From: an uncultured candidatus Porisulfidus sp.
GTDB lineage: Bacteria; Pseudomonadota; Gammaproteobacteria; Poriferisulfidales; Poriferisulfidaceae
Length of the DNA stretch: 64,000 nt
Direction: 5' to 3'
NCBI GenBank assembly: GCA_965242985.1
Contig: OZ251520.1
Coordinates: forward strand, 1,794,235 to 1,858,234
The translations under genes were made by a program, and so were the position numbers. Positions within the stretch are counted from its first letter, which is position 1; every line of letters begins with the position of its first letter. The notes under the pieces are model-generated. The model searched no databases, had not been told where the DNA came from, and saw only the letters and a program-made list of their open reading frames with translations. Below, piece by piece: positions 1 to 64,000 of the stretch.

Positions 1-234
1 GCCCGGCACCTCGCCGACGATGCTGTGCACGTCGGCGTGCTCGAACTGCTCGAGCTGCTCGGGGCCGAGGAAGTGGGCGGAGCCCGCGGTCTCCAGCGCG
101 TTCTTCTGGCTGCCGACGATGATCACGTCGGCGATCTCGGCCGGCGGCTCTTCCCGGGCCGGCGCCGGCGCGGCGGCCAGCAGGCCGGCGGCGCACAGGC
201 CCGCGCCCGCGAGTTTCTTCCCTGACTGTCTCAT
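1..234 (-). CDS. TonB-dependent outer-membrane receptor, N-terminal part (runs off the window start)
   Basis: Not in the ORF track. My translation from ATG at 234: MRQSGKKLAGAGLCAAGLLAAAPAPAREEPPAEIADVIIVGSQKNALETAGSAHFLGPEQLEQFEHADVHSIVGEVPG, i.e. signal peptide, TonB-box-like DVIIVG and plug-domain start. GGAGG RBS upstream. Confidence 0.75.
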   Translation of the reverse strand, partial: MRQSGKKLAGAGLCAAGLLAAAPAPAREEPPAEIADVIIVGSQKNALETAGSAHFLGPEQLEQFEHADVHSIVGEVPG

Positions 235-263
235 GATTCGCCTCCGTGGCGGTTGCGGCGCGC

Positions 264-310
264 ACTATACACGAATAATAATCTAAACGCAACCCATTCT
301 CATTTGTATT
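264..310 (-). promoter_or_regulatory. sigma70 promoter (TTGCGT-17 bp-TATAGT) with overlapping Fur-box-like sequence
   Basis: -35 at 287-292 and -10 at 264-269 on the minus strand, 17-bp spacer; AAATGAGAATGGGTTGCGT overlaps the -35, upstream of a TonB receptor. Confidence 0.6.
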
Positions 311-365
311 CATTGCCGCCCGGTTCCCGGCATAATGGCGGCGGCGGAACCCCCTCCCCCGGACG

Positions 366-1409
366 ATGACGAGCGGCGCGCCCCTGGTGCTGGGCATCGA
401 GACCTCCTGCGACGAGACCGGCGTCGCGGTGTGGGACGGCGCGCGCGGCCTGCGCGCGCACCGGCTGTACAGCCAAGTCAAGACCCACGCCCGCTACGGC
501 GGCGTGGTGCCGGAGCTCGCCTCGCGCGACCACGTCCGCCGCCTGCCGCAGCTGGCCCGCGAGACGCTGGAAGCGGCCGGCTGCGGGCCCGGGGACCTGG
601 ACGCGGTCGCCTACACCGCCGGCCCGGGCCTGATCGGGGCGCTGTTCGCCGGCGCCGCGTACGCCGCCGGCCTAGCCTACGCGCTCGGCCGGCCCGCGCT
701 CGCCGTCCACCACATGGAGGCCCACCTGCTGGCGCCGATGATGGACCCGGACGAGCCCGGCCCGCCGTTCGTCGCCCTGCTGGTGTCCGGCGGCCACACC
801 CTGCTGATGCGGGTCGACCGGGTCGGCGCCTACGCCCGCCTGGGCCAGACCATCGACGACGCGGTCGGCGAGGCGTTCGACAAGACCGCACGCATCCTCG
901 GCCTGCCCTACCCGGGCGGCCCGGCGCTGGCGGCGCTGGCCGCGGACGGCGACCCGGAGCGCTTCGAATTCCCGCGCCCGATGCTCGACCGGCCGGGCTG
1001 CGACTTCAGCTTCAGCGGCCTGAAGACCCACGCCCGCCGGCTCGCCGAGCGGCATCCGGACGACCGGCAAGCGGCCGCGGACCTCGCCGCCGGCTTCCAG
1101 GAGGCGGCGGTCGACGTGCTGGTCGGGAAGTCCCTGCGCGCGCTGGACGAGAGCGGGCTGGAGCGGCTGGTGGTGGCCGGCGGGGTCGGCGCCAACCGGC
1201 GCCTGCGCGAGCGGCTGGCCGCGGCCCTGGCGGAGCGCGGGATGCGCGTCGCCTGGCCGCCGCCGGAGTTCTGCACCGACAACGGCGCGATGATCGCCTA
1301 CGCCGGGTGCCTGCGCCTCCGGGACCCGGCCGCGCGCAGCGGCCTGCAGATCCGCGCCCGGGCGCGCTGGCCGCTGGACGAGCTCGCGCCGGTCAGCGCC
1401 GCCACTTGA
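366..1409 (+). CDS. tsaD: tRNA N6-threonylcarbamoyladenosine synthase TsaD
   Basis: [51 protein letters not shown] motifs. Confidence 0.97.
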
Positions 1410-1947
1410 TCGAGCAGCCCTGGCTCGCGGTCTGTTCGGCCGGGCCGCGCCCGGTGCGGGCCACCTCGAGCATCGCCTCGTACAGGTCGCGGCGGGCGTC
1501 CGGCGGCGCCGGACTCATCCCGCTCGCGTCCAGGCGGCCGCGGTACTGCAGCTCGAGGTCGGCGTTGTAGCCGAAGAAGTCCGGCGTGCACACCGCGCCG
1601 TAGGCGCGCGCCACCTCCTGCGTCTCGTCGAACAGGTACGGGAACGGGAAGCCGCATGCCTCCGCCACCGCGGCCATGTTGTCGAACGAGTCCTCGGCGT
1701 ACTCGGCCGGGTCGTTGGACATGATCGCCACCGAGCGCACGCCGTGCCCGGCGAGTTCGCCGGCGTCGCGCGCCAGCCGCCCGCGCACCGCCTGCACGTA
1801 GGGGCAGTGGTTGCAGATGAACATCACCAGCGTGCCGCGCTCGCCGCGGCAGTCCTCCAGCGACCAGTCGCGCCCGTCCACGCCGGGCAGCCGGAAGCCG
1901 GGCGCCGCCGCGCCGAAGTCGCAGACCGGAGTGCGTTTCAGGCTCAT
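1393..1947 (-). CDS. Thioredoxin-fold (AhpC/TSA-like) protein
   Basis: C-terminal half of ORF 1393..2466; ATG at 1947 overlaps the upstream stop (ATGA); [25 protein letters not shown] motifs. Confidence 0.9.
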
Positions 1948-2711
1948 CGCAACGCCTCCCGCGCCGCGCGCGCCGTTTGGTCCAGGAACAGGGCGTCCAT
2001 GCCGACGCAGACCAGGCGGAAGCCCTGCGCCACGTAGCGCCGCGCGGCGGCCGCCTCGATGCCGAAGATGCCGGGGGCGCGGCCGTGCTCCCGGCAGGCG
2101 TCCAGCACCGCCGCGATCCCGGCCCGCACCCGCGGGTCGTCCACCTGCCCCGGCGCGCCGTAGCTCATGGACAGGTCGTAGGGGCCGACGAACAGCGCGT
2201 CCACGCCCGGCACCGCGGCCAGTTCGGCGAGGTTCTCGACCGCGTCGCGGTGCTCGACCTGGATCACCGTCAGCAGGCGGTCGTTGGCGCGCTCCAGGTA
2301 TTCCGCGAAGCGCGCGCCGTAGCGCTGCGCGCGGGCGACGCCGACGCCGCGCTCGCCGGCCGGCGGGTACTTGCCGTAGCGCACCACCAGTTCGGCCTGC
2401 GCCCGGGTGTTGACCTGCGGCGCGATGATCCCGGCCGCGCCCACGTCCAGCATCTTCTCGATCCACGCCTCCTCGTGCACCGGGATGCGCACCAGGCAGG
2501 GCATGGCGTCGCCGGCCGCCTGCAGCAGCGCCTCCACCGCCAGCGGGCCGTGCGCGCCGTGCTCGGTGTCGATGAACAGCCAGTCGAAGCCGGCCGCGCT
2601 CAGGATCTCCGCCGCCTGCGGGCTGTTGAGGGTGACCAGGGTGCCGACCAGCGTCTCCCCGGCCGCCAGCCGGGCGCGGAAGTCCAGGTCGCAGACGGTG
2701 CCGCGGGTCAC
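1944..2711 (-). CDS. HpcH/HpaI class II aldolase family protein
   Basis: [45 protein letters not shown] start at 2711 overlaps the rpiA stop. Confidence 0.9.
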
Positions 2712-3361
2712 GCCAGCTCCTCCACGCCGCCGGCGCCGCCGACCAGCAGCCGGTCCGCGCCGCGGCGCGCGAACAGGCCGACCGTCACCACCCCGGGGAT
2801 GCCGTTCAGGTCGTCCTCCAGCGCGGGCGGCGACGGGATGTCCAGGTTGTGCACGTCGAGGATGACGCCGCCGTGGTCGGAGACGAAGCCCTCGCGCCAT
2901 TCCGGCATGCCGCCGCGCTCGACCAGCGCGCGCGCCGCCATCGAGCGCGCCATCGGCAGCACCTCCACCGGCAGCGGGAACGCGCCGAGCGTCTCCACCA
3001 GCTTGGAGTCGTCGAGGATGCACAGGAAGGTCTCGCTGCATTCGGCGATGATCTTCTCGCCGGTCAGCGCGCCGCCGCCGCCCTTGATCAGGTGCCGGTG
3101 GCGGGTCGCCTCGTCGGCGCCGTCCACGTACAGGCGCAAGGGCCCCGCGGCGTTCAGGTCCAGCACCGGCACGCCGACGCCGCGCAGCCGCGCGGCGCTG
3201 GCCTCGCTGGAGGCCACGGCGCCGTCGAGCTTGCCCTTGACGGCGGCCAGCGCGTCGATGAAGAAGTCGACCGTGGAGCCGGTGCCGACGCCCAGCACCT
3301 CGCCCGGCTCGATGAACTCCAGCGCGGCCTCGGCCGCCGCCTGCTTCTTGCGGTCGCTCAC
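2708..3361 (-). CDS. rpiA: Ribose-5-phosphate isomerase A
   Basis: [30 protein letters not shown] motifs. Confidence 0.97.
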
Positions 3362-3415
3362 TGGCGAGGGGGTGGAAATCCGCGGCGCGGCCAGTGTAGC
3401 ACCGCCGGGGGCAAC

Positions 3416-3787
3416 TTAGAGCAATCTTGCGACTGCGGTCGCCAAGCCGACGGCGGCGACTATCATCACCCCCAGCCGGATGGTCATACGCTGTTCCAAG
3501 ATGGTCATGCGGGCAGTCATACGGTCTTCCAAATCTTTCAAATCCGCTTTGGTCGCGCAGTTTTCCAACCCTTCCTTGAGGGCCGTCTTGGTCGCAAAAT
3601 TTTCCAACTCCGCCTTGAGATCCGCTTTGGTCGGAAAACTTTTCAGATCCGCCTTGGTCGCAAGGTCGGCCAAATGACCCATGCCCGCCTGAATCGCGGA
3701 TACGATGGATTCCGCCAAGGACTCGTTCGCGCCGGCATCTTTGATCGATTTAACGACGGCGTGAGTGTCAAAGGTCAAGGCGGTCAT
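3416..3787 (-). CDS. DUF1640/CCDC90-like coiled-coil protein with C-terminal TM helix
   Basis: MTALTFDTHAVVKSIKDAG start, repeated (A/P)TKxxL motif, hydrophobic tail LGVMIVAAVGLATAV. Confidence 0.75.
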   Translation of the reverse strand: MTALTFDTHAVVKSIKDAGANESLAESIVSAIQAGMGHLADLATKADLKSFPTKADLKAELENFATKTALKEGLENCATKADLKDLEDRMTARMTILEQRMTIRLGVMIVAAVGLATAVARLL

Positions 3788-3854
3788 AGCGGAAGCTCCT
3801 GTGGTTTGGAATGCTGCACCCAAACCCACATGAGCGGCAGTGCTGGACGGCATT

Positions 3855-4619
3855 CTAACAGAACTCCTCCGCAAGGCCCTCGCACATCCACTCGTCCCTC
3901 CCATAAGGACGGGGCGAAAGCCTGACGATCCCGGACAGATCCACGGCTTCAGCATCCAGCTCCCACCACAAGCCCCGCGGGCCGCCGTCCGCCCTCATCA
4001 GCACGCCGCTGACATCCGCCGACAGGCCGGCGTAACTATGAAGATCTTGCGACAATTCGTGAGCCTTGCCGGGCAGTTTGAGATCCGCGGTCTCATATTC
4101 GATTCGAACGACCCCGCGCATCGGCTCGCTCAAGCGGAATCCGGCCGCGACCAAATCCCGCGCATGCACGTATACCTCGTCGTCCCCCGGATCGCTGTCG
4201 AGCGACCCCGCGGGAATGTCATCGAAGAAGATCCCCGCGACTCCGTTGGACTTGTCGCCGATCTCGTTCCGTTTTCCCTTGCACCGGACGAACCGCCACT
4301 GCGGCAGGCTGCCGCCCGCCTGCATCTGGCGATACACCGTCACGGACAGCCGGTCACCTTTCCCGCACAGGCGCGCGGCGGGCCCCAGCGCGACGACCGC
4401 ATCGGCGCCGCCGCCGTCGACGGCGTGGGCGGCGAACCGGCCGCCGGTGTTCAGGTTGTCCACGCGGATTTTCTCGTAGGGAAGAATGCGCGCCGCCCGC
4501 ATGATGCGGGCCGGAAGCAGCACGCAGCCGCCGGCGGGCCACGCTTCCCGGCAGCTCGGCGCGGTTTTCGACACGCGAAGATTGTGGACTTGCGAATGCA
4601 GGTAATCCATGAACTGCAT
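3855..4619 (-). CDS. PanD (aspartate decarboxylase)-like domain fused to an unknown C-terminal domain
   Basis: ATG at 4619 with GGAGG RBS; ARILPYEKIRVDNLNTGGRF...GPAARLCGKGDRLSV aligns by eye with PanD; catalytic residues diverged. Confidence 0.7.
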   Translation of the reverse strand: MQFMDYLHSQVHNLRVSKTAPSCREAWPAGGCVLLPARIMRAARILPYEKIRVDNLNTGGRFAAHAVDGGGADAVVALGPAARLCGKGDRLSVTVYRQMQAGGSLPQWRFVRCKGKRNEIGDKSNGVAGIFFDDIPAGSLDSDPGDDEVYVHARDLVAAGFRLSEPMRGVVRIEYETADLKLPGKAHELSQDLHSYAGLSADVSGVLMRADGGPRGLWWELDAEAVDLSGIVRLSPRPYGRDEWMCEGLAEEFC

Positions 4620-4810
4620 GACGGACCTCCGATCAGTCGGGCGCTCGGTCAAAGAACCGCGCGGACGCGGGCCTGCGCGGAATTATAGAGCTGCGGCGCG
4701 GCGGCGCGCGGCAGCCCGCGCCGGCGGGCCGGGAAAGCACCGCATATAATCGGCGCGGCCGCCGACGCGCCCGCCTTCTCGACCGGAACCCCGCTCCGAC
4801 AGCAGCACCC

Positions 4811-5047
4811 ATGCCTTATTTCGTGTTCCGCGCCGAAGGCGACCCCGCGAACGCGGGCGCGCTGACCCTGCTCGATGCTTTCGAGGCCTACCGGGACGCG
4901 CGCTCGCTGGCGCGCGCCAGCCGCAAGGAAAACCCGGAAGAGGACCCGAAAGCGGTGCGGGTGGTGTTCGCGGAAACGGCCGAGCTGGCCGAGGCGCTGC
5001 TGCGCCAGCCGCGCGAGGCGCCGATTCTGAAAGAGTGGGAGAAGTAG
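4811..5047 (+). CDS. Small hypothetical protein (78 aa)
   Basis: ATG ORF with normal globular composition and host-like codon usage; no recognisable motif. Confidence 0.7.
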   Translation: MPYFVFRAEGDPANAGALTLLDAFEAYRDARSLARASRKENPEEDPKAVRVVFAETAELAEALLRQPREAPILKEWEK

Positions 5048-5080
5048 CGCAGCGCCGCCGGCGGACACGGCAGCGGGCAG

Positions 5081-5530
5081 ATGGACGAACTCGCCTACCG
5101 CGACACCTACCACGCGATCAACGAGCGGCGCTGCTGGTTCGAGAAGGCCCTCAACGCCCGCGCCTGCGACTGCCGCCTGAAGCGCCGCTTCCATCTGGCC
5201 GACCGCGAGGGGGTCGCCTGCACCGACGCGGACGCGCACCGGACCTGCGAAGCCTGGCTCGAGCGCCTGCGCCGCGAGGCGCGCCTGGCGCTGGCGCAGG
5301 GCGCGACTCCGGAAATCCTGCCGCACCGCCTGGAGGCCAAGGTGCAGGCCGGCGGCATGCGCGGTCTGGCGGAGCTGCTGGAGGAGCCGGACGAAAAACC
5401 CGAGGTGTCCGCCCTGCTGGCGCGCGCCGCGGACCGCTACGGCGGACTGGCGCGCGTTCCCCTCGCCGGCGTGGCCGCGGCGGTCGCGGCCTACGAGCCC
5501 CGGCGCCGTCCCGCCCGCAAGCGCCCTTAG
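5081..5530 (+). CDS. Hypothetical protein with N-terminal Cys cluster
   Basis: 149 aa; five Cys in RRCWFEKALNARACDCR...GVACTDADAHRTC. Confidence 0.7.
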   Translation: MDELAYRDTYHAINERRCWFEKALNARACDCRLKRRFHLADREGVACTDADAHRTCEAWLERLRREARLALAQGATPEILPHRLEAKVQAGGMRGLAELLEEPDEKPEVSALLARAADRYGGLARVPLAGVAAAVAAYEPRRRPARKRP

Positions 5531-7626
5531 GTCGTCAGGCGGCGGTAGATGTCCGTCACCTGCTGCGGCAGGCGGCGGACGTCGCTGACCACCGTGTAGC
5601 CGGCCGGACCGTACATGCGCGGCAGGTACTCCCGGGCGGCGTCGTCGATGGTGATGCAGAACGGGTGGATGCCGCCGCGGCGCGCCTCGATCAGCGCCTG
5701 GCGCGTGTCCTCGATGCCGTACTCGCCGCGGTAGTCGGTGTAGTCCTCGGGGCGGCCGTCCGACAGCGCGATCAGCAGCTTGCGGCGCGCCTCGACCCGC
5801 CCGAGCAGGCCCGACAGGTGGCGGATCGCCACCCCCATGCGCGTGTAGTCCTGCGGCAGGATGCCGCTGATGCGGGCCGCGACCGCGGCGTCGTAGTCCT
5901 CGTCGAAGCGCTTGACGCCGAACAGCTCGCAGCGCTTGCGGGTGATGCCGGAGAAGCCGTAGATCGCGTAGCGGTCCTGCAGCCGCTGCAGCGCCTCGCA
6001 CAGCAGGATCAGCGCCTCGCGCTCCAGGTCGTTGATCCAGCCCTTGGTCGAGCCGCTCATGTCGACCATGAACAGCACCGCGATGCTGCGCTCGTCGCGC
6101 GCCTGGCGCACGAACACCCGCCGGCTCAGCTCGCGCCCGGCGCGGGCCTCGCTCAGGGCCCGCACCAGCGCGTCCAGGTCGACCTCGTCGCCGTGCGGCT
6201 CGCCGCGATGCAGGCTGCGCCCGCCGCGGATCATCTCGAAGGTCCGGCACAGCGACTGCGCCAGGCCGTAGTGCTTGCGCAGGGTCCGTTCCGGGAAGTC
6301 GTCGAACTTCGGATGCACCTCGCGCTCGCGCAGCACGCACCAGCGCTTGCGGTAGCTGCCGCGGGCGTGGTCCCACTCCGGGTAGTGGCGCGCGCCCTCC
6401 TCGTGGTAGGTGCCCTTCCACACGTCGTCCGCGGCGCGGCCCGAGGCCTTGGCGTCGTACTCGCCCGGGCCGGCCGGCACCAGATGGTCGGGCGGGATCT
6501 CGCCGAAGTCCTGGTGGACCGAAACCAGCAGCCGGGCCACCTCGGCCGGCGGCTCGACCGGGCGCTCGTCGAGCAGCAGCGCCACCGGCGCCTCGCCGGG
6601 CGCCGGCTCCGGGTCCGGCGCGGCGCGGAACGTTCCGGGCTTGCGCTCCGCGCCGGTCTCGGCCTCCTCCCGCAGCCGTCCGAGCGCCTGCCGGAGTTCC
6701 TCTTTCTCCCGCGCCTGCCGCGCCGCCGAGGCGGCCGCCACCGCCGCCGGGTCCAACGTCCCCTGGTAGCAGCACGGCGCGAGCGGCGGCTCGCCGCGCA
6801 GGCGCCGCGCCCAGTCCAGGCTGTCGCGGGCGGTCGCCGCAGGATCGGCCAGCCGGTCCGCCGCCGCCCGCCACCGGCCGGCGGGTTCCGGATCGCCGAA
6901 GCGCTCCCGCAGCGCGGCCTGCAGCCGCGCGATGCCGGGCAGGTCGCGCGCCAGGCAAGCATCCAGGCGCAGCGTCTCCAGCCGGTGCAGCCGCGCCCGG
7001 TCCGCCGCGTCCGGCAGCGCCTCCCAGTCGGCGGCGCGCAGGTCGCGCCAGGTGCCGTGCCAGCACTGCGCCCACAGGTGCGCGACGGCGGCCTTGCACA
7101 GCTGGAAATTCAGATCCGCGTCGGCGCCGCGGCTCTCCGCCGCCGGCAGGAACAGGGTGCCGGTGTCGGTGTGCGCGGCCTCGCCCGCCTCGATCTTGAG
7201 CGGCCGGCCGTTCAGGCCGTGCACGAAGCCCTCCAGCACGCCGCGCACCCGGTCGAGCGGCAGCGCGCGCTCGGCCGCCCGACGCTCGGCCGCGAACTCG
7301 TCCAGCGCCCGCAGTCTGGCGACGCCGGCGCGCAGGCCCTCGCGGTCGAAGCCATCCATCGCCGCCAGGATCCACGCCTCCACCCCGTCCCGGTCGAGCG
7401 CCTCGAGCGCGTCCGGGGCGAGGTTCGCCACCTGGTAGCCCATCTCGGAGTTGGAGCGCGCCACCGCGCCCACCCAGCGCAGCACGAAGTCCTGCTCCTC
7501 GCGGCTGCGCGCCGCCAAGCGCTCGGCCGGGCCGCGGGCGGTGCGCCGGGACGACAGCACCGCGTCGACGTGCTCCTCGAGCCGTTCCTCCAGTTCGGAG
7601 ACTTCGCAGGGCGCAGACATGGGCAA
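5527..7626 (-). CDS. NorD/CbbO-type VWA-domain protein
   Basis: C-terminal VWA with MIDAS DMSGST, YTRMGVAIRH, LSDGRPED, GIEDTRQAL; start at 7626 or 7620. Confidence 0.9.
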   Translation of the reverse strand: MPMSAPCEVSELEERLEEHVDAVLSSRRTARGPAERLAARSREEQDFVLRWVGAVARSNSEMGYQVANLAPDALEALDRDGVEAWILAAMDGFDREGLRAGVARLRALDEFAAERRAAERALPLDRVRGVLEGFVHGLNGRPLKIEAGEAAHTDTGTLFLPAAESRGADADLNFQLCKAAVAHLWAQCWHGTWRDLRAADWEALPDAADRARLHRLETLRLDACLARDLPGIARLQAALRERFGDPEPAGRWRAAADRLADPAATARDSLDWARRLRGEPPLAPCCYQGTLDPAAVAAASAARQAREKEELRQALGRLREEAETGAERKPGTFRAAPDPEPAPGEAPVALLLDERPVEPPAEVARLLVSVHQDFGEIPPDHLVPAGPGEYDAKASGRAADDVWKGTYHEEGARHYPEWDHARGSYRKRWCVLREREVHPKFDDFPERTLRKHYGLAQSLCRTFEMIRGGRSLHRGEPHGDEVDLDALVRALSEARAGRELSRRVFVRQARDERSIAVLFMVDMSGSTKGWINDLEREALILLCEALQRLQDRYAIYGFSGITRKRCELFGVKRFDEDYDAAVAARISGILPQDYTRMGVAIRHLSGLLGRVEARRKLLIALSDGRPEDYTDYRGEYGIEDTRQALIEARRGGIHPFCITIDDAAREYLPRMYGPAGYTVVSDVRRLPQQVTDIYRRLTT

Positions 7627-7979
7627 ACAGCGGTGGCAGCTGCGCCATCAGTATAAAAGCCGGGGATCCGGGGAGGTCCGGCAATGCGCCACGCGGATGG
7701 CGCGGCAAAAGCGGGAAAACGCGCCGCGCCGGATATGAGCTACCATAGCTCGTCCGAGATTGGCAAAGACCCAGCCCATGATCACCGGACAGCCCCGCGG
7801 CTTGAAGCAGACCGACTTCTGCGGCGCCCGCGCGAGGCTTCTCCCGACTTGGCTGGCGAGCCGATGTCGCCCTTGCCCAGAGACCGCTCCGGCCCCAGGC
7901 CGGGCGATCACCCAGCTTCCCGAGCACGCGGCGCATTAACCCGGCGGAAGCCGAAAACCAGAACAAGAGGAATCCGGTC

Positions 7980-8915
7980 ATGGCGATGACGAACTTCGAG
8001 CAGCTTATGGCGCCGATACTGAACGCGTTTGGCAGAAACGAAACGCTTTCCACTTCCGAAATCCGCGCGCGCATCGCCAAAACAGAAAAACTCTCGGACG
8101 AGCAGCTGCGGGAGAGGTACGCCACCAGAGTGCCGGTCTTCCTGAACCAAGCCGGCTGGGCGATCCATTGCCTGCACAGGGCCGGGCTGCTCGCGCAAGT
8201 GCGGCGCGGCGTTTACCAACTTTCCGACAACGGCAAGAAACTGCGGGCCGAGAAACAAGAGGCGATCAACACCGCTTTCCTGAAGACGCGCTATCCGGAA
8301 TACAAAAAGTGGCGCCAGAGCACCGAACCTGAGACCCGCGCCCGCACCGGGCCGGAAACGACCGATGCCGAGGAGGCTGCTGATTCGCTGACGCCCATGG
8401 ACCGGCTGGAAGAGGCGCACGCGGAAATCCGGCGCCTGCTGGAGAGCGAGCTGCACCGGCTGATGCAGGAAGAAATCACGCCGGCGATGTTTGAACGCAT
8501 CGCGGTGGACCTCTTGAAAGCCATGGGCTACGGGAAAGGCCGCGCGGATTCGGCCGAAGTAACCGGCGGCCCCAATGACGGCGGCATCGACGGGGTCATC
8601 AAGGAAGACGCGCTCGGCCTGAGCAAGATCTACATTCAGGCGAAAAAGTACGCGGCCCCGTACTCCGTGAGCAGCGGCAAGCTGCGGGAATTCGCCGAAG
8701 CGCTCCGCGTGAAGCGGGCGACGAAAGGCGTGTTCGTGACCACCTCAAAATTCGCTCCCAGCGCGAAAAAAGAATACGCCGAGCGGGACGACATCGTCCT
8801 GATCGACGGCGAGGAACTTGTGCGCCTCATGATCCAGTACGAAGTGGGAGTCGCACGCCGGGACTTCGCCATTAAGAAAATCGATGAGAATTATTTCGCC
8901 GAAGAGGGACTGTAA
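7980..8915 (+). CDS. mrr: Mrr-family type IV restriction endonuclease
   Basis: N-terminal winged helix (NQAGWAIHCLHRAGLL...RRGVYQLS), catalytic FERIAVDLLKAMGY, DGGIDG, YIQAKKY, KGVFVTTSKF. Confidence 0.9.
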   Translation: MAMTNFEQLMAPILNAFGRNETLSTSEIRARIAKTEKLSDEQLRERYATRVPVFLNQAGWAIHCLHRAGLLAQVRRGVYQLSDNGKKLRAEKQEAINTAFLKTRYPEYKKWRQSTEPETRARTGPETTDAEEAADSLTPMDRLEEAHAEIRRLLESELHRLMQEEITPAMFERIAVDLLKAMGYGKGRADSAEVTGGPNDGGIDGVIKEDALGLSKIYIQAKKYAAPYSVSSGKLREFAEALRVKRATKGVFVTTSKFAPSAKKEYAERDDIVLIDGEELVRLMIQYEVGVARRDFAIKKIDENYFAEEGL

Positions 8916-8959
8916 CAAGAAAAACGGGGAGCAATCGCTCCGCGGAGAAGAACAACAAC

Positions 8960-11101
8960 ATGAAAATTCGAGACATCCTGTACGAGATCGACAATCAGCA
9001 GATTTTCGTTCCTGCTTTCCAGCGCGAATACGTCTGGAGCCGCGACGACGCGAAATCCCTGATCGATTCGCTCCTCAAGGAATATCCAACCGGCACCATG
9101 CTGACTTGGAAGACATCAAGTCCGCCGGAACTGAAACGTCAGAAGTACGACACAGCGCAAGGCGCCGTCAAACTGATCTTGGACGGACAGCAGCGCATTA
9201 CCACTCTCTACATGCTCATCCGGGGGGAAATCCCTCCGTACTACACCAAGTCGGAGATCGTGAACGACATCCGGGGGCTGCATGTGCAAGTGATGAATCT
9301 CGAGTTGTCCTACTACCAGCAGGTGCAGATGCGCAACGATCCCTACTGGGTAGATCTCACGAGAATTTTCAAAGGAGAAGTCCGCCTGTCCACATTACGC
9401 CGCCAGCTGCGCGAGCAAGGCATTGACCTCAGCGACGATCAAGAGGACCGCATCGAGGAGAATTTGCGAAAAATCGAGATGATTCTCGAGCGGGAATTCC
9501 GCGAGCAGGTGATCCCGGGAAACGCGACCATACGCGATGCCATCGACATCTTCTATAAAGTTAACGCCAGCGGCATCGCGCTCACCGACGCGGAACTGGC
9601 GCTGGCGCAAATTTCCGGCTACTGGCCGCAGGCGCGGTTATCTTTCAAGAAAAAACTAGTCAAACTAGCCGAAAACGGCTTCGTGCTGAAGCTGGACTTC
9701 GTGGTGTACGCGCTGCTCGGCTGCCTGTACCACGCCAGTATGAGCAAGGATCTGCAACGGCTGCACAGCAAAGACAACGACAAGCAGATTCGGCAAGCTT
9801 GGGATGTCTTAAACAACGAAGTGCTGGATTATGTCGCAAATTTCCTCCACGACCGGGCATATGTCGACCACACCGATGAAATCAACTCCATCTACGCGCT
9901 GATCCCGATCATCGTGTTTTTCTACGACAGGCGCGGCCAAACCGTATCCGAGGAACAACTCAACCGGATCGCGAAATGGTTCTACTGCTCGCAGGTCCGG
10001 GGCCGGTACGTCGGACAGATGCAGACCAAACTGCATAAGGATCTTCAGGTGGTCCAAGAATCCTCACGGCCTTTTGAGGAGTTGCTTGCGGTAATTGCGG
10101 AAGAAGAACGCGACCTCACCATCATGCCGTCCGAATTCGTCGGCCGCGGCACAGTTCATCCGTTATTCGGGCTGATGCGGTGGTACTTCAAGAGTCGGAA
10201 CGCTCGGTGTTTCACCACGGGACTCAGCATCCGCAAGAAGATGGGCAAGAAGTACCAGCTGGAGTACGACCACATCTTCCCTTGGGCACGCCTGCGGGAC
10301 GCTGGCTACACCAGGGACAACCGCCTCAAGTACGCATTGGCGCAGGAGCTGACCAATCGCGCCATTCTCACTCGGGTAGCGAACCGGAGGAAGTCCGCGC
10401 GGTCCGCCAAGGAATACCTCGCCGAAACCCGGGGCAAATTCCCCGATGCACTGGAGAAGCAGAGCATTCCGCCGAACGAGGAACTCTGGGAAATCGACCG
10501 CTACGAGGACTTTCTGCAGGCGCGCCGGCATCTGCTCGCCGAACAATTGAACCGTTTCCTCGAGGAACTTACCGCGCCGAACGACGAAGATGCGGCCGGC
10601 GCGATGACCCTGGCCGAACTGATCGCGGACGGCGAGAACGAGGAGTTGGAATTCAAATCCTCGCTGCGCTGGGACTATCGCGCCGGCGAAATCAGCAAAG
10701 CCCTTGAAGCGGTGGCCACCAAAACCGTTGCCGCTCTCGCCAACGCGGGCGGCGGCATGCTGCTGATTGGTATCAACGACGACGGGTGCCCGAAAGGCTT
10801 GGGCAACGATTACGCCTCCCTCAGCGGCGACAAAGATAAGTTCGAGCGGCACCTGCGGGCGCTACTCGGCGATCAGTTCGGAGATGCTTTCGTGGCAAGC
10901 GGCATTAAGATCGATTTCCCAGTTGTCGGAGACGTGGAAATCTGCCAAGTGGATGTGGCGCGTGCCCAAGAGCCGCTCTGGACCACCGTGAGAGACAAGC
11001 ACGGGCAGGCGCAGGAGAAACTGTACGTCCGGAACGGCAATGCTTCGCAGGAACTGGTCGGCGATGACCTCAGCGACTACCTGAAACAGCATTTCTCCTG
11101 A
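8960..11101 (+). CDS. GmrSD-like (DUF262 + DUF1524/HNH-like) protein with C-terminal AlbA_2/Schlafen domain
   Basis: VPAFQREYVW, LDGQQR, FYKVNASG (DUF262); EYDHIFP...N...ANRRKS (DUF1524-like); ENEELEFKSS...AALANAGGGMLLIGINDDG (AlbA_2). Confidence 0.85.
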   Translation: MKIRDILYEIDNQQIFVPAFQREYVWSRDDAKSLIDSLLKEYPTGTMLTWKTSSPPELKRQKYDTAQGAVKLILDGQQRITTLYMLIRGEIPPYYTKSEIVNDIRGLHVQVMNLELSYYQQVQMRNDPYWVDLTRIFKGEVRLSTLRRQLREQGIDLSDDQEDRIEENLRKIEMILEREFREQVIPGNATIRDAIDIFYKVNASGIALTDAELALAQISGYWPQARLSFKKKLVKLAENGFVLKLDFVVYALLGCLYHASMSKDLQRLHSKDNDKQIRQAWDVLNNEVLDYVANFLHDRAYVDHTDEINSIYALIPIIVFFYDRRGQTVSEEQLNRIAKWFYCSQVRGRYVGQMQTKLHKDLQVVQESSRPFEELLAVIAEEERDLTIMPSEFVGRGTVHPLFGLMRWYFKSRNARCFTTGLSIRKKMGKKYQLEYDHIFPWARLRDAGYTRDNRLKYALAQELTNRAILTRVANRRKSARSAKEYLAETRGKFPDALEKQSIPPNEELWEIDRYEDFLQARRHLLAEQLNRFLEELTAPNDEDAAGAMTLAELIADGENEELEFKSSLRWDYRAGEISKALEAVATKTVAALANAGGGMLLIGINDDGCPKGLGNDYASLSGDKDKFERHLRALLGDQFGDAFVASGIKIDFPVVGDVEICQVDVARAQEPLWTTVRDKHGQAQEKLYVRNGNASQELVGDDLSDYLKQHFS

Positions 11102-11117
11102 AATCGCTGCCGCATCT

Positions 11118-11744
11118 GTGTCCGACGGCCCCGCGCCCACCGAACTCAACCTCGACCGCGGCGCGCGCAGCCTGCGGGTGACGTTCGACGACGGCGCCGC
11201 GTTCGAGCTGCCCTGCGAGTACCTGCGCGTGTTCTCGCCCTCCGCCGAGGTGAAGACCGCCCGCGCCCGCGGCGACGTGGTCACCGACAAGCAGGCCGTC
11301 AACATCGAGCGCATCGAGCCCTACGGCGGCTACGCCGTGCGGCTGTACTTCGACGACGGCCACGACACCGGCATCTACTCCTGGGAGAGCCTGTACCGGC
11401 TCGGCCGCGACTACCGCAAGAACTGGGAGCAGTACCGCCTCGACCTCGAGCGCCGCGACCGCGCCGCCGACCCCACCGGCGAGCGCCGGGTGACGGTGCT
11501 GCTGTTCGCCACGCTGGCCGAGAAGCTCGACGCCGAGAAGCTGGAGGTCGCCCTGCCGAACACCGTGCGCACCGTGGCCGAACTGCTGCACCAGCTGCGC
11601 CGCCGCGGCGGCGCCTGGAAGGACGCCATCGATCCGGCGCGCCTCACCGTCACCGTCAACCGCCAGTTCGCCGAGTCGACCATCAAGCTGCGCCACGGCG
11701 ACGAGGTCTCCCTGACGCCGATCTACCCCAAGGCGCCGGACTAG
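11118..11744 (+). CDS. DUF971/GBBH-like N-terminal domain fused to a MoaD/ThiS-like domain
   Basis: LPCEYLRVFSPSAEV, YAVRLYFDDGHDTGIYSW followed by VLLFATLAE...VTVNRQF...LRHGDEVSLTP. Confidence 0.85.
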   Translation: MSDGPAPTELNLDRGARSLRVTFDDGAAFELPCEYLRVFSPSAEVKTARARGDVVTDKQAVNIERIEPYGGYAVRLYFDDGHDTGIYSWESLYRLGRDYRKNWEQYRLDLERRDRAADPTGERRVTVLLFATLAEKLDAEKLEVALPNTVRTVAELLHQLRRRGGAWKDAIDPARLTVTVNRQFAESTIKLRHGDEVSLTPIYPKAPD

Positions 11745-13063
11745 CCCGCGCCCAGCTCCGCCAGCAGCACGCCGGTGGCGGCGCAGGTCAGCAGCACCGG
11801 CACCATCGGCACCCGGCCCGCGGTCAGCGCCAGCAGCGCCAGGCCCGTCATCAGCGCCATGCCCCAGTCCGGCGGCGCGTCCCAGCCCCGCGTCCACACC
11901 ACGTGCCCGGCGAAGTGCGCGGCCAGGTTCAGCATCACCCCGACCACCGCCGCGGTGATCACCCTGAGCGGCGCGGTCAGCGCCGGGCGGCCGCGCAGGC
12001 GCTCGATCAGCGGCGCGCCGACGAAGATGAACAGGAACGACGGCAGGAACGTGAACCAGGCCGCCACCAGCGCGGCCGCGGCGCCGGCGGCCGCGGCGCG
12101 CTCCGCGCCCAGCAATTCCGCCTCGTATCCGCCGATGAAGGCGACGAAGGAGCCGATCAGCACCAGCGGCCCCGGGATCAGCTCGCGCAGCGCCAGGCCG
12201 TCGATCATCTGCGCCGCGGTGACCCACTGCAGCTGCTCGACCGCGACCTGGTGGACGTACGGCAGCACCGCGTAGGCGCCGCCGAAGGACAGCACCGCGG
12301 CCTTGCTGAAGAACGCCGCCATCGCCGCCAGCATGCCGCTGCCGTCGAGCAGCCCGGCGGCCGCGTAGGCCGCCAGCCACAGCGCCGCGCCGAGCGCCAG
12401 AATGCGCGCCGCCTGCGCGCGCGTCAGCGCCGCCCCGCCGCCGCCGGCCTCGTCCCCGGCGGCGTCTTCCTCCGCGGGCGCGGCGATCCAGCCCGGCGCA
12501 TAGCGGTGCGCCGCGGCGCCCAGGGCGCCGGCGGCGAGGATGACCAGCGGGAACGGCAGGCCGAACGCGAACAGCCCGAGGAACGCCGCCGCCGCGGCCG
12601 CCCACAGCAGCGGCCGGCGCAGCGTCCGGCGGCCGATGCGCCAGATCGCGCACAAGATCACCGCGGTGACCGCGGGCTTGACGCCGCTCAGCAGCGCCGC
12701 CACCCAGCCGACCTCGCCGTAGGCCAGGTACAGCCAGGCCAGCGCGATGATCATCGCCAGCGACGGCAGGACGAACAGCGCGCCCGCGACCAGCCCGCCC
12801 AGGCGGCCGTGCAGCAGCCAGCCGACGTAGGTCGCCAGCTGCTGCGCCTCCGGCCCCGGCAGCAGCAGGGTGTAGTTGAGCGCGTGCAGGAAGCGCCGCT
12901 CCGAGATCCAGCGCAGCCGCTCGACCAGCTCCAGGTGCATGACGCCGATGGCGCCGCCGGGGCCGCCGAAGCTCAGCAGCCCCAGCCGCAGCCAGTAGCG
13001 CATCGCCCGCGCCCGCCCCGGCCGGGCCGGCGAATCTTTGCCGGGCGCGGTCATCTGTGGCAC
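11741..13063 (-). CDS. chrA: Chromate efflux transporter (CHR family)
   Basis: GLLSFGGPGG, LLPGPEAQQLATYVGW, LSFGGAYAVL, IPGPL; start codon uncertain (13063/13054/13003). Confidence 0.9.
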   Translation of the reverse strand: MPQMTAPGKDSPARPGRARAMRYWLRLGLLSFGGPGGAIGVMHLELVERLRWISERRFLHALNYTLLLPGPEAQQLATYVGWLLHGRLGGLVAGALFVLPSLAMIIALAWLYLAYGEVGWVAALLSGVKPAVTAVILCAIWRIGRRTLRRPLLWAAAAAAFLGLFAFGLPFPLVILAAGALGAAAHRYAPGWIAAPAEEDAAGDEAGGGGAALTRAQAARILALGAALWLAAYAAAGLLDGSGMLAAMAAFFSKAAVLSFGGAYAVLPYVHQVAVEQLQWVTAAQMIDGLALRELIPGPLVLIGSFVAFIGGYEAELLGAERAAAAGAAAALVAAWFTFLPSFLFIFVGAPLIERLRGRPALTAPLRVITAAVVGVMLNLAAHFAGHVVWTRGWDAPPDWGMALMTGLALLALTAGRVPMVPVLLTCAATGVLLAELGAG

Positions 13064-13104
13064 ACTACGGCGCGATCGCCCAGCGGCTTCCGGGAGGCAC
13101 CGCC

Positions 13105-13422
13105 ATGTCCGACGACATCACATCCCGCTCCGGCGCCGTGGTCGGCCGCTGGGACGGCCAAGACGTGCAGGCCCTGCAGCAGGAGCTCGCGCGCATCAAG
13201 CGCGAGGTCCAAGGCGACCGGGTGGAGCCCGGCGGCGTGCCGCACCGCGACCAGCTGCCGGAAGACCTGCGGGACTTCACCGCCTACATCCTCTGGGGCT
13301 GCGACGCGAACGGGGTGTGCCTGGTCGGCTCCGGCGCCAACCGCACGGAGACGGTGGCCTCGATCCGCGAATTCTACGCCAACGACATCGCCAAGGACGC
13401 GATGGCCCGGCACGACGGGTGA
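13105..13422 (+). CDS. Hypothetical protein (105 aa)
   Basis: GGAGG RBS before ATG 13105; globular composition. Confidence 0.7.
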   Translation: MSDDITSRSGAVVGRWDGQDVQALQQELARIKREVQGDRVEPGGVPHRDQLPEDLRDFTAYILWGCDANGVCLVGSGANRTETVASIREFYANDIAKDAMARHDG

Positions 13423-13439
13423 CCCCGCGCGCCCGGGGC

Positions 13440-13781
13440 CTAGTTGACGCGGCCGGGGTCCGCGGCCAACAGCCCGGCCAGGGACGGCTGCTGGTCGACC
13501 TGGATCTCCAGCTCCTCGCCGAGCGGCAGGTCGCCGTCGCGCACCAGCGGCAGCAATTGCTCGCCGACCTGCAGCACCAGCAGCATGCCCTGGCGGTTGG
13601 GGTCGTTCTCCTCGGCCGCCCGCGCAGCGGCGCGCAGCCGCTCGAGGTAGTCGGCGAGGTCCGCCGCCTGCGCCGGGCGCGCCAGCGCCCGGAACGCCTC
13701 GGTGAACGACAGCCGCAGCGTGAAGCCGCCGCCGTCCTCGGCGGCCTCGGAGCGGATGCGGAGCGGTCCCTCGATGAGCAT
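13440..13781 (-). CDS. Hypothetical protein (113 aa)
   Basis: ATG ORF, normal composition, convergent with the previous gene. Confidence 0.65.
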
Positions 13782-13834
13782 GCGCGCGCCGGCCGCGCGG
13801 CGGCCGGGCGCGCATTGTACCGGGCGGCGCGGCC

Positions 13835-14938
13835 GTGAAGGCCTACCTGGTCGGCGGCGCCGTGCGCGACGAGCTGCTGGGGCGGCCGGCGGCGGAGCGC
13901 GACTGGGTGGTGGTCGGGGCGACGCCGGCGGAGCTGCTCGCGCGGGGCTACCGCGAAGTCGGCCGCGACTTCCCGGTGTTCCTGCACCCGGAGACGCATG
14001 AGGAATACGCGCTGGCGCGCACCGAGCGCAAGACCGGCCCCGGCTACCGCGGCTTCGCGGTGCAGGCCGGGCCCGAGGTGACGCTGGAGGACGACCTGCG
14101 CCGGCGCGACCTGACCGTCAACGCCATGGCCCGGGACGCCGACGGGACGCTGATCGACCCGCGCGGCGGCCGCCGCGATCTGGAGGCGCGGCTGCTGCGC
14201 CACGTGTCGCCGGCGTTCCGCGAGGACCCGGTGCGGGCGCTGCGGACGGCGCGCTTCGCGGCGCGCTTCCGCCCGCTGGGCTTCCGCGTCGCCGACGAGA
14301 CGCGGGAGCTGATGCGCGCCATGGCCGCCGGCGGCGAACTGGCGGCGCTGGTGCCGGAGCGGGTGTTCCGGGAATTCCGCAGCGCGCTGGCGGAGCCCGC
14401 GCCGGAGGCGTTCGTCGAGGTGCTGGCGGACTGCGGCGCCTGGGCCGCGGTGTTCCCGGAGCAGCCCGAGCCGCGGCGGGTCGCGGCGCTGCTCAAGCGC
14501 GCCGCGGCGGCCGGCCTGTCCCCGCCCGCCCGCTTCGCCTGCGCCGCCTGGCCGGCGCGCGGCGCCGGCGCGTTCTGCCGGCGGCTGCGCGCGCCGCGCG
14601 CGCTGCACCGCGCCGCGGGTCTGCTGCAGGAGCACTACCCGCGCTTCGCCGGGCTCGACCCGGACGACCCGGAGGCGCTGCTGGCGCTGGTCGAGGCGCT
14701 CGACGGCGCGCGGCGCCCGGAGCCGGCGGCAGACTTCCTCGCCGCCGCCGAAACGGTCGCGGCCGAAGAGGGGGCCGGCCGGGCCCGCGCCGGAGGCGCC
14801 CTGCGCCGCGCGCTGGCGGCGGTGCGGAACTGCGACGAGCGCGCCGCCGTCGCGCGCGCCGGGAGTCCGGCGGAAATCCCCGCCGCCGCGCGCGCCGCGC
14901 GGCTCGAGGCGGTGCGCGCGGCGCTGGCCGGCGGCTAG
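13835..14938 (+). CDS. cca: CCA-adding tRNA nucleotidyltransferase
   Basis: [48 protein letters not shown]. Confidence 0.95.
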
Positions 14939-15717
14939 GCCGCGAACAGCAGCAGCGCGGTCCCCAGCGCCACCCGGTACAGCGCGAACGGCAGCATGCC
15001 GATGCGCTCGATCAGGCGCAGGAAGAAGTGGATGCAGAGCCAGCCGGCGGCGCCCGCCGCCAGCATGCCGAACAGCAGGACGCCGAGGTCCGGCGCCGGC
15101 GCGCCGGCGGCGGCCTCGCGCGCGGACAGGGCGCCGGCCGCGGCCACCGTCGGCAGCGCCAGCAGGAACGCGGCCCGCGCCGCCTCGGCGCGCCCGAGGC
15201 CCAGCAGCAGCGCCGCGGTCATGACGATCCCGGCGCGCGACACGCCGGGCGCCAGCGCCAGGCACTGCGCCAACCCGAGCGCGAGCGCCCCGCCCCAGCC
15301 GAGGTCCGCCAGGCCGCGCGCGCGCGCGTTGCGCGCGTCCGCCCACCACAGCAGCACGCCGAAGCCGAGCGTGGTCCAGGCGATGAACGCGACGTCGCGC
15401 AGCGCGGTCGACGCGAAGTCGTACAGCAGCGGCCCGGCGAGCAGGATCGGCGCCGTGGCCAGCAGCAGCCAGCGGAGCTCGCGCCGCGCCGCGCCGCCGG
15501 CCGCCCCCAGGCGCAGCCAGCCGGCGAGCTCGCGGCGGAAGTAGAGCGCGAGCGCCGCCAGCGTGCCCACGTGCACCGCCACGTCGAACACGTGCCCCTG
15601 GTCCGGCCAGCCGAGCAGCGCCGGCGCCAGCGCCAGGTGCGCGGAGCTCGACACCGGCAGGAACTCGGTGGCGCCCTGCAGCAGCGCCAGCGCCAGCGCC
15701 TGGGCCCAGTCCGTCAC
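14935..15717 (-). CDS. uppP: Undecaprenyl-diphosphate phosphatase
   Basis: [33 protein letters not shown] start at 15717. Confidence 0.93.
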
Positions 15718-16850
15718 AGGCGGTTGCGGTGGTCCGGGCAGACCCCGCGCGGCAGCGGCAGCTCGGCGCCGCGGCCGAGCACCAGCGCCCGGAAGCGCTC
15801 GCCCATGCGCTCGGGGTGCAGCAGCGTCGCGAGCTCGCCGCGCCGCGCCAGGCGGCCGGCCTCGCCGTCGGCTTCGGCGGCGAACTCCAGCACGCCGTGC
15901 TCGAGCAGGAAGCCGGCCTGGGTGGTGAACAGCAGCACCTCGAGGCCCAGCTCCGCCGCGGTCTCGGCCGCCGCGGTGAAGTCCACGTCGACGCTCAGGT
16001 CCTGGCGCCCGGCGGCGGCCAGCGGATCCGGCGCCACGCGCTGCCCGGCGTGCGCCCGCAGGGTGCCGGCGCGGCGCTCGGGGTGGTAATACTCGCGGCG
16101 CGGGTAGCCGTAGTCGATCAGCAGCACGAAGCCCCGCCGCAGGCGGCCCGCGACCTCCTCCAACCAGCCCCGGTGCGCGTCCGGGCGCAGTTCCGAGCGG
16201 TAGCCTGGGGCGGGCAGGCCGCCGGCCGCGGCATGGGCCGCCGCGGCCGCCGCCGCCAGGTCCGGCGCGTCCGCCAATTCCCAGGCCAGCCCGCCGGCGG
16301 CGGCGCCGACCCGCCGCTCGCGCACGCCGGCCGCGGCCACCTCGTAGCAGCGCGCCGGATGCGAGTCCAGGAACTCGTTGGCGAGCACCACGCCGGCGAA
16401 GCCGTCCGGCAGCGCCGGGCTCCAGGCCGCGGGCGGCGTCCAGGCCGCCAGCGTCCGCCGCTGCCGCGCGCGCAGCCCCGCCGCGCGCTCGAGCAGGACA
16501 TAGCGCGCCGGCGGCGCCGCGAGCGCCGCCAGCAGGTCCGCCGCGAGGCGGCCGTCGCCGGGGCCGTACTCGGCGATCGAGTCCCCGCCGCAGGCGGCCA
16601 GCGCGCGGGCGCAGAAATCCGCCAGGCAGCGCGCGAACAGCCCGCCCAGGCCGGGCGCGGTCACGAAGTCCCCGTCCTTCCCGAACACCGCCTCGCCGCG
16701 CTCGTAGTAGCCGAGCCCCGGCGCGTACAGCGCCTGCTCCATGAACTCGTCGAAGCGCAGCGGCCCGCGGTCGCGGATGCGCGCCAGCAGCCGCGCGCGC
16801 AGCTCCCCGGAGGAGGAGGCGGAAACGGCGGGCGCGGCGGGGGCGGTCAT
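15714..16850 (-). CDS. MidA/NDUFAF7-family SAM-dependent methyltransferase
   Basis: GPLRFDEFMEQALYAPGLGYY, GDFVTAP, EYGPGDG, ANEFLD, LLIDYGY, QDLSVDVDF. Confidence 0.9.
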   Translation of the reverse strand: MTAPAAPAVSASSSGELRARLLARIRDRGPLRFDEFMEQALYAPGLGYYERGEAVFGKDGDFVTAPGLGGLFARCLADFCARALAACGGDSIAEYGPGDGRLAADLLAALAAPPARYVLLERAAGLRARQRRTLAAWTPPAAWSPALPDGFAGVVLANEFLDSHPARCYEVAAAGVRERRVGAAAGGLAWELADAPDLAAAAAAAHAAAGGLPAPGYRSELRPDAHRGWLEEVAGRLRRGFVLLIDYGYPRREYYHPERRAGTLRAHAGQRVAPDPLAAAGRQDLSVDVDFTAAAETAAELGLEVLLFTTQAGFLLEHGVLEFAAEADGEAGRLARRGELATLLHPERMGERFRALVLGRGAELPLPRGVCPDHRNRL

Positions 16851-16875
16851 GGCGGCGGGGGCGGCGTCCCTTATT

Positions 16876-17655
16876 ATGGCGGCTCCGATGGCCGCCCCGC
16901 CCGCCTCCCCGACCGGCCGCAGCCTCGACGGCCGCGCCGTGCTGGTCACCGGCGCCGCGCGCCGCCTCGGCGCGGCCGTCGCCCGCCGCCTGCATGCCGA
17001 CGGCGCCGCCGTGGCGGTCCACTGCCGCCGCTCGGTGGCGGAGGCGCACGAACTGGCGGCGGAGCTGTGCGCGGCGCGCCCGGACTCGGCGACCGTGATC
17101 ACCGGCGACCTGGCCGACGCGCAGAGCGCGCCCGCGGTGGCGGCGGCGGCCGTCGCGGCCTTCGGCCGCCTCGACGCGCTGGTGAACAACGCCGCGGCGT
17201 TCGCGCCCGGCGGCGCGGCGCCCGCCGACCTCGCGGTGTGGGACGAGGCGCTGGCGGTCAACGCGCGCGCGCCCTGGCTGTTGGCGGAGGCGGCGGCGCC
17301 GGAACTGCGCGCCCGCGGCGGCTGCGTGGTCAACATCCTCGACATCTACGCGCGGCGGCCGCTGCCGGGCTACCCGGCCTACAGCGTCAGCCAGGCGGCG
17401 CTGGCCGGGGTCACCCGGGCGCTGGCGCTGGAGCTCGCGCCCGCGGCGCGGGTCAACGGCGTCGCGCCGGGCGCGATCCTGTGGCCGGAGGCGGACGACG
17501 GCCGCGACCGCGAAGCGATCGTCGCCGACACCGCGCTGGGGCGCGAGGGGGAGCCGGCCGACGTGGCCGCGGCGGCGCTATTCCTGATCCGCGACGCGAC
17601 CTACCTCACCGGCGAGATCCTGGCCGTCGACGGCGGGCGCAGCCTGCGCTTCTGA
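16876..17655 (+). CDS. folM: Pteridine reductase / dihydromonapterin reductase (SDR)
   Basis: VTGAARRLG, LVNNAAAF, YSVSQ (YxxxK-like), VNGVAPGAILWP; next to folK/folB. Confidence 0.85.
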   Translation: MAAPMAAPPASPTGRSLDGRAVLVTGAARRLGAAVARRLHADGAAVAVHCRRSVAEAHELAAELCAARPDSATVITGDLADAQSAPAVAAAAVAAFGRLDALVNNAAAFAPGGAAPADLAVWDEALAVNARAPWLLAEAAAPELRARGGCVVNILDIYARRPLPGYPAYSVSQAALAGVTRALALELAPAARVNGVAPGAILWPEADDGRDREAIVADTALGREGEPADVAAAALFLIRDATYLTGEILAVDGGRSLRF

Positions 17656-18132
17656 GACCCGGCGCATGGCGCAGGGGCGCTCGGCGCGCCAGCGCGCCCA
17701 CAGCCGCGCGATCGGCGTCCCCGACACCGGGTGCGCCAGGTCGCCGCAGATCTCCGCCAGCGGCCCGAGCACGAACTCGTGGTCGAGGATCTCCGGGCGC
17801 GGCAGGCTCAGCGCGCCGTCCGCCAGCACCAGGTCGCCGTACAGCAGCACGTCCAGGTCGATGGTGCGCGAGACGAAGCGGTCCTTGCCGCGCACCCGCA
17901 GCAGCTCGTCCTCGATGGCGCGCAGCGCGGCGTTGATGCGCTGCGGCGGCTCCGGCGTGTCGAACGCCACCACCATGTTGTAGAAGTCGTCGCCGTCGAA
18001 GCCGAGCGCCGGCGAGCGGTACAGCGCGGATTCGGTCAGCGGCCCGTAGCGGTCGCGGAGCAGCGCCCGCGCCCGCGCGATGTTGCTGTCCCTGTCGATG
18101 TTGCTGCCGAGGCTGACGAACACCCGCGCCAT
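17578..18132 (-). CDS. folK: 2-amino-4-hydroxy-6-hydroxymethyldihydropteridine diphosphokinase
   Basis: VSLGSNI, FYNMVV, SRTIDLDVLLYG, FVLGPLAEI; TGATG overlap with folB. Confidence 0.93.
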   Translation of the reverse strand: MARVFVSLGSNIDRDSNIARARALLRDRYGPLTESALYRSPALGFDGDDFYNMVVAFDTPEPPQRINAALRAIEDELLRVRGKDRFVSRTIDLDVLLYGDLVLADGALSLPRPEILDHEFVLGPLAEICGDLAHPVSGTPIARLWARWRAERPCAMRRVSEAQAAPAVDGQDLAGEVGRVADQE

Positions 18133-18482
18133 CACTTGCCCCGCTCGATGAGCACGCCCACGTCCTGCGCGGCGCGCACCGCGAACGGCTTGGCGATCCG
18201 CAGCCGCAGCCAGCCGATCTTGAACTCCTTGCGCACCATGGCGGCGACCTCCTCGGCCAGCGTCTCGACCAGGTGGTGCTCGCTCGCCTCGACCAGCTCG
18301 ACCACGCGCCGGGAGATCTCCTTGTAGTCGACCGCGTCCTTGAGCTGGTCGCTCTTGGCGGCCTTGGCGGCGTCCGCCTTGAGCTCCAGGTCCAGCACCA
18401 GGTTCTGGCGGATCTGGCGCTCCCAGTCGAACACGCCGATGGTGGCCTTGGCCTTCAGGCCCCGGATGAATACGATGTCCAC
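18132..18482 (-). CDS. folB: Dihydroneopterin aldolase
   Basis: DIVFIRGL...IGVFDWERQIRQ, VDYKEI, LVETLAEEVA, VGVLIERG. Confidence 0.95.
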   Translation of the reverse strand: MDIVFIRGLKAKATIGVFDWERQIRQNLVLDLELKADAAKAAKSDQLKDAVDYKEISRRVVELVEASEHHLVETLAEEVAAMVRKEFKIGWLRLRIAKPFAVRAAQDVGVLIERGK

Positions 18483-18582
18483 GGGAATCGGGGGAAGTTT
18501 CCGGGTACTTTAACACAGGGCGGGCGATGTGCGGTAAAATCGCCGTTCGCCCATGCCGGCGCGCCCGACGCGCCGGCCGATT

Positions 18583-18670
<88 letters not shown>

Positions 18671-18836
18671 GCGCTGCGGCGAACAGCGCCCCGCCGCAAT
18701 CGCCCACGCGCCGGCTAACAACTGTACGCCGGGACCGCGCGCCGGCGCGCCCCACGGAACGCTAGAGGTACACTCGTCCGCGCGAGCGCGCGGTTCCGGC
18801 CGCGCACTCCGCCCCGCCACTTTCAGGAGACCGCAC

Positions 18837-19106
18837 ATGGATATCGTCGACCGCTGCCAGATCGCCCGGGACGACATGGAGCTAGTGCGCCGGCTGTCCG
18901 GCATGCTTTCCAACCTGCAGGCCGGCACGGCCTACCTGGACAACGACCCCGACTTGCCGGCGCAGTTGGAAGAAGAGTACCAGCAGATGGCTGAGAAACT
19001 GGACCGGCTGGCGGCCACCGCCCAAGAGCTGTTTTCGGAATCGGAGGGCTGGCTGAAGAGAGTGGAAGAGAAAACGCACGATGGCGGCGGCGCGGAACCC
19101 GCCTGA
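18837..19106 (+). CDS. Hypothetical helical protein (89 aa)
   Basis: AGGAG RBS before ATG 18837; acidic amphipathic composition. Confidence 0.55.
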   Translation: MDIVDRCQIARDDMELVRRLSGMLSNLQAGTAYLDNDPDLPAQLEEEYQQMAEKLDRLAATAQELFSESEGWLKRVEEKTHDGGGAEPA

Positions 19107-19183
19107 ACGGATGCCGCACTGCTGGCCGGACACGATCAGTCGATTATCAACTTAGAGTCCGCGCAACCCTGCGAAATCCGGCC

Positions 19184-20074
19184 ATGCCCGCTCCTTACCC
19201 GATTATGGAAGTTCCACCGGAACAAGTTCCGGTGCCAGATTGGGAAGATATGGGCAGCAAGAAGAAGTTCTGGTTTCAGCCAACCGATGCCGAGCCCCTT
19301 TGGCTGTTCAAGTATTCGCAGCGAAACACCGGCCAGCATTGGTCCGAAAAAATTGCGGAAGAAGCGGCGAAAATGCTCGACATTGATTGCGCCAAGGTGG
19401 AACTGGCCCTATGCGAAAAGCAGCCGGGGTCCGCCACAAAATCATTTTTGAACGATGGATGGGAACTGGTACATGGCAACCAGTTGCTCGGAGTCAGTTT
19501 CCCTGATTACGACGAAGGCAAAAAATATCGCCAATCCAAGCATACGCTGGAAAACATCTTCGGCGCCATGGAAGTCGTGTTTGACGTTGCCGATGCTTCA
19601 AGCGCCAAGCGGAAATTGGCGGGCTACTTCGTTCTTGACGCCCTGATCGGAAATACGGACCGGCACCACGAAAACTGGGGCGCCTTGAGAAATGTCGAGC
19701 AAAACGAATGCGTCGACTCGATCGGCCCAACTTTCGACCATGCCTCATCCCTGGGCAGGGAACTTCTCGACGAGCGCCGCCGCATGCTGTTGCGAGAAAA
19801 TCGAGTCGGCAACTATGCCGAAAAGGGACGTGGCCCGATTTACTGGACGGAACGAGACCGACGCGGACTCAGCCCGCTGGAGCTCGTGAGACGGGCATCA
19901 AAAGAGTACGGCGAATGGTTCCGTCCCGCGCTGGAACAGATCAAGGAAGCGAATGCTGATGCGCTGACGGATCTGATCGAACGCGTGCCGGAAGATTGGA
20001 TGAGCCCGGAAGCGCGAGACTTCACGGCCCGCCTGCTGCACTATAATCTCGGCCAACTGCTGGAATTGCCCTAA
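19184..20074 (+). CDS. HipA-like Ser/Thr kinase (short, CtkA/HipT-like)
   Basis: MGSKKKFW, WLFKY, HWSEKIA, LDALIGNTDRHHENWG, PTFDHASSLG. Confidence 0.85.
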   Translation: MPAPYPIMEVPPEQVPVPDWEDMGSKKKFWFQPTDAEPLWLFKYSQRNTGQHWSEKIAEEAAKMLDIDCAKVELALCEKQPGSATKSFLNDGWELVHGNQLLGVSFPDYDEGKKYRQSKHTLENIFGAMEVVFDVADASSAKRKLAGYFVLDALIGNTDRHHENWGALRNVEQNECVDSIGPTFDHASSLGRELLDERRRMLLRENRVGNYAEKGRGPIYWTERDRRGLSPLELVRRASKEYGEWFRPALEQIKEANADALTDLIERVPEDWMSPEARDFTARLLHYNLGQLLELP

Positions 20075-20811
20075 TGCACACCCTGTACCTGTCTTGGCGA
20101 ACCCGCAATTCGAGCCGCCGGTGGTTTCCGGTCGGCCGTCTCGATATCGAGGCCGAGCCCACTCCCAGCTACCGCTTCCGGTACATCCGCGGAGCGAAGC
20201 AGGCGCAGGACCAAGCGAAGTTTCCGTTATTGGTGGAGTTCCCCAAACTGGAGCGAAGCTACGAATTCGGTGAACTGTTCCCGGTCTTCCAGAACCGGGT
20301 CACGCGGCCGACGCGGCCGGACTTCTCCGACTACGTTCACAGCCTCGGACTGACCGAAGATGCCAGCGCATTCGATATCCTGTCGGTCAGCGGCGGCAGG
20401 CGCGTTACGGACCCCTACGAAGTGTTTCCAAAACTTGCGAAAAACGACGACGGAAGTTTTGCCTGCCGGTTTTTTCTGCACGGCGAAGAAAGCGCCGCCT
20501 CAACGGTGCGGGATCGCATCCAGCGGCTGCGGCCGGGAGAAACGCTGCTGGCGGTCGCAAGCCCGGACGGCACTACTTCCGGACCGGCGGTGCAACTGAA
20601 AACGAAAGACGGGCATGTGATCGGCTGGACACCGGACTATCTCGTGCCGGAATTGACTCCTGTTCTGGAAAATCCCGCGCAATGTTCCGCGCAAGTCGCG
20701 CAGATCAACCAGCGCCCGTACAAAAACCGGCATGTGCTCATCGAGATGCGCGGCAACTGGGGCGACCACGAACCCATGAGCGGCGCAGAACTCCAACCCT
20801 TGGTCGACTAA
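20074..20811 (+). CDS. HipA-N/HipS-like domain plus HIRAN-like domain protein
   Basis: WFPVGRL...YRFRY...LFPVFQNRV...RPDF then FFLHG...GETL...IGWTPDYL; TAATG overlap with the kinase. Confidence 0.75.
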   Translation: MHTLYLSWRTRNSSRRWFPVGRLDIEAEPTPSYRFRYIRGAKQAQDQAKFPLLVEFPKLERSYEFGELFPVFQNRVTRPTRPDFSDYVHSLGLTEDASAFDILSVSGGRRVTDPYEVFPKLAKNDDGSFACRFFLHGEESAASTVRDRIQRLRPGETLLAVASPDGTTSGPAVQLKTKDGHVIGWTPDYLVPELTPVLENPAQCSAQVAQINQRPYKNRHVLIEMRGNWGDHEPMSGAELQPLVD

Positions 20812-20855
20812 TCCCTATCCGCTGGAATGCGGAGGGCCATCGCGCGCCAGCATCC

Positions 20856-23800
20856 TTACGGCTCCGTCGACTTCGCCTGTTCCGGTGCGGCCACATCCAC
20901 CACGCACACCGCTATTTTTCTAGCTTCTTCCTCCAACAAGGTCTCCTGAAGGCGTGCTTCGAGCTCAGCCGCCGAGCGCGGCCACGCTCCCTGCGACGGC
21001 GGCGGCTGTTTGCGGTCTGCCCCGAACCAAAACACCACGTACAGGCCGCAGCCACCAGCCCGCGGGTCCCGGACGTACTTGGCGATCAACTGGTCGCGCA
21101 TGGCGCTCCACAAATCATCACTGGTGTTCTTCTTGATTTCGATCGGCATCGCAAAACCGTGCGCGCCGCCAAAGGTCACCATAACGTCTGCTCGCGCATC
21201 GTCCGCAAGGTGCTTTTCTGGTTCCACTCCAAACCGGGCCAAAGACTGTTGGAGATCGGACACTAGCGCATCCCGGCAAGCTTCCTCATGTTTCGGCTTC
21301 TCCAACTTGCGATGCGGGCCCTCGTTCCAATACTGCCGGTAGTCATCCGTATCACCGTTCCGGATCCGGTGTGACACTTCCTGCAGCACCACTTCCGTCA
21401 GCGCCTTCAGATCGTCTGCATTCGCCGGCTGCTGATTGTTCAGAAGCCGGTTGGCCCGACACACATCCAAATGGCGAAATTCTGCTTCACGCCATACCGC
21501 CCGCTGATTGGCCCTAGCGGCCTGCAACTCAGATTGCCAAGCCCCCAATTTCGGCTCCGCCAATAATCTGGCTAGCGCGGCGGCGGCCTCCGCGGTCGGC
21601 CTGGAATCCAGTTCAGACCGCAGTCGATAGAGAAAACTCGAAGCCTCTTCGGCAGGCGTCCCCCGCACTTTCCTCAAGCCTTTATACGGCACATAAAACT
21701 CCCCAATCTTCCGGAACAAAAGTTCAATCGTTGGTGTAGAAAGAAACTGCTCGGTACTGATAGTCGAGCAAAAATCGGCCAAATGCCCAACACGCTTTTC
21801 CGCGGCATTGACGAAATCCGCCAGTTTCTGCAGGAATTCCTCCGGCCGTGCAAGCACACCCGCTGCCAACCAGCGAATCCGAGTACCTACGTTCATGCTT
21901 CCCAATTTCGCTTTGCGGCGGATTAACGCCAAAAAATCCGCTTGGCTGGAATGGCGCAAGGCCGCTTGCAAAAGCGCATTCAACCAGACAAGCTGCCGCT
22001 TGGATGCCCGCACCGGAAAAGCGCGCAGCATTGCCATGGCGGATATCTGCGCAACCCGCGCCCAGTCATCATCATGAGCCAGTTCGCGAATGCTCGCCTC
22101 CAACGTTTGATATCCTTTCCTGTTGTGTTTCAGAAGTGCGCCCGCACAGGTTTGCAGCACATCAGCCACCAGTTCCGGGCGAGTTTTAACCAGTGCCGAA
22201 TACCATGCTGGGAACAAGTTTTCTCCGCCAGTCAGGTGAAAGGCACAGGCTTGCCGTAAATGCCCGTCTCTGATGTCCTGCCCGGCATTCGGCACCGCTT
22301 CCGAATTCAGCTCTAGTCCCGCCAAAACCGGCGGGCCGAGCAAGTGAATCTTGTTGTCGATATGCAGTTGAACAATGTCCTCAACGCTGGGCATCTGCGG
22401 ATGGTTAACCGAACGTCGCAATCCCTCCACCGCCGCATGAGTCAATACCTGATCATGGCACAAGAAATTTTCCAGCCTTTCCTCTGGCATGAATCCTCGC
22501 GCCACCGCCTCCCGACCCAAGTAGGCTTGCCCAAGGTGGTACAGGAGACCAAGCGGCACATTGCCTTCCCGCAATGCGGTCTCGCTCGACTTTGCAGACT
22601 TCAATCGTTCCTTGGCTTCAGCGTCCTGCCTTGCTACTTGGACACGCCGTCGCTCCGTATCTAACTTGATGCCGTGAAAGATCTCGTTGAGCACTTCTGT
22701 TCGCTTCGGATCTTTCTTTGCGGTTCCCTCGATTTCTGTCCGCAACAATGATATATCGTGATCCCTACGGCAGAAAATTGCCTGTTCAGCCAAGTACCGA
22801 AATATCTGACCGCCATCCGCTTTCGGCAGTTTTTTTAGACACCAACGACTGAAAGCAGGCGGACACCATTGCTTGAATAACAACGACTTTGCCTTAGTCA
22901 TGCATGACTCGAAATCTTTTTCTCTTGAACACTGATCAAAGTATTTGTCCAGCAATCCCACTTGAATATCCGGTCGAGCCTGCAACCATTCCTGAATTTG
23001 AGAAAATTCCAGTCTTCCCGCCAACATCCCGTGTTTGTCGGGAACGATCCCAAGCCAGCGGTGAAGGCGGTCGAGGCTGATAGCCTCACCGTGTTCTTGC
23101 AACCCCTTCATCGCCAAACGAACGCACCACCCGGGACTTAAGTGATTCAACACAGGGAGAAAAACCTCAGCCTTTGCGGAAACCTGATCTAAAAGAGAAA
23201 AGATACCCTCTGGCGGAAATATTGAAATCAAGTGTTCCCAAGAACTGGTATAGTATGTCTCTTGGAAAGCATAGGCTGGAACACCGCTTAAACAATGGGG
23301 AACATACAGGTAATTCAAAATTTCCGGAAATGGTATCGCATCCGGATAGAGATCGTATAGCAGAAGTCCCATAAGGTCGCCGCGGGAGTCGGCAACCTTA
23401 CCGTTGCGGATGTCCTCCGTCAGCATTTTGGCTTCTCTATCACGGGCGGGGCCTTTCCAGTGGTGCAGCAACAATTTGAGAGCAATTACGCGCAGATGCA
23501 AGTGCCATGAAGAATCCCGGATGACCTGCAGCAGAGTACCGCGCAAATCCGGGAAATCCGCACCATACCGCATGGCATCCAGGACGCAGCCAGCAACTTC
23601 CTGCTGCCTATCGCTCCGGTCTGTGGTCAGCAGGATTTCCCGAAGCCTGTCTTTCATGTCCGGGGTCGCAAGCGCGCCCAAAGATGATTCCAGCGTGGAT
23701 GACGACCAAAACAAAGAATGATGTGCTTTCATATGCTGACCCAGACCTTTCAAAAGACGGGATTTACTGTTAACGGAAAAGTCCTTGGTGTCTCCGTACA

Positions 23801-24917
23801 GTGCCACTCCCACCGGATCCCTATCGATGATGAAATCACGCCAACTCACGCACAGAGTCGCCAGCCATGCCGACAAGCCACGCAACTGGCTTACAGCGAT
23901 TCCATCCACCCCCGTAATTGATGCAAGTATGCGCCCAACCGGCAAATGACGACGATCGATGCAATCCGAGATGCATCGGGCGGCCAGATATTCAGCGATA
24001 TGGCGATGAATGGGGGCAACCACTCCGCTGCCGGAAAACAGCCTAGTGCGCACAACCAACGGAAACAACTTGTCGTCTTCGCCGCTCAATTCGCCGAGCC
24101 ACGGGAAATCCTCCGTCGCCACATTTTCCGTCAGCGCGTAGCCGGCCTTACCGGCGATGATCTGGATCGCGCAGAGAAATCCCGCGGCATGCAGATTCCG
24201 TTCTAGGCTCGTGTGCCGCAACGCCGTCACATTCTGATGCCGCGAGTTGCGCTCTCCGATCAACTTGCGGCAGGCCAATTCAAACGTTTCCCGCCGCGTT
24301 TCCGGCCATGCGCCCGCCGCCACCGCTTTCGCCAACAGGTCCAGCGTCTGAGGGTTGGTCAGAAGTTCCGACAGCCCTCTCTGTTCTGCTTGCCGCGTGA
24401 ATTCAGTGGCATCCTCAACCTGCGGATCATGTTCCAAGATCTGGAGAATATCGGCCTCCGCCAACGGCTTGAGACACAGCACCTGCACTTTCCCGCCCTG
24501 CGCCACCATCGCCAAACGGTTTCGGTCAAGCGCATCCAACCAGTCGGCACTCCGGCAAGACAAGCGGAATCGAGGCCGCCCTAGTTTTTCCAAGCGGGCC
24601 CGAACCACATCGAGAGGCGTTCGGGCATCCTGCGCTCCCGCCCGGATTTCGTCCAGCCCGTCAATGAACAGCACTTTCCCGTGCCATTCCGGACGATCCT
24701 CAAAAGTCAGAAAATCCCGCGCCAACACCATTTCTCCGCCATCCGCCAAGGCGGCACATTCCTGCTCGAACGCAGTGGTCTTACCTGCGCCCGGGTTCCC
24801 GATCAAAACGTAGGCCGGTAAATCCCGGTACTCAGACAACGGCCGGGGGTCAGCGGACGACGCACGGTCCGTCCCGTCTGAAGAAATTGGGATGCAATTG
24901 CGCTCGACGAGATGCAT
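20856..24917 (-). CDS. NACHT/STAND NTPase with long helical region and C-terminal PD-(D/E)xK-like nuclease
   Basis: Walker A GNPGAGKTT, Walker B LFIDGLDE, FRLSCR sensor; C-terminal EKHLADDARADV...PIEIKK. Confidence 0.8.
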   Translation of the reverse strand: MHLVERNCIPISSDGTDRASSADPRPLSEYRDLPAYVLIGNPGAGKTTAFEQECAALADGGEMVLARDFLTFEDRPEWHGKVLFIDGLDEIRAGAQDARTPLDVVRARLEKLGRPRFRLSCRSADWLDALDRNRLAMVAQGGKVQVLCLKPLAEADILQILEHDPQVEDATEFTRQAEQRGLSELLTNPQTLDLLAKAVAAGAWPETRRETFELACRKLIGERNSRHQNVTALRHTSLERNLHAAGFLCAIQIIAGKAGYALTENVATEDFPWLGELSGEDDKLFPLVVRTRLFSGSGVVAPIHRHIAEYLAARCISDCIDRRHLPVGRILASITGVDGIAVSQLRGLSAWLATLCVSWRDFIIDRDPVGVALYGDTKDFSVNSKSRLLKGLGQHMKAHHSLFWSSSTLESSLGALATPDMKDRLREILLTTDRSDRQQEVAGCVLDAMRYGADFPDLRGTLLQVIRDSSWHLHLRVIALKLLLHHWKGPARDREAKMLTEDIRNGKVADSRGDLMGLLLYDLYPDAIPFPEILNYLYVPHCLSGVPAYAFQETYYTSSWEHLISIFPPEGIFSLLDQVSAKAEVFLPVLNHLSPGWCVRLAMKGLQEHGEAISLDRLHRWLGIVPDKHGMLAGRLEFSQIQEWLQARPDIQVGLLDKYFDQCSREKDFESCMTKAKSLLFKQWCPPAFSRWCLKKLPKADGGQIFRYLAEQAIFCRRDHDISLLRTEIEGTAKKDPKRTEVLNEIFHGIKLDTERRRVQVARQDAEAKERLKSAKSSETALREGNVPLGLLYHLGQAYLGREAVARGFMPEERLENFLCHDQVLTHAAVEGLRRSVNHPQMPSVEDIVQLHIDNKIHLLGPPVLAGLELNSEAVPNAGQDIRDGHLRQACAFHLTGGENLFPAWYSALVKTRPELVADVLQTCAGALLKHNRKGYQTLEASIRELAHDDDWARVAQISAMAMLRAFPVRASKRQLVWLNALLQAALRHSSQADFLALIRRKAKLGSMNVGTRIRWLAAGVLARPEEFLQKLADFVNAAEKRVGHLADFCSTISTEQFLSTPTIELLFRKIGEFYVPYKGLRKVRGTPAEEASSFLYRLRSELDSRPTAEAAAALARLLAEPKLGAWQSELQAARANQRAVWREAEFRHLDVCRANRLLNNQQPANADDLKALTEVVLQEVSHRIRNGDTDDYRQYWNEGPHRKLEKPKHEEACRDALVSDLQQSLARFGVEPEKHLADDARADVMVTFGGAHGFAMPIEIKKNTSDDLWSAMRDQLIAKYVRDPRAGGCGLYVVFWFGADRKQPPPSQGAWPRSAAELEARLQETLLEEEARKIAVCVVDVAAPEQAKSTEP

Positions 24918-26167
24918 CAGTCCGCCTCGAACCAGTGCGCCGCGGGGTGCAGTAGAAACTCTTCCAACGATATGCCGCCGCCTGCGCCGACCACCAGAAC
25001 CCGTTGCGGTCGGAAACGCCGTTTGAACTCCCCCAGCCCGGGCGCCGGCCGGCCGCGCCGGGCACTCTTGACTTCAATGGCGACGGTTCCCGGCCCCTGC
25101 TGGAGCGCGAAATCCACTTCGTCGTCGCGGTCGCGCCAGTAGCAGACATCGATGTATCGCCCGCTGTTGCACAGATGCGCGCCCACCGCGCTCTCCGTCA
25201 GCCGGCCCCAGAACTCGCCGTCCTCGCAGGCCTGCTCAAACGAGTACCCGGAACGCGCCGCCATGAACGAAGTGTCGAGCACGTTGAGCTTGGGGTTGGA
25301 AATCTTGACCCGGTATTTCGAACTGGAGTAATTCCGCAAGCTCGCCAGCAAGCCGCTACGCGACATCAATCCCAGGTAATGCGCAATGGTGTCGGTACTG
25401 CCGGCGCCGTCCAACTGCCCGCGCAACTTGTTGTAGGAGAGAATTTGGCCCGAGCAGTCGCAGCCCAGTTCGAACAGTTGCCGGAACAGGGCCGGCTTAT
25501 CAACGCGCGTCACCATGAAAATGTCTTTCTCAAGGTGCGGCTCGATCACCGAAGCGCGGATGTAATCACACCAGTGTTCGTGATCGCCGAGGTGGGGAAC
25601 GCTGCCCGGATAACCGCCGAAGTAAACGTAGCGCGCCACGTCGAAACCGAACGCGTCGCGCATCTCCCGGAACGACCAAGGCTCGACATGGAGCGTCTCG
25701 AAACGTCCCGTCAGCCCCTCCGTCTGTCCCTGCTGCATAAGAAACGGCGCGGACTCGATAATCACCACATGCAACGGGCAATCATTCATTCGGTCCTCGT
25801 CCCAGAGGCCCTTGACCGTCGACGACCACCGCGGGATGCTCTGGATTTCATCCAGCACCAGCACAAACCCGCGCACGGAGCGGTCCGCTTCCAGCCGCGC
25901 CCGCCGCCACGCCCGGATCAGCCAATCATGCCCGGGCATTTCGGCGAGGTTCGCCGTCTTTCCCACCGCAAACGGCGGCGCCTCCGTCCCAAGGCTGTCC
26001 CCCGACAGGTACTGATGCTCCCGGTCCAGCCGCGACAGCGCCTGCCGCACCAGCGTGGTCTTCCCGGTCTGCCGCGGCCCGGACACGAGAATCAGGCGTC
26101 TCGGAGGCTCCTTGAGCCTCTCCAAGAGGACGCCGACATGCTCGCGCTGGTATGATTCCATGAGCAT
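24917..26167 (-). CDS. AAA_14 ATPase with DUF4143-type C-terminus
   Basis: GPRQTGKTTL, LVLDEIQ, GGYPG, ESAVGAHL, YWRDRDDEVDF...AIEVKS; TGATG overlap with the NACHT gene. Confidence 0.88.
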   Translation of the reverse strand: MLMESYQREHVGVLLERLKEPPRRLILVSGPRQTGKTTLVRQALSRLDREHQYLSGDSLGTEAPPFAVGKTANLAEMPGHDWLIRAWRRARLEADRSVRGFVLVLDEIQSIPRWSSTVKGLWDEDRMNDCPLHVVIIESAPFLMQQGQTEGLTGRFETLHVEPWSFREMRDAFGFDVARYVYFGGYPGSVPHLGDHEHWCDYIRASVIEPHLEKDIFMVTRVDKPALFRQLFELGCDCSGQILSYNKLRGQLDGAGSTDTIAHYLGLMSRSGLLASLRNYSSSKYRVKISNPKLNVLDTSFMAARSGYSFEQACEDGEFWGRLTESAVGAHLCNSGRYIDVCYWRDRDDEVDFALQQGPGTVAIEVKSARRGRPAPGLGEFKRRFRPQRVLVVGAGGGISLEEFLLHPAAHWFEAD

Positions 26168-26212
26168 AATATTACATTACTTTAAATAAAATTTCAAGTA
26201 ATGTAATATTAT
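26166..26212. promoter_or_regulatory. Perfect 17-bp inverted repeat (operator-like) overlapping the AAA_14 start codon
   Basis: ATAATATTACATTACTT (26166-26182), 13-bp spacer, AAGTAATGTAATATTAT (26196-26212). Confidence 0.75.
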
Positions 26213-26398
26213 TATATATCATTTATTAATTGATATATTTCTGGTTAAGTCTCAGAGGACCCCAGAGGCTTCCCGGTTCAAGTCCTTGCTGCTCCCTCAG
26301 CCCCGGCAAAACACGCCACCCGCGCCGCGCCTGCCCGGCGCGCCTGCGCGCGGGCGTAAAATCACGGCTCCCGGCGCAACCGCAGCCGCCGCCCGACC

Positions 26399-26794
26399 AT
26401 GCCGCCCCGCCGCATCCGCCCCGCCCTGCTGCTGGCCGCCGCGCTGCTGGCGGCCGGCTGCAGCGACGACGAGACCTCGCTCGTAATCGACGACCCCGCG
26501 CTGCGGCCGCACCCCGCCGAGGCCGGCGCCTGGCTCGGCACTTTCCGCATCCGCAACCGCACCGGCGAGACCCGCACGGTGGAGCGGGTCGAGGCCGCCG
26601 GCTTCGGCGCCGTCGCGTTCAGCGCGGGCGCGCCGCTCCAGGTCGAGCCCGGGCGCGAGCTCGTCCTGTCGCCGGACGGCCCGCACCTGGTGCTGCGCGA
26701 GCCCCGCGGCGCCCCGCGCGCCGGCGACCGCAGCCTGCTGACCCTGCGCTTCGCCGACGGCCGCGTGCTGCGCGCCGATGCCGAAGTCCGCTGA
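26399..26794 (+). CDS. PCu(A)C copper-chaperone-like lipoprotein (degenerate ligands)
   Basis: Lipobox LLAAG-C; IRNRTG...VEPGRELVLSPDGPHLVL...GDRSLLTLRFADG matches the PCuAC pattern. Confidence 0.7.
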   Translation: MPPRRIRPALLLAAALLAAGCSDDETSLVIDDPALRPHPAEAGAWLGTFRIRNRTGETRTVERVEAAGFGAVAFSAGAPLQVEPGRELVLSPDGPHLVLREPRGAPRAGDRSLLTLRFADGRVLRADAEVR

Positions 26795-26803
26795 CCCTCT
26801 TCC

Positions 26804-27508
26804 GTGAACGACTTCGGCCTCGCCCTGGCCACGGCGCTGGAGCTGCTGCTGGGGCTCGACCCGGCGCTGGTCGAGATCATCCTGCTGTCGCTGCGGGTGA
26901 CGCTGTCCGCGGTGGCGCTGGCGGCGGCGATCGGCATCCCGCTCGGCGCGCTGCTCGCCATCGGCCGCTTCCCCGGGCGCGCGTTCGCGGCGCTGCTGGT
27001 CGACACCTTCATGGGCCTGCCGCCGGTGGTGGTCGGCCTGGTGGTGTACCTGTGGCTGTCCCGCTCCGGCCCGCTCGGCGTGCTCGGCCTGCTGTACACC
27101 CCGACCGCGATGATCATCGCGCAGTGCCTGCTGGTGACGCCGATCGTCGCCGCGCTGACGCGCCAGGTGGTGGCCGACATCCACGGCCGCCACGACGAGC
27201 AGCTGCGCTCGCTGGGCGCGAACCGCCGCCAGCGCGCCGCCACGCTGCTGTGGGAGTGCCGCTTCAGCCTGCTGACCGCGGTGCTGGCCGGCTTCGGCCG
27301 CGCCAACGCCGAGGTCGGCGCGGTGATGATCGTCGGCGGCAACATCAACCACGTCACCCGGGTGATGACCACCGCCATCGCCTACGAGACCAGCCGCGGC
27401 AACCTGACCACCGCGCTGGCGCTCGGCTTCGTGCTGCTGCTGCTCGCCATGCTGCTGACCCTGCTGCTGCGCCAGCTGCGCAAACTGCGCGCGGCGCCCG
27501 CCTCGTGA
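26804..27508 (+). CDS. tupB: Tungstate ABC transporter permease
   Basis: TFMGLPPVVVGL, GPLGVLGLLYTP, LAGFGRANAEVGAVMIVGGNI, TRVMTTAI. Confidence 0.92.
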   Translation: MNDFGLALATALELLLGLDPALVEIILLSLRVTLSAVALAAAIGIPLGALLAIGRFPGRAFAALLVDTFMGLPPVVVGLVVYLWLSRSGPLGVLGLLYTPTAMIIAQCLLVTPIVAALTRQVVADIHGRHDEQLRSLGANRRQRAATLLWECRFSLLTAVLAGFGRANAEVGAVMIVGGNINHVTRVMTTAIAYETSRGNLTTALALGFVLLLLAMLLTLLLRQLRKLRAAPAS

Positions 27509-28236
27509 CCGCCGCCGGCCCGCCGCTGTTCCCGCTGGAGGCGGACCGCCTCGGCTTCCGCGCCGGCGGGCAGGAGCTGCTGTCGGAGGTGAGCTTCCGG
27601 CTCGGCGCCGACGGCTGCACCGCGGTGCTGGGCCCGAACGGCGCCGGCAAGACGCTGCTGCTGCGCCTGTGCCACGGCCTGCTCGCGCCGAGCGCGGGCG
27701 CGGTGCGCTGGGGCGGCCTGGAGCCGGCGCGCGCGCGCGCCCGGCAGGCGATGGTGTTCCAGCTGCCGGCGCTGCTCAACCGCAGCGCGCGCGCCAACGT
27801 CGACTACGCGCTGAAGCTGCGCCGCGTCCCGGCCGCGCGGCGGCGGGCGCCGGTGGCGGAGGCGCTGGAGCGCTGCGGGCTGGCCGCCATCGCCGAGCGC
27901 AACGCCCTGCTGCTGTCCGGCGGCGAGCGCCAGAAGCTGGCCCTCGCCCGCGCCTGGGTCACCCGCCCGCGGGTGCTGCTGATGGACGAGCCGAGCTCGG
28001 AGCTGGACCCGCTCGCGACGCGCGAGATCGAGGAAATGATCCGCCTGCTCGCGGCGCAGGGCGTGCGCGTGCTCCTGACCACCCACGACATGGCGCAGGC
28101 GCGCGCGCTGGCGGACGACGTGCTGTTCCTGGAGCGCGGCCGGCTGGCCGCGCACCTGCCGGCGGCGGCGTTCTTCGCCCGCGCCGGCGACGACGTCCCG
28201 GCGCGCTTCGCCGGCCACCGCCGGGAGGCGCGGTGA
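27505..28236 (+). CDS. tupC: Tungstate ABC transporter ATP-binding subunit
   Basis: GPNGAGKT, LSGGERQKLALARA, LLMDEP; GTGA overlap with tupB. Confidence 0.88.
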   Translation: MTAAGPPLFPLEADRLGFRAGGQELLSEVSFRLGADGCTAVLGPNGAGKTLLLRLCHGLLAPSAGAVRWGGLEPARARARQAMVFQLPALLNRSARANVDYALKLRRVPAARRRAPVAEALERCGLAAIAERNALLLSGGERQKLALARAWVTRPRVLLMDEPSSELDPLATREIEEMIRLLAAQGVRVLLTTHDMAQARALADDVLFLERGRLAAHLPAAAFFARAGDDVPARFAGHRREAR

Positions 28237-29102
28237 ACGCGCTCGCGCGGGCCCTGCTGCCGGCCGCGCTGGCGCTGCCTTGCGCCGCGGCCGCGGACGA
28301 CGCGCTGCTGACCATCGCCTCCACCACCTCGACCGAGAACTCCGGCCTGTACGACCACCTGCTGCCGCGGTACGAGGCGCGCGCCGGGGTGCGCTTCAGG
28401 GTGGTGGCGGTCGGCACCGGGCAGGCGATCCGCAACGCCATGCGCGGCGACGCCGACCTGCTGATCGCGCACCACCGCGAATCCGAGGAGCGCTTCGTCG
28501 CCGGCGGCTACGGCCTCGCCCGCCGCGACCTGATGTACAACGACTTCGTGCTCGCCGGCCCGGCCGCGGATCCGGCGGCCGCGGCGGAAGCGCCGGGCGC
28601 GGCGGCGGCGTTCGCGCGCATCGCCCGGGCGCGGGCGCCGTTCGTCTCGCGCGGCGACGACAGCGGCACCCACAAGCGCGAGCGCGAGCTGTGGGCGGCG
28701 GCCGGGGTGGCCGTGGACGCGGCGCCGCCGAGCGGCGGCTGGTACTGGGAGGCCGGCGGCGGCATGGGCGCGACCCTCAACGTCGCCGCCGGGCGCGGCG
28801 CCTACGTGCTGTCGGACCGCGCCACCTGGGCCGCGTTCGGCAACAAGGGGAGCCTGCGCGTGCTGGTCGAGGGCGACCCCGCGCTGCACAACCAGTACGG
28901 CGTGATCCCGGTGAACCCGGCGCGCCACCCGCACGTGCGCGGCGAACTGGCGCGGGACTTCGTCGCCTGGCTGCTGTCGGCCGAGGGCCAGGCGGCGATC
29001 GCCGCGTTCCGCATCAGCGGCCAGCAGATGTTCTTCCCGAACGCGCGCCCGGCGCCCGCAGCCACGCCGGCGCGTCCAGGCCCAGCTCCGCCCGGCGGAT
29101 GA
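28233..29102 (+). CDS. tupA: Tungstate ABC transporter substrate-binding protein
   Basis: ASTTSTENSGL, VGTGQA, MYNDFV, FVSRGDDSGTH, GGGMGATL, LHNQYGVI. Confidence 0.92.
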   Translation: MNALARALLPAALALPCAAAADDALLTIASTTSTENSGLYDHLLPRYEARAGVRFRVVAVGTGQAIRNAMRGDADLLIAHHRESEERFVAGGYGLARRDLMYNDFVLAGPAADPAAAAEAPGAAAAFARIARARAPFVSRGDDSGTHKRERELWAAAGVAVDAAPPSGGWYWEAGGGMGATLNVAAGRGAYVLSDRATWAAFGNKGSLRVLVEGDPALHNQYGVIPVNPARHPHVRGELARDFVAWLLSAEGQAAIAAFRISGQQMFFPNARPAPAATPARPGPAPPGG

Positions 29103-30222
29103 AGAAGCGCCGGGCGGCGCGGCTGCGCCCGGCCAGCCCGAGCCCCGCGCCGCGCAGATCCGCCGCCCAGGGCGCGGCGAACCCGAAGCCCGCGCGGAAG
29201 CCCTCCAGCGTCCACTGCATGGCGCGCACCGGGCCCTTGCGGCGGCGCTCGTAGGCGCGCAGCGCGCGCGGGACGTCCGCCGGCCGCCGCGCCAGCTCCT
29301 CCGCCAGCACGGCGGCGTCCAGCAGGCCGAGGTTCTGGCCGAGGCCGGCGAGCGGGTGCACGACGTGCGCCGCGTCGCCGAGCAGCGCCGTCGAGCCCGC
29401 GCGCCAGCGCGGCGCGAAGCCGCGCCCGAGCGGCAGCAGCCGCCGCTCGCCTCGCAGCCGCATCTCGCCCAGGCGGCGGCCGAACGCCGCCGCCAGCTCC
29501 GCCGCGAACGCGCCGTCGTCCAGCGCCATCAGTTCGCCGGCGCGCGCGCTCGACCACACCAGCGAGTAACGTTTATTGAACAGCGGCAGCAGCGCCGCCG
29601 GCCCGTCCGGCGCGAAGCGCTGCCAAGCGGTCGGCTCGAACGCGGCCTCGGTCTCGACTTCGGCGGTGATGGCTTGCTGCGGGTGGGGATGGAAATCCCA
29701 GCCGAGGCCCGCGAGCGCGCGCGTCCGCGAGCGCGCGCCGTCGGCGCCGAGGGCCAGCCGCGCGGCCAGCCGCGCGCCGGAGGCGAGTTCGAGTTCCGCG
29801 CCCGCCGCGTCCGTCTTCAGTCCCGCGAGCTCGTCCGGGCAGCGCAGTTCCGCGCCCGCTTCCGCCAGCGCCCGGCACAGCGCGCGCGCCAGCTCGTCGT
29901 GCTCGACGATGTGGCCGAGCTCGGCCCGGTCCGCGTCCTCCGCGGTGAACGCGATGCCGGCGCCGTCCCCCTCCCAGACCTGCATGCGGGTCCACGGCGC
30001 GAGCCGTCCCGGATCCAGATGCTCCCAAGCGCCGCAGTGCTCGAGGATGGCGCGGGAGGCGCCGGTCAGCGCGAGCACCCGCGCCGCCGGCTCCGGGCCC
30101 GGCGCCGCCGGCGGCAGCGCGCGGGCGTCGACCACCGTCGCCGACCAGCCGCCGCGCGCCAGCAGCGCGGCCGCGGCCAGCCCGGCCGCGCCGCCGCCGA
30201 CGATCGCCGCCGCCTCAGCCAT
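29014..30222 (-). CDS. UbiH/UbiF/UbiI-family FAD-dependent hydroxylase (UbiI/VisC-like by position)
   Basis: IVGGGAAG, LGADGARS, LGDAAHVVHPLAGLGQNLG; follows ubiH. Confidence 0.88.
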   Translation of the reverse strand: MAEAAAIVGGGAAGLAAAALLARGGWSATVVDARALPPAAPGPEPAARVLALTGASRAILEHCGAWEHLDPGRLAPWTRMQVWEGDGAGIAFTAEDADRAELGHIVEHDELARALCRALAEAGAELRCPDELAGLKTDAAGAELELASGARLAARLALGADGARSRTRALAGLGWDFHPHPQQAITAEVETEAAFEPTAWQRFAPDGPAALLPLFNKRYSLVWSSARAGELMALDDGAFAAELAAAFGRRLGEMRLRGERRLLPLGRGFAPRWRAGSTALLGDAAHVVHPLAGLGQNLGLLDAAVLAEELARRPADVPRALRAYERRRKGPVRAMQWTLEGFRAGFGFAAPWAADLRGAGLGLAGRSRAARRFFIRRAELGLDAPAWLRAPGARSGRTSAGR

Positions 30223-31435
30223 GCCCGGCGCCGCGCGCCAATGCGGGCTGCGGCAGGTCCGCGCCCATGCCGAAGCGCACCAGGCGGGCGCGCAGCCCCG
30301 GCAGGCACTCGAGCGCGAACAGCCCGGCCGCGCGCAGCCCATGCGGCAGCGGGCCGCGGCCGAGGAACGCTTGCCCGCCCAGCAGGTCGGTGAACCAGGC
30401 CACGCGCCGGGCGTCGGCGTCGCGCGCGCGGGCGTACGCCTGCAGGAACTCCGCGCCGCCGAAGTCGGCGCCCGCGGCGGCGGCGCGGCGGACCTCCTGC
30501 GCCAGCCAGGCGGCGTCGCGCAGCGCCAGGTTGAACGCCTGCGCGGCCACCGGGTGGAAGCCGTGCGCGGCGTCGCCGAGCAACACGCTGCGCGGCCCGA
30601 CCCGGGCGCGCGCCCGGCGCAGGCGGAGGTCGAACACGTGCCGGGGCCCGATGCCGGTCACGATGCCGGCGCGGCCGCCCAGCGCCCGCTGCAGTTCGGC
30701 GCGGAATTGCGCCGCCGGCCGCCAGCGCGCCGCCCGCGCCCGGGCGCGCGCCTGCGCCCACACCAGCGTCCGCCCCCCGTCCGGGCGCGGCAGCAGCGCC
30801 AGCGGGCCCGCCGCGGTGAAGCGCTCGTAGGCCCAGCCGTCGGCCGCGCGGTCCAGCTCGACCCGCGCCACCAGCGCCGCCTGCCCCCGGTCGAGCGCGT
30901 CCGCCTCAAGCCCCAACCGTTCGCGCAGGCCGGAGCCGGCGCCGTCGGCCGCCGCCAGCAGCCGCGCCCGCAGCCGCTTCGGCGCGCCGGGGCCCGCCAG
31001 CTCCAGTTCGACCGCGTCCGCGCCCGCCGCCAGTGCCGCGACCGCGACGCCTTCATGCAGCGCGCAATCCGGCGCGTCCCGCGCGGCGGCGCGCAGCGCC
31101 GCCGCCAAGTCGTCCGCGGCGAGCACCCAGCCGAACGCCTCCAGCCCTTCGTCCGCGGCCCGCAGCCGCACCTGCCCGAAGCCGCCGCGCTGCGAGACGT
31201 CGATCTGCGCCACCGGCGCGGCGCGCGGCGCGAGCCCGGCCCACAGCCCGGCCGCGTCCAGGATCCGGCGGCCGCCGTCGGCGAGCGCGATGCTGCGCGG
31301 GTCGGCGGCCGGTTCCGCCCGGCGCTCCAGCACCGCGACGCGCAGGCCCGAGTCCCGCAGCAGCGCCGCCAGCGCGAGGCCGGCCAGGCCGCCGCCCGCG
31401 ATCGCGACGTCGCAGTCCCCGGCCGCGGCGCTCAT
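30215..31435 (-). CDS. ubiH: 2-octaprenyl-6-methoxyphenol hydroxylase
   Basis: IAGGGLAG, AADGAGS, AYERFTAAGPLALLP, LGDAAHGFHPVAAQAFNL; follows pepP. Confidence 0.85.
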   Translation of the reverse strand: MSAAAGDCDVAIAGGGLAGLALAALLRDSGLRVAVLERRAEPAADPRSIALADGGRRILDAAGLWAGLAPRAAPVAQIDVSQRGGFGQVRLRAADEGLEAFGWVLAADDLAAALRAAARDAPDCALHEGVAVAALAAGADAVELELAGPGAPKRLRARLLAAADGAGSGLRERLGLEADALDRGQAALVARVELDRAADGWAYERFTAAGPLALLPRPDGGRTLVWAQARARARAARWRPAAQFRAELQRALGGRAGIVTGIGPRHVFDLRLRRARARVGPRSVLLGDAAHGFHPVAAQAFNLALRDAAWLAQEVRRAAAAGADFGGAEFLQAYARARDADARRVAWFTDLLGGQAFLGRGPLPHGLRAAGLFALECLPGLRARLVRFGMGADLPQPALARGAGHG

Positions 31436-32738
31436 GCGGCCGCCGCGCCGACCAGGCGGCAGACCTCGTCCGGCTCGCTCGGCAGGTCCGCGCTCAGCAC
31501 CTCGGGGCCGGCGCGCCCGACCGCCACGTCGTCCTCGAGGCGCACGCCGACGCCGCGGAAGCGCTTCGGCACGCCGCGCATGCCGGGCGCGAAGTACAGC
31601 CCCGGCTCGACCGTCATCGTCATGCCGGGCTCCAGCCGCCGCCAAGCGCCGTCGACCCGGTAGGCGCCGGCGTCGTGCACATCCATGCCCAGCCAGTGGC
31701 CGGTGTTGTGCATGTAGAACGGCCGGTACGCCTCCTCCTTCCACAGCTTCCGCCAGTCGCCGCGCAGCACCCCCAGGTGCGCCAGCCCCCGGGTCAGGAC
31801 GCGGGTGGCGGCGCGGTGCATGTCGGTCCAGCGGTTGCCGGGGACGCAGCGGCGGATGGCGGCGCGCTGCGCCTCCAGCACCAGCTCGTAGACCTCGCGC
31901 TGCGGCGCGGTGTAGCGGCCGTCCACCGGCCAGGTGCGGGTCAGGTCGCTGGCGTAGTCGCCGAGCATGCCGCCGCTGTCGACCAGCACCAGTTCGCCGG
32001 GCTCGAGGCGGCGGGCGTTGGCGGCGTAGTGCAGCACGCAGGCGTTGGGGCCGGAGGCGACGATGCCGGGGTAGGCGAACTCCATGCCGCGGCGGCGGGT
32101 CTCGCGCAGCAGCTCGGCCTCCAGCTCGTACTCGAAGCGCCCGGGCGCGGTGGCCGCCATCGCCCGGCGCAGCGCCTGCCCGGCGGCGGCCGAGGCGCGG
32201 CGCATGAGCGCGACCTCGGTGCGGCTCTTGCGCAGCCGCAGCTCGTGCAGGCTGTGCTCCAGCGAGCGGTACTCCCGCGGCGGGTTGCGCCCGGCGCGGC
32301 CCTGCGGGCGCAGCCGCTGCGCCCACGCCGCCAGGCGGGCGTCGAACTCCGGCTGCGCGCCCGGCAGGCAGTAGACCGCGCGCCGGTTGGCCAGCAGCGC
32401 CGGCAGCAGCTCGTCGATGCGCCCGACCGGGTGCGCCTCGTCGGCGCCGTGGTCGGCGACCGCGCCCGCGGGCCCGGCCAGCCGCCCCTCCCAGCGCTCG
32501 CGCTGCGGGTCGCGCTTCTGGCAGAACAGCACGAACTCCCCCGCCGCGCGGCCGGGGATCAGCGCCGCCAGCGCCTCCGGCTCGCGGAAGCCGGTCAGGT
32601 ACAGGAAGTCGCTGTCCTGCCGGTGCGGCCAGTGCACGTCGCGGCTGTGCACGCGCAGCGGCGCGGCCGGCAGCAGCGCGATCGTGTCCGGCCCCATGCG
32701 CCGCATCAGGCGCGCGCGCCGCCGCGCGTACTCGCGCT

Positions 32739-32742
<4 letters not shown>
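31432..32742 (-). CDS. pepP: Xaa-Pro aminopeptidase
   Basis: HRQDSDFLYLTGF, LVDSGG, YASDLTRT, HNTGHWLGMDVHD, TVEPGLY, VRLEDD. Confidence 0.94.
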
Positions 32743-35215
<2,473 letters not shown>

Positions 35216-35218
35216 GGC

Positions 35219-35536
35219 TCAGCCCTCGATGGCCCGGATCTCGAGCTCGGTCCAGTGCTGCCGGTGGCCGATGCGGCTCTTGGAGTTCTGCCGCCGGCGG
35301 AAGCGCAGCACCGACAGCTTCGGCGCGCGGCCGTGCGCGGTGACCGCGGCGGTCACCCGGACGTCGTCCAGGTGCGGCGTGCCGACGCGCGGCGCCGCGC
35401 CCGCTTCGCCGGCCACCAGCAGCACGCGGTCGAACGCGACCTCGCTGCCGGGCGCGGCGTCGAGCTTCTCGACGCGGATCACGTCGCCGCTGGCGACGCG
35501 GTACTGCTTGCCGCCGGTCTCGATGACTGCATACAT
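35219..35536 (-). CDS. rplU: 50S ribosomal protein L21
   Basis: MYAVIETGGKQYRV...GHRQ. Confidence 0.97.
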   Translation of the reverse strand: MYAVIETGGKQYRVASGDVIRVEKLDAAPGSEVAFDRVLLVAGEAGAAPRVGTPHLDDVRVTAAVTAHGRAPKLSVLRFRRRQNSKSRIGHRQHWTELEIRAIEG

Positions 35537-35766
35537 GGATGGAACGGAGCGCTCCGCTGCGGGGCGCGCATTCTAGCCGAAGCGGGCGTCGGGCGCAAAT
35601 CCGGCGGGCGTTCGGCGCCCGGCAGGCCGGGCAAAGCGGGCGGCGCGGCCCCCGGCGGAGCCGGAAACCGCGGCGGGCATTCCAAGCCCGGAAAAGATGC
35701 AAGTATGAAATAGTATGCTATAGTGCGCTTATGGTATGACTATCCGCACCTTATGGAGGATCAAAT

Positions 35767-36024
35767 ATGACAATCGTCCGCAAGACCATCACCCTGACGG
35801 ACCAGCAGGAGCAGTGGCTCACGGCCAATGTCGAGGCCGGCCTGTTCGCGAACATCAGCGAGCACATCCGCGACCTGATCCGGAGCGCGCAGGAATCCGC
35901 GCGGGAATCGCAGGAAGAGATCGAGGCCATCCGGCAGAAATTGATCGAGGCCGAGCAGAGTCCGATCGTGCCGTTCGATCCCGAAGAGTTCAAGAAAGAG
36001 ATGAAAGCCAAATATGGCCGGTAA
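35767..36024 (+). CDS. parD: ParD-family (CopG/Arc/MetJ RHH) antitoxin
   Basis: TITLTDQQEQW...GLFANISEHIRDLIR; GGAGG RBS; overlaps parE. Confidence 0.85.
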   Translation: MTIVRKTITLTDQQEQWLTANVEAGLFANISEHIRDLIRSAQESARESQEEIEAIRQKLIEAEQSPIVPFDPEEFKKEMKAKYGR

Positions 36025-36334
36025 CGGACGCGGTTACCGGCTGCGCGCGACCGCGCGCCGGGACCTGCTGGAGATCTGGCGGCACACCCAAGCCCGGTGG
36101 GGAGAACGCCAGGCCGACAACTACCTCGACCAATTAGCCCGCGCGTTCCTGTTGCTCGCCCGCAACCCGGAACTCGGCGCCGCATGCGGCGGCGTTCGCG
36201 GATCCTACCGGAAGAAGCCGGCGGGCCGCCATGTCATCTATTACCGAATCGAAGACGGCGGCGTCATCGTGGCGCGCGTGCTGCATGGGCGCATGCAGGC
36301 GCGATGGCGCATCCGCGAGGCGGAGCGGAACTGA
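36014..36334 (+). CDS. parE: ParE/RelE-family toxin
   Basis: YRLRATARRDLLEIWRHTQARWGERQADNY...HVIYYRI...VARVLHGRM. Confidence 0.88.
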   Translation: MAGNGRGYRLRATARRDLLEIWRHTQARWGERQADNYLDQLARAFLLLARNPELGAACGGVRGSYRKKPAGRHVIYYRIEDGGVIVARVLHGRMQARWRIREAERN

Positions 36335-36440
36335 GGCCGGCGCCGCCCGGCGCCAAACCCGCCCCGGCGCTATACTCGCCCATCCGGCCGCCGCCAAGAA
36401 CGCCCGGCGGACCGCTCCAAAGAGTGAGGAGAAAATCGCC

Positions 36441-36731
36441 ATGACCGAATCGACCGGGACCGCGGACGACGCGCCGCGCGGCTCCACGCCCGAGCGCATC
36501 GAGGGCACGCGGGAGGAGTGCGAGGGCTTGTGGCAAGCGCTGCGCGCCATGGGCTACATGCCGCCGGACATGGAGATCCGCCGCGTCCCCGAGCACGACG
36601 AACCGGACCTCGAATACGAAGCCTGCTGCGTGCAGATCTGGAACAAGGAGCTGGCGCTGACGCCGCCCGCCCGGACCGGGCCGGAGCGGCCCGCGCCGCC
36701 CGAACAAGGCAAGCCCGTCACGCCGGACTGA
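36441..36731 (+). CDS. Hypothetical protein (96 aa)
   Basis: GAGGAG RBS before ATG 36441. Confidence 0.55.
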   Translation: MTESTGTADDAPRGSTPERIEGTREECEGLWQALRAMGYMPPDMEIRRVPEHDEPDLEYEACCVQIWNKELALTPPARTGPERPAPPEQGKPVTPD

Positions 36732-36732
36732 C

Positions 36733-37455
36733 ATGGGCCTGCGCTGCCTGTGCCTCGAGCACGTCCCCGAGGAGGGCCCGGCCGCCGTCGCGGCCGGCCT
36801 CGCCGCGCTGGGCGCGGCGCTCGAGCGGCGGCGGCTGTGCGAAGACCCCCGCCTGCCGGCGCATCACGACGGCTACGACCTGCTGCTGGTGATGGGCGGC
36901 CCGATGGGCGTGCATGACGCCGGCGAACACCCGTGGCTCGCGGCCGAGCTCGCGTTCATCCGGGCGGCGCTGGCGCGCGGCAAGCGCGTGTTCGGCGTCT
37001 GCCTCGGCGCGCAGCTGCTGGCGCGCGCGCTGGGCGCCGCGGTGCGGCCCAACCCGCACCAGGAGATCGGCTGGTCGCCGGTGCGCCTGACGCCGGAGTT
37101 CCGCGCCGCGCCGGCCGGGCGCGGCCTGCCGGAGCGGCTGCCGGCGCTGCACTGGCACCGCGACACCTTCGACCTCCCCGCGGGCGCGGTGCCCGTCGGC
37201 GCGAGCGGCGGCTGCGCCAACCAGGGCTTCCTGCACGGCGCGCAGGCGCTCGGCCTGCAGTTCCACCTGGAGATCGGCCCGCGCGAACTGCCGGGCCTGC
37301 TTTCGGCGTTCGCCGATCAGCTGGCGCCGGACCGCTTCGTGCAGGACGCGGCGACGCTGGAGCGCGAAACCGCCGCGCAAGCGCCGCAGGCGCGCGAGGC
37401 GCTGCGCGCGCTGCTCGCGGGCTGGCTGGGTCCGGCGGCGGCCGGAACGGCGTGA
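36733..37455 (+). CDS. Class I glutamine amidotransferase
   Basis: VMGGPMG, GVCLGAQL nucleophile elbow, WHRDTF, QFHLE. Confidence 0.9.
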   Translation: MGLRCLCLEHVPEEGPAAVAAGLAALGAALERRRLCEDPRLPAHHDGYDLLLVMGGPMGVHDAGEHPWLAAELAFIRAALARGKRVFGVCLGAQLLARALGAAVRPNPHQEIGWSPVRLTPEFRAAPAGRGLPERLPALHWHRDTFDLPAGAVPVGASGGCANQGFLHGAQALGLQFHLEIGPRELPGLLSAFADQLAPDRFVQDAATLERETAAQAPQAREALRALLAGWLGPAAAGTA

Positions 37456-37556
37456 GGAACCGGCGCGGCGCGCCGGTTCCTAGAGTCGGGAGAGAATGCG
37501 CGGGGCCTCGCCGGAGGCCCCGCGCGGGGAAGCGGCCGGGATCGGCCGCGGCCCGC

Positions 37557-37952
37557 TCAGCTGGCGGTGCCGGCGCTGCCGGCGGAAAGCACGGAACTGA
37601 CGCAGCCGAAGCAGGACGGCGTCGAGCTCACGGTGCCGGCCGAACCCACGGAGCCCGCCGAACTGGCCGAACTGCCGCCGGCGACGGCGGACAGCGACTG
37701 ATCCGACATGGCCATGTTCGGATCCGCGGCCATCACCATGTGGAACACGTCCGGCGTGTTCACGTGCAGCTGCACCTCGGCGTCCTCCGGCTCGATGCGC
37801 AGGTTCCGCGCCGCCAGCTCGCCGCGCGGGTCGGCTTCGAGGCGCGCCCGGAAATCCGGGTCGTCCCGGTAGTCCCGCGCCGCGTTGATCAGGGACTGCA
37901 GCATGTCGCGCCCTTGCCCAGGCTCGAATGCTTGGATGGAAAATTCGCTCAC
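37557..37952 (-). CDS. NHLP (nitrile hydratase-like leader) RiPP precursor peptide
   Basis: GGAGGAG RBS before GTG; leader DDPDFRARLEADPR...VNTPDVFHMVM...MSDQSLSAVAGG; 38-aa Ser/Gly/Ala/Thr/Cys core. Confidence 0.85.
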   Translation of the reverse strand: MSEFSIQAFEPGQGRDMLQSLINAARDYRDDPDFRARLEADPRGELAARNLRIEPEDAEVQLHVNTPDVFHMVMAADPNMAMSDQSLSAVAGGSSASSAGSVGSAGTVSSTPSCFGCVSSVLSAGSAGTAS

Positions 37953-38109
37953 CGGTTCTGACTCCTCCGCTCAGCGCGGCGTTGTTTGTCGTCGCGGACG
38001 CCGCCGGGCGTCCGGTCGCTAGGGCGGCAAAGGTTACCAGAGAAACCGGCGCGGGCGGTGCCAGCACATCTGCGAACCCCGCGCCGCCGCGCCCCGGCGC
38101 GCCCGCAAT

Positions 38110-38137
38110 TTGACATCGCCCCCGGATTCCTTATGAT
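38110..38137 (+). promoter_or_regulatory. sigma70 promoter of rpmH (TTGACA-16 bp-TATGAT)
   Basis: Consensus -35 at 38110-38115 and -10 at 38132-38137, 25 bp before the rpmH ATG. Confidence 0.75.
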
Positions 38138-38162
38138 TCGCTTCCCCGCCGGGGCCCCGCCG

Positions 38163-38297
38163 ATGAAACGCACGTTCCAGCCCAACAACCTGCGCCGCAA
38201 GCGCACCCACGGCTTCCGCGCCCGCATGCGGACCCGGGCCGGGCGCGCGATCCTCAACGCCCGGCGGCGCCGCGGCCGTGCGCGACTCGCCCCCTGA
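38163..38297 (+). CDS. rpmH: 50S ribosomal protein L34
   Basis: [22 protein letters not shown]. Confidence 0.97.
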
Positions 38298-38658
38298 GCC
38301 GGACGCGGGCTCCCGGCGATACGCTTTCCCGCGCGGCCGCCGGCTGCTCCGCCCGCGCCAGTTCCGGGATGTCTACGCGAACAAGCAGGCCGGCCGGGCG
38401 CGCGGGCGCATCGTGGCGCTGGTCTGGGTCCCGAACGGCCTCCCGCAGGCGCGCCTGGGGCTCGCCGTCTCGCGCCGCGCGCTGCGCCGCGCCGCGCACC
38501 GCAACGCCCTCAAGCGCCAGGTGCGCGAGCACTTCCGCCGCCACCCGCTGCCCGGCGTCGACCTGATCGTGAGCTGCCGCCGCGGCCTGCGCCCGCCGCT
38601 CGACGCCCGCGCGGTGCGCGCCGACCTCGCCCGGCTGTGGCCGCGGGTGCGGCCGTGA
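38278..38658 (+). CDS. rnpA: Ribonuclease P protein component
   Basis: [32 protein letters not shown]; start uncertain. Confidence 0.9.
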
Positions 38659-38885
38659 GCCGCCTGCTGATCGGCTGCCTGCGCGCCTACCGGTTCGCGC
38701 TGTCGCCGTTCCTCGGCCAGCACTGCCGCTTCCACCCGACCTGCTCGCAGTACGCGATCGACGCGCTGCGCATGCACGGCGCCGGGCGCGGCCTGCTGCT
38801 CGCGGCGCGGCGGCTGCTGCGCTGCCACCCCTGGCACCCGGGCGGCCCCGACCCGGTGCCGGAGCGCGTCCGCCGGCATGGCTGA
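38655..38885 (+). CDS. yidD: Membrane protein insertion efficiency factor
   Basis: [36 protein letters not shown]. Confidence 0.93.
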
Positions 38886-40551
38886 CTCGCGGCTGTTCCT
38901 GTACGGCGCGCTGCTGGTGCTGCTGTTCCTGGTCTGGCAGACCTGGGAGCAGGAGCGGGCCCCGGCGCCGGCCGCGCGCGGCACCGGCGAAGCGGCCGAG
39001 GCGCGGCCGCGGCCGCCGGACGCGGAGCCGGAGCGCGACGTCCCCGAGGCCCGCGCCGCCGACGTGCCGGCGCCGGTCGCGCGCGCCGGCGGCGGCGAGC
39101 GGATCCGCGTGCGCACCGACGTGCTGGAGCTGCTGCTGGACACCCGCGGCGGCAGCGTGGTGCAGGTCGACCTGCCGCGCTTCCCGGTGTCGCTGGAGCG
39201 CCCGGACGCGCCGGTGCGGCTGCTGTACGCCGACGAGGAGACCTACACCGCGCAGAGCGGCCTGACCCACGACGCGGTGGCGGGCGCCGACCGCCGCGGC
39301 CGCGCCCCGACCCACAAGGACGCGTACCGCGCCGAGCGGCTCGACTACGACTTCCGCGGCGCCGACGCGCCGCGCGCGGTGGCGCTGCACTGGCGCGGGC
39401 CGGACGGCGTCGAGGCGCGCAAGACCTACCGCTTCGCGCCGGGCCGCTACCTGATCGAGGTCGAGCACGAGCTGCGCAACGGCTCGGACGAGGAGTGGGT
39501 CGGCCGCCAGTACCGGCAGCTGCGCCGCAGCGCCGGGCGCGCCCCCGACCGCACCTCGGCGCTGTTCGGCAACACCCAGGCGCTGTCGTTCATCGGCGCT
39601 GCCTACCACGACGCCGAGACCTACCACAAGCTGTCGTTCGGCGACCTGGAGGAGCGCGAGTTCGCCGAGACCTACACCGACGGCTGGATCGCGCTGCTGC
39701 AGCACTACTTCGTGTCGGCCTGGATCCCGGAGCGCGGCGCGGCCGAGCACTACTACACGCGCGTCATCCGCGGCGACCGCTACCCGGAGTACATCATCGG
39801 CATGCACTCGCCGGCGGCGCGCGTCGCGCCCGGCGGCCGCGCCACGTTCGCGACGCAGCTGTACGTCGGGCCGAAGGAGCAGAACCGGCTGGCGGAGATC
39901 GCCGACGGCCTCGACCTGACGGTCGACTACGGCATCCTCACGGTGCTGTCCAAGCCGCTGTTCTGGGTGCTCGACTGGATCTACGCGCTGGTCGGCAACT
40001 GGGGCTGGGCGATCGTGCTGCTGACGGTGCTGATCAAGCTGGCGTTCTACAAGCTGTCCGAGGCCAGCTACCGCTCGATGGCGAAGATGCGCAAGTTCTC
40101 GCCGCGCTTCCAGCAGCTGCGCGAGCGCTACGCCGACGACCGCGCCAAGCTGAACGAGGCGATGATGAAGATGTACCGCGAGGAGAAGGTCAACCCGCTC
40201 GGCGGCTGCTGGCCGATCCTGGTGCAGATCCCGGTGTTCATCGCGCTGTACTGGGTGCTGCTGGAGAGCGTCGAGCTGCGCCAGGCGCCGTTCATCGGCT
40301 GGGTGCAGGACCTGTCGGTGCGCGACCCCTACTACGTGCTGCCGGTGCTGATGGGCGCCAGCATGCTCGTGCAGACCAAGCTCAACCCGACCCCGCCGGA
40401 CCCGTTCCAGGCCAAGCTGATGATGGCGCTGCCGGTGGTGTTCACGGTGTTCTTCCTGTTCTTCCCGGCCGGCCTGGTGCTGTACTGGCTGGTCAACAAC
40501 CTGCTGTCGATCGCCCAGCAGTGGTACATCATCCGCCGCATGGACGCCTGA
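38878..40551 (+). CDS. yidC: Membrane protein insertase YidC
   Basis: [40 protein letters not shown]. Confidence 0.97.
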
Positions 40552-41894
40552 GCGGCGGCCGCGCCGCGCCCGGCGGCGACACCATCGCCGCGCCGGCCAC
40601 GCCGCCCGGGCGCGGCGCCTTGGCGGTGGTGCGGGCGAGCGGCCCCCTGGTGCCGGAGCTCGCCCGCGCGCTCGCGGGCGACCCCCCGCCCGAGCCGCGC
40701 CGGGCGGCGCTGCGCGCGCTGCGCGACGGCCGCGGCCGCGTCCTCGACCAGGCCGTGCTGATCCGCTACGCGGCGCCCGCCTCCGCCACCGGCGAGGACC
40801 TGCTGGAGATCTGCTGCCACGGCGCCCCGGCGGTGGTCGCGGCCGTGCTCGCCCGGCTGCGGGAGCTGGGCGCGCGCCTGGCGGAGCCCGGCGAGTTCAG
40901 CCGCCGCGCCTTCGAGGCCGGCAAGCTGGACCTGGCCCAGGCGCAGGCGGTCGCGGACCTGGCGGCCGCGACCACCGAACGCGCGGCAAGATGCGCCGCC
41001 AGGGTGCTAACAGGCGATATTTCACGGGAAATACACGCTATCTCGCAGGAAATCGTCGACATCATGGCGTATGTGGAGGGGGCGCTGGATTTCCCGGACG
41101 AGGACGTGGACTGGCTGGCGGAGCAGGATTTCGGGCCGCGGCTGCGGGCGCTGGAAGAGCGCCTCGAGGCCCTGCTGGCCCGCGCCCGCCAGGGCCGCGC
41201 GGTCGGCGCCGGCGCGCGCCTCGCGCTGCTCGGCCCGCCCAACGCCGGCAAGTCCAGCCTGCTCAACCACTTCACCGGCGCCGACACCGCGATCGTCGCC
41301 GCCGAGCCCGGCACCACCCGCGACGTGCTGGCCGCGCCGCTGCAGCTCGACGGCGTGCCGCTGCACCTGCACGACACGGCCGGCATCCGCGAGCCGGACG
41401 CGGCGGCGGAGGCCGAGGGCGTGCGCCGCAGCTGGCGGACCGCCGAGCAGGCGGACCTGGTGCTGCAGGTGTACGACGCCGCGGCCGGCTGGGGGGCGGA
41501 GGACCAGGCGCTGGCGGAGCGCCTCGCGGACCGCCCGCGGCTGGTGCTGGCCAACAAGTGCGACCTGCCGCCGGGCGGCGCCGCCGGCCCGGACGGCGCG
41601 CTGGCGCTGTCGGCGAAGACCGGCGCCGGCGTGCCCGAGCTGCGCCGGCGCATCCTCGCCGCGCTGCGGCTGGACGCGGCGCTGGAGGAGGACGAGTTCC
41701 TGGCGCACGGGCGCCAGCTCGAGGCGCTGGCGCGGGCCCGCGGCGCGCTCGCCCGGGCGCGGACGGCCGCCGGCGGGGAGCTGCTGGCGGAGGAGCTGCG
41801 CGCCGCCCGGGGGGCGCTGGGCGCGCTGATCGGGGAGTTCGCCGCCGACGACCTGCTGGACGAGATCTTCGGCCGCTTCTGCATCGGCAAGTAG
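40548..41894 (+). CDS. mnmE: tRNA modification GTPase MnmE
   Basis: DTIAAPATPPG, TGEDLLEICCHG, PGEFSRRAFEAGK, GPPNAGKSSL, GTTRD, DTAGIR, IFGRFCIGK; start inferred at CTG 40548. Confidence 0.93.
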   Translation: MSGGRAAPGGDTIAAPATPPGRGALAVVRASGPLVPELARALAGDPPPEPRRAALRALRDGRGRVLDQAVLIRYAAPASATGEDLLEICCHGAPAVVAAVLARLRELGARLAEPGEFSRRAFEAGKLDLAQAQAVADLAAATTERAARCAARVLTGDISREIHAISQEIVDIMAYVEGALDFPDEDVDWLAEQDFGPRLRALEERLEALLARARQGRAVGAGARLALLGPPNAGKSSLLNHFTGADTAIVAAEPGTTRDVLAAPLQLDGVPLHLHDTAGIREPDAAAEAEGVRRSWRTAEQADLVLQVYDAAAGWGAEDQALAERLADRPRLVLANKCDLPPGGAAGPDGALALSAKTGAGVPELRRRILAALRLDAALEEDEFLAHGRQLEALARARGALARARTAAGGELLAEELRAARGALGALIGEFAADDLLDEIFGRFCIGK

Positions 41895-41953
41895 CGCATT
41901 CACATTCCCGCAACACGGGACGGGCATGGTGCGCCTCCGGACCGACCGCCGCG

Positions 41954-42625
41954 ATGGACCTGCCCCGCCGCCTGACCGCCGAGTTCCTCGGCGCGCTGTT
42001 CCTGCTCGCCGCCGTGGTCGGCTCCGGGATCATGGCCGACGGCCTCGCCGGCGGCAACGACGCGGTCGCCCTGCTCGGCAACACGCTCGCCACCGGCGCC
42101 ATGCTGGCGGTGCTGATCCTGATCTTCGGCGGGATCTCCGGCGCCCACTTCAACCCGGCCGTGACCTTCGCTTTCCTGCTGCGCCGGGAGCTCGCGCCCG
42201 GCGCCGCCGCCGCCTACGCGGCGGCGCAGTTCGCCGGCGCCTTCGCCGGGGTGCTGCTGGCGCACCTGATGTTCGGCGAGCCCGCGCTGTCCGCGTCGCA
42301 GAACGCCCGCGCCGGGATCGGCGTGTGGACCGGCGAGCTGGTCGCCGCCTTCGGCCTGACCGCGACCATCCTCGGCTGCCTGCGCCGCCGCCCGGAGGCG
42401 CTGCCGTGGGCGGTCGGCCTGTTCATCGCCGCCGGCTACTGGTTCACCTCCTCGACCTCGTTCGCCAACCCGGCGGTGACCGCGGCGCGCGCCTTCACCG
42501 ACACCTTCACCGGCATCCGCCCGCAGGACGCGCCGATGTTCATCGTCATGCAGTTCGCCGGCGCGGCGCTGGCGGTCGCGGTGTTCGGCTGGCTGCTCGG
42601 CCGCGGCGCTCAGTCCGCCAGGTAG
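41954..42625 (+). CDS. MIP/aquaporin family channel (AqpS-like)
   Basis: AVVGSGIMA, ISGAHFNPAV, YWFTSSTSFANPAVT. Confidence 0.88.
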   Translation: MDLPRRLTAEFLGALFLLAAVVGSGIMADGLAGGNDAVALLGNTLATGAMLAVLILIFGGISGAHFNPAVTFAFLLRRELAPGAAAAYAAAQFAGAFAGVLLAHLMFGEPALSASQNARAGIGVWTGELVAAFGLTATILGCLRRRPEALPWAVGLFIAAGYWFTSSTSFANPAVTAARAFTDTFTGIRPQDAPMFIVMQFAGAALAVAVFGWLLGRGAQSAR

Positions 42626-43239
42626 GCGGCGAGCGCGGCGCGCGCCTCCTCGATCCCCAGCCCGGTCCGCGCCGACACCGCCTGCAGCGGGCGCTCCGCC
42701 CCCAGTTCGCGGCGCGCCGCGTCGAGCGCGGCGCGGCGCCGGCCCGACGGCAGCTTGTCGGCCTTGTTGAGCAGCAGGTGCAGCGGCAGCCCGGCGGCCG
42801 CGCACCAGTCCAGCAGCTGGCGGTCGGCGTCCCGCGGCGGATGGCGGATGTCCATGATCAGCACCAGCCGCGCCAGGCTGGCGCGGCGCTGCAGGTAGGC
42901 CTCCACCAGCCGCCGCCAGGACTCGCGCTCGGCGCGCGGCGCCCGCGCGTAGCCGTAGCCCGGCAGGTCCACCAGCCGGCGTTCGCCGCCCAGGTCGAAG
43001 AAGTGCAGCAGCCGGGTGCGCCCGGGCGCGGCGCCGACGCGCGCCAGCGCGCGGCGGCCGCACAGCGCGTTGATCAGGCTCGACTTGCCGACGTTGGAGC
43101 GCCCGGCGAAAGCGAGCTCCCGGCCCCGGTCCGGCGGGCAGTCGCGGAGTTCGGCGTGGCCGGACCGGTAGGCGGCGCGGCGCAGGTCGGGCGGCGCGGC
43201 GGCGGCGCGGGCGGCGGCGGGCGGCGGCGCGGCGGACAC
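42610..43239 (-). CDS. engB: Ribosome biogenesis GTPase EngB/YihA
   Basis: FAGRSNVGKSSLIN, DLPGYGY, NKAD; start uncertain. Confidence 0.93.
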   Translation of the reverse strand: MSAAPPPAAARAAAAPPDLRRAAYRSGHAELRDCPPDRGRELAFAGRSNVGKSSLINALCGRRALARVGAAPGRTRLLHFFDLGGERRLVDLPGYGYARAPRAERESWRRLVEAYLQRRASLARLVLIMDIRHPPRDADRQLLDWCAAAGLPLHLLLNKADKLPSGRRRAALDAARRELGAERPLQAVSARTGLGIEEARAALAAYLAD

Positions 43240-43310
43240 TGCGGAGACGGGGGGTGCTGGTACAATGCGCCGCGATTGTAGTGGATGCCGCGCGCGCCGC
43301 GCCGATTCGC

Positions 43311-43937
43311 ATGACCCGATTCCGCTTCTGGGCCCTCTTGGTCCCCGGCCTGCTCGCGCCGTGGGCGCTGCCGGCGGCGGGCGATCCGGAAGCCGGCCGC
43401 GCCAAGGCCGGCGTCTGCGCGGCCTGCCACGGCCCGGACGGCAACAGCGTCAACCCCGAGTGGCCGAGCCTGGCGGCCCAGGGCGCGCCCTACCTGGCGA
43501 CCCAGATGCGGCGCTTCCGCGACGGCGAGCGCGAGAACGCGCTGATGGCGCCGCTGTCGGCGGCGCTGTCCGACCAGGACATCCTCGACCTCGCGGCCTA
43601 CTACGCGGCGCAGGCGCCGAAGCTCGGCGCCGCGCGCGCCGAAGAGCCGCTGCTGCGGCTCGGCGAGACCATCTACCGCGGCGGCATCCTCGACCGGAAG
43701 GTGCCGGCGTGCATCGGCTGCCACGGCCCGGGCGGCGCCGGCAACGAGCCGGCCGAGTTCCCGCGCCTGTCCGGCCAGCACGCGGCCTACACCATGCTGC
43801 AGCTCAAATCCTTCCGCGCGGGCTTCGAGCCGCACAAGGAGCACGTCCGCCAGAACTCGATGATGAACGCCATCGCCGCGCGCCTCAGCGACCGCGAGAT
43901 CGAGGCGGTGTCGCACTACGTCTCCGGCCTGTACTGA
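43311..43937 (+). CDS. Diheme cytochrome c4
   Basis: Signal peptide plus two heme motifs CAACH and CIGCH. Confidence 0.92.
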   Translation: MTRFRFWALLVPGLLAPWALPAAGDPEAGRAKAGVCAACHGPDGNSVNPEWPSLAAQGAPYLATQMRRFRDGERENALMAPLSAALSDQDILDLAAYYAAQAPKLGAARAEEPLLRLGETIYRGGILDRKVPACIGCHGPGGAGNEPAEFPRLSGQHAAYTMLQLKSFRAGFEPHKEHVRQNSMMNAIAARLSDREIEAVSHYVSGLY

Positions 43938-44587
43938 TGCGCCGCGCGCTCCTCGCCGCTTTCGCCTGGGCGCTGGCCGCGGCCGCCCACGCCGACCAGC
44001 CGGACGGCGAAGACGGCGCGGCGGAGCCGCGGTACCGGGCCGACGCACACTACGCGGTCCTCGCCGAACCCGACGCGGCGCCGGCGGACGCCGGCGCCCT
44101 GCCGGAGGTGCTCGACTTCTTCTGGTACGGCTGCCCGCACTGCTTCCGGCTCGAGCCGCACCTCGCCGCGTGGACCGAACAGCGCGCGGACGCCGTGCGG
44201 GTGCGGCACGTCCCGGCGGTGTTCAGCAAGCGCTGGGTGCCGGGGGCGCGGCTGTACTACGCGCTCGAGGAACTGGGGCGGACCGACCTGCACGCCGCGG
44301 TGTTCCGCCTGCGGCACGAGCAGGGGCGGAAGCTCCAGAGCGCCGACGGCATCGCCCGCATGCTGGAGCCGTTCGGGGTGGAGCCGGCGGCGTTCGCCGC
44401 CGCGTTCCGCGGCGAGGCGGTCAACGGGAAGATGGCGGCCTCCGAGGAGCTCCCCAAGCACTACGGCATCACCGGCGTCCCGGCGCTGGTGGTGGCCGGG
44501 CGCTACCTGGTCACCACCGGCCACGCCGGCGGCGACTATCCCGAGATGCTGGCCATCGCCGGCTGGCTGCTCGAACGCCGGCCCTGA
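43937..44587 (+). CDS. dsbA: Thiol:disulfide interchange protein DsbA
   Basis: FFWYGCPHC, ITGVPALVVAGRY; TGATG overlap with cytochrome c4. Confidence 0.92.
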   Translation: MRRALLAAFAWALAAAAHADQPDGEDGAAEPRYRADAHYAVLAEPDAAPADAGALPEVLDFFWYGCPHCFRLEPHLAAWTEQRADAVRVRHVPAVFSKRWVPGARLYYALEELGRTDLHAAVFRLRHEQGRKLQSADGIARMLEPFGVEPAAFAAAFRGEAVNGKMAASEELPKHYGITGVPALVVAGRYLVTTGHAGGDYPEMLAIAGWLLERRP

Positions 44588-44618
44588 ACCCGCGGCCGGC
44601 CGCGCCGCCGGCGCACGC

Positions 44619-44654
44619 AAAAAAAAAACGGGCGGATGATGCTTCATCCGCCCG
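44619..44654 (-). terminator. Rho-independent terminator for a minus-strand transcript
   Basis: 11-bp perfect stem CGGGCGGATGA/TCATCCGCCCG with 4-nt loop; A10 tract at 44619-44628 gives a U10 tail on the minus strand. Confidence 0.85.
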
Positions 44655-44759
44655 CCTCACTAACCACCAACTAGGAGTAAGGTGGGACGGCCTTTATCAG
44701 AGAGGGCTAGAAAGGCCGCCCCCGCGACGGCCGACAGGGGATCGGCGCATTCGCGTTGG
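44619..44759 (-). ncRNA. Candidate ~140-nt sRNA (Spot 42/ErsA-like position)
   Basis: Lies between a sigmaE-like promoter and an intrinsic terminator; two stem-loops with pyrimidine-rich loops; no convincing minus-strand ORF. Confidence 0.5.
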
Positions 44760-44764
44760 GTTAT

Positions 44765-44793
44765 TGTGACCGAACGGAAGCCGGAAAAGTTCC
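44765..44793 (-). promoter_or_regulatory. sigmaE/AlgU-like promoter (GGAACTT-16 bp-GTCACA)
   Basis: -35 at 44787-44793 and -10 at 44765-44770 on the minus strand; matches the RpoE consensus GGAACTT-N15/16-GTCxAA with one -10 mismatch. Confidence 0.6.
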
Positions 44794-44863
44794 GCCGCGC
44801 TGCCAGCACTTGCGGGACGCGCTTGGTAGAATCGCCGCCCGCCGCCCGCACCGGAACCCCCGC

Positions 44864-45274
44864 GTGGCCCGCCGCACGCCGACCCTGCAGGACATCGCCG
44901 ACCTGGCCGAGCGCGCCTGGGCCGGGATCCCGCGCCGCCTGGCGAAGCACGCCGAGGCGGTGTCGATCCGGGTCGAGGACCTGCCGGACGAAGACGTGTG
45001 CCGGGAGATGGAGCTCGACAGCCCCTACGACCTGCTCGGCCTGTACCAGGGCGTGAGCCTGGCCGAGAAGTCGGTGGCCGACTGGCCGCAGGCGCCGGAC
45101 CTGGTGTTCCTCTACCGCAAGCCGCTCCTGGCGCAGTGGGCGGAGGACGGCGGCAGCCTCGCCTGCCTGGTGCGCGAGGTGCTGCTGCACGAGATCGGCC
45201 ACCACTTCGGCTTCTCCGACGACGACATGGAGCGCATCTGCGCCGAGGCCCGGCGCGAGGCGCGGCGCGGCTAG
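44864..45274 (+). CDS. Zincin-like metallopeptidase family protein
   Basis: YDLLGLYQG, LYRKPL, VLLHEIGHHFG (HExxH); GTG start at 44864. Confidence 0.88.
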   Translation: MARRTPTLQDIADLAERAWAGIPRRLAKHAEAVSIRVEDLPDEDVCREMELDSPYDLLGLYQGVSLAEKSVADWPQAPDLVFLYRKPLLAQWAEDGGSLACLVREVLLHEIGHHFGFSDDDMERICAEARREARRG

Positions 45275-47976
45275 CCGCGCGCCTCCTCCCAGTTCGGCCC
45301 GACCCCGGCGTCGACCACCAGCGGCACCCGCAGCTCGGCGGCCGCCTCCATCCGCGCGCGCGTCGCCGCGGCCACGGCCGCGGCCTGCTCCGCCGGCGCC
45401 TCCAGCACCAGCTCGTCGTGCACCTGCAGCAGCAGCCGGCAGTCCGGCCAGTCCCGCTCCAGCTCGGCGTGCAGGTCGATCATGGCGCGCTTGATGACGT
45501 CGGCCGCGGTGCCCTGCATGGGCGCGTTGATCGCCGTGCGCTCGGCGTACTGGCGGCGGTTGCGGTCGCGCGCGCGGATGTCCGGCAGGTACAGCCGCCG
45601 GCCCCAGACGGTCTCCACGAAGCCGCGCTCGCGCGCCTGCGCCCGGGTGCGGTCCATGTATTCCCGCACTTTCGGGTAGCGCGCGAAGTAGGCGTCGACG
45701 TAGGCCTCGGCCTCGGGCCGGGCGCAGCCGAGCTGCTTCGCCAGCCCGAACGGGCTCATGCCGTACATGAGGCCGAAGTTGATCGCCTTGGCGGCGCGGC
45801 GCTGCGCGGAGGTCACCGCCGCCGGCGCGGCCCCGAACACCTCGGCGGCGGTGGCGCGGTGCACGTCGGCGCCGGCCGCGAACGCGGCGCGCAGCGCCGG
45901 GTCGCCGGAGATGTGGGCCATGATGCGCAGCTCGATCTGCGAGTAGTCGGCGGCCACCAGCGCGCGGCCGGGCGCGGCGACGAAGGCGCGCCGCACGCGC
46001 CGGCCCTGCTCGGTGCGGATCGGGATGTTCTGCAGGTTGGGGTCGGAGGAGGACAGCCGCCCGGTGGCGGTGCCGGCCTGGTGGAAGGAGGTGTGCAGGC
46101 GCCCGGTGTCGGGGTGCAGCATCTGCGGCAGCTTGCGCAGGTAGGTGGACAGCAGCTTGGCGCGCTGGCGGTGCTCCAGGAGCATGCGCGGCAACTCGTC
46201 CCGCTTGGCCAGCTCCTCGAGCACGTCCTCGGCGGTGGAGGGAGCGCCGGTCGGCGTCTTGCGCAGCGGCGCGAGCCCGCGCTCCGCGAACAGCACCTGC
46301 TGCAGGTCGCGCGGGGCGTTCAGGTTGAACTCGCGCCCGCAGACCGCGAAGATGCGCTCCCGCAGCTCCTCCTGCGCCGCGTCCAGCTCCGCGGTCTGCG
46401 CCGCCAGCGCCGGCACGTCGAGCGCCACCCCGGCGCGCTCCATCGCGCCCAGCACCGCCGCCAGCGGCAGCTCCAGCTCGCGGTACAGCCGCAGCAGCGC
46501 GGGCTCGCCCTGCAGCCGCGGCCACAGGCGCCGGTGCAGGCGCAGGGTCATGTCGGCGTCCTCGGCCGCGTACGGCGCGGCGCGCGCCAGCGGCACCGCG
46601 TCGAAGCTCACCTGCTTGCGCCCGCTGCCCGCCACCTCGGCATAGCGGGTGGTCTCCTCGTTCAGGTACACCCGCGCCAGGTCGTCCAGGTTGTGGCGCG
46701 GCGCGCCGCCCGGCGCCGAGTGCAGCACGTAGGACTCGAGCATGCTGTCGTGCACCGGCCCGGCCAGTTCGACGCCGGCGCGCGCCAAGACGGCGCGGTC
46801 GTACTTCAGGTGGTGGCCGAGCTTGGTCATCTCCGGGTCGGCCAAGAGCGGGCCGAGCGCGGCCAGCGCCGTTTCCCGCGGCAACTGCGGCGGGTCCTGC
46901 GGGTCGGTGTGCCCGAACGGCACGTAGGCGGCGCGCCCCGGCGCCGTCGCCAGCGACACGCCGACCAGCTCGGCGCGGTTCGGGTCGACCGAGGTGGTCT
47001 CGGTGTCGACCGCGAACACGCCCGCGGCGCGCGCCCGGGCCACCCAGTCGGCGAGCGCGGCCTCGTCCCGCACCAGCGCGTAGTCGCGCACCGTGGCGGC
47101 GCCCTCCTCCGGCGCGCCGGCGTTCAGCTCCTTCCAGAACTGCCGCAGGCCGTACTCCTCGTACAGCTCGCGCAGCGCGTCGCGGTCGGGCGCGCCGGGC
47201 GCCAGCGCGGCCAGCGGCGTGTCCAGCTCCAGGTCGCAGCGGATAGTGACCAGCTCCGCGTACAGCGGCAGCCGCTCGAGGCTGTCGCGCAACTGCTGCC
47301 CGACCGCGCCCGCGATCTCCGCCGCGTGCTCGACCACGCCGGCCAGCGAGCCGTAGCGCCGCAGCCAGCGCGCCGCGGTCTTCGGCCCGACCTTGGGCAC
47401 GCCGGGGACGTTGTCGGCGGCGTCGCCGGCCAGCGTCAGGTAGTCGACGATGCGCTCCGGCGGCACCTGGAACTTGCGCTCCACCCCGGCCGCGTCCAGC
47501 GGCTCCTTGTCGGCGTCGGCCAGCGCCACGCCGCCGCCGACCAGCTGCGCCATGTCCTTGTCGGCCGAGAGGATGACCACCGCCAGCCCCGCCTCGCGGC
47601 CCTGCCGCGCCAGGGTGCCGATGACGTCGTCGGCCTCGACCCCCGGCACGCGCAGCAGCGGCAGGCCGAGCGCGGCGATGATCCGGCACAGCGGGTCGAT
47701 CTGCGCGCGCAGCTCCGGGTCCATCGGCGGCCGGTTGGCCTTGTACGCGGGATACAGCTCGTGGCGGAAGTTCTTCCCCGGCGCGTCCAGCACCACCGCC
47801 ACCCGCTCCGGGCGGACGCGGCGCAGCTGCTTCTGGATGGTGTTGACCGCGCCGTACAGCGCGCCGGTCGGCCGCCCGTGGTGGTCGGTGAAGCGGGCGT
47901 GCACGTGGTGCGCCCGGTGCAGGTACACCGAGGCGTCGACCAGAAGCAGCCCGGGGCGCGCAGGAGTGTCCGCCAT
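45271..47976 (-). CDS. polA: DNA polymerase I
   Basis: LVDAS, GVEADDVIG, GDAADNVPGV, DTET, TGRLSSSDPNLQNIP, DYSQIELR, AKAINFG, LQVHDEL. Confidence 0.98.
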   Translation of the reverse strand: MADTPARPGLLLVDASVYLHRAHHVHARFTDHHGRPTGALYGAVNTIQKQLRRVRPERVAVVLDAPGKNFRHELYPAYKANRPPMDPELRAQIDPLCRIIAALGLPLLRVPGVEADDVIGTLARQGREAGLAVVILSADKDMAQLVGGGVALADADKEPLDAAGVERKFQVPPERIVDYLTLAGDAADNVPGVPKVGPKTAARWLRRYGSLAGVVEHAAEIAGAVGQQLRDSLERLPLYAELVTIRCDLELDTPLAALAPGAPDRDALRELYEEYGLRQFWKELNAGAPEEGAATVRDYALVRDEAALADWVARARAAGVFAVDTETTSVDPNRAELVGVSLATAPGRAAYVPFGHTDPQDPPQLPRETALAALGPLLADPEMTKLGHHLKYDRAVLARAGVELAGPVHDSMLESYVLHSAPGGAPRHNLDDLARVYLNEETTRYAEVAGSGRKQVSFDAVPLARAAPYAAEDADMTLRLHRRLWPRLQGEPALLRLYRELELPLAAVLGAMERAGVALDVPALAAQTAELDAAQEELRERIFAVCGREFNLNAPRDLQQVLFAERGLAPLRKTPTGAPSTAEDVLEELAKRDELPRMLLEHRQRAKLLSTYLRKLPQMLHPDTGRLHTSFHQAGTATGRLSSSDPNLQNIPIRTEQGRRVRRAFVAAPGRALVAADYSQIELRIMAHISGDPALRAAFAAGADVHRATAAEVFGAAPAAVTSAQRRAAKAINFGLMYGMSPFGLAKQLGCARPEAEAYVDAYFARYPKVREYMDRTRAQARERGFVETVWGRRLYLPDIRARDRNRRQYAERTAINAPMQGTAADVIKRAMIDLHAELERDWPDCRLLLQVHDELVLEAPAEQAAAVAAATRARMEAAAELRVPLVVDAGVGPNWEEARG

Positions 47977-48107
47977 GCTGGGGGGCGGATCGTGATCCGC
48001 CGCCCGATTATAGGGGGCGGTGGTACGATACGCGCCGCCGCCCGCCGCGCGGCGCGCTTCCCGCCCCCGCTCCGCCCGTCCGCCGCCGGCGCCCCCCACG
48101 CCGAACC

Positions 48108-48620
48108 ATGTCCGCGCTGGCCGCCGTCGACCGCGCCCTGAGCGCGCTGTGCGCCTGGGTCGGGCGCGCGGTGTCCTGGCTGGTGGTCGGCATGGTGGCG
48201 CTGACCTTCGCGGTGGTGGTGCTGCGCTACGGCTTCAACTTCGGCCGCATCTACCTGCAGGAGCTGATCACCTACCTGCACGCCGCGGTGTTCATGCTGG
48301 CGGCGGCCTGGACCCTGCAGCAGGACGGCCACGTGCGGGTCGACGCCTTCTACCGCCGCATGGCGCCGCGCCGCCAGTCCCTGGTCAACCTGCTCGGCAC
48401 CCTGCTGCTGCTGCTGCCGACCGCCGGCACCCTGCTGTGGTTCTCGCACGGCTACGTGGAGCAGGCCTGGGCGCTGCGCGAGGGCTCGCGCGAGGCCGAC
48501 GGGCTGCCGTTCCTGTACGTGCTGAAGACGGCGATCCCGCTGGCCGCGGGCCTGCTCGCGCTGCAGGGCGTCGCGGCCGCCTGCCGCCACCTGCGCGAAC
48601 TGCTGGAGCCGCGCCCGTGA
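48108..48620 (+). CDS. TRAP transporter small permease (FcbT2/DctQ type)
   Basis: VVVLRYGF, LQELITYLH, HVRVD, four TM segments. Confidence 0.92.
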   Translation: MSALAAVDRALSALCAWVGRAVSWLVVGMVALTFAVVVLRYGFNFGRIYLQELITYLHAAVFMLAAAWTLQQDGHVRVDAFYRRMAPRRQSLVNLLGTLLLLLPTAGTLLWFSHGYVEQAWALREGSREADGLPFLYVLKTAIPLAAGLLALQGVAAACRHLRELLEPRP

Positions 48621-49987
48621 TCTGGCCGGCGCTGCTGTTCGGGCTGGCCATCCTCGCGCTGATGGCCGGCTACCCGGTGGCGTTCACCCTGGCCGGGGTG
48701 TCGCTGGCGGTGGCCGGCGCCGCGCACCTGGCCGGCGCCTTCGACTTCGGCCTGCTGTTCAGCCTGCCGTCGCGCACCTTCGGCATCATGGTCAACGACA
48801 TCCTGATCGCGGTGCCGCTGTTCGTGTTCATGGGCGTGATGCTGCAGCGCTCGCACGTGGCCGAGGACCTGCTGTCGGCGATGGACCACCTGTGCGGCCC
48901 GCTGCCGGGCGGCCTCGGCCTGTCGGTGCTCTTGGTCGGCGCGCTCTTGGCGGCCAGCACCGGCATCGTCGGCGCCACCGTGGTGACCCTGGGCCTGCTG
49001 GCGCTGCCCGGCATGCTGCGGCGCGGCTACGACCCGGCGGTCGCCTGCGGCACCATCTGCGCCTCCGGCACCCTGGGGCAGATCGTGCCGCCGTCGATCG
49101 TGCTGGTGCTGCTCGGCGACGTGATGTCGACCGCCTACCAGAAGGCGCAGCTCGACCAGGGGCTGTTCGCGCTGCAGACGGTGTCGGTGGCGGACCTGTT
49201 CGTCGGCGCCATCCTGCCGAGCCTGGCGCTGGTCGGCATGTACCTGGTGTACCTGATGTACCGCGCCTGGCGCCACCCCGACCTGCTGCCGCCGACGCCG
49301 CCGCGCGAGAAGCACGCCTGGACCGTGGCCGAGGCGACGCTGATGCTGACGGCGCCGCTGGCGCTGATCGCGGCCGTGCTCGGCAGCATCATGGCGGGGC
49401 TGGCGACGCCGACCGAGGCCGCCTCGCTGGGCGCGGTCGGCAGCGTGCTGCTGGCGCTCCGGCGCGGGCCGATCCCGTGGCGCGAGCTGCGCGCGGTGGC
49501 GCAGCAGACCGCGCACATCTCCAGCATGGTGTTCCTGGTGCTGATCGGCGCCTCGGTGTTCTCGCTGGTGTTCCGCGGCCTCGGCGGCGACGACCTGGTG
49601 CACGCCTGGCTCGGCGGCCTGCCCGGCGGCGTGGTCGGCGCGGTGGCGATGGTGATGCTGCTGATGTTCCTGCTCGGCTTCGTGCTGGACTTCATCGAGA
49701 TCACCTACGTGGTGGTGCCGCTGGTGGGGCCGGTGCTGCTGATGATGGGCCTGGACCCGGTGTGGCTGGGGGTGATGATCGCGATCAACCTGCAGACCTC
49801 GTTCCTGACCCCGCCGTTCGGCTTCTCGCTGTTCTACCTGCGCGGGGTGGCGCCGGCGTCGGTCGACACGCCGCAGATCTACCGCGGCGTGCTGCCGTTC
49901 ATCGGCATGCAGCTGGCGATGCTGCTGCTGCTGGCGCTGTGGCCGGAGCTGGCCACTTGGCTGCCGGCGGTGGTGTTCGGGCGCTGA
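48617..49987 (+). CDS. TRAP transporter large permease (FcbT3/DctM type)
   Basis: AVPLFVFMG, LLAASTGIVGATV, SGTLGQIVPPS, TPTEAA, NLQTSFLTPPFG. Confidence 0.93.
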   Translation: MIWPALLFGLAILALMAGYPVAFTLAGVSLAVAGAAHLAGAFDFGLLFSLPSRTFGIMVNDILIAVPLFVFMGVMLQRSHVAEDLLSAMDHLCGPLPGGLGLSVLLVGALLAASTGIVGATVVTLGLLALPGMLRRGYDPAVACGTICASGTLGQIVPPSIVLVLLGDVMSTAYQKAQLDQGLFALQTVSVADLFVGAILPSLALVGMYLVYLMYRAWRHPDLLPPTPPREKHAWTVAEATLMLTAPLALIAAVLGSIMAGLATPTEAASLGAVGSVLLALRRGPIPWRELRAVAQQTAHISSMVFLVLIGASVFSLVFRGLGGDDLVHAWLGGLPGGVVGAVAMVMLLMFLLGFVLDFIEITYVVVPLVGPVLLMMGLDPVWLGVMIAINLQTSFLTPPFGFSLFYLRGVAPASVDTPQIYRGVLPFIGMQLAMLLLLALWPELATWLPAVVFGR

Positions 49988-50017
49988 GGACTATCTAGGC
50001 GGACGCATCCCGCGCCG

Positions 50018-50260
50018 TCAATCCATGCCCAGCGCCTTGCGCTCCCGGCGCAGGACCTCGGTCGGCGACGGCTCCAGCGCCAGCACCGGCTCAGCGCGGA
50101 GCTCGCGCAGGAATTCCTCCGGACTCGGATGGGACGAAGCCCGCTCCAGCTCCCGCCTGACGTACGCGGACATGGAAATGCCCTCCGCCGCGGCGCGGGC
50201 TTTCAGCCGCCGGTGCAGGGCGGCCGGGACGTTGCGGATCTGAATCGCTTTCGGCTTCAT
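50018..50260 (-). CDS. FitA-like ribbon-helix-helix antitoxin-like protein
   Basis: IQIRNVPAALHRRLKARAAAEGISMSAYV. Confidence 0.75.
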   Translation of the reverse strand: MKPKAIQIRNVPAALHRRLKARAAAEGISMSAYVRRELERASSHPSPEEFLRELRAEPVLALEPSPTEVLRRERKALGMD

Positions 50261-50261
50261 A

Positions 50262-50540
50262 TCATTCGCCACGACGGCCGGCATCCTTTGCGTCCCCGGC
50301 TTGAGGGGAAACGAAAAGGGTGTGGTAGCCCAAGGAAATCGGGCGGCGTCCGATCACTTGGATGGTGAAATCGCCGAGGCCGTAATTGTCGCACCCGACT
50401 TTATAGGCATCGCCGCAATCGTTGTAGATGCCCGCTAGTTCGCCGCGGTGCAGCAAGGCGGTGCGGCCCATGTGTTCAGCCTCTAACTTTTCTCTTGCAG
50501 CTTCATATGCCGCATAGTTTCCCTTGACCGGGTCGTTCAT
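50262..50540 (-). CDS. Small hypothetical protein (resembles DUF5678-type)
   Basis: NYAAYEAAREKL...MGRTALLHRGELAGIY...DAYKVG; GAGGT RBS and TTGACA-18-TACTGT upstream. Confidence 0.6.
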   Translation of the reverse strand: MNDPVKGNYAAYEAAREKLEAEHMGRTALLHRGELAGIYNDCGDAYKVGCDNYGLGDFTIQVIGRRPISLGYHTLFVSPQAGDAKDAGRRGE

Positions 50541-50704
50541 GTTTTCACCTCAGCACCATAGGATCAGCATAACAGTAGCAGTCATCAGCAGATTCTGTCA
50601 ACCGTAAGGACACATATAGCTTCGCAACAATCTAGCCCGCTAGCGCTGTGGCCAGAGCTGGAAATCCGGCTGCTGGAAATAAGGCCCCGGTAGTTGCAAT
50701 CTGG

Positions 50705-53245
50705 TCAGATATCGGCCAAAGCTTGCGGGAATTCTTCTTCCTTGAATACGAGGCGGAAAACACCTTTGGCAATACCATCCTGCACAGTCATGGTGCCGCA
50801 ATTAAAAGCATCTTGCAGCGTCTCCATAACTCGCTGCTTATATCTGGTATCGGGATTCCCCCGCAAGTGTTCCCCCTTAGTCTCGAACACCAGTACGCAA
50901 GATATCCCGTCAGTCGTCCGACCCATGGCCACAAAATCCGGCCATATCCGTTCTTTTTTCCAGCCGCGAAGATAATATCCCCCCTGCCTCACCGCTATTC
51001 GATGCCACCATTGTATGGCTCTTTGTTTGTCCAAATAACAAGCAAAATTGCGTTCCAGATCGGAGTCAAATTGACTCTTGAACACCGGCTCAAACAGACT
51101 AAGCTGCAGGTGTCGAAACTCCTCCCCCAACAAAGGTTCAGCATCTTGAGGCAGATTGACCTCATAACTTTCCCTCACCCCGAAATTACCGCCTCCAGCG
51201 CGCAAATCAACGCGTATTTCACCTCGTTGCAGTTTGTCACGGAATACATCCTCTGATTGCTTTTCCACTTCTTTTTGGATATGTTCCCGAAGTGCAAAAA
51301 CCAAAGAACCGCGCTTGTCGTGTATGGTCTCATCGGTCTCCCCCTGTTTACGCAACTCAGCAATCATGTCTTGAACGATGCGCACTCCCTGCCATGGATT
51401 GGGAACAATGTCCTGTACGCGGGTCACAAACCAAGATATCTTCAAGGTTTTGTCGACATATAAAGCATGGTCGCCGTGAAAAGTCGGCGCGCCAAAGCCT
51501 ACACTAACCATTTGCTGGCGAGCCGCATTGGCTTGCATTGGCTGAAGGTCAAGAGCTTCGATTTCATTCCAGCGTACTTCTGGAAGAATGTGGCGTACAT
51601 AGTCCAATTCCACCCAACTGCCATTTTCTCTGTGCAGTACTTTCGGCAGAAAAAGTTCGCGTCCTTGGTAAGTCGCGCGGCGCTTTATGGTGTAGCGTTT
51701 CATCGCGGGATCCCTCTCTCCGATAACCTTGTTGCCTAGCCCGCTTAAGCCTTCCTGTTCCAAGCCATTCTTGACTTGTTCCACAGCGGTCTGCACATCA
51801 CTGTTCCAACAATGCACATAACACTGGTCTAGCTTAGCCCGCCCGGTTCTGCTAGCGTATGGCTGACGCATCACTCTTCCCACTAGTTGTGTGATGGCCC
51901 GTTGTGCCGTGGTGTTGTCCAGCATTACCAGAAGATAAGCATAGGGACAGTCCCAACCTTCCATCAGTGCGGATTTGGTGATGATCCATCGCACTGGCGA
52001 GTAGCGCGACATCAAGTCCTCATGTCCTAACTCATCCCGCTCCGCAGATTTCACTCGCACTGCATCCGGAGAAACTCCCAAATACTGAATTAGGTGCTCC
52101 CGAACGTCTTCAGCGTGCACGTGCTGGCCATCCTGCTGGCCCCTGCCAGTACGTTCCACCCGCACTACTGCTATCGGACGTATATATCTGCCCTCCTCTT
52201 GGTCGAAAAGTTCGGCCTCTTCGGCCAGCTGCGCAAGTCGCTCATGCGCCTGCGCCAAAGTCGCTTGCCATTCCGTGTTCGGATACGATACCACCTGCAC
52301 CGGCAACTTGATCATCTCTTCTTTCTCCAACTCGGCGCCGCCGACATCCACCAGAAGATTGCTGATGCCGGGATGCGGCGTGGCCGACAACTCAATCACC
52401 AAACTCGGGTCCAGCCTACTTATGGAACGCGCAAATTCTTCTCTTTGGCCCCCTTGCCTCCCATATGCTTTGTGTGCCTCATCCAGCACTACCACCGGCC
52501 GCAACAATTTGAATACATTGAACAAACTCTGTTTGACCGGCCTACTCCGTTGAACTAGCCCATCAGCGACCTGATTAACCGATTCATCCTGCCCAACCGA
52601 ATCATCAGTGACGATCTCCAAGTCAGGATGACAAATCCGAAGCTTTTGATTTCCCGGAAGATCATCACTGTCCGGAAAGAAACTTGGATAGCGTCCGCTA
52701 TCTCGGAACATGCGTAGAAACTCCCGGTCCCGGTATCGATTGGCAGCAGGCAGCATCAGTAGCAATACGCACAAATAGTTTTCAGTTTGAGCAGCAGTAA
52801 ACACATCATCTTTCTCCAGCAGTTTTACTCGCCCACCGCTAGCCCGCTCCAATCTTTGCCGGTAAGGATGCTCTTTATTCCACAACGCTTTACGGGTCTG
52901 CGCGTAAATCGCTTTCGTAGGCACAATCCATAACGTCAGGCCGGTTTGCCGGTTCAGCTGCTCCAGAACTGCTGCCGCCAACAATGTCTTCCCGCCCCCC
53001 GTCGGCACCTTGAAACATACGTGCGGAATTGGACGGCCGGCATCATCAACACGACTAATGTATTCCTCTTGCGAGAGTTTCTTCCATGCTGCTTTCGGGT
53101 AGTTGCGGACATCTTCGGGGATTTCTACATCCGCCATCTCCAACGCCGCGACAGAGATCTCCGACTGCCTTTTTGACTTGGCCAATTCTTGCCACCAGCG
53201 CACGAATGTGTCTAGGGCCGCTGCTTGATATTCCTTGAGTTCCAT
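50705..53245 (-). CDS. res: Type III restriction-modification Res subunit
   Basis: VPTGGGKT (Walker A), VLDEAH, EGWDCP, C-terminal IWPDFV...VFETKG nuclease motif; TAATG overlap with the mod stop. Confidence 0.9.
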   Translation of the reverse strand: MELKEYQAAALDTFVRWWQELAKSKRQSEISVAALEMADVEIPEDVRNYPKAAWKKLSQEEYISRVDDAGRPIPHVCFKVPTGGGKTLLAAAVLEQLNRQTGLTLWIVPTKAIYAQTRKALWNKEHPYRQRLERASGGRVKLLEKDDVFTAAQTENYLCVLLLMLPAANRYRDREFLRMFRDSGRYPSFFPDSDDLPGNQKLRICHPDLEIVTDDSVGQDESVNQVADGLVQRSRPVKQSLFNVFKLLRPVVVLDEAHKAYGRQGGQREEFARSISRLDPSLVIELSATPHPGISNLLVDVGGAELEKEEMIKLPVQVVSYPNTEWQATLAQAHERLAQLAEEAELFDQEEGRYIRPIAVVRVERTGRGQQDGQHVHAEDVREHLIQYLGVSPDAVRVKSAERDELGHEDLMSRYSPVRWIITKSALMEGWDCPYAYLLVMLDNTTAQRAITQLVGRVMRQPYASRTGRAKLDQCYVHCWNSDVQTAVEQVKNGLEQEGLSGLGNKVIGERDPAMKRYTIKRRATYQGRELFLPKVLHRENGSWVELDYVRHILPEVRWNEIEALDLQPMQANAARQQMVSVGFGAPTFHGDHALYVDKTLKISWFVTRVQDIVPNPWQGVRIVQDMIAELRKQGETDETIHDKRGSLVFALREHIQKEVEKQSEDVFRDKLQRGEIRVDLRAGGGNFGVRESYEVNLPQDAEPLLGEEFRHLQLSLFEPVFKSQFDSDLERNFACYLDKQRAIQWWHRIAVRQGGYYLRGWKKERIWPDFVAMGRTTDGISCVLVFETKGEHLRGNPDTRYKQRVMETLQDAFNCGTMTVQDGIAKGVFRLVFKEEEFPQALADI

Positions 53246-54965
53246 TATCGTTGGTATAGCCCATAGGGTAGCTGGCAGAATGTAATCTCCATCTTCGTTA
53301 GTTCTCGCTGGCCGATGTACTTACCCGCAGCAAACACCACCGCCTCGCGTTTACGCGCAGCAATTTCTTTGGCCCGCTTCAAATTGAGCATCGCTTTCTC
53401 ACTGCCGAGCCACTCTAGATTGGGCTCATACAAAAGGTAATAATCGATTTCATCCTGCTGATAGAACGGATCGCCCTCCAGTTTTTCGGTTGTCGAGATG
53501 CCAGTAGCCGTGTGCAGCAGATACGCTGCCAATTCCGAATACGGCGGTAGAGTGCTTCCCGTCAGCATTTCTTCTGGGTCAATCGGCTCACCCAACGTGC
53601 AATAGGTGAAACACCCGCCCAATCCCTCGCGCAGAACTTCATCCCTTGCTTCCGGCACACCGCAAATCACTCGCCGCACTCTCTCCGCCGTAACGCTATC
53701 AGCATAATTTTCGCTTTCCACAAGAATAAACTGACGTTTGCCGTCATCTTCCTTGTTCAGCGCCAATACCGCATGCGCCGTCGTGCCGGAACCGGCAAAA
53801 GAGTCTAATACGATAGCGTCTTTGTCAGTCCCGGTCGCAAAACGCACGACTCGCTTGATAAGGTCTGTACGTTTGGGATTGTCAAATCGAATGCCGACTT
53901 TCTTTTTGTAAGACGCGGATTCGTTTGCTATCAGATCATTCCACAGTGAACCTATTATCCGACGGTCGGACGAGGGCACATAGTGTTCTATCGTGCCATC
54001 GGCTGATTTTCTTAATAGATCCGGCTTCTCAGGCGATTGCTGAAAATACCACTCGTCTATTGCCTGCTGGCTGGGCTCAGGGCCAATCTCTTCCAGCAGT
54101 TTTTCATAATTCCGAATCGCAATCCGGCTTTTTTCTTCTTTCCAGCGCCATTGCCCTTCTTCAGGCAGCTCGCCCATAAGTTCATACCGCATGGTCGGTC
54201 GATCCGTACCCCGCCAATGATTATTCCAACTGGATTCCCTACTTATCTCAATTGTTAAATGATCAAATTTGGATTCCGGATTCTTTGTGTAGCAAACTAT
54301 GTACTCTTGGCCGCTGTTAAGCCGTTCAATAGTTTCAAATTGCGCCTGCACATTCTTCACGCCACGTCGGACAATTATGATATTCCTGAAATTATCTTCG
54401 CCGAAAATCTCATCCATCAGCAACCGCAAACGGTGCTGTTCATGATCGTCAATGGAAACACAAATTACGCCGTCTTCCGCTAACAACTCACGCAACAACT
54501 GCAAGCGTGGCCACATCATGCACAACCACTTGTCGTGGCGCTCCAAATCTTCACCGTCCACTGGCTGGTTCTGTTCCAGCCACGTCTGCATCAGGGGGCT
54601 GTTTACGTTGTCGCTATATACCCATTTCTCGCTACCAGTGTTGTAGGGCGGATCAATATAGATGCACTTGATGCGGGCAGCATAATTGGGTAACAGTGCT
54701 TTCAATGCATGCAGATTGTCTCCATGCACGATATAATTGTCGCTTGTCGCTTGTCGCTTGTCGCTTGTCGCTTGTCGCTTGTCGCTTGTCGCTTGTCGCT
54801 TGTCGCTTGTCGCTTGTCGCTTGTCGCTTGTCGCTTGTCGCTTGTCGCTTGTCGCTTGTCGCTTGTCGCCACCGATTTGCCTGCATCCGGCACTAGCGGC
54901 CGATAAGGAACCGTAAGGTGGTGGGCGTAGATGTGTTGCTTGCCCTTGAAATCAAATTGCGGCAT
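53245..54965 (-). CDS. mod: Type III DNA methyltransferase Mod, frameshifted (phase-OFF) by a 7-bp SSR
   Basis: 5' part MPQFDFKGKQHIYAHHLTVP (ORF 54702..54965) and 3' part HGDNLHALK...IYIDPPYNTG...VLDSFAGSGTT (ORF 53245..54729) are in different frames; the 1721-bp span is not divisible by 3. Confidence 0.9.
54737..54869. repeat. Perfect tandem repeat (TTGTCGC)19 / (GCGACAA)19
   Basis: 133 bp = 19 x 7, counted from 54737 to 54869; lies inside the mod 5' coding region. Confidence 0.97.
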
Positions 54966-55050
54966 GGTGAGGAATATGCTCTCCCTAAATTATTCCAGCG
55001 CACAAACTGTCACGCTCTGGCGTTGAAGAAAGCCCAGTGCGAGAAATCTG

Positions 55051-55629
55051 TCAGTACGGCGACTCCAGCACCATCTTCATGGTGAACACCGCGGTCAGCA
55101 CCAGCACCGAATAGACGGCGCCCACGCCGAAGAAGATCACCCGCTTGTTCCGCATCATGTCGTCGTTGGTGGCCGCATTGACCATGATGAAGGTCGCGGC
55201 CGCCAGGTTGGCGCCGAAGAAGCCGTAGTAGGTGGCGACCTCGCCGAACACCGCCTGCTCGGTGAACACCACGTAGGAGCCCCAGGCGGCGAAGAGCGCG
55301 CCCGCGTAGGTGACGGCGCGCACGACGCCCGCCGAGATGCGGTCGGTGAGCAGGGCGGCCGTGGTCACGACGCCGGCCGCGGCCACCGCCCACCACCAGG
55401 CCAGGTGCGAGGCGTGCGGCGCGAACTCGATGCGCTTGAACATCGACACGGTGACGATGACGTAGAACAGGCCGATCAGCGCCGTGGGGAACCGCAGGAG
55501 CCACGGGTCGCGCTCGCGGTGGCGCTTGAAGAACATCACCATCCACAGCGCCGCCAAGAAATTGAACAGGCAGGCGCCGTAATACAGCACGCTGGCGGCG
55601 AAAGTCGGCTGCGCGAGGAATTCGTTCAT
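55051..55629 (-). CDS. Hypothetical multi-pass membrane protein
   Basis: 192 aa with about six hydrophobic segments; host-like codon usage. Confidence 0.75.
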   Translation of the reverse strand: MNEFLAQPTFAASVLYYGACLFNFLAALWMVMFFKRHRERDPWLLRFPTALIGLFYVIVTVSMFKRIEFAPHASHLAWWWAVAAAGVVTTAALLTDRISAGVVRAVTYAGALFAAWGSYVVFTEQAVFGEVATYYGFFGANLAAATFIMVNAATNDDMMRNKRVIFFGVGAVYSVLVLTAVFTMKMVLESPY

Positions 55630-55674
55630 AGGTCAGGTGCCGGGGGCGGGGCGCCGGTCGGGCGCCATTTTACC

Positions 55675-56748
55675 CTACCCGCGGGTCGCCTCCAGGTACG
55701 CCTGGTCGGAGACACGCACGAACTCCTTGGCCTTGGCCTGGAAAGCGCGGTAACTGTCGTACACGCGGCGGCTGAAGTCGTCGGTCGCCGCCACCTCCTC
55801 GGCCACCTCCAGCGCGTGCCGGCGCAGCTCCGCCAGGATCTCCGCCGGGTAGGGCCGCAGCTGCACGCCGTGCTCGCCCAGCAGCGCGGCCAGCGAATCG
55901 CCGTTGTGCGCCATGTACTCGGCCTGCATGTCCAGCCGCGCGGCCTGCGCCGCGACGCGCACGATCGCCTGCAGGTCGGCCGGCAATTGCTCGTAGGCGG
56001 CGCGGTTGACGGTGCCCTCGGTCACCACGCAGGGCTCCTGCCAGCCGGGGTAGTAGTAATAGTCCGCCACCCGGTGCAGGCCGAACGCCAGGTCGTTCCA
56101 CGGCCCGACCCACTCCGCCGCGTCGATGTTGCCGGTCTGCATCGCCACCAGCAGTTCGCCGCCGGGGATGTTCACCGGCGTGCCGCCGGCGCGGCGCAGC
56201 ACCTCGCCGCCGAGGCCCGGGATGCGCATGCGCAGGCCCTGCAGGTCCTCGACGCTCCGCAGCTCGCGGCGGAACCAGCCGCCCATCTGCACGAACGTGT
56301 CGCCGACCGGCATCGGCACCAGGCCGAACGGCCGGTACGCCTCCTCCCACAGCTCCAGGCCGCCGCCCTTGTACAGCCAGCCGCTCATCTCGCTCGCGGT
56401 CATGCCGAACGGCAGCGCGCTGAAGAACTGGAACGTCGGGCTCTTGCCCTTCCAGTAGTACGAGGCGCTGTGCCCCATCTGCGCGACGCCCTGCTCCACC
56501 GCGTCGAACACCTCGAACGCCGGCACCAGCTCGCCCGCGCCGTACACCTGCACCGTGAGCCGCCCGCCGGACATCTCGCCGATGTAGCGCGCCAGGGTCT
56601 CGGCGCCGGTGCCGAGGCCGGGGAAGTTCTTCGGCCAGCTGGTGACCATCTTCCAGCGCCGCGCCTCGTCGGCCCGCGCCGGCCCCGCCGCCAGCCCCAG
56701 TCCGCCCAGCGCGGCGCCCGCCGCGCCCAGAAAGTCCCTTCGCTGCAT
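55675..56748 (-). CDS. TRAP substrate-binding protein (TakP/FcbT1 type) with Tat signal
   Basis: MQRRDFL Tat motif; WKMVTSWP, GELVPAFEVFDAV, HSASYYWKGK, GLRMRIPGLGG, AAEWVGPWND. Confidence 0.93.
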   Translation of the reverse strand: MQRRDFLGAAGAALGGLGLAAGPARADEARRWKMVTSWPKNFPGLGTGAETLARYIGEMSGGRLTVQVYGAGELVPAFEVFDAVEQGVAQMGHSASYYWKGKSPTFQFFSALPFGMTASEMSGWLYKGGGLELWEEAYRPFGLVPMPVGDTFVQMGGWFRRELRSVEDLQGLRMRIPGLGGEVLRRAGGTPVNIPGGELLVAMQTGNIDAAEWVGPWNDLAFGLHRVADYYYYPGWQEPCVVTEGTVNRAAYEQLPADLQAIVRVAAQAARLDMQAEYMAHNGDSLAALLGEHGVQLRPYPAEILAELRRHALEVAEEVAATDDFSRRVYDSYRAFQAKAKEFVRVSDQAYLEATRG

Positions 56749-56782
56749 GCGCGTCGCTCCCGGTCGGTGAATGGGGCCGCGC

Positions 56783-58966
56783 TCAGGCGCGCGGCCGCGG
56801 CTCCAGCCGGGCGTAATCATATACCAGCCACTTGCGCCCGGCGCGCTCGAACTGCACCTGCACCCGCAGCTGCGGCGGCTGGCCCTCGTAGCCGAGCACG
56901 GTGCCGGCGCCGAATTTCGGGTGCGCCACCTCGGCCCCCGGCGCCGGCGCGTCCGCCGGCGCGGCGGCGGCGCGGGCGGGAGCCCGCCGCCGGGAGGCCG
57001 GCCCGCCCCGGGCGCGGGCCGGCTCCGCCCGCCGCAGGTGCTTCTCCGGCAGCTCGTCCAGGAACGGCGACGGGTCGCAGGCGGTCAGGCGCCCGGCCAA
57101 GCGCCGGGAGCCGGAATAGGTCAGCAGCAGCCGGCGCCGGGCGCGGGTGATGCCGACGTACAGCAACCGCCGCTCCTCCTCGTAGTCCGTGTCGTCGTGC
57201 CCCATCGGCAGCAGGCCCCGCACCAGCCCGCCGACCACCACCAGCGGGAACTCCAGGCCCTTGGCCGAGTGCAGGGTCATGATCTGCACCGCGTCGCCGG
57301 CGTCGCCCTCGCCGCGCTCGCCGGCCTCCAGCGCGGTCATGTCGAGGAAGGCGGCGAGCGCGTCCGCGCCCTCCTCCGCCTCGGCCGCGAAGCGCTCCGC
57401 GAACGCCCCGGCCGCGTCCAGCAGCGCCTCCAGGTTCTCGGCCCGCGCCTCGTCCAGGTTGCGGTCGCTCTCCCGGTACATGGCCAGCAGGCCGCTGCCG
57501 TCGAGCACCGCCGCCACCGCCGGCACCAGGTCGCGGCCCGCGACCGCCGCGCGCAGCTCCTCCAGCTTGGCCCGGAACTCCGCCACCATCCGCGCCGGGC
57601 GGGCGCCTTCGCGCGCCCGGCACCAGCGCGCGGCCGCCTCGTCCAGCGGCGCGCCCGCGCCGTCGGCCGCCGCCCGGAGCTGGGCCAGGGTGCCCTCGCC
57701 GATGCCGCGCGGCGGCGCGCCGCTGGCCCGCTCCCAGGCCACGCCGTCGCCGGGATTCGCGCACAGGCGCAGCCAGGCCAGCGCGTCCTTGACCTCGCGC
57801 CGCTCGAAGAAGCGCAGCCCGCCGTACACCCGGTACGGCACGCCGGCGCGGCCGAGGGCGGTCTCGTAGGGCAGCGACTGGCGGTTGGTGCGGTACAGGA
57901 CCACGCACTCGTCGCGCCGCCCGCCGGCCTCCGTCCACGCCTGCACCGCGCGCAGCGCGCAGCCCGCCTCGGCGTGCTCGTCGGTGAGGACGTGCAGCTC
58001 CACCGGCGCGCGGTCGGCGCGGCGGGTATGCAGGCGCTTGGGCAGGCGCGCGGAGTTGTGCGCGATCAGCGCGTTGGCGGTCTCCAGGATCGGCGTGGTC
58101 GAGCGGTAGTTCTCCTCCAGCGGCGGCAGCTCGGCGCAGCGGTGGCGCCGGCGGAACTCCAGCATGTGCTGCGGGCGCGCGCCGCGCCAGCCGTAGATCG
58201 ACTGGTCGTCGTCGCCGACCACGAACAGCGGCCGCTCGCCGCCCGCCAAGTGCCGGAGCCAGGCGTACTGCAGGTCGTTGGCGTCCTGGAACTCGTCCAC
58301 CAGGATGTGGCGGAAGCGCCGCCGGTAGTGGTCGCGCGCCTCGGCGCGGTCGCGCAGCAGCTCGAGCGCGCCGAGCAGCAGCTCGTCGAAGTCGACCAGG
58401 CCGCCGGCGCGGCAGCGGCGCTCGTACTCCTCGTACACCGGCAGGTGGGCCTCCTCGAACGGCCCCGACGGCTCGATGTGCTTGGGCCGCGCGCCGTCGC
58501 CCTTGCGCGCCGAGATCCAGCGCAGCGCGTTGTCGATGTCGCGCTTGCGGCGCGGCAGGCCGCGCGCGTCCAGGCTGCGGCGGAGCAGCGCGCGCTGGTC
58601 GCCGCGGTCGATGATCTGGAAGCTCGCGGGCAGGCCGGCCTCGCGGTGGAAGCGCGACAGCATCCGGCGGCACAGCGCGTGGAAGGTGCCGATCCACAGG
58701 CCTTGGCTCGGCTCCCGGCCGAGCAGCCGGTGGATGCGCTCGCGCATCTCGCCGGCGGCCTTGTTGGTGAAGGTCACCGCGAGGATCTCCCACGGCTGCA
58801 CCCCGCAGGCCGCCACCAGCCAGGCGAAGCGGTGGGTCAGCACCCGGGTCTTGCCGGAGCCGGCCCCGGCCAGCACCGGCGCGGACAGTTCCGGCGGCGC
58901 GGTGACCGCGCGGCGCTGCTCGTCGTTGAGGTCCTGGAGGATCGCGTCGGCGGCTTCGGGCGGCAT
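56783..58966 (-). CDS. uvrD: UvrD/PcrA-family DNA helicase
   Basis: LAGAGSGKT, VTFTNKAA, VDEFQD, VGDDDQSIYGWRGA, ENYRS, TLHSAKGLEF, EERRLLYVGITRA. Confidence 0.94.
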   Translation of the reverse strand: MPPEAADAILQDLNDEQRRAVTAPPELSAPVLAGAGSGKTRVLTHRFAWLVAACGVQPWEILAVTFTNKAAGEMRERIHRLLGREPSQGLWIGTFHALCRRMLSRFHREAGLPASFQIIDRGDQRALLRRSLDARGLPRRKRDIDNALRWISARKGDGARPKHIEPSGPFEEAHLPVYEEYERRCRAGGLVDFDELLLGALELLRDRAEARDHYRRRFRHILVDEFQDANDLQYAWLRHLAGGERPLFVVGDDDQSIYGWRGARPQHMLEFRRRHRCAELPPLEENYRSTTPILETANALIAHNSARLPKRLHTRRADRAPVELHVLTDEHAEAGCALRAVQAWTEAGGRRDECVVLYRTNRQSLPYETALGRAGVPYRVYGGLRFFERREVKDALAWLRLCANPGDGVAWERASGAPPRGIGEGTLAQLRAAADGAGAPLDEAAARWCRAREGARPARMVAEFRAKLEELRAAVAGRDLVPAVAAVLDGSGLLAMYRESDRNLDEARAENLEALLDAAGAFAERFAAEAEEGADALAAFLDMTALEAGERGEGDAGDAVQIMTLHSAKGLEFPLVVVGGLVRGLLPMGHDDTDYEEERRLLYVGITRARRRLLLTYSGSRRLAGRLTACDPSPFLDELPEKHLRRAEPARARGGPASRRRAPARAAAAPADAPAPGAEVAHPKFGAGTVLGYEGQPPQLRVQVQFERAGRKWLVYDYARLEPRPRA

Positions 58967-59069
58967 GGCGGAGCGGCGGTTCGGATGGCAGACGGGAAAC
59001 GGCGCGGCGATGCGCGGCGCCCATCTTAAGGCAGGGCGGATTCAGGCACGGCGGCCGCGCCCCGAAGCT

Positions 59070-59405
59070 TCAGAAGTCGCTCACCAATTCCGGCTCTTGT
59101 CGCCGAACCCGTTGCGGCAGCAGCGCCAGCCGGTCGTCAAGCCACGCCCGCTCCGTCCGCAGCATGGAAATGTCGGGCGCGCCCAGCAGCGGCACGCCGA
59201 CGATCAGCGCCGCCTCCAGCGCTACCCCGAGTTCGACCCGCAGATCGCCGCGCTCGATCTTCCGCAGAGTGCCCCGGCTGATCCCGACCCGTTCCGCGAG
59301 CTCGCGCTCCGGCATGCGCTGCTCTTTCCGGCCGGCGCGGATGCGCTTGCCCAGCAGTTCCGCCACCAGCTTGGTGACCCGGGAATGAGCGCGAACCCGC
59401 TTCAT
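59070..59405 (-). CDS. XRE-family HTH regulator (HipB-like)
   Basis: IRAGRKEQRMPERELAERVGISRGTLRKIERGD; GGGGG SD-like upstream. Confidence 0.88.
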   Translation of the reverse strand: MKRVRAHSRVTKLVAELLGKRIRAGRKEQRMPERELAERVGISRGTLRKIERGDLRVELGVALEAALIVGVPLLGAPDISMLRTERAWLDDRLALLPQRVRRQEPELVSDF

Positions 59406-59485
59406 GGCATCCCCCTCCCGCCGCGATAAGAGCGCATTTCAGCGCCCCCACCGTATCACAAAAATGTATTTTCTAATAGCCACTA

Positions 59486-59503
59486 AATGACTTTATGGTC
59501 ATT
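59486..59503. promoter_or_regulatory. Palindromic operator candidate AATGAC-N6-GTCATT
   Basis: 6-bp inverted repeat in the AT-rich spacer between the hipA stop and the XRE start. Confidence 0.45.
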
Positions 59504-59536
59504 ATAATGAACAAATTCAGATGGCGAACAAGGACT

Positions 59537-60847
59537 TCAGTCCGTGATCTCCCGCAACGCTTCGGCACCGAGTTCGGCCAGCCCGGCGCGGTCGCCGTCC
59601 AGCCCCTCGAACGCGAACGGGTTGAGGAACTGCCGGCCCGCGAACATCGACCGCAGCCCGCGCCCGATGCCCGCCTCGTCGCACAGCGCCTTCCACTCGG
59701 CGCCGACGGTCTCGACCTGGCCGCGGACCAGCGCCTGCGCCTCGTCCTCCGACAGCAGGAAGCGGTCGGCCACGTCCAGGCACAGCCGCAGCTGGCTGCG
59801 GCGCCTCATGCCGACGATGCCCATGGCCTGGGACGCCTCGCCGCCGACGCGGCGCTGCGGACAGATGTCGTAGGCCGGAGTCAGCTCCGGCGCGCGCCCG
59901 TCCCAGAACGCGGCGTGGTTGCGCGCGTGGTCGTCGATGTTGGTGCACAGGATGTTGAAGCACAGGCGGGCGAACAGTTCCCGCAGCTCAGCCTCCGGAT
60001 TCGCCGCACGCGCGCGCAGGATGTCCGCAAGGTCGACGTAGGTGTAGGAGATGTAGGAGTCGGAGTTCGGCGCCGCATCGCCGCTGAGGAACAGCGTCAG
60101 CGCCGACACCATCGCCCGGCGGCTCCAGCCGCCGTCCGCGCGCGCGCGGTCGAAGCGCTCGACCAGCAGCACCTCCTTCCCGTCCGCCTCGCGCAACTCG
60201 ACCGGGGCGACCCGCATGCCGCAGGCCGCCGCCAGGCGCATGGCCAGGAACTCGCCTTTCAGCACCGGGAACGAATCGACGTGCGAGACGAACTTGGCGA
60301 TGAACTTGCGGCCGTCCTCCTCGTACAGGGCCTTGGGCCGCATGCCGCCGACCGATGCCAGGGCGCGCTCCAGCGCCGGGTCGAACTCCGGCCGGCTCCC
60401 GTCCCGCATGTCCAGCTGCGCGATCGGCGCCTGCAGCTCGGCCAGCGACAGCTCCGGCGGCGCCAAGCGGGGGACGTATTCCCCGGCCACGGCCTGGAAG
60501 TCCAGCGCGCCGATGCGGTCGGAGCCGACCTCCAGCAGGCATTCCAGCGGCGACGGCTCGCGGCCCAGGCGCAACGCCAGCAGGTACTGCCCCCACCAGT
60601 CCGGCCCGGCGTCGCGCAGGCAGCTCGGCAGGACCTCGTCCGAGCCCGCCGGATGCAGGCCCGGCTCCAGCGACAGTTCCGGCGCGTACAGGGCGATCGC
60701 GTCGTCCCGCGCCAGATAGTCCGGGTCGTAGCGGAAGCGGAATTTGCCGTCCGCCGCCTCCAGCCGGCCCGCGGCCGCGGGCTCGGTTCGTCCCGGCAGC
60801 CACACCCAGACATGGGCTTGTTCGGGGGCTCGCGCGTCCTCGGCCAT
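59537..60847 (-). CDS. hipA: HipA-family kinase toxin
   Basis: N-terminal VWVWLPG...AGRL...FRY, SDRIGALDF, GGMRPKAL, LLVERFDR, NIDDHARNHA, LTPAYD; ATG at 60847. Confidence 0.9.
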   Translation of the reverse strand: MAEDARAPEQAHVWVWLPGRTEPAAAGRLEAADGKFRFRYDPDYLARDDAIALYAPELSLEPGLHPAGSDEVLPSCLRDAGPDWWGQYLLALRLGREPSPLECLLEVGSDRIGALDFQAVAGEYVPRLAPPELSLAELQAPIAQLDMRDGSRPEFDPALERALASVGGMRPKALYEEDGRKFIAKFVSHVDSFPVLKGEFLAMRLAAACGMRVAPVELREADGKEVLLVERFDRARADGGWSRRAMVSALTLFLSGDAAPNSDSYISYTYVDLADILRARAANPEAELRELFARLCFNILCTNIDDHARNHAAFWDGRAPELTPAYDICPQRRVGGEASQAMGIVGMRRRSQLRLCLDVADRFLLSEDEAQALVRGQVETVGAEWKALCDEAGIGRGLRSMFAGRQFLNPFAFEGLDGDRAGLAELGAEALREITD

Positions 60848-61169
60848 TCCTGTCTCCCGCCGCAATGCGGCGTCAATCGTCCCCGCCATTGTATTGCCGG
60901 CGGATGAAGCGGCACTCCGAACCAAGCTGAGCGCCACCTTGAATTTGTTCACCGGCAGGCCCGGGATGCTCTTGTGCGACTGCTGCAAGCGCGCGCAATC
61001 CCGCCGCTCCTCGATCGCTTCCGGCGCGCCCGTGAAGCCGACGCCGGCGCGCCGGCCGGTCTGGACCGAAATCGCCACGGCAGGGCGGCGGGCGCCCCGC
61101 GCCCGGGCGAAACGGATTGGGGAATTGGGTCATGCCGGCATCAAGATCAACATTCTGTTATAGGCCGCA

Positions 61170-61215
61170 CTAAATTTAGTAAAAAACGTAAATTTAGTAA
61201 AAAACGTAAATTTAC
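61170..61215. repeat. 18-bp tandem repeat (2.4 copies) giving three TAAATTTA palindromes
   Basis: TAAATTTAGTAAAAAACG at 61171-61188 and 61189-61206, plus TAAATTTA at 61207-61214. Confidence 0.85.
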
Positions 61216-61251
61216 ATCTTCGTATAACACATTGTTAATCTTTCAAGAAAG

Positions 61252-61264
61252 CAACTAATTGATT
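61252..61264 (-). promoter_or_regulatory. IHF-binding consensus match
   Basis: Minus strand AATCAATTAGTTG = WATCAANNNNTTR, in an AT-rich island edge. Confidence 0.5.
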
Positions 61265-61289
61265 TCTAACTCATCTATGAAAATGCCCT

Positions 61290-62837
61290 TCAGCTCCAGT
61301 AGGCGTAGGCGGCCCAGCCCGCCAGCGCCGCCGCGGCGAGCAGCAGCAGCCACCGCCGGTCGCGCCGCCGCTGCCGGCGCAGTTCGTCCAGTTCCCGCCG
61401 CAGGACCGCCGCCGCCGCCGCGTCCGCCGCGGACGCCGGCGCGGGCGGCTCCAGCACGCGCTCGAGCAGCTGCGGCAGCTGCGTCCGCGCCCGGCGCAGC
61501 AGCTCCGGCACCCCGGTGCGCTCGCGCACCCAGCGGTCGATGAACGGCTTGGCGGTGGTCCACAGGTCGAGCTCCGGGTACAGTTCGCGGCCGACCCCCT
61601 CGATGTTGAACAGGGTCTTCTGCAGCAGCGCCAGCTGCGGCTGCACCTCCATGCGGAAGCGGCGCGCGGTCTGGAACAGCCGCAGCAGCAGGCGGGCGAA
61701 GGAGATCTCGGCGATCGGCTTCTGGAAGATCGGCTCGCACACGGTGCGGATGGCGGCCTCGAACTCCTCCACCCGGGTGCCCGCCGGCACCCAGCCCGAT
61801 TCCACGTGCAGCTCCGCCACGCGCCGGTAGTCGCGGTCGAAGAAGGCGGCGAAGTTGAGCGCCAGGTAGCGCTGGTCGAAGGCCGACAGCGAGCCCATGA
61901 TGCCGAAGTCGACGGCGCTGTACTTCGGCGTCTCGGGCGTGTCGTAGGCGATGAAGATGTTGCCGGGGTGCATGTCGGCGTGGAAGAAGTTGTGGTCGAA
62001 CACCTGGGTGAAGAAGATCTCCACGCCGCGCTCGGCCAGCAGCTGCAGGTTGACGCCGTGGCGCGCCAGCGCCGCGCGGTCCGACACCTGGATGCCGTAG
62101 ATGCGCTCCATGGTCATCACGTCGGTGGCGGTGTAGTCCCAGAACACCTCCGGCACGTACAGCAGCTCGCTGCCCTCGAAGTTGCGCCGCAGCTGGCTGG
62201 CGTTGGCGGCCTCGCGCGCCAGGTCCAGCTCGTCGAAGATCACGGTCTCGTACTCGCGCACCAGGTCGAGCGGGTGCAGGCGGCGGGATTCCGGCCAGTA
62301 GCGCTCGGCCAGGCGGGCGACCGCGTACATCAGCTCGATGTCGCGGCGGATGACGCGGGCGATGCCCGGGCGCAGCACCTTGACGATGACCTCGGCGCCG
62401 TCGAGCTTGGCGGCGTGCACCTGCGCGACCGAGGCCGACGCCAGCGGCTCGGGGTCGAAGTCCTCGAACAGCTCGCCCACCGGCCGCCCCAGGGCGCGCT
62501 CGACGGCATCGCGCGCGGCCGCGCCCGAGAACGGCGGCACCCGGTCCTGCAGCCGCGCCAGCTCCGCCGCCAGGTCGGCCGGCAGCAGGTCGCGGCGGGT
62601 GGACAGCATCTGCCCGAACTTGACGAAGATCGGCCCCAGGTCCTCGACCGCGCGGCGCACGCGCGCGGCGCGCGGCGCGCGCCGCCGCGGCACCCAGTTC
62701 CACGGCAGCAGGTACAGCGCGAAGCGCATCGGCCGGAACAGGTGCAGCGACAGCACCCACTCGTCCAGCCCGTGGCGCAGCAGCACCCACTGGATGTGCA
62801 GCAGGCGCAGCGGCACGCGCAGCGAGGCGGCGGTCAC
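61290..62837 (-). CDS. ubiB: Ubiquinone biosynthesis kinase-like protein UbiB
   Basis: [60 protein letters not shown]. Confidence 0.95.
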
Positions 62838-63397
62838 GGCGCGGCGCGCTCCAGCCGCTGCTCGAGGCGCTCGAGGTCGTCGCGCAGGCGGTCGACTTCG
62901 CGCAGGAAGCGCGCCAGTTCCGCGCGCTCCGGCAGCAGCTCCGATTCGAAGTGCAGGTAGCCGCGGGCGTTGTCCTCCGCGGCGGCGGCCGTCTGCCGCG
63001 CCGCGCGCGCGAACTCCTCCGCGCCGCGCCCGAGCAGCCGGGCGGCGGTGCCGCCGACCGCGCCGGCGGCGAGCTCCTCCCAGTCGAGGTCGAGGCCGGC
63101 CAGCAGCTCGCGCAGCCGCTTCGCCCGCTCCGCCTCGCCGGCGAAGCGGATGTCGTCGGCGCGCCCGGTGAGGGCGTAGCGCGCGAACGCCCCCAGGTGC
63201 CCCTCGACGGCGAGCTCGGCGGCGTCCTCGGGCGCGGCGAGGCGCACCGCGCCGTCGGCGGCGATCTCCAGTCCGAACGCGGGCGCGGGCGCGACGGCGA
63301 GCCGCACCCGGCACGGCCCCAAGGCGCGCAATCGCTCGCGGGCCTGCGCGTCGGTGTGCAGGGCCTGGGTGAGGAGCGCGGACAGGGAGGCGGCCAT
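62834..63397 (-). CDS. ubiJ: Ubiquinone biosynthesis accessory factor UbiJ (SCP2 domain)
   Basis: DLDWEELA...[10 protein letters not shown]...[15 protein letters not shown]; directly upstream of ubiB. Confidence 0.85.
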
Positions 63398-63469
63398 GGC
63401 GGCGGCCCGGAGCCGGAGCCGCGGGCGCAAAGGGGTAGTAATTATAGGATTGTGGCTAAAATGCGGGCA

Positions 63470-64000
63470 TGATCCCGCGCCTGCTGCCGATTCTCGCGCT
63501 GGCGCTGCTCGCGGCGGCGCCCGGCGCGGCGGCGGACGCGGCGTTTCCGCCCGCCGACGGCGTCGTGCTGGCGCTGCGGCCGATCAAGACGGACCCCGGC
63601 GCCGGAAGTTCCGACCGCGAGGAAGCGAGCGACGGCGAACAGGAGACCGCCCCGCCGCCGACCGCGGACGCGGACGAAACAGAGGAGGCCGAGGAAGAAG
63701 AAGACGACACGCTGCTCGCGGTGCTGTTGCGGGCGCTGGACATCTTCTTGGTCGACGAGCCGGAGCCGCCCGAGCCCCAGCCCGGCGACGCGCCCGGCGC
63801 AGAGGCCGGCAAACCGGCGCCGCCGGAAACCGGCCAGCCCTCGCCTCCGCAGCCGCCGGCCGCGGAGACGGAAAAGCGCGCCGAAACCCGGCCGCCGCCG
63901 CCCGAAACCGGCCGGCCCCCGCCCCCGCCTCCGCAACCCCCGGTCGCGGAGGCGGAACAGCGCGCCGAACCCCCGCCGCCGCCGGAGCGGCCCAAGCCCC
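63470..64000 (+). CDS. Secreted Pro/Glu-rich low-complexity protein (partial, runs off the window)
   Basis: My translation from ATG 63470: MIPRLLPILALALLAAAPGAAADAAFPPADGVVLALRP...; signal peptide and open frame to the window end. Confidence 0.6.

Follow-up and report, generated by a model that had tools for sequence, protein, structure and literature searches.

The NLRs of animals and plants have relatives in bacteria; these include the Erebus/Avs10 proteins, which have so far been treated as single-protein sensors. The NCBIfam numbers NF058533-35 belong to ProA, HyoA and EruA, which we take to correspond to the systems named Prometheus, Hypnos and Erebus in van den Berg et al. (2024, Cell Host Microbe 32:1427); a literature search under the gene names EruA and HyoA gave nothing relevant, and the names were traced through Erebus and Hypnos and the NCBIfam numbering. 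Avs10 now unites Erebus, Hypnos and bNACHT64, and its representatives sense the HK97-fold major capsid protein of phages, with cell death on co-expression (Nature 2026, PMC13581612). To judge from NCBIfam, which holds only EruA, and from the best-scoring homologues of the family, which are solitary, the Erebus construct that was tested was presumably a single gene. PDC-S01, an ATPase fused to a member of the PD-(D/E)xK superfamily, has also been catalogued as a single-gene candidate; it is reported to rank fourth in frequency among prokaryotic defence candidates, and is itself a candidate and not a validated system (PMC12988326).

We suggest that in one clade of the EruA family these two kinds of protein form a single unit. 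The window, a stretch of 64,000 nucleotides from an uncultured candidatus Porisulfidus sp., holds both open reading frames on its minus strand, exactly at the following coordinates:

24917..26167, minus strand: AAA_14/DUF4143 ATPase (PADLOC PDC-S01), 416 aa, recognised by Pfam and PADLOC PDLC04791, with a PD-(D/E)xK-like motif of its own; likely start ATG 26161
24915..24919, minus strand: TGATG stop/start overlap leading from the ATPase gene into the NACHT gene, read directly; translational coupling expected
20856..24917, minus strand: Erebus-like (EruA-family) NACHT STAND protein, 1353 aa, with an NF058535 match and more than 190 full-length homologues
23898..24830, minus strand: NACHT NTPase module of this protein, residues about 30-340 (P-loop domain, helical domain, winged helix), from invariant Walker motifs, AlphaFold2 model and Foldseek
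21618..23891, minus strand: alpha-solenoid (HEAT/ARM/TPR-like), residues about 343-1100, presumed sensor, from AlphaFold2 model and Foldseek
20883..21425, minus strand: C-terminal PD-(D/E)xK-fold nuclease-like domain, residues about 1165-1345, from the motif E1211...D1244...E1260-x-K1262...Q1276, model and Foldseek

The overlap that had been predicted is real: the junction reads cTGATGc, so that a single base belongs both to the stop TGA and to the start ATG. The locus sequence was confirmed in several samples (contigs from public runs), one of which held a strain variant.

Profile comparison shows the large protein to be homologous along its full length to the family NCBIfam NF058535, "NACHT domain-containing antiphage protein EruA" (Erebus), with residues 25-1342 aligned to positions 15-1317 of a profile of 1318 (E 2.8e-261, 870.6 bits). 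The score lies below the curated equivalog cut-off of 1000 bits, which the clade-mates P0035 (1022.6), P0086 (1025) and a Thauera homologue (1028) exceed, and the protein is only about 25-30% identical to solitary EruA homologues, the best-scoring ones included. For these two reasons, the trigger and the output of the paired-clade protein may differ from those of the tested Erebus/Avs10 proteins. The small protein is matched by the PADLOC model PDLC04791 (PDC-S01) over profile positions 1-394 of 395 (E 7.1e-141). The original prediction, which saw in the locus a candidate undescribed antiviral STAND system, hence falls as far as the components are concerned, one being an EruA protein now folded into Avs10 and the other an entry that PADLOC already holds. 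What we have, apparently, is a two-gene version of a known antiviral STAND system, whose novelty lies in an obligate pairing within one EruA clade.

The architecture read into the large protein by that prediction fared better. Walker A (GNPGAGKT) occupies residues 40-47 and Walker B (FIDGLDE) residues 84-90, and G40, P42, G43, G45 and K46 of the former and D86, D89 and E90 of the latter are invariant among the homologues. Since just about 30 residues precede the NTPase, the NACHT module does sit at the extreme N-terminus, with no N-terminal effector before it. The long helical region is likewise borne out by the AlphaFold2 model of residues 1-1100 (pLDDT 87.6), in which a P-loop, helical and winged-helix module is followed by all-helical repeats from about 343 to 1100; the best Foldseek matches to this model are NLRC4 (4kxf, E 3e-6), NAIP/NLRC4 and NLRP14, followed by HEAT/ARM solenoids, among them CAND1, importins, SF3b155 and Scc2. 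Conservation within the protein is lowest in the solenoid (0.37-0.57, versus 0.55-0.72 at both ends).

The PD-(D/E)xK-like motif of the tail is genuine as well: across 80 relatives, E1211, D1244, E1260 and Q1276 are invariant and the conservation of K1262 is at least 90%. As modelled, the last 265 residues (pLDDT 89.4) contain an alpha-beta-beta-beta-alpha core, with D1244 on strand 2 and the E1260-x-K1262 motif on strand 3, and nearly all top-ranked Foldseek matches of this model are PD-(D/E)xK nucleases (McrC, with a probability of 0.99, SfsA, Can2, Cdn1, Mus81, NucS and PaqCI), the best E value being 4.4e-3 (McrC), so that none lies at E <= 1e-3. A Pfam search of this domain gave no match, and a sequence search of the PDB with both proteins returned no solved relative beyond P-loop matches. 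The model thus points to a PD-(D/E)xK-like nuclease fold, which we regard as the putative effector. As predicted, this domain order is the reverse of that in Avs proteins, but it does not set the locus apart: alignments run to the very end of the EruA profile (1317-1318 of 1318) and almost to that of the HyoA profile (as far as 1427 of 1430), and a layout with the NACHT first and the nuclease last is therefore a trait of the whole Erebus/Hypnos family.

In the small protein, Pfam recognises AAA_14 (E 3.4e-20, 72.8 bits against a cut-off of 27) and DUF4143 (E 2.1e-25, 89.8 bits against a cut-off of 28.1). Walker A (G30-P-R-Q-x-G-K36-T-T), Walker B (D106-E107) and the residues E325, D352 and E365-V-K367 are each at least 95% conserved across 62 aligned partner sequences, that of the window included. 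Homology between the nuclease-like domains of the two proteins was considered and rejected, as hhalign gave a probability of 0.1 and the domains are not detectably related.

One might hold that PDC-S01 and Erebus are two independent single-gene defence systems which have become neighbours through the clustering of such genes in defence islands. Solitary EruA genes do exist, an orphan PDC-S01 gene (42% identical) is found in the same genome, and PADLOC lists PDC-S01 as a single-gene candidate. Yet the ATPase gene lies directly upstream, in the same order and on the same strand, in 77 of the 79 informative homologous loci, which span 11 phyla, the upstream partners being P0002 homologues with 46-57% identity. 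The genes overlap in 70 of these 77 paired loci (by 4 nt in 64 and by 1 nt in 6), the two proteins have diverged together (r = 0.88 between their distance matrices, Mantel p <= 0.001), and one promoter is common to both genes. Moreover, all 88 paired genes fall into one clade of the EruA family (support 100), which argues for a single origin of a pairing that 88 of the 90 clade members have kept, with two secondary losses. We consider independence very unlikely in the face of this record. Comparison across genomes, in which the pairing is recurrent, supports the view that the ATPase and NACHT genes are one unit and not chance neighbours, and on this point the original prediction was right.

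All other branches of the EruA family are solitary, as are the best-scoring EruA homologues (L094-L097) and the Hypnos-like outgroup, and the solitary EruA and Hypnos-like genes lack both the partner gene and the promoter palindrome described below. The solitary EruA loci have no flanking ORF in common and hence no alternative conserved partner; the gene at L103 simply lies beside a Type I specificity subunit. Within the paired clade, the two members without a partner (L027 and L069) show no trace of a degraded one, and because it could be lost in this way the partner may not be strictly essential. The 1.88-Mb genome that harbours the locus, that of a sponge symbiont, contains another such pair, which is divergent (34% and 49.5% identity). 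A third gene (L093 10305..11675) overlaps the end of this second copy; it has no Pfam or PADLOC match and no counterpart in the window. The strict, co-inherited pairing, together with the promoter site that its members have in common, appears to be undescribed: none of the papers found to mention both DUF4143 and NACHT treats the pair.

The control region of the cassette contains two features, which lie on top of each other:

26169..26197, minus strand: sigma70-like promoter, -35 TTGAAA, 17-nt spacer, -10 TAATAT, from the sequence, with the same geometry in relatives
26166..26212, no strand assigned: palindrome with 22-nt arms over the operon promoter, operator-like; arms 26166-26187 and 26191-26212, 95% complementary

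This promoter is the sole promoter-like site on 20600..26400. The ATPase is probably translated from its third codon, the ATG at 26161, since alignments with its relatives begin at residue 3 and the transcript start expected from the sole sigma70-like promoter falls on this codon; a leaderless mRNA beginning at this ATG is predicted. A conserved palindrome, TATTGAGTAA-NN-TTACTCAATA, lies over the cassette promoter, upstream in 54 of 62 loci versus 6 matches in 912 kb elsewhere, and the palindrome of the window is, from its sequence, a diverged copy of this operator-like site. Its outer arms are identical to those at a Thauera locus (L032). We note that a promoter, a palindromic control site and a leaderless start of its own would explain how the cassette works after transfer between distant phyla.

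Such a site raises the question of whether the AAA_14/DUF4143 protein is only a regulator of the operon, a safety catch which binds the palindrome and keeps a toxic NACHT nuclease at low levels with no part in sensing or killing. The palindrome covers exactly the -35 element and the spacer of the sole promoter and accompanies the cassette in different phyla, its outer arms change together and symmetrically between loci, as expected for the site of a dimeric DNA binder, and the other AAA_14 paralogues of the genome each have their own upstream repeats. In none of 55 partner proteins, however, was an HTH or other DNA-binding Pfam domain detected, and binding of the partner to the palindrome is for this reason a guess. 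A pure repressor, furthermore, would have no need for strictly conserved Walker A and B motifs and an intact E...D...ExK nuclease motif, and solitary EruA genes do without a regulator of this kind. A purely regulatory role is thus unlikely in our estimation, and we favour a partner that takes part in the response itself, whether or not it also binds the palindrome.

The surroundings of the pair are those of a defence island, as the original prediction had held:

18583..18670, plus strand: tRNA-Leu(CAG), left anchor of the low-GC island (ARAGORN)
19184..20074, plus strand: PDC-M03A, HipA_C-like kinase (PADLOC E 5.3e-85; Pfam HipA_C E 1.5e-10)
20074..20811, plus strand: PDC-M03B (PADLOC E 1.4e-62)

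The island extends over about 18671-26290, with a GC content of 52-62% versus about 75% in its flanks, and contains no integrase and no clean att-type direct repeat. The candidate system PDC-M03 (19184..20811) adjoins the pair and is convergent with it, and Mrr, GmrSD/Schlafen and Type III R-M genes are found elsewhere in the window. The patchy distribution and horizontal transfer of the unit could also be those of an addiction or selfish element, or the module could be a DNA-maintenance pair of ATPase and nuclease with the palindrome as its DNA target; additional copies of the palindrome elsewhere in some loci and the 11 AAA_14 paralogues in the 1.88-Mb genome would fit this. We nonetheless regard a function other than antiviral as very unlikely, given that the nearest named family is named for antiphage activity and is reported to respond to a phage capsid protein, that the locus lies among defence genes, and that an NLR-type architecture is typical of immune sensors.

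In our view, the locus is likely to be an antiviral module of two genes, an Erebus-like NACHT nuclease and an obligate ATPase partner, on an island that was acquired horizontally and lies beside tRNA-Leu. By analogy with Avs proteins, the variable solenoid would bind some conserved protein of the phage, most probably its major capsid protein, which is what Avs10 is reported to sense, and this would release the NACHT protein from autoinhibition. The NACHT domains would then oligomerise with ATP, and the clustered C-terminal nuclease domains would cut DNA, which would stop the infection but sacrifice the cell. The partner would be produced from the same leaderless transcript through coupled translation; its most likely role is that of a second subunit, a helper ATPase-nuclease which would act in contact with the NACHT nuclease to gate, license or assist it, and it might also repress the operon through the promoter palindrome. 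In its full form, the proposal would be that this clade of PDC-S01 proteins is the dedicated helper of a bacterial NLR, which joins the activated NACHT oligomer, supplies or licenses DNA cleavage and autorepresses at the palindrome; we put this forward tentatively, as a possibility rather than an expectation. If true, it would constitute a prokaryotic sensor/helper pair and provide the first mechanistic handle on PDC-S01. Being strictly paired here with a protein whose logic is known, PDC-S01 in any case becomes directly accessible to functional study, and a whole clade of the Erebus family, found in at least 11 phyla and frequent among sponge symbionts, carries a second, co-translated ATPase-nuclease as its partner.

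In comparison with known systems, the protein of the window is like Erebus/EruA (Avs10) in length and in its order from end to end, with an N-terminal NACHT, a helical sensor and a C-terminal nuclease-like domain. It differs from the solitary EruA and Hypnos-like genes in belonging to a separate clade, whose members carry an upstream AAA_14/DUF4143 gene (88 of 90) and a conserved promoter palindrome. The ATPase agrees with PDC-S01 in its full-length match and in its Pfam domains, but whereas PDC-S01 is catalogued as a single gene, the ATPase of the window is translationally coupled to a NACHT protein and co-evolves with it. Avs1-4 and Avs7 likewise combine a STAND NTPase, a helical repeat sensor and a PD-(D/E)xK effector, and presumably have in common with the window protein a logic in which target binding leads to oligomerisation and nuclease activation (PMC13581612). 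In those proteins, however, a Cap4/Mrr-type nuclease is N-terminal and a TPR sensor C-terminal, whereas here the NTPase is at the extreme N-terminus and the effector at the C-terminus; neither Cap4 nor Mrr is among the Foldseek matches of the C-terminal domain, and the locus has a second, ATPase-nuclease gene. Finally, the paired sensor/helper NLRs of plants and the NAIP/NLRC4 pair of animals also use two NTPase proteins as one immune unit. NLRC4 is also the closest structural match to the NACHT part. The partner in the window, however, is no NACHT protein; it is an ATPase of AAA_14/Orc-Cdc6-like type that carries a nuclease-fold domain, and the likeness would be one of analogy only.

The window has a G+C content of about 75% and three low-GC islands inside it, one of which (~18.7-26.3 kb, 52-62% GC) begins directly after tRNA-Leu(CAG) and carries, as the original prediction had it, two minus-strand ORFs joined by a TGATG (cTGATGc, with one base common to stop and start).

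Features of the three islands, with the adjoining tRNA gene
18583..18670, tRNA-Leu(CAG)
20856..24917, minus strand, large-protein ORF, 1353 aa
24917..26167, minus strand, small-protein ORF, 416 aa
7980..8915, Mrr-type Type IV restriction enzyme (second island, 7980-11101)
8960..11101, GmrSD_N + Schlafen AlbA_2 protein, matches HEC-05 (second island)
50705..53245, minus strand, Type III restriction-modification Res (third island, 50705-54729)
53245..54729, minus strand, Type III restriction-modification Mod (third island)

On the tRNA-Leu island two further genes match the PADLOC candidate PDC-M03A/B (19184-20811): one encodes a HipA_C-like kinase, the other, which overlaps it, a 245-aa product, and both run convergently to the Erebus-like pair.

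Pfam finds a weak P-loop and nothing else on the large protein. The protein matches NCBIfam NF058535, "NACHT domain-containing antiphage protein EruA", over profile positions 15-1317 of 1318 (E 2.8e-261; 870.6 bits, below the curated cut-off of 1000) and, more weakly, NF058534 (HyoA). NF058533, NF058534 and NF058535 are ProA, HyoA and EruA, and the adjoining accessions are unrelated enzymes; we take this block to be the Prometheus, Hypnos and Erebus of van den Berg et al. 2024. The AlphaFold2 model of residues 1-1100 (80 homologues used, pLDDT 87.6) comprises a P-loop domain, a helical domain, a winged helix and then helical repeats (~343-1100), for which Foldseek ranks NLRC4 first (E 3e-6), followed by NAIP/NLRC4 and NLRP14 and then by HEAT/ARM solenoids. 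The last 265 residues are modelled (pLDDT 89.4) as a helical lead-in and an alpha-beta-beta-beta-alpha core, whose best-ranked matches, with a best E of only 4.4e-3, are almost all PD-(D/E)xK enzymes: McrC (prob 0.99), SfsA, Can2, Cdn1, Mus81, NucS/EndoMS and PaqCI. Across 80 sequences the tail residues E1211, D1244, E1260 and Q1276 are invariant and K1262 nearly so. The NACHT and nuclease parts are the best conserved and the solenoid the least, as would be expected of a diversifying sensor. The architecture first proposed (NACHT, helical region, PD-(D/E)xK-like tail) is hence real, but it characterises the Erebus/Hypnos family as a whole.

Erebus, Hypnos and bNACHT64 are brought together as Avs10 in a 2026 Nature paper, according to which Avs10 senses the phage major capsid protein, co-expression killing the cells (PMC13581612). 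An Avs-type pathway is the best-supported one for the large protein, each step being drawn from the family (PMC13581612) and from conserved motifs: the solenoid would bind a conserved phage protein, the NACHT domains would oligomerise with ATP, and the C-terminal nuclease domains would thereby be brought together and cut DNA.

The small protein combines AAA_14 (Pfam E 3.4e-20) with DUF4143 (E 2.1e-25) and is a full-length match to PDLC04791, the PADLOC model for PDC-S01 (E 7.1e-141). The literature describes PDC-S01 as an ATPase carrying a fused PD-(D/E)xK superfamily member, ranks it fourth in frequency among prokaryotic defence systems and candidates, and counts it as yet to be validated by experiment (PMC12988326). 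When the window's copy is aligned with 61 partner proteins taken from related loci, Walker A (G30-P-R-Q-x-G-K36-T-T), Walker B (D106-E107) and the PD-(D/E)xK-type residues E325, D352 and E365-V-K367 are each conserved in 95% or more of the resulting 62 sequences. No HTH was detected among the Pfam domains of 55 partners, and hhalign detected no relation between the nuclease-like domains of the small and large proteins.

The predicted coupling recurs in other genomes. A scan of relatives, one genome per species, found 513, and in 77 of the best 80 loci a small-protein homologue (46-57% identical to the window's) lies in the same orientation and ends right at the start of the large gene, the two overlapping by 4 nt in 64 loci and by 1 nt in 6. 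One of the remaining three lacks upstream DNA; the other two (L027 and L069), members of the paired clade, have lost the AAA_14 gene and keep no remnant of it. These loci span 11 phyla: Pseudomonadota, Nitrospirota, Nitrospinota, Acidobacteriota, Latescibacterota, Gemmatimonadota, Chloroflexota, Verrucomicrobiota, Rhodothermota, Tectimicrobiota and Thermodesulfobacteriota. The ATPase and the NACHT protein have correlated pairwise distances (r = 0.88, Mantel p <= 0.001), and the former evolves more slowly.

Pairing is not a property of all Erebus genes. When 400 genomes drawn from Pseudomonadota were searched with the EruA profile, no AAA_14 gene lay within 1.5 kb upstream of the top four homologues by score (1205-1422 bits, exceeding the cut-off) or of seven others, and three plasmid homologues likewise lack one. 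The solitary loci compared share no other flanking gene; the homologue in one of them (L103) is embedded in a restriction-modification locus, since a Type I restriction specificity (HsdS-like) gene (5574..6995) overlaps its start. In a tree of 112 proteins, all 88 paired genes group together in a single clade (support 100), which also holds two secondary losses and two loci impossible to score, and every other EruA branch and the Hypnos-like outgroup are solitary. This distribution indicates a single recruitment of the ATPase partner, which was kept thereafter. We would argue, from strict co-inheritance and intact ATPase and nuclease motifs, that the partner is likely a working subunit; the same evidence makes it unlikely that the two genes are merely adjacent. 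Most likely the partner acts as a helper or licensing factor and perhaps also as an autorepressor; a purely regulatory partner comes next.

The paired cassette has a palindrome upstream of the ATPase gene, with the consensus TTACGC-TATTGAGTAA-NN-TTACTCAATA-GCGTAA. Among loci with enough upstream DNA, its 22-bp core (at most 4 mismatches, -170 to +10 of the start) is present at the cassette start in 54 of 62, across phyla, against 6 matches in the 912 kb that make up the rest of these loci; solitary EruA loci lack it. Where it occurs in L001-L080, the site lies ~15-60 nt ahead of the AAA_14 gene (modal distance from palindrome end to ATG, 15 nt), and its outer arms co-vary, both sides changing in step. 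A -35-like TTGAGT or TTGACT lies within the left arm and a -10-like TAATAT after the right arm, with a 17-nt spacer, a geometry that predicts a leaderless mRNA, the cassette transcript starting on the ATG or immediately beside it. The window's own copy is diverged (arms 26166-26187 and 26191-26212), its outer arms matching those of a Thauera locus, and the sole sigma70-like site found over 5.8 kb (TTGAAA, 17 nt, TAATAT) falls on it. This promoter geometry, together with relatives' alignments that begin at residue 3 of the small protein, suggests ATG 26161 as the true ATPase start. The palindrome is doubled in L007, L023, L071 and L073, and near-perfect extra copies lie away from an AAA_14 gene in L006 (11257-11278 and 15554-15575, one preceding a NYN-domain gene), L051 (15367) and L074 (10202).

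The host genome (one contig, C1; 1.88 Mb, 70.7% GC) carries a second, low-GC pair at C1:1689963-1695295 (L093 4925..10308), with a 4-nt overlap, its own palindrome (L093 4923-4944) and 49.5% (AAA_14) and 34% (EruA-like) identity to the first; congeners have zero to three copies. Identical proteins in named records assign the genome to Candidatus Porisulfidus, a genus of sponge symbionts. Just upstream, an exact 15-nt direct repeat, CAATTTTGCTCAATA (L093 4500-4514 and 4929-4943), brackets a 429-bp GC-rich stretch, one copy being half of the palindrome. A 456-aa ORF (L093 10305..11675) shares 4 nt with the end of the second-copy EruA gene; neither Pfam nor PADLOC gives a match for it, and the window's locus has no counterpart. 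Eleven AAA_14/DUF4143 genes are present in all, including C1:356244-357569 and eight other places; beyond the two pairs they comprise an orphan PDC-S01 gene (42% identical) and eight more distant paralogues. Several have upstream repeats of their own, such as four copies of ACTGTACAAATGGACGCT before C1:658006-659109(-). The genome also encodes a Prometheus ProA homologue (C1:1544385-1550039; 2124.8 bits, above the NCBIfam cut-off of 1500).

The locus was originally proposed as an undescribed system, which does not hold, both parts being catalogued already (EruA, NF058535; PDC-S01). In the searchable literature we found no account of obligate ATPase-NACHT coupling within one Erebus clade, nor of the cassette's palindromic promoter site; these two features are apparently new, in a system whose parts are both known.

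What the first reader, a model, noticed from the sequence alone, without database searches (positions are those of the whole stretch)
37557..37952. Orphan NHLP-leader RiPP precursor with a 50% Ser/Thr/Cys core
After the double-glycine site SLSAVAGG comes the 38-aa core SSASSAGSVGSAGTVSSTPSCFGCVSSVLSAGSAGTAS (14 Ser, 3 Thr, 2 Cys). It is roughly symmetric around CFGC, with SAG(S/T) repeats. NHLP leaders mark proteusin and azole-type RiPPs modified by YcaO, radical SAM or LanM enzymes (established). None of these enzymes and no peptidase-ABC exporter is in the 64 kb, so maturation would be in trans. The strong GGAGGAG RBS and intact frame suggest expression. Likely an undescribed natural product (inference).
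Basis: partly seen in the sequence, partly recalled or inferred. Interest (0 to 1): 0.75.

Follow-up and report, generated by a model that had tools for sequence, protein, structure and literature searches.

The report
Dispersed azole-type peptide precursor gene
This small gene is real. It encodes one of at least five scattered copies of a peptide-antibiotic-type precursor in a tiny sponge-symbiont genome. Its relatives in other bacteria sit beside enzymes that turn such serine-rich tails into ring-rich "dehydrazole"-like natural products, so it is a new member of a known kind.

Summary
Window 37557-37952 (-) encodes a 131-aa protein with an NHLP-like leader, an invariant Gly-Gly, and a 38-aa core (14 Ser, 3 Thr, 2 Cys). 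The ORF has a GGAGGAG ribosome-binding site, coding-type GC3, and stays intact in every population allele.

It belongs to a family of at least 51 proteins whose cores are unusually conserved. In six loci from other lineages, family members lie inside clusters with a fused leader-binding/YcaO cyclodehydratase, a SagB dehydrogenase, a DUF4135 (LanM-type) dehydratase and NHLP-specific exporters. That is the enzyme logic of dehydrazoles (carnazolamide, 2023).

None of these enzymes is in the 64 kb. The gene is not a lone orphan either: the same 1,877,398-bp contig carries four more paralogues. Related sponge symbionts hold arrays of 2-3 copies at housekeeping loci.

A 12-nt motif (ATGTGCTGGCAC), about 115 nt upstream, precedes these arrays at four non-orthologous loci, which suggests co-regulation.

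A relative (YidC 74% identical) does carry such a YcaO.

Verdict: a satellite precursor of a known RiPP kind. The product is undescribed and maturation in trans is unproven.

The parts
37557..37952 (-). Precursor gene, 131 aa (GTG start, TGA stop included)
   Evidence: ORF list. 51 homologues. GC3 0.88. Intact in all population alleles.
37674..37952 (-). Leader, residues 1-93, nitrile-hydratase-alpha-like (NHLP clan)
   Evidence: TIGR03793 E 1.9e-8, residues 29-93. Family profile hits PDB 8tb1 NHLP leader at E 1.8e-18 and nitrile hydratase alpha chains. AF2 predicts helices 13-47 at moderate confidence.
37674..37679 (-). Gly92-Gly93, predicted leader cleavage site (double-glycine type)
   Evidence: G93 is invariant and G92 is at least 90% conserved in 52 sequences. 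Homologous clusters carry a C39 peptidase-ABC exporter, TIGR03796, at 1020 bits.
37560..37673 (-). Core peptide, 38 aa, 50% Ser/Thr/Cys, four SAG(S/T) units
   Evidence: The design is conserved in cluster-embedded homologues. AF2 predicts it disordered.
37962..37968 (-). Shine-Dalgarno GGAGGAG, 9 nt before the GTG
   Evidence: Read directly. Conserved as GCGGAGGAG in the L003 orthologue.
38058..38069 (-). Conserved upstream motif ATGTGCTGGCAC, 117 nt before the start codon; candidate regulator site or promoter element
   Evidence: The same motif lies 111-162 nt upstream of the leading gene of precursor arrays at four non-orthologous loci. All matches in the 28 fetched loci lie upstream of precursor arrays. 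The window has 2 matches against 0.17 expected.
38031..38039 (-). -10-like element TGgTAACCT, 21 nt downstream of the motif (inferred promoter)
   Evidence: Conserved in the window and in both L003 copies. Other loci have TATAGT, TACAGT, TATACT, TAGAAT or GATAAT at 30-33 nt. This is inference only; the consensus scan found no sigma-70 site on this strand.
37498..37525 (.). Perfect 12-bp GC hairpin (GCGCGGGGCCTC-GCCG-GAGGCCCCGCGC) between the convergent GATase gene and the precursor; terminator-like
   Evidence: Fold of the 96-nt stretch containing it: -58.5 kcal/mol, z -3.3. It is followed by AUUCUCUCCC on the precursor's strand. No classic U-run was found.

Best explanation
The gene encodes a genuine ribosomal-peptide precursor of the NHLP (nitrile-hydratase-like leader) clan. 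It is one of at least five dispersed paralogues in a roughly 1.88-Mb genome of a sponge-associated, probably gammaproteobacterial, symbiont.

By homology of both leader and core to precursors that sit inside biosynthetic clusters elsewhere, its expected fate is as follows (all steps inferred):
1. The folded leader is bound by a fused leader-binding/YcaO cyclodehydratase.
2. Selected Ser/Thr/Cys of the 38-aa core are cyclised to azolines and oxidised to azoles by a SagB-type flavoprotein.
3. [quoted passage not shown]
4. The leader is cut after Gly-Gly and the product exported by the NHLP-specific C39-ABC / ABC / HlyD system.

Here the enzymes must act in trans. The dispersed precursor genes appear to be tied together by a shared 12-nt upstream motif.

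Shown: gene, family, conserved core, cluster association in relatives, paralogues on the same contig, and the shared motif.
Inferred: transcription, the presence of maturases in this genome, and the chemistry.
For: Gene and family:
- The gene is real and under constraint. It has 51 homologues and GC3 of 0.88.
- Population alleles in sponge metagenomes keep the frame. One allele has 7 synonymous changes against 2 conservative replacements with an identical core. Another has an in-frame 9-bp insertion.
- Leader dN/dS is 0.42 against the orthologue.
- NHLP clan membership.

Cluster association in homologues:
- Six loci: L009, L013, L025, L027, L015 and L021/L022.
- Each carries YcaO and DUF4135; a SagB/ThcOx-type nitroreductase was also called in all but L015, where tblastn with the L009 SagB found none.
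- The L009 enzymes score above NCBIfam cut-offs: TIGR03882 + TIGR03604, TIGR03605, TIGR03796 and TIGR03797.
- The cores of these cluster-embedded precursors have the same design, for example KSAGSAGTAGTAGCVSSASTTYGTVSSASSGGSAGSAS. They are 47-49% identical to the window protein over about 107 aa.

Chemistry precedent: PMC10676384.

Paralogues:
- The window protein P0292 lies on the 1,877,398-bp contig together with P0038, P0309, P0313 and P0330.
- Arrays in close relatives sit at housekeeping loci.

Shared upstream motif.

Maturase in a relative: a relative whose YidC is 74% identical carries an L009-type YcaO on what is almost certainly the same 2,018,984-bp contig.

Dispersed NHLP precursors far from their enzymes are an established property of the family (PMC2887384).
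Against: - No maturase or exporter lies within 64 kb.
- The genome could not be searched.
- None of the 120 best L009-type YcaO homologues lies on the 1,877,398-bp contig or on the contigs of its nearest relatives. This is a weak negative, because only 120 of 1,348 hits were listed.
- The genome is small (about 1.9 Mb), which leaves less room for a 15-kb cluster.
- The TIGR03793 score is below the curated cut-off.
- Core dN/dS is about 1, though this rests on 11 differences and strong GC3 bias.
- I found no RNA data. The runs that hold the locus look like DNA.
- Haft et al. note that some NHLP-bearing species have no identified TOMM or lanthionine enzymes.
Confidence: 0.6

Rival explanations
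1. The gene family is real and maintained, but this streamlined genome has no cognate YcaO/DUF4135 machinery. The NHLP-domain proteins would then act unmodified or be processed in some other way. Possibilities include secreted or surface Ser/Gly/Ala-rich peptides, modification by enzymes of another member of the sponge community, or slowly decaying relics.
For: - No enzymes lie within 10 kb of any array in the gammaproteobacterial sponge lineage.
- No top-120 YcaO hit lies on the own contig or on its nearest relatives' contigs.
- The genome is small.
- Haft et al. record NHLP-bearing species without known maturases.
- Core dN/dS is about 1.
Against: - Five or more paralogues with an invariant Gly-Gly and the same core design are kept in a reduced genome and in several related genomes.
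- The cores match those of cluster-embedded precursors.
- A shared upstream motif argues for regulated use.
- A relative at 74% YidC identity has the YcaO.
- The population alleles do not look like decay.
Confidence: 0.25
2. The precursor is matured in trans, but by a different enzyme class from that of its cluster-embedded relatives. Candidates are a ProcM-like class II lanthipeptide synthetase, a proteusin-type radical SAM epimerase/methyltransferase set, or a kinase that leaves phospho-Ser (phospeptin-like).
For: - NHLP leaders are shared by several RiPP classes (PMC2887384; PMC9426513).
- Some homologous clusters add an rSAM-SPASM enzyme, an APH kinase and PhyH.
- A LanM-like enzyme without a cyclase can leave phosphates (PMC9259500).
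Against: - The core has only 2 Cys, and the own-genome paralogue P0330 has none. Lanthionine rings therefore cannot be the common chemistry.
- There is no Asn-rich NX5N motif of the polytheonamide type.
- Every cluster I found for this precursor family has a YcaO and a DUF4135, and all but L015 also showed a SagB-type dehydrogenase.
Confidence: 0.1
3. Not a gene: a chance open frame in GC-rich DNA.
For: GC-rich genomes carry many long spurious ORFs; several overlap this region.
Against: - Homologues extend down to 32% identity across phyla.
- The codon-position GC pattern is that of a real gene.
- Synonymous changes dominate in the population alleles.
- There is an SD site.
- The exact protein was called in independent assemblies.
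Confidence: 0.02

Closest known systems
Dehydrazoles: carnazolamide pathway of Chryseobacterium carnipullorum (CcaA precursor, YcaO CcaB, dehydrogenase CcaC, DUF4135 dehydratase CcaM). Pei, Zhu & Nair, Nat Commun 2023 (PMC10676384)
   Same: - Long NHLP-type leader with a core rich in Ser/Thr/Cys.
- Homologues of the window protein sit beside YcaO + dehydrogenase + DUF4135.
- The paper notes more than 50 such clusters, mostly in Proteobacteria and Actinobacteria, some with several precursors and one with a Ser/Thr kinase homologue.
   Different: - The window gene has no enzyme within 64 kb.
- Its core is Ser/Gly/Ala-rich with only 2 Cys, whereas the paper describes the CcaA C-terminus as Cys-rich.
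- The relatives' clusters use a C39-ABC exporter and Gly-Gly cleavage rather than an S8 protease. They add APH and PhyH, and in L009 the DUF4135 protein (844 aa) shows no recognisable cyclase domain.
NHLP / TOMM precursor family TIGR03793 with the TIGR03794/03796/03797 export system. Haft, Basu & Mitchell 2010 (PMC2887384)
   Same: - Nitrile-hydratase-alpha-like leader ending in Gly-Gly near residue 90.
- Large paralogous families, with genes distant from the modification and export genes.
- Relatives' clusters carry TIGR03796 and TIGR03797 above cut-off.
   Different: - The window protein scores 34 bits, below the 50.9 cut-off.
- The core is conserved across phyla rather than hypervariable.
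Prochlorosins (Nif11-leader ProcA peptides matured by one ProcM)
   Same: Many dispersed precursor genes in a small genome, served (if at all) by one enzyme set acting in trans.
   Different: - Different leader family (Nif11) and lanthionine chemistry that needs Cys.
- The cores here are similar to each other and poor in Cys.
- This comparison rests on general knowledge and the abstract of PMC10783134.
srp proteusin clusters of sponge symbionts (SrpE/SrpC/SrpI) and the uncharacterised NHLP/YcaO/nitroreductase gene-cluster families of sponge microbiomes (PMC9426513)
   Same: Sponge-symbiont origin, NHLP leader, YcaO-based chemistry in relatives.
   Different: - srp cores are tiny (about 5 aa, Cys-rich) and lack the dehydrogenase.
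- Here the core is 38 aa and Ser-rich, and the relatives' clusters hold SagB and DUF4135.
Phospeptin (EmbA/EmbM), Paoli et al. 2022 (PMC9259500)
   Same: A LanM-like enzyme acts without making lanthionine rings.
   Different: - EmbM leaves phosphates and has no YcaO partner.
- I list it only as an alternative outcome for the DUF4135/APH enzymes.

Membership tests
NHLP leader peptide family (TIGR03793 clan) | N-terminal domain homologous to nitrile hydratase alpha subunit / NHLP model | tested here: met
   - TIGR03793 E 1.9e-8 but 34 bits, below the 50.9 cut-off.
- 51 of 52 family members match, best E 1.3e-23.
- The family profile hits PDB 8tb1 'NHLP leader peptide family natural product' at E 1.8e-18 and NHase alpha chains at about 1e-17.
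- Met at clan level; the single sequence is sub-threshold.
NHLP leader peptide family (TIGR03793 clan) | Gly-Gly type cleavage motif at the end of a leader of about 80-90 aa | tested here: met
   AVAGG at residues 89-93. G93 is invariant and G92 is at least 90% conserved.
NHLP leader peptide family (TIGR03793 clan) | Association with the NHLP export system (TIGR03794/03796/03797) | tested here: inconclusive
   - Absent from the window.
- Present beside homologues in L009, L013, L015 and L021, with TIGR03796 at 1020 bits and TIGR03797 at 857 bits.
- The own genome could not be searched.
Dehydrazole-type RiPP precursors | NHLP-like leader plus core enriched in Ser/Thr/Cys | tested here: met
   The core is 50% S/T/C. 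This matches the description in PMC10676384.
Dehydrazole-type RiPP precursors | Encoded with, or served by, a YcaO cyclodehydratase and an azoline dehydrogenase | tested here: inconclusive
   - Not in the 64-kb window.
- YcaO is present in all six homologous clusters, and a SagB/ThcOx-type dehydrogenase in all but L015.
Dehydrazole-type RiPP precursors | DUF4135 (LanM-type) dehydratase acting on azole-containing core | tested here: inconclusive
   - Not in the window.
- A DUF4135 protein is present in all six homologous clusters. PF13575 E 9e-58; partial LanM TIGR03897 at 222 bits, below the 304 cut-off; LicM2 6st5 at E 5e-24.
Dehydrazole-type RiPP precursors | Product carries azoles and dehydroalanines | not testable with these tools
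   This needs MS or NMR of the matured peptide.
Class II lanthipeptides (prochlorosin-like) | Cys residues available for lanthionine rings and a LanM with a zinc cyclase domain | tested here: not met
   - The core has 2 Cys, and the own-genome paralogue P0330 has none.
- Pfam finds only DUF4135 in the LanM-like protein of L009, with no LANC_like domain.
Polytheonamide-type proteusins | rSAM epimerase (PoyD-like) in the cluster and an Asn-rich NX5N core | tested here: not met
   - The core has no Asn.
- Only one homologous cluster (L021) has an rSAM-SPASM gene; none is in the window.
Thiopeptides (thiocillin family NF033482) | LanB-type dehydratases and a [4+2] cyclase in the cluster | tested here: not met
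   Nine of 52 members give weak NF033482 hits, best E 3.7e-6, from core composition. None of the homologous clusters lists such enzymes.

The most novel reading that the evidence does not exclude
The roughly 1.88-Mb symbiont genome has no YcaO/DUF4135 maturase at all, yet keeps five or more co-regulated NHLP precursors with a conserved Ser-rich core. The peptides would then be processed by enzymes of another member of the sponge community (cross-species RiPP maturation). Alternatively, they would have a function that needs no azole chemistry, with the ATGTGCTGGCAC element defining their regulon.
Probability: 0.15. Interest if true: 0.75.

Novelty: new member of a known kind. Interest (0 to 1): 0.35.

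Why it matters
- The case gives a concrete, testable substrate set for an uncharacterised and very abundant branch of YcaO/SagB/DUF4135 peptide pathways. That branch has about 1,350 YcaO homologues in metagenomes, many from sponges.
- It shows that in reduced sponge-symbiont genomes these precursors are multi-copy, dispersed among housekeeping genes, and share an upstream motif. Genome miners who score clusters only would miss them.
- The compound is undescribed, but the kind of chemistry and the 'precursors far from enzymes' layout are already known.

Tried and rejected
2. GTDB genome scan with the family alignment. The first alignment was too diverse. The second gave only three distant loci.
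3. JGI metagenome scan. It gave one useless 1-kb hit.
4. Looking for the relatives' YcaO by matching 'longest contig' lengths and by looking up a multi-contig YcaO (P0105). This found another cluster of the same type, but not in the symbiont lineage.
5. Laying sponge-run contigs on a foreign YcaO locus.
6. RNA evidence. No RNA run holds the locus, and runs X1-X4 show even, DNA-like depth.
7. AlphaFold2 on the family alignment. Mean pLDDT was 52, too poor for a fold search.
8. Reading the upstream TGGCAC as a sigma-54 -24 box. I rejected this as unsupported because no GC is kept at the fixed -12 spacing.
9. The second window match of the degenerate motif (20360-20371). It lies inside a + strand CDS with no downstream gene on its strand, so I treated it as chance.
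10. The adjacent GATase as a tailoring enzyme. I rejected this because it is convergent and absent from the other arrays.
11. dN/dS of the core. It is uninformative: 11 differences and extreme GC3 bias.

Full report
**Observation**

Window 37557-37952 (minus strand) is an intact 131-codon frame starting at GTG. It contains four SAG(S/T) units, two on each side of the central SCFGC. GGAGGAG lies 9 nt before the GTG.

GC by codon position is 0.66/0.55/0.88, the pattern of a real gene in this 70% GC DNA. The long overlapping plus-strand frame shows the inverse pattern and is spurious. A perfect 12-bp GC hairpin at 37498-37525 separates the gene from the convergent glutamine-amidotransferase gene.

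**What the protein is**

- NCBIfam TIGR03793 (NHLP leader) matches residues 29-93 at E 1.9e-8. The score of 34 bits is below the curated 50.9. Pfam gives only a faint NHase_alpha hit.
- The large protein collection holds 51 homologues, at 96% down to 32% identity.
- In their alignment Gly93 is invariant and Gly92 nearly so.
- Unusually for a RiPP, the core is conserved as well. The consensus is SSASSAGTxGSAGTxSxxPSCxGxxSSVSSAGSAGTA.
- 51 of the 52 sequences hit TIGR03793, best E 1.3e-23.
- A profile of the family finds the solved NHLP leader 8tb1 at E 1.8e-18, ahead of nitrile hydratase alpha chains.
- AlphaFold2 was poor (pLDDT 52). It placed helices in residues 13-47 and left the core disordered.

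Clan membership is therefore sound, even though the single sequence is sub-threshold.

**Context in the window**

- The gene sits between a GATase gene (36733-37455, +) and rpmH-rnpA-yidD-yidC-mnmE (from 38163, +).
- A ParD/ParE-like pair and rplU-rpmA-obg-proB-pepP-ubiH lie beyond.
- As tblastn queries I used every enzyme of four homologous clusters: YcaO, SagB/ThcOx, DUF4135, rSAM-SPASM, APH, PhyH, Asp/Arg hydroxylase, C39-ABC and ABC2. They hit nothing in the 64 kb except a generic ABC ATPase near 27.5-28.1 kb.
- The 'orphan within the window' statement is confirmed.

**Context of relatives**

Family members fall into two situations.

*(a) Inside clusters.* The loci are L009, L013 and L025 (one metagenome), L027, L015 (an Ilumatobacteraceae MAG) and L021/L022 (found through the YcaO). 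The precursors, 2-5 per cluster, lie beside:
- a roughly 780-aa fused protein with a leader-binding domain (TIGR03882) and a SagD-type YcaO (TIGR03604, 258 bits against a 219 cut-off);
- a SagB dehydrogenase (TIGR03605), called in every cluster except L015, where tblastn with the L009 SagB found none;
- an 840-1030-aa DUF4135 protein (partial LanM; no LANC_like domain found in L009; LicM2 E 5e-24).

Some clusters also carry:
- an APH-type kinase (L009, L013, L021/L022, and a fragment in L025);
- a PhyH dioxygenase (L009, L013, L021/L022);
- NHLP-specific exporters (L009, L013, L021/L022; a PCAT-type ABC and HlyD-like hit in L015). In L009, TIGR03796 scores 1020 bits, TIGR03797 scores 857 bits, and a HlyD-family protein is present.

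The cores of these precursors have the same design as the window core. One example is KSAGSAGTAGTAGCVSSASTTYGTVSSASSGGSAGSAS. They are 47-49% identical to the window protein over about 107 residues.

*(b) In arrays among housekeeping genes, with no enzyme within 10 kb.*
- Three copies lie at the very same rpmH|GATase site in a 75% GC relative (L001-L008).
- Three more lie between bamD/VapBC and rluD-pgeF-clpB in that same organism and in another sample (L017-L020).
- Two lie before infC-rpmI-rplT (L026).
- Four lie beside rpe/UDG (L011, L012).
- Five are in an alphaproteobacterial MAG (L014) and seven in a Phycisphaerales MAG (L016).

**The gene is not alone in its genome**

- Exact look-ups show that the window protein (P0292) and the window's YidC (P0363) lie on a contig of 1,877,398 bp.
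- P0038, P0309, P0313 and P0330 lie on a contig of that same length from the same sources. They are the four members of the rpe/UDG array.
- The five paralogues are only 36-56% identical to one another, yet all keep the leader-Gly-Gly-Ser/Thr/Gly/Ala core plan.
- The organism is a sponge symbiont, since several 'sponge metagenome' runs hold the locus.
- Its YidC is at most 55% identical to named Thioalkalivibrio/Ectothiorhodospira proteins. It is 92% identical to one on the 1,879,402-bp contig that carries L026.

**Signs of use**

- Contigs from four sponge runs give alternative alleles.
  - One has 10 substitutions: 7 synonymous plus D68E and M74L, with an identical core.
  - Another has 19 substitutions plus an in-frame 9-bp insertion that changes only the last residues. 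This is the 134-aa P0001 form.
  - The frame is intact in every allele.
- Against the orthologue in L003, the leader has dN/dS 0.42. The core is near 1, but this rests on 11 differences and strong GC3 bias suppresses dS.
- I found no RNA run, and the runs that hold the locus have even, DNA-like depth.

**A shared upstream element (new)**

- Aligning upstream regions revealed ATGTGCTGGCAC at window 38058-38069 (-), 117 nt before the GTG.
- The same 12-mer, with minor variants, lies 111-123 nt (162 in L011) before the leading gene of the arrays at four non-orthologous loci. These are rpmH, bamD, rpe/UDG and infC.
- It also precedes internal copies that follow a long spacer. It is absent before tightly packed internal copies.
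- With the pattern ATGYNYTGGCAY, every match in the 28 fetched loci lies upstream of a precursor array.
- The window has two matches against 0.17 expected. The second lies inside an unrelated CDS and is probably chance.
- -10-like hexamers follow at 21 nt (TGgTAACCT at the rpmH locus) or 30-33 nt.
- TGGCAC recalls a sigma-54 -24 box, but no GC is kept at the -12 spacing. A regulator site upstream of a sigma-70-type promoter is the more likely reading (inference, low confidence).
- Either way, the dispersed arrays look co-regulated.

**Comparison with what is known**

- The enzyme logic of YcaO, dehydrogenase and DUF4135 acting on an NHLP precursor with a Ser/Thr/Cys-rich core is that of the dehydrazoles.
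  - In carnazolamide biosynthesis, CcaB/CcaC install eight azoles.
- More than 50 related clusters were noted, one with a Ser/Thr kinase homologue (PMC10676384).
- NHLP precursors in large paralogous families, encoded far from their enzymes, were described at the outset. So was the fact that some NHLP-bearing species have no identified maturase (PMC2887384).
- Sponge microbiomes are known to be rich in uncharacterised NHLP/YcaO/nitroreductase clusters (PMC9426513).
- A LanM-like enzyme that stops at phosphorylation (phospeptin; PMC9259500) is a caveat for predicting the DUF4135/APH outcome.

**The open point**

- Weakly against: none of the 120 best of 1,348 YcaO homologues sits on the 1,877,398-bp contig or on its closest relatives' contigs.
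- For: a relative with 74% YidC identity carries an L009-type YcaO. Each protein occurs on a single contig of 2,018,984 bp from the same sources, almost certainly the same contig.
- Also for: five constrained paralogues persist in a reduced genome.

**Verdict**

- The gene is a new member of a known kind.
- I put 0.6 on in-trans dehydrazole-like maturation, 0.25 on 'no cognate machinery here', 0.1 on another enzyme class, and 0.02 on 'not a real gene'.
- Interest is modest (0.35). It is raised a little by the conserved core, the multi-locus arrays in a 1.9-Mb symbiont, and the shared upstream motif.

Noticed in passing
L009:10475-10729, L013:10471-10725, L025:10615-10869 (84 aa each); L021:4428-5045 (93 and 94 aa): Core-less 'leader-only' NHLP-domain ORFs are conserved in the homologous clusters. 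The 84-aa ORFs of L009 and L025 lie immediately upstream of the fused YcaO gene; L013 has one precursor in between, and the L021 pair lies about 5 kb upstream, before the rSAM gene. The L009 ORF matches TIGR03793 at E 2.3e-9. They end where the precursors' PPDPN motif begins. They may be a trans-acting leader or adaptor for the enzymes. I did not find this described in the papers I read.
   Followed up: partly
window 38058-38069 (-), and the upstream regions of L003, L011, L017, L019 and L026: A 12-nt motif, ATGTGCTGGCAC, is shared by the leading genes of dispersed precursor arrays at four non-orthologous loci. It may mark a regulon. The regulator is unknown, and the genome-wide distribution could not be checked.
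   Followed up: partly
window 37564-37568 and 37440-38100: Sponge-metagenome contigs show several coexisting alleles of the precursor, including an in-frame 9-bp insertion at the core's C-terminus (the 134-aa form, P0001). Assembly unitigs of runs X1 and X2 break exactly across this gene, which suggests strain-level polymorphism here.
   Followed up: yes
window 35767-36334 (+): A ParD-like antitoxin / ParE toxin pair, plus a small unknown ORF, lies between rplU and the GATase gene. It is absent from the syntenic locus of the 75% GC relatives (L001-L008).
   Followed up: partly
window 38110-38137 (+): A near-consensus sigma-70 promoter (TTGACA-16-TATGAT, 11 of 12 matches) for rpmH lies back to back with the precursor's upstream region.
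   Followed up: no
window 20360-20371 (-): A second match of the degenerate motif (ATGCGCTGGCAT, identical to the L026 copy-1 variant) lies inside the + strand HipS/HIRAN-like CDS of the defence island. It is probably chance.
   Followed up: partly
L018:12347-15585: Relative to L017, L018 has an IS1595-family transposase plus a 777-aa lipoprotein-like gene with no Pfam hit inserted between rluD and pgeF, just downstream of the precursor array. The homologous clusters L009 and L013 also carry a Zn_ribbon_IS1595 ORF next to their precursors.
   Followed up: no
whole contig (1,877,398 bp) and related contigs of 1,879,402 and 2,018,984 bp: The window belongs to a small (about 1.9 Mb), 70% GC genome of a sponge-associated, probably gammaproteobacterial, lineage. 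It has no named close relative: YidC is at most 55% identical to Ectothiorhodospiraceae proteins. The 2.02-Mb relative carries an L009-type fused YcaO.
   Followed up: partly

Follow-up and report, generated by a model that had tools for sequence, protein, structure and literature searches.

The 276-bp gap between dsbA and a Zincin_1 metallopeptidase gene in the 64-kb stretch of DNA analyzed here (the window) holds, on the minus strand (44793→44619), a unit composed of a promoter, hairpins, and an intrinsic terminator. The sequence features, conservation, structural covariation, synteny, and lack of coding potential of the unit were observed directly. We consider it probable that the unit is an independent gene for a ~137-nt trans-acting small RNA (sRNA), which depends on a sigmaE/AlgU-type factor and pairs through its loops with G-rich ribosome-binding sites. 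In terms of classification, the RNA forms a new family by its sequence and belongs to a known kind of regulator.

Gene neighborhood and putative promoter of the candidate sRNA unit

The source of the window is a very GC-rich uncultured gammaproteobacterium, an organism found in sponge and marine metagenomes. The polA protein of the window showed 60–67% identity in the comparison with the MAG protein set and just 56–58% identity to Chromatiales and Ectothiorhodospirales relatives. The gene order in the window is engB(-), cytochrome c4(+), dsbA(+), the sRNA(-), zincin(+), and polA(-) (Table 1). The sequence-only reading had stated that no minus-strand gene ends near the element, and the annotation bears this out: the end of polA lies 478 nt upstream of the -35 box with the plus-strand Zincin_1 gene in between, and the minus strand downstream of the unit consists just of the antisense of dsbA. 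Because the nearest upstream minus-strand gene is this distant and is separated by a gene on the opposite strand, the terminator of the unit has no coding gene to serve. Its orientation is that expected for a minus-strand RNA, since the T-run following the hairpin is absent on the plus strand.

Table 1. Genes and candidate sRNA elements of the window, with their positions.
Feature	Position	Strand	Basis or remark
engB-type GTPase gene	42610-43239	-	Pfam
Dihaem cytochrome c (cytochrome c4) gene	43254-43937	+	Pfam
dsbA	43937-44587	+	Pfam
Intrinsic terminator, stem GGCGGGCGGAUGA/UCAUCCGCCCG, loop AGCA	44619..44658	-	Terminator scan, fold
SL2, CCACC/GGUGG hairpin, loop UUACUCCUAGUU	44664..44685	-	Read from sequence; lineage-variable
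SL1, 12-bp stem GGGGCGGCCUUU/AAAGGCCGUCCC, apical CUAGCCCUCUCUGAU	44684..44722	-	Fold
SL0, 5' hairpin, apical AUCCCCUGU	44723..44755	-	Fold; CCCCU unpaired in the minimum-energy fold
Predicted transcription start	44756..44759	-	6-9 nt past the -10 hexamer; RNA ~137 nt
-10 element GTCACA, context CGGTCACAA	44765..44770	-	Read from sequence; 16-nt spacer after -35
-35 element GGAACTT, then TT, context GGAACTTTT	44787..44793	-	Read from sequence
Zincin_1 metallopeptidase gene	44864-45274	+	Pfam
polA	48099→45271	-	Pfam

The unit of promoter, hairpins, and terminator is carried by 13 distinct related loci, which come from uncultured gammaproteobacteria of marine and sponge origin. Of the 13 loci, 10 were gathered as contigs encoding close zincin/polA homologs, and the collection was supplemented by one metagenome scan with the pattern GGAACTT..GCCCTCT..CCACCTT, in which L157, L160, and L166 were the true members among the matches listed, nearly all others being chance matches. 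The unit remains intact despite changes of its neighbors. It is located between dsbA and the zincin gene in the window, L081, and L082, between groEL and the zincin gene in L086, and between dsbA and polA in L084, L209, and L214, where the RNA directly follows polA and precedes dsbA. Among the loci compared, the sRNA is always co-oriented with polA.

The minus-strand promoter motif GGAACTT-16-GTCACA proposed from the sequence alone is present (44793..44787 and 44770..44765). A search of the 64-kb window for GGAACTT-N15/16-GTCNNA gave a single match, where 0.01 would be expected by chance, and the sole match in the window to a looser AlgU-style promoter pattern is also the sRNA site. The site has the GGAACTT -35 element, the (G)TCnnA -10 element, and the separation of ~16 nt that define sigmaE (RpoE/AlgU, ECF02-type) promoters. 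The consensus of E. coli sigmaE consists of a -35 element GGAACTT(TT) (GGAACTTTT) and a -10 element (T/C)GGTCAAAA separated by ~16 nt, with 16 preferred, and the sRNA promoter fits this consensus down to the TT that flanks the -35 box and the CGG that precedes TCA (PMC1540707, PMC1312014). The transcription start was predicted by the sigmaE spacing rules (5/6-nt discriminator; PMC1312014).

The -35 element GGAACTT is invariant in 13/13 distinct related loci, and a -10 box of the form G(T/C)Cnn(A/T) is found at a distance of 15–16 nt in all 13, while the spacers and flanks differ freely. The -10 boxes of the relatives are GTCATA, GTCTGA, GTTTGA, GTCTCA, GTCCCA, GTCCTA, GCCTAA, and GCCTAT, as compared with GTCACA in the window. 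The conservation of the -35 element is not an artifact of selection, because 10 of the 13 loci were found via their proteins alone without using the motif.

From these features, we infer that the sRNA is transcribed from an RpoE/AlgU-type (ECF) promoter, making it a candidate for sigmaE dependence. Given a promoter of this type, the sRNA would be made under envelope stress; the "envelope stress" role is an extrapolation, since many ECF sigma factors use GGAAC/GTC-type promoters. It is unlikely, in our estimation, that the unit encodes a real sRNA whose ECF-type promoter is read by another ECF sigma factor or constitutively, and which is no envelope-stress regulator. GGAAC at -35 and GTC/CGT at -10 are indeed common to many group IV sigma factors (PMC1540707), and sX13, the sRNA closest in architecture, is reported to be constitutively expressed (PMC3771888). 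However, the match in the window goes past GGAAC to the full GGAACTTTT and CGGTCAnAA, with 16–17 nt from GGAACTT to TCA as in RpoE/AlgU (PMC1312014), and ErsA, the sRNA at the equivalent Pseudomonas locus, is sigma22-dependent (PMC13613067, PMC7565897).

Coding potential, structure, and conservation of the candidate RNA

The sequence-only reading had named as an alternative that a plus-strand ORF at 44682 is the translated element. This candidate was rejected, and we give it practically no chance of being correct. An AGGAG precedes its GTG (AGGAG-N-GTG), and the frame is open over 124 codons (124 aa). Against this, long spurious ORFs are expected at ~70% G+C, and the ORF shares sequence, in a different frame, with the conserved Zincin_1 gene. 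In addition, it is retained in no relative, not even in the closest one (zincin 90% identical), in which the antisense frame comprises just 46 codons from a different start; the other relatives contain unrelated short frames. Indels of 1 to 3 nt are further present within the element between the window and the closest relative. The lack of ORF conservation and these indels led us to conclude that the sRNA element is non-coding. A 14-codon AUG frame within the RNA was likewise rejected, being without a Shine-Dalgarno sequence and absent in the relatives.

The 142-nt RNA folds into four hairpins with an energy of -72.3 kcal/mol, as compared with -48.2 ± 3.7 kcal/mol for shuffled sequences (z = -6.44), and none of 200 shuffles folded as well as the sRNA. 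The terminator scan placed the stem of the terminator within 44658..44625 and its U10 (T10) at 44628..44619, with 15 pairs, 8 of which are G-C. Both stems and the U10 terminator described in the sequence-only reading were thus found where it had placed them, whereas a further 5' hairpin (SL0, with the CCCCU loop), one of the two regions with the highest conservation in the RNA, had been missed. The apical loops of the window RNA are AUCCCCUG, GCCCUCUCU, and ACUCCUA. The CUCCU in the last of these, the SL2 loop, is identical to the anti-Shine-Dalgarno core, and in the minimum-energy fold of the window RNA this loop is buried in an alternative helix. Comparison with the relatives establishes that the RNA consists of three hairpins and a terminator, and that its apical loops are pyrimidine- or C-rich.

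The two 5' hairpins covary. In a covariance-model alignment of 10 distinct sequences (A4), compensatory changes were observed in 15 of the 25 pairs: 9/11 in SL0 (helix 1 of A4) and 6/14 in SL1 (helices 2 and 3 of A4). The paired cells amounted to 88.4%, as compared with 31–44% when the partners were slid by 1–3 columns, and none of 500 shuffles reached any of the observed covariation measures. A4 was fitted to the model structure and favors that structure; an alignment made with MAFFT only already showed compensatory changes in 14/25 pairs. While the stems vary, the loops of the two 5' hairpins (GAUCCCCUG and AAGCCCUCUG) are conserved. In the first loop (SL0), CC.T is invariant within (G/C)AUCCCCUG, and in the second (SL1), C.CTCTG.T is invariant within AAGCCCUCUGUUU, which is the most conserved loop of the family.

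The third hairpin is more variable. SL2 is retained in L081, appears in a second module with a different stem (AUCAAC/GUUGGU) in L211, L212, and L215, has its loop replaced by UCCUCCCC in L086, and is absent in L166 and L214. A compensatory A-U to U-A swap distinguishes the stem of the SL2 version of L084 from that of L209. The CUCCU loop, on which the sequence-only reading had laid emphasis, is accordingly present in the window but retained in some lineages only, and the highest conservation is found in the loops AUCCCCUG and GCCCUCU instead. The overall length of the RNA also differs among the relatives: the whole hairpin module is tandemly duplicated in L211, L212, and L215 (~270 nt), and L214 appears to terminate directly after the second hairpin. 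The terminator core GGGCGGA...UCCGCC is retained in most of the relatives.

Model R1, a covariance model covering SL0 and SL1, scored the members at 61–92 bits and matched nothing else in the 0.8 Mb searched, where no member outside the clade was found. Three divergent members of the clade (L082, L207, and L208) were missed by R1 and can be recognized only by their promoter, terminator, and synteny. A search with the candidate against 80 polA loci of high-GC bacteria by blastn and nhmmer gave no match.

Sequencing runs were inspected for transcripts. The runs X1, X2, and X4, which hold the window sequence, showed an even, DNA-like depth, and X25–X28 gave no match at 95% identity. The only metatranscriptome contig on a relative, from run X22, covers positions 5497–5692 of L166 at a depth of ~6; its start lies ~95 nt before the predicted promoter, and it breaks off in the middle of the RNA. 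This contig could be read-through, DNA carry-over, or the product of a second start, and it neither supports nor excludes the predicted sRNA start. The beginning of the contig upstream of the promoter, near the end of polA, would fit the explanation that there is no separate transcript at all, the hairpins and terminator serving to end read-through or to insulate the convergent transcription of dsbA and zincin/polA, and the promoter motif being inert. The position of the terminator, 32 nt past the dsbA stop, would fit it as well. We nevertheless regard this explanation as very improbable. In the window, polA is separated from the element by an opposite-strand gene, and the T-run follows the hairpin on the minus strand only. 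Moreover, an inert motif would not stay invariant over ~7 lineages with differing spacers, and mere terminators would be without conserved loops on covarying stems.

Proposed mode of action

If the unit is an independent sRNA gene as we propose, its transcription would be driven by an RpoE/AlgU-type (ECF) sigma factor and would stop at its own intrinsic terminator. The C-rich loops, which resemble an anti-Shine-Dalgarno sequence, would then pair with the G-rich ribosome-binding regions of several mRNAs, and the pairing would lower the translation or stability of these targets. In this manner, the sRNA may serve as the repressing arm of an envelope-stress regulon, as ErsA does in Pseudomonas and MicA, RybB, and MicL do in enterobacteria.

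A different possibility is that the structured RNA acts mainly as a binding or titration partner of a protein or of the ribosome, in place of pairing with the ribosome-binding sites of mRNAs. Several repeated hairpins showing the same kind of loop, the tandem duplication of the module in L211, L212, and L215, which is typical of sponge RNAs, and the conservation of the terminator stem GGGCGGA..UCCGCC beyond the need of a terminator are all in line with titration. On the other hand, the loops are without the GGA motif of CsrA/RsmA sponges, the neighborhood suggests no protein partner, and the same C-rich-loop design in sX13 acts on mRNAs with G-rich start-site motifs (PMC3771888). We judge titration to be quite unlikely as the main function, and pairing with mRNAs is the reading retained below.

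Envelope-stress sigma factors only activate genes, and sRNAs such as MicA, RybB, MicL, and ErsA give the repressing half of the response. In this very GC-rich, small-genome, uncultured symbiont lineage, the window sRNA is a well-supported candidate for the repressing half of the envelope-stress response. The findings also suggest that, across Gammaproteobacteria, the slot downstream of polA with a sigmaE-type promoter has been kept over long evolutionary distances as a site for regulators of this kind.

Relationship to ErsA, sX13, and other known sRNAs

The set of 80 polA loci from high-GC bacteria was also used for comparing what lies downstream of polA. Ten lineages of Gammaproteobacteria that belong neither to Xanthomonadaceae nor to Pseudomonas, among them Ectothiorhodospiraceae, Woeseiaceae, Steroidobacteraceae, Salinisphaera, and Marichromatium, have a sigmaE-like promoter of the form GGAAC.. 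N15-16 (G/C/T)TCnnA located 14–272 nt past the polA stop on the same strand. By our own estimate, ~2.5 of 30 loci would be expected to contain the promoter regular expression, and it was found in 16. The RNAs of the 10 lineages are 110–130 nt long and have a terminator as well as a 5' hairpin and the loops CCUCCCUGAG and CCCCAAG.

Model R2, for which eight of these polA-downstream sX13-like RNAs served as the only input, recovered true sX13 (E = 1.6e-4 for L045 and 9.5e-4 for L027, and also L023, L006, and L028, up to 0.025) as well as the Marichromatium RNA (L074, E = 2.4e-5), and it found three tandem copies each in L007 and L042. The best match of R2 in P. agarici, although weak (15.8 bits, E = 0.16 over 1.6 Mb), falls exactly on ErsA. 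No significant match of R2 to the window family was obtained (≤ 10 bits with the filters off); with the filters off, 8 of 41 weak matches coincided with the sRNA, a result no more than suggestive. An ordered loop pair, CCCCUG ... AGCCCUC, is common to the window family and the Marichromatium RNA; this pattern was chosen after both sequences had been seen and has a chance rate of ~5 per 1.6 Mb.

Common descent of the window family, the sX13-like RNAs, and ErsA appears plausible from these sequence comparisons. We put forward tentatively, as a possibility somewhat short of an even chance, that the window RNA, ErsA, and sX13 may have diverged from a single ancient sRNA gene with a position downstream of polA, a sigmaE-type promoter, and C-rich loops, present in most non-enteric Gammaproteobacteria, with Spot 42 occupying the same slot in enterics. 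In the literature that could be searched, no paper mentioning ErsA and sX13 together was found. If the proposal is true, ErsA from a human pathogen and sX13 from a plant pathogen, which have been studied separately, share an evolutionary and mechanistic frame, and the reported restriction of sX13 to Xanthomonadaceae needs revision.

At the level of sequence, the window RNA stands apart from the known families. The sequence-only reading had recognized no sequence similarity and suggested a new family, and it had proposed an Infernal/Rfam search and a covariance model of the relatives as checks. The relatives gave the 15/25 compensatory pairs described above, and the Rfam search, covering the whole window at the gathering thresholds and positions 44500–44950 (451 nt) at E ≤ 10, returned only weak terminator-driven matches, including ctRNA_pGA1 at 24 bits, none of which was meaningful. 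Neither ErsA (RF01719) nor sX13 (RF02232) was matched at gathering in the window, L081, L082, or L084, and Spot 42 (RF00021) was matched neither in the window at gathering nor in 44500–44950 at E ≤ 10. As positive controls, RF01719 scored 122 bits on P. agarici L079, and RF02232 scored 141 bits on L027 and 107 bits on L006. Since the Rfam models of Spot 42, ErsA, and sX13 do not match, the claim of a new family is fair at the sequence level. Among the known sRNAs beside polA, that reading had named ErsA and Spot 42 and left out sX13, the closest known architecture.

MicA, RybB, and MicL, which are sigmaE-dependent sRNAs of enterobacteria, provide the repression within the envelope-stress response. 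Like the window RNA, they have near-consensus sigmaE promoters (consensus used for the comparison: PMC1312014) and Rho-independent terminators. They differ from it in relying on a single 5' seed and Hfq and in being encoded at other loci, and they have no sequence relationship or Rfam match to it. The gene of Spot 42 (spf) in enterobacteria directly follows polA, in the vicinity of engB/yihA (PMC3771888 and the literature cited in it). Unlike the window RNA, Spot 42 is CRP-repressed, has a sigma70 promoter, and plays a role in carbon metabolism.

The correspondence with ErsA (Rfam Pseudomon-1/ErsA), the sigma22/AlgU-dependent sRNA of Pseudomonas, is one of position and promoter. Hfq binding and the repression of targets such as algC and oprD are traits of ErsA. 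Both RNAs are downstream of polA, co-oriented with it, and beside the engB-cytochrome c4-dsbA block; in P. agarici L079, the order is polA(+), ErsA(+), engB(-), cytochrome c(+), and dsbA(+). The promoters, GGAACTA-N16-CTCAGA for ErsA of P. agarici and GGAACTT-N16-GTCACA in the window, belong to the same class, and the two RNAs are similar in length and have a strong terminator. In contrast, the hairpin layout and the loop sequences differ, and the Rfam model of ErsA remained unmatched even at E ≤ 10 over the 451 nt. In the window clade, the orientation of the engB-cytochrome c-dsbA block with respect to polA is reversed, and some members of the clade also have the zincin gene between polA and the RNA.

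In architecture, the closest known sRNA is sX13 of Xanthomonadaceae, with its C-rich loops and its location downstream of polA. sX13 is always found downstream of polA, is ~115 nt long with several stable hairpins, acts without needing Hfq, and represses, by means of three C-rich apical loops, mRNAs with G-rich motifs near their translation start sites (PMC3771888). Loop words such as CCCCUG and CUCC are common to sX13 and the window RNA. The three stable stem-loops of sX13 each have a C-rich (CCCC) apical loop, and the window RNA has CCCC in SL0, CCCUCUCU in SL1, and, in some lineages only, CUCCU in SL2. There are some differences as well. The terminator loop of the window RNA (AGCA) is not C-rich, and the promoter of Xanthomonas sX13 is sigma70-like, as opposed to the sigmaE-type promoter of the window RNA. 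The putative multi-loop, C-rich seed design of the window RNA is that shown experimentally for Xanthomonas sX13. In position and promoter class the window RNA corresponds to ErsA, and in its design it resembles sX13.

Size variants and neighbourhood of the putative window sRNA

The relatives of the window sRNA differ in length. In the sub-lineage represented by loci L211, L212, and L215, the two-hairpin module occurs as a tandem duplicate, the second copy carrying the loops ACCUCCAUU and GAAGCCCUCUGCUU, and the resulting sRNA of ~270 nt has only one promoter and one terminator. A short form was found in another relative, L214, where ACCUUUUUCUUU lies directly 3' of the second hairpin; this hairpin may double as the terminator, in which case the RNA would measure ~85 nt.

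The zincin gene and polA are convergent, and their stop codons overlap at 45271–45274 of the window (zincin ends at 45274, polA at 45271). The identical 4-nt tail-to-tail overlap is present in four loci of relatives (L081, L082, L086, and L211). An apparent extended -10 promoter of the zincin gene, TGGTAGAAT (44825–44833, plus strand), forms a back-to-back pair with the promoter of the sRNA, whose -35 box is ~30 nt away. Sponge metagenome runs contained strain variants in the spacer of the sRNA promoter (44773–44774, A>C and A>G) and in or just past the terminator U-run (44615 and 44619, A>G and a 1-nt deletion); none was found inside the sRNA body, where only ~1 was expected.

A wrong-frame translation of polA (45274–46600) retrieved the polA loci of dozens of high-GC bacteria with 40–57% 'identity', indicating that alternative frames are strongly conserved in GC-rich conserved genes. 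This conservation calls for caution in ORF-based claims of homology.

sX13-like RNAs outside Xanthomonadaceae

sX13 has been reported as exclusive to Xanthomonadaceae (PMC3771888). We found sX13-like RNAs 3' of polA in Ectothiorhodospiraceae, Woeseiaceae, Steroidobacteraceae, Salinisphaera, Marichromatium, and several MAGs. They are built from a hairpin at the 5' end, loops of CCUCCCUGAG and CCCCAAG, and a terminator, and lie behind sigmaE-like promoters. Those of L007 and L042 were not matched by the Rfam sX13 model at gathering. The Salinisphaera shabanensis genome and a second one, entered under the title Endozoicomonas sp. G2_2, each carry three tandem copies of the gene after polA; the copies in L007 and L042 scored 59–88 bits with model R2, the covariance model built from eight sX13-like RNAs.

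Coordinates of the RNAs and promoters in the compared loci
Feature	Locus	Position	Strand	Remark
sX13-like RNA	L004	3249-3393	+	just after polA
sX13-like RNA	L007	5232-5386	+	just after polA
sX13-like RNA	L008	3900-4045	+	just after polA
sX13-like RNA	L011	3444-3582	+	just after polA
sX13-like RNA	L012	5300-5407	+	just after polA
sX13-like RNA	L020	4941-5085	+	just after polA
sX13-like RNA	L042	5028-5176	+	just after polA
sX13-like RNA	L060	5114-5258	+	just after polA
sX13-like RNA	L065	2534-2679	+	just after polA
sX13-like RNA	L074	4921-5069	+	just after polA
Tandem sX13-like copies	L007	5262-5384, 5516-5635, 5782-5895		model R2
Tandem sX13-like copies	L042	5058-5178, 5282-5396, 5497-5610		model R2
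Duplicated-module sRNA	L211	541-837	-	
Duplicated-module sRNA	L212	112-415	-	
Duplicated-module sRNA	L215	5670-5940	+	
Short form of window sRNA family	L214	5323-5440	+	
Genuine sX13 promoter	L001	5104-5131		partly sigmaE-like
Genuine sX13 promoter	L023	5385-5412		partly sigmaE-like
Genuine sX13 promoter	L028	5141-5168		partly sigmaE-like
Genuine sX13 promoter	L045	3786-3813		partly sigmaE-like

Promoters of genuine sX13 and a possible relation to ErsA

Genuine sX13 has a partly sigmaE-like promoter in Aerolutibacter, Luteimonas, and two Lysobacterales MAGs: CGAAC(C/T)A-N15-GTCATA, with GTCTCA in place of GTCATA in L023. The promoters of Xanthomonas and Pseudoxanthomonas have lost the GAAC, and their -10 box looks sigma70-like (TGnTATAT). 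The promoter class may have switched within the sX13 family.

The top R2 match in the polA locus of P. agarici (L079 5163–5285, 15.8 bits) fell exactly on ErsA (Rfam hit 5179–5294). No Pseudomonas sequence was among those used to build the model. The match hints at a distant kinship between ErsA and the sX13-like RNAs.

What the first reader, a model, noticed from the sequence alone, without database searches (positions are those of the whole stretch)
54737..54869. Heptanucleotide slipped-strand switch holds a type III methyltransferase OFF (candidate phasevarion)
Nineteen perfect GCGACAA units start in frame after codon 32 of mod. The downstream ...AAT TAT ATC GTG CAT GGA GAC AAT (NYIVHGDN) is in frame only when n mod 3 = 2. 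With n=19 translation gives an 87-aa product with (ATSDKRQ)6 and stops at 54702; n=20 gives 575 aa and n=17 gives 568 aa with DPPY and FAGSG intact. SSR-switched mod genes control phasevarions in host-adapted pathogens, mostly through 2-5-nt units (established). A long 7-nt unit in a very GC-rich, apparently non-pathogen gammaproteobacterium is unusual. The mod stop overlaps the res start (TAATG), so restriction would probably switch with methylation. Population-level epigenetic and anti-phage bet-hedging is an inference.
Basis: partly seen in the sequence, partly recalled or inferred. Interest (0 to 1): 0.9.

Follow-up and report, generated by a model that had tools for sequence, protein, structure and literature searches.

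The report
Repeat-switched restriction-modification gene, currently off
Nineteen identical 7-base repeats inside the DNA-methylase gene of a horizontally acquired phage-defence (type III restriction-modification) system put the gene out of frame; this is most likely a slippage-driven random on/off switch, a kind already well documented, including with 7-base repeats.

Summary
Nineteen perfect GCGACAA units (54869..54737, minus strand) follow codon 32 of a type III mod gene. With n=19 translation stops after 87 aa. n=20 gives 575 aa and n=17 gives 568 aa, both full length. Mod and Res otherwise look intact, and mod and res overlap as TAATG. The pair lies in a ~50% GC island within a ~75% GC genome.

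The tract sits in the variable linker between the family's conserved 32-aa N-terminus and the DNLIIHGDN motif. Seven homologues carry poly-C or poly-G tracts at the same site, six out of frame and one in frame. This Mod clade has therefore evolved frame-switching repeats there repeatedly. The last unit aligns with the family's own (D)DN codons, so the repeat grew in place.

Phase variation itself could not be tested, because the public contigs (k=31) break at the repeat. Depth ratios give 10-21 units. That rules out a much longer tract but cannot separate 19 from 20.

The claim of unusualness fails. Atack et al. [quoted passage not shown] "Phasevarion" is untested, and the intact Res points to switchable defence.

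Verdict: new member of a known kind, modest interest.

The parts
54737..54869 (-). Simple sequence repeat (GCGACAA)x19, perfect. It reads ATSDKRQ in all three forward frames (no stop) and occupies the variable linker of Mod.
   Evidence: sequence, TRF score 266. (position relative to homologues). (no self-structure as single-stranded DNA).
54870..54965 (-). mod 5' segment: ATG plus codons 1-32, MPQFDFKGKQHIYAHHLTVPYRPLVPDAGKSV, the conserved N-terminus of this Mod family.
   Evidence: About 100 of the 120 listed homologues start with MPTL(D/E)FKGKQHIYAHHLTVPYRPL or a close variant.
53245..54738 (-). mod body in the frame NYIVHGDN...: 497 codons plus stop. Beta-class N6-adenine methyltransferase, with DPPY at residue 29 and FAGSG at residue 314 of this segment. 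It is out of frame with the ATG when n=19.
   Evidence: PF01555, 3e-31. (MTase_III 1.4e-128; PDLC03644 aligned 1-495 to 39-540 of 542). (6k0w, 4zcf, 7dsu). (motifs).
54702..54704 (-). Premature stop codon reached in the n=19 frame, ending the 87-aa product.
50705..53245 (-). res: 846-aa type III restriction subunit. Motifs GGGKT (83), DEAH (255), QLVGR (453) and PD...ETK (769-790). Its start overlaps the mod stop (TAATG).
   Evidence: ResIII. (REase_III 1e-193, aligned 1-833 to 1-869 of 883). (motifs, junction).
54966..55050 (-). 85-nt upstream non-coding region of mod. No consensus sigma-70 promoter was found. The right edge of the low-GC island lies at 55050/55051, directly after the stop of the host membrane-protein gene (55051..55629).
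   Evidence: Contigs of runs X2-X4 branch exactly at 55051.
50541..50704 (.). Left edge of the restriction-modification island. It holds a degenerate copy of the dctM 3' end (50639-50676, 79% identical to 49930-49967).
7980..8915 (+). Context only: intact Mrr type IV (methylation-dependent) restriction enzyme in the same window.
   Evidence: Mrr_N 4.6e-18, Mrr_cat 2.5e-32.

Best explanation
This is a horizontally acquired type III restriction-modification operon (mod then res). Its methyltransferase gene carries a home-grown heptanucleotide repeat in a length-tolerant linker after codon 32. Slipped-strand mispairing during replication adds or removes 7-nt units. Only tracts with n mod 3 = 2 join the conserved N-terminus to the catalytic body. 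In the assembled consensus (n=19) translation stops after 87 aa, so no Mod is made.

Type III Res needs Mod to recognise DNA (established for EcoP15I/EcoP1I). Restriction is therefore off as well, and loss of translational coupling across 1.45 kb probably lowers res expression further (inferred). Gaining one unit or losing two restores a 575- or 568-aa Mod with an (ATSDKRQ)n linker. The population would then be a mix of restriction-modification ON and OFF cells.

Shown here: the anatomy, the frame arithmetic, the intact domains, and recurrent repeats at the same site in relatives. Inferred: that the tract length really varies, that the ON protein is active, and what the switching is for. Possible uses are defence versus cost, DNA uptake or autoimmunity bet-hedging, and possibly gene regulation.
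For: Frame arithmetic and tract purity.

Both halves belong to one conserved gene. The 32-aa N-terminus matches the family consensus, and the tract replaces a linker that varies from about 7 to 25 aa among 120 homologues.

Seven homologues have homopolymer tracts at the same linker: L240 C13, L241 C17, L242 G12, L243 C18, L245 G9 and L246 C11 are out of frame, and L247 G9 is in frame.

The last repeat unit aligns with the family's own (D)DN codons, GA-CGACAA-C.

Mod and Res are otherwise full length with all catalytic motifs, which would not be expected of an old pseudogene.

The tract is perfect, with no decayed units.

Published precedent: repeat-switched type III mod genes with 1-9-nt units, including a variable heptanucleotide tract in an E. 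coli mod gene and examples in environmental species (PMC5909438).

A ~95% identical mod-res allele in independent sponge metagenomes (X5, X6) shows no pure-repeat 31-mers, so the expansion is recent and allele-specific.
Against: No direct evidence of length variation within or between populations. All public runs are held only as k=31 contigs that break at the repeat. Depth ratios (10-21 units) are too noisy to separate 19 from 20.

No ON allele of this particular gene was found. The database searches for Mod proteins with ATSDKRQ repeats returned none.

No recognisable sigma-70 promoter lies upstream.

Activity of an ON protein with a 46-aa repeat linker is assumed, not shown.

The count of 19 coincides with a k=127 assembly floor.
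Confidence: 0.72

Rival explanations
1. The unit count is an assembly product. The true tract is some other length, possibly in frame, so "held OFF" is not a property of the organism. This does not contradict a repeat switch; it only questions the stated state.
For: 133 nt is exactly the shortest multiple of 7 that is at least 127. It is therefore the length to which a k=127 de Bruijn assembler collapses any tract of 19 or more units. Atack et al. found that deposited short-read assemblies always under-report such tracts. Run X1, the only run holding the exact upstream junction, covers it at a depth of only about 3.
Against: Earlier scan notes place other windows of this genome more than 1.6 Mb away on the same piece and report a perfect 271-bp tandem duplication (unchecked). 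This suggests a long-read assembly, which has no such floor. k-mer depth ratios in five runs give 10-21 units, so the tract is not collapsed from a much longer one.
Confidence: 0.15
2. It is a decaying, functionally dead restriction-modification system. The repeat expansion is simply the inactivating lesion in a recently acquired island, and any length changes have no adaptive role.
For: The consensus allele is OFF. No ON allele of this gene was found anywhere. Six of seven repeat-bearing relatives are also out of frame. Strains differ at this hotspot (a branch at 55051 in X2-X4), as expected for dispensable cargo.
Against: There is no other lesion in about 4 kb of mod plus res, and all motifs are intact. 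The tract is perfect, whereas old dead tracts accumulate interruptions. Independent repeats at one permissive site in several relatives are hard to explain without selection for switching. With two of three frames non-productive, an excess of OFF alleles is also what a working switch would show.
Confidence: 0.12
3. It is a dedicated phasevarion. The main role of switching is genome-wide epigenetic control of a regulon, as for modA, modB and modD of Haemophilus and Neisseria, and defence is secondary.
For: In every phase-variable type III mod studied experimentally, switching changes the expression of many genes (PMC5909438). According to earlier notes, the same genome carries other repeat-based switches on surface-protein genes (unchecked). 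That fits a host-associated lifestyle built on contingency loci, here in sponge metagenomes.
Against: Nothing here bears on gene regulation. Res is intact and translationally coupled to mod, whereas phasevarion systems often carry an inactive res (PMC1976455, title and abstract). The island is a recent foreign acquisition at 50% GC against 75%, so there has been little time for a regulon to adapt to its motif.
Confidence: 0.2
4. OFF is enforced by a conflict with the resident Mrr. Methylation by the incoming type III Mod would trigger the methylation-dependent endonuclease Mrr (7980-8915), so only OFF cells survive, and the repeat lets the island persist silently.
For: An intact Mrr is present in the window. 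Antagonism between E. coli Mrr and a type III Mod (StyLTI) is published (PMC3152355). An earlier scan note proposed the same idea (e1-5221250).
Against: The specificity of this Mrr and the target of this Mod are unknown.
Confidence: 0.1

Closest known systems
M.Eco131I, the phase-variable type III mod of Shiga-toxigenic E. coli with CAGCGAC[n] (Atack et al. 2018, PMC5909438)
   Same: A type III mod gene with a long heptanucleotide repeat near the 5' end of the reading frame. The published unit, rotated, is GCGACCA, one base from GCGACAA. Frame-dependent ON/OFF.
   Different: There, tract-length variation was shown by fragment analysis and the methylation motif was determined; here neither could be done. 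The tract here lies after 32 conserved codons, inside the family's own linker. Whether the two Mods belong to the same clade was not tested.
modA/modB/modD (Haemophilus, Neisseria) and modH (H. pylori) phasevarions
   Same: Repeats within the mod reading frame switch the methyltransferase on and off by slipped-strand mispairing.
   Different: Those use 1-5-nt units in small-genome, host-adapted pathogens, have a demonstrated regulon, and often have an inactive res. Here the unit is 7 nt, the organism is an uncultured high-GC bacterium from sponge metagenomes, res is intact, and no regulon is known.
Homopolymer-bearing members of the same Mod clade (loci L240-L243, L245-L247 from metagenome assemblies)
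   Same: 57-65% identical Mod proteins with the same N-terminus, linker and DNLIIHGDN architecture, mod-res context, and a frame-shifting repeat at the same linker position.
   Different: They use C11-C18 or G9-G12 runs instead of a heptamer. Some have extra genes inserted between mod and res.
EcoP15I / EcoP1I, the type III restriction-modification paradigm (structure 4zcf)
   Same: A Mod with DPPY, a recognition domain, then FxGxG, plus a Res with SF2 helicase motifs and a C-terminal PD-(D/E)xK nuclease. Mod is needed for both methylation and restriction.
   Different: No repeat and not phase-variable. The EcoP15I Mod N-terminal region is longer (about 90 residues before the core). The Res here has no sequence-level match to any solved structure.

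Membership tests
Type III restriction-modification system | Mod subunit: beta-class N6-adenine methyltransferase, with DPPY motif IV before the recognition domain and FxGxG motif I | tested here: met
   PF01555 3e-31. PADLOC MTase_III 1.4e-128. Matches to type III Mods 6k0w, 4zcf and 7dsu. DPPY at 29 and FAGSG at 314.
Type III restriction-modification system | Res subunit: SF2 helicase-like ATPase plus a C-terminal PD-(D/E)xK nuclease | tested here: met
   ResIII and DEAD. REase_III 1e-193 over the full length. GGGKT, DEAH, QLVGR and PD...ETK.
Type III restriction-modification system | mod immediately upstream of res in one operon | tested here: met
   TAATG overlap at 53245-53247.
Type III restriction-modification system | Asymmetric target methylated on one strand; ATP-dependent cleavage needing two inversely oriented sites | not testable with these tools
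   Needs a methylome and biochemistry.
Repeat-driven contingency (phase-variable) gene | Perfect tandem repeat inside the reading frame, with a unit length not divisible by 3 and at least 3 units (criterion of Atack et al. 2018) | tested here: met
   19 x 7 nt, 100% perfect. Criterion quoted.
Repeat-driven contingency (phase-variable) gene | The frame of the functional product depends on unit number, and the rest of the gene is intact | tested here: met
   Only n mod 3 = 2 gives 561-582 aa. Domains are intact.
Repeat-driven contingency (phase-variable) gene | Tract length varies within a population or between close strains | tested here: inconclusive
   Contigs break at the repeat. Depth ratios give 10-21 units across five runs, within noise. 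The nearest allele (~95% identical, X5/X6) has no pure-repeat 31-mers. No raw reads are served.
Repeat-driven contingency (phase-variable) gene | ON/OFF expression of the protein follows tract length | not testable with these tools
   Needs cloning or proteomics of defined alleles.
Phasevarion | Phase-variable DNA methyltransferase whose switching changes the expression of a set of genes | not testable with these tools
   No methylome or transcriptome of ON and OFF cells exists. The claim rests only on analogy (PMC5909438).

The most novel reading that the evidence does not exclude
One permissive linker in a Mod clade that is abundant in sponge-symbiont metagenomes has independently acquired at least three kinds of frame-shifting repeat: poly-C, poly-G and a home-grown heptamer. 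Stochastic ON/OFF switching of whole type III restriction-modification systems would then be a common, convergently evolved strategy of uncultured, large-genome symbionts in phage-rich sponge microbiomes, not a speciality of small-genome pathogens. This bacterium, which may also carry poly-G switches on adhesin genes, would be a heavy user of contingency loci.
Probability: 0.3. Interest if true: 0.45.

Novelty: new member of a known kind. Interest (0 to 1): 0.3.

Why it matters
If the tract does slip, this uncultured, very GC-rich, apparently sponge-associated bacterium randomly splits its population into cells with and without an active restriction barrier and a genome-wide m6A mark. That would affect phage resistance, DNA uptake and possibly gene expression in a dense host-associated community.

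The mechanism itself is textbook, and its spread beyond pathogens was already reported in 2018. The value here is mainly as one more documented case. A second point is the observation that this particular Mod clade has repeatedly evolved repeats at one linker.

The case also warns that the exact unit count, and hence the ON/OFF call, in an assembly should not be trusted without reads that span the tract.

Tried and rejected
1. Counting units in public reads. Read laying refuses the full tract. All runs are k=31 contigs that end 30 nt into the repeat. No raw-read or long-read run was offered.

2. Missing 54870-55050 in runs X2-X4. I first took this as a different 5' end of mod. It is more likely a short unitig between the repeat cycle and a strain branch at 55051 that contig cleaning removed. 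The alternative flank seen in X4 (CCTCTCAAAATAGATTCGTGCCATTCCTTA) is not in the window.

3. Other assemblies of the same allele. The exact Res protein is not on record. The best Mod homologue is only 67% identical.

4. I spent the single genome contigs and metagenome-contig scans on the repeat pattern. More than 239 loci hold (GCGACAA) in at least 4 copies, but none encodes a Mod or Res homologue.

5. Database searches for Mod proteins with ATSDKRQ repeats. The first query was cut too short by my own error and could reach only small proteins. The second, full-length query found no Mod.

6. Plasmid collection: no Mod above 42% identity, so no vector was identified.

7. Hairpin-driven instability is rejected. 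Both strands of the tract fold worse than shuffles.

8. Consensus promoter scan upstream of mod: nothing found.

The rest of the genome, other mod genes, other heptamer tracts and close relatives could therefore not be examined, and the taxonomy (gammaproteobacterium) was not verified by me.

Full report
**What is there**

On the minus strand, window 54869..54737 holds exactly nineteen perfect GCGACAA units (133 nt). TRF gives period 7, 19.0 copies, 100% matches and score 266, and it is the only such tract in the 64-kb window. The tract begins 96 nt (32 codons) after an ATG at 54965.

I re-translated the gene with n=14..24. Only n mod 3 = 2 joins the start to a long frame: n=17 gives 568 aa and n=20 gives 575 aa. 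With n=19 the product is 87 aa and ends at a stop at 54704..54702.

**What the genes are**

The downstream frame (53245..54738) is a type III Mod.
- Pfam N6_N4_Mtase, 3e-31.
- PADLOC MTase_III, 1.4e-128. A second profile aligns residues 1-495 to positions 39-540 of 542, so only the N-terminal part is missing from this frame.
- It matches the solved type III Mods 6k0w, 4zcf (EcoP15I) and 7dsu from about residue 34 onward.
- DPPY precedes FAGSG, the beta-class order.

The next gene (50705..53245) is a full-length type III Res.
- REase_III 1e-193, aligned 1-833 to 1-869 of 883.
- It has GGGKT, DEAH, QLVGR and a C-terminal PD...ETK nuclease motif.
- Its ATG overlaps the mod stop as TAATG.

The pair lies in a 46-57% GC island (about 50,540-55,050) within 65-80% GC surroundings, so it was acquired horizontally.

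**Where the repeat sits**

Mod homologues are at most 67% identical and mostly about 547 aa long. Their N-termini show the conserved start MPTL(D/E)FKGKQHIYAHHLTVPYRPL..., then a linker of variable length and composition (about 7-25 aa), then DNLIIHGDN.

The 32 codons before the tract encode that conserved start (MPQFDFKGKQHIYAHHLTVPYRPLVPDAGKSV). The sequence after the tract encodes NYIVHGDN. The two out-of-frame pieces are therefore halves of one gene, and the repeat occupies the length-tolerant linker.

The last unit aligns with the family's own (D)DN codons: GA-CGACAA-C in the homologues against G-CGACAA-T here. The repeat therefore most likely grew in place from native sequence and was not imported as a cassette.

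Seven and three share no factor, so the tract reads as the same hydrophilic heptapeptide (ATSDKRQ) in every forward frame, without stops. Neither strand has self-structure (z = +3.7 and +6.2 against shuffles). Plain slipped-strand mispairing is the expected mutational mode.

**Support from relatives**

Several homologues in the list looked N-terminally truncated. I fetched their DNA.
- Six have a homopolymer at the same linker with the conserved N-terminus in one frame and the body in another: L240 C13, L241 C17, L242 G12, and L243 C18, L245 G9, L246 C11.
- One full-length homologue, L247, carries G9 in frame.
- One, L244, is a plain 5' truncation. One, L248, has no repeat.

This Mod clade has therefore repeatedly evolved frame-shifting repeats at one site, and both ON and OFF states exist in nature. 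This is the strongest indirect evidence that the heptamer tract is a switch and not an accident.

**What could not be shown**

No tool could count units in individual molecules.
- Read laying refuses the tract.
- All listed runs are stored as k=31 contigs that stop 30 nt into the repeat.
- No raw-read run was offered.

The depth of the pure-repeat unitig relative to unique flanks gives n of about 14-19 (X1), 14-19 (X2), 14-21 (X3), 11-19 (X4) and about 10 (X9, very low depth). This excludes a tract much longer than about 21 units. It cannot separate 19 (OFF) from 20 (ON), nor reveal a mixture.

One warning stands. 133 nt is exactly the length to which a k=127 de Bruijn assembler collapses any 7-nt tract of 19 or more units. 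Atack et al. observed that deposited assemblies always under-report such tracts. Earlier scan notes suggest a long-read assembly: one piece longer than 1.6 Mb and a perfect 271-bp tandem duplication (unchecked). That would remove this concern. I put the chance that the count is wrong at about 15%.

**Population context**

The exact island is present in four runs of one study (X1-X4) and at low depth in X9.

Two sponge metagenomes of another study (X5, X6) hold a ~95% identical mod-res allele but no pure-repeat 31-mers at all. The expansion is therefore allele-specific and recent.

In X2-X4 the contigs branch exactly at 55051, and X4 has different AT-richer DNA there. Strains therefore differ in what occupies this hotspot.

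**Mechanism**

Unit gain or loss during replication toggles the frame. In OFF cells no Mod is made. Type III Res depends on Mod for target recognition (established for EcoP15I/EcoP1I), so restriction is off too. Premature termination 1.45 kb upstream of res probably lowers its expression further (inferred).

ON cells would carry a 46- to 53-aa ATSDKRQ-repeat linker. Its compatibility with activity is assumed from the natural length variation of this linker.

Because Res looks fully functional, the parsimonious role is stochastic switching of a defence system. That trades phage protection against cost, autoimmunity or DNA uptake. An added regulatory (phasevarion) role is possible but untested.

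A conflict with the intact Mrr at 7980-8915 (antagonism published in PMC3152355) is a further, speculative reason for OFF alleles to dominate.

**Comparison with what is known**

Atack et al. 2018 (PMC5909438) searched 3805 type III mod genes.
- They found repeats with units of 1-9 nt in 662 of them (17.4%), including environmental species.
- They estimated at least 25 independent origins.
- In an E. coli mod gene (M.Eco131I) they described a CAGCGAC[26] tract whose length varies within cultures. Rotated, that unit is GCGACCA, one base from GCGACAA.

Earlier notes of this scan list at least 22 further heptanucleotide-repeat methyltransferase findings (unchecked).

A 7-nt switch in a mod gene of a non-pathogen is thus not new in kind. 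What is specific here is the host (an uncultured, very GC-rich bacterium from sponge metagenomes), the home-grown origin of the unit, and the recurrent evolution of repeats at one linker of this clade.

**Side observation**

None of them encodes a homologue of this Mod or Res. Many are intergenic. A subset starts right after a consensus -10 box, 140-180 nt upstream of genes for secreted or surface proteins. I did not calibrate this against other heptamers, so I draw no conclusion from it.

I could not examine the rest of the genome, other mod genes or close relatives, and I did not verify the taxonomy.

**Verdict**

- Observation: confirmed.
- Interpretation: partly supported. A repeat switch on a type III restriction-modification system is very likely. 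"Unusual" and "phasevarion" are not supported.
- Novelty: new member of a known kind.
- Interest: about 0.3.

Noticed in passing
loci L001-L239 (genome contigs and metagenome-contig hits): The exact heptamer tract (GCGACAA), in 4-18 copies, occurs in more than 239 loci from very diverse phyla, including Streptomyces, Xanthomonas hortorum, Burkholderia, Shewanella, Treponema, Synergistales, Omnitrophota, CPR bacteria and Woesearchaeota. Related heptamers (GCAACAA, GCGGCAA, GTGACAA, GCGACAG) are often adjacent. None of the loci is near a homologue of this Mod or Res. Two Burkholderia loci with the same flanks have 9 and 17 units (L040, L087).
   Followed up: partly
L048, L062, L020, L039, L140, L234, L202, L150, L031: In a subset of those loci the tract starts right after a consensus promoter, for example TTGACC-17-TATAAT in L048 and TTGACA-17-TATAAT in L062. 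It lies 140-180 nt upstream of genes for signal-peptide, lipoprotein or large surface proteins. The heptamer run would then form the 5' end of the transcript. The function is unknown.
   Followed up: partly
L240:2973, L241:2969, L242:3003, L243:1555, L245:1517, L246:1518, L247:717: Homologous type III mod genes from other metagenome assemblies carry C11-C18 or G9-G12 runs in the same N-terminal linker. Six are out of frame and one (L247, G9) is in frame. Gene callers annotated the OFF alleles as N-terminally truncated methylases.
   Followed up: yes
L240:4540-6528; L241:4663-7010; L246:3153-4259: In some homologous loci extra genes sit between mod and res: a 662-aa TPR protein (L240), a DDE transposase plus a Lipase_3/phospholipase-like gene (L241), and the same Lipase_3-like gene alone (L246). 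This may be an accessory effector of these type III systems.
   Followed up: no
window 49930-50676: A two-gene toxin-antitoxin-like cassette lies at 50018-50540 on the minus strand. One gene has a FitA-like ribbon-helix-helix antitoxin domain (9.5e-12); the 92-aa partner has no family hit. The cassette is bracketed by the dctM 3' end (49930-49967) and a 79% identical degenerate copy of it (50639-50676). It looks like a small insertion into the end of dctM that carried a replacement 3' end.
   Followed up: partly
window 55050/55051: Contigs of runs X2-X4 branch exactly at the stop codon of the membrane-protein gene, and X4 carries unrelated AT-richer DNA to its left. The spot between dctM and this gene therefore appears to be a strain-variable island hotspot.
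   Followed up: partly
window 52800-54669 versus runs X5, X6: Sponge metagenomes of an independent study contain a mod-res allele about 95% identical (80 differences in 1730 nt) but no pure GCGACAA 31-mers. The nearest known allele therefore seems to lack the expanded tract.
   Followed up: partly
window 54886-54967 versus runs X1-X4: Many other contigs in the same metagenomes match the conserved mod N-terminal coding region at about 80-90% identity and at high depth. Two homologues are annotated as Candidatus Poribacteria (P0043, P0055). This Mod family seems common among co-resident sponge symbionts and is a plausible source of the island.
   Followed up: no
window 7980-8915 (+): An intact Mrr (Mrr_N plus Mrr_cat) type IV restriction enzyme lies in the same window as the switched-off type III mod.
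   Followed up: partly
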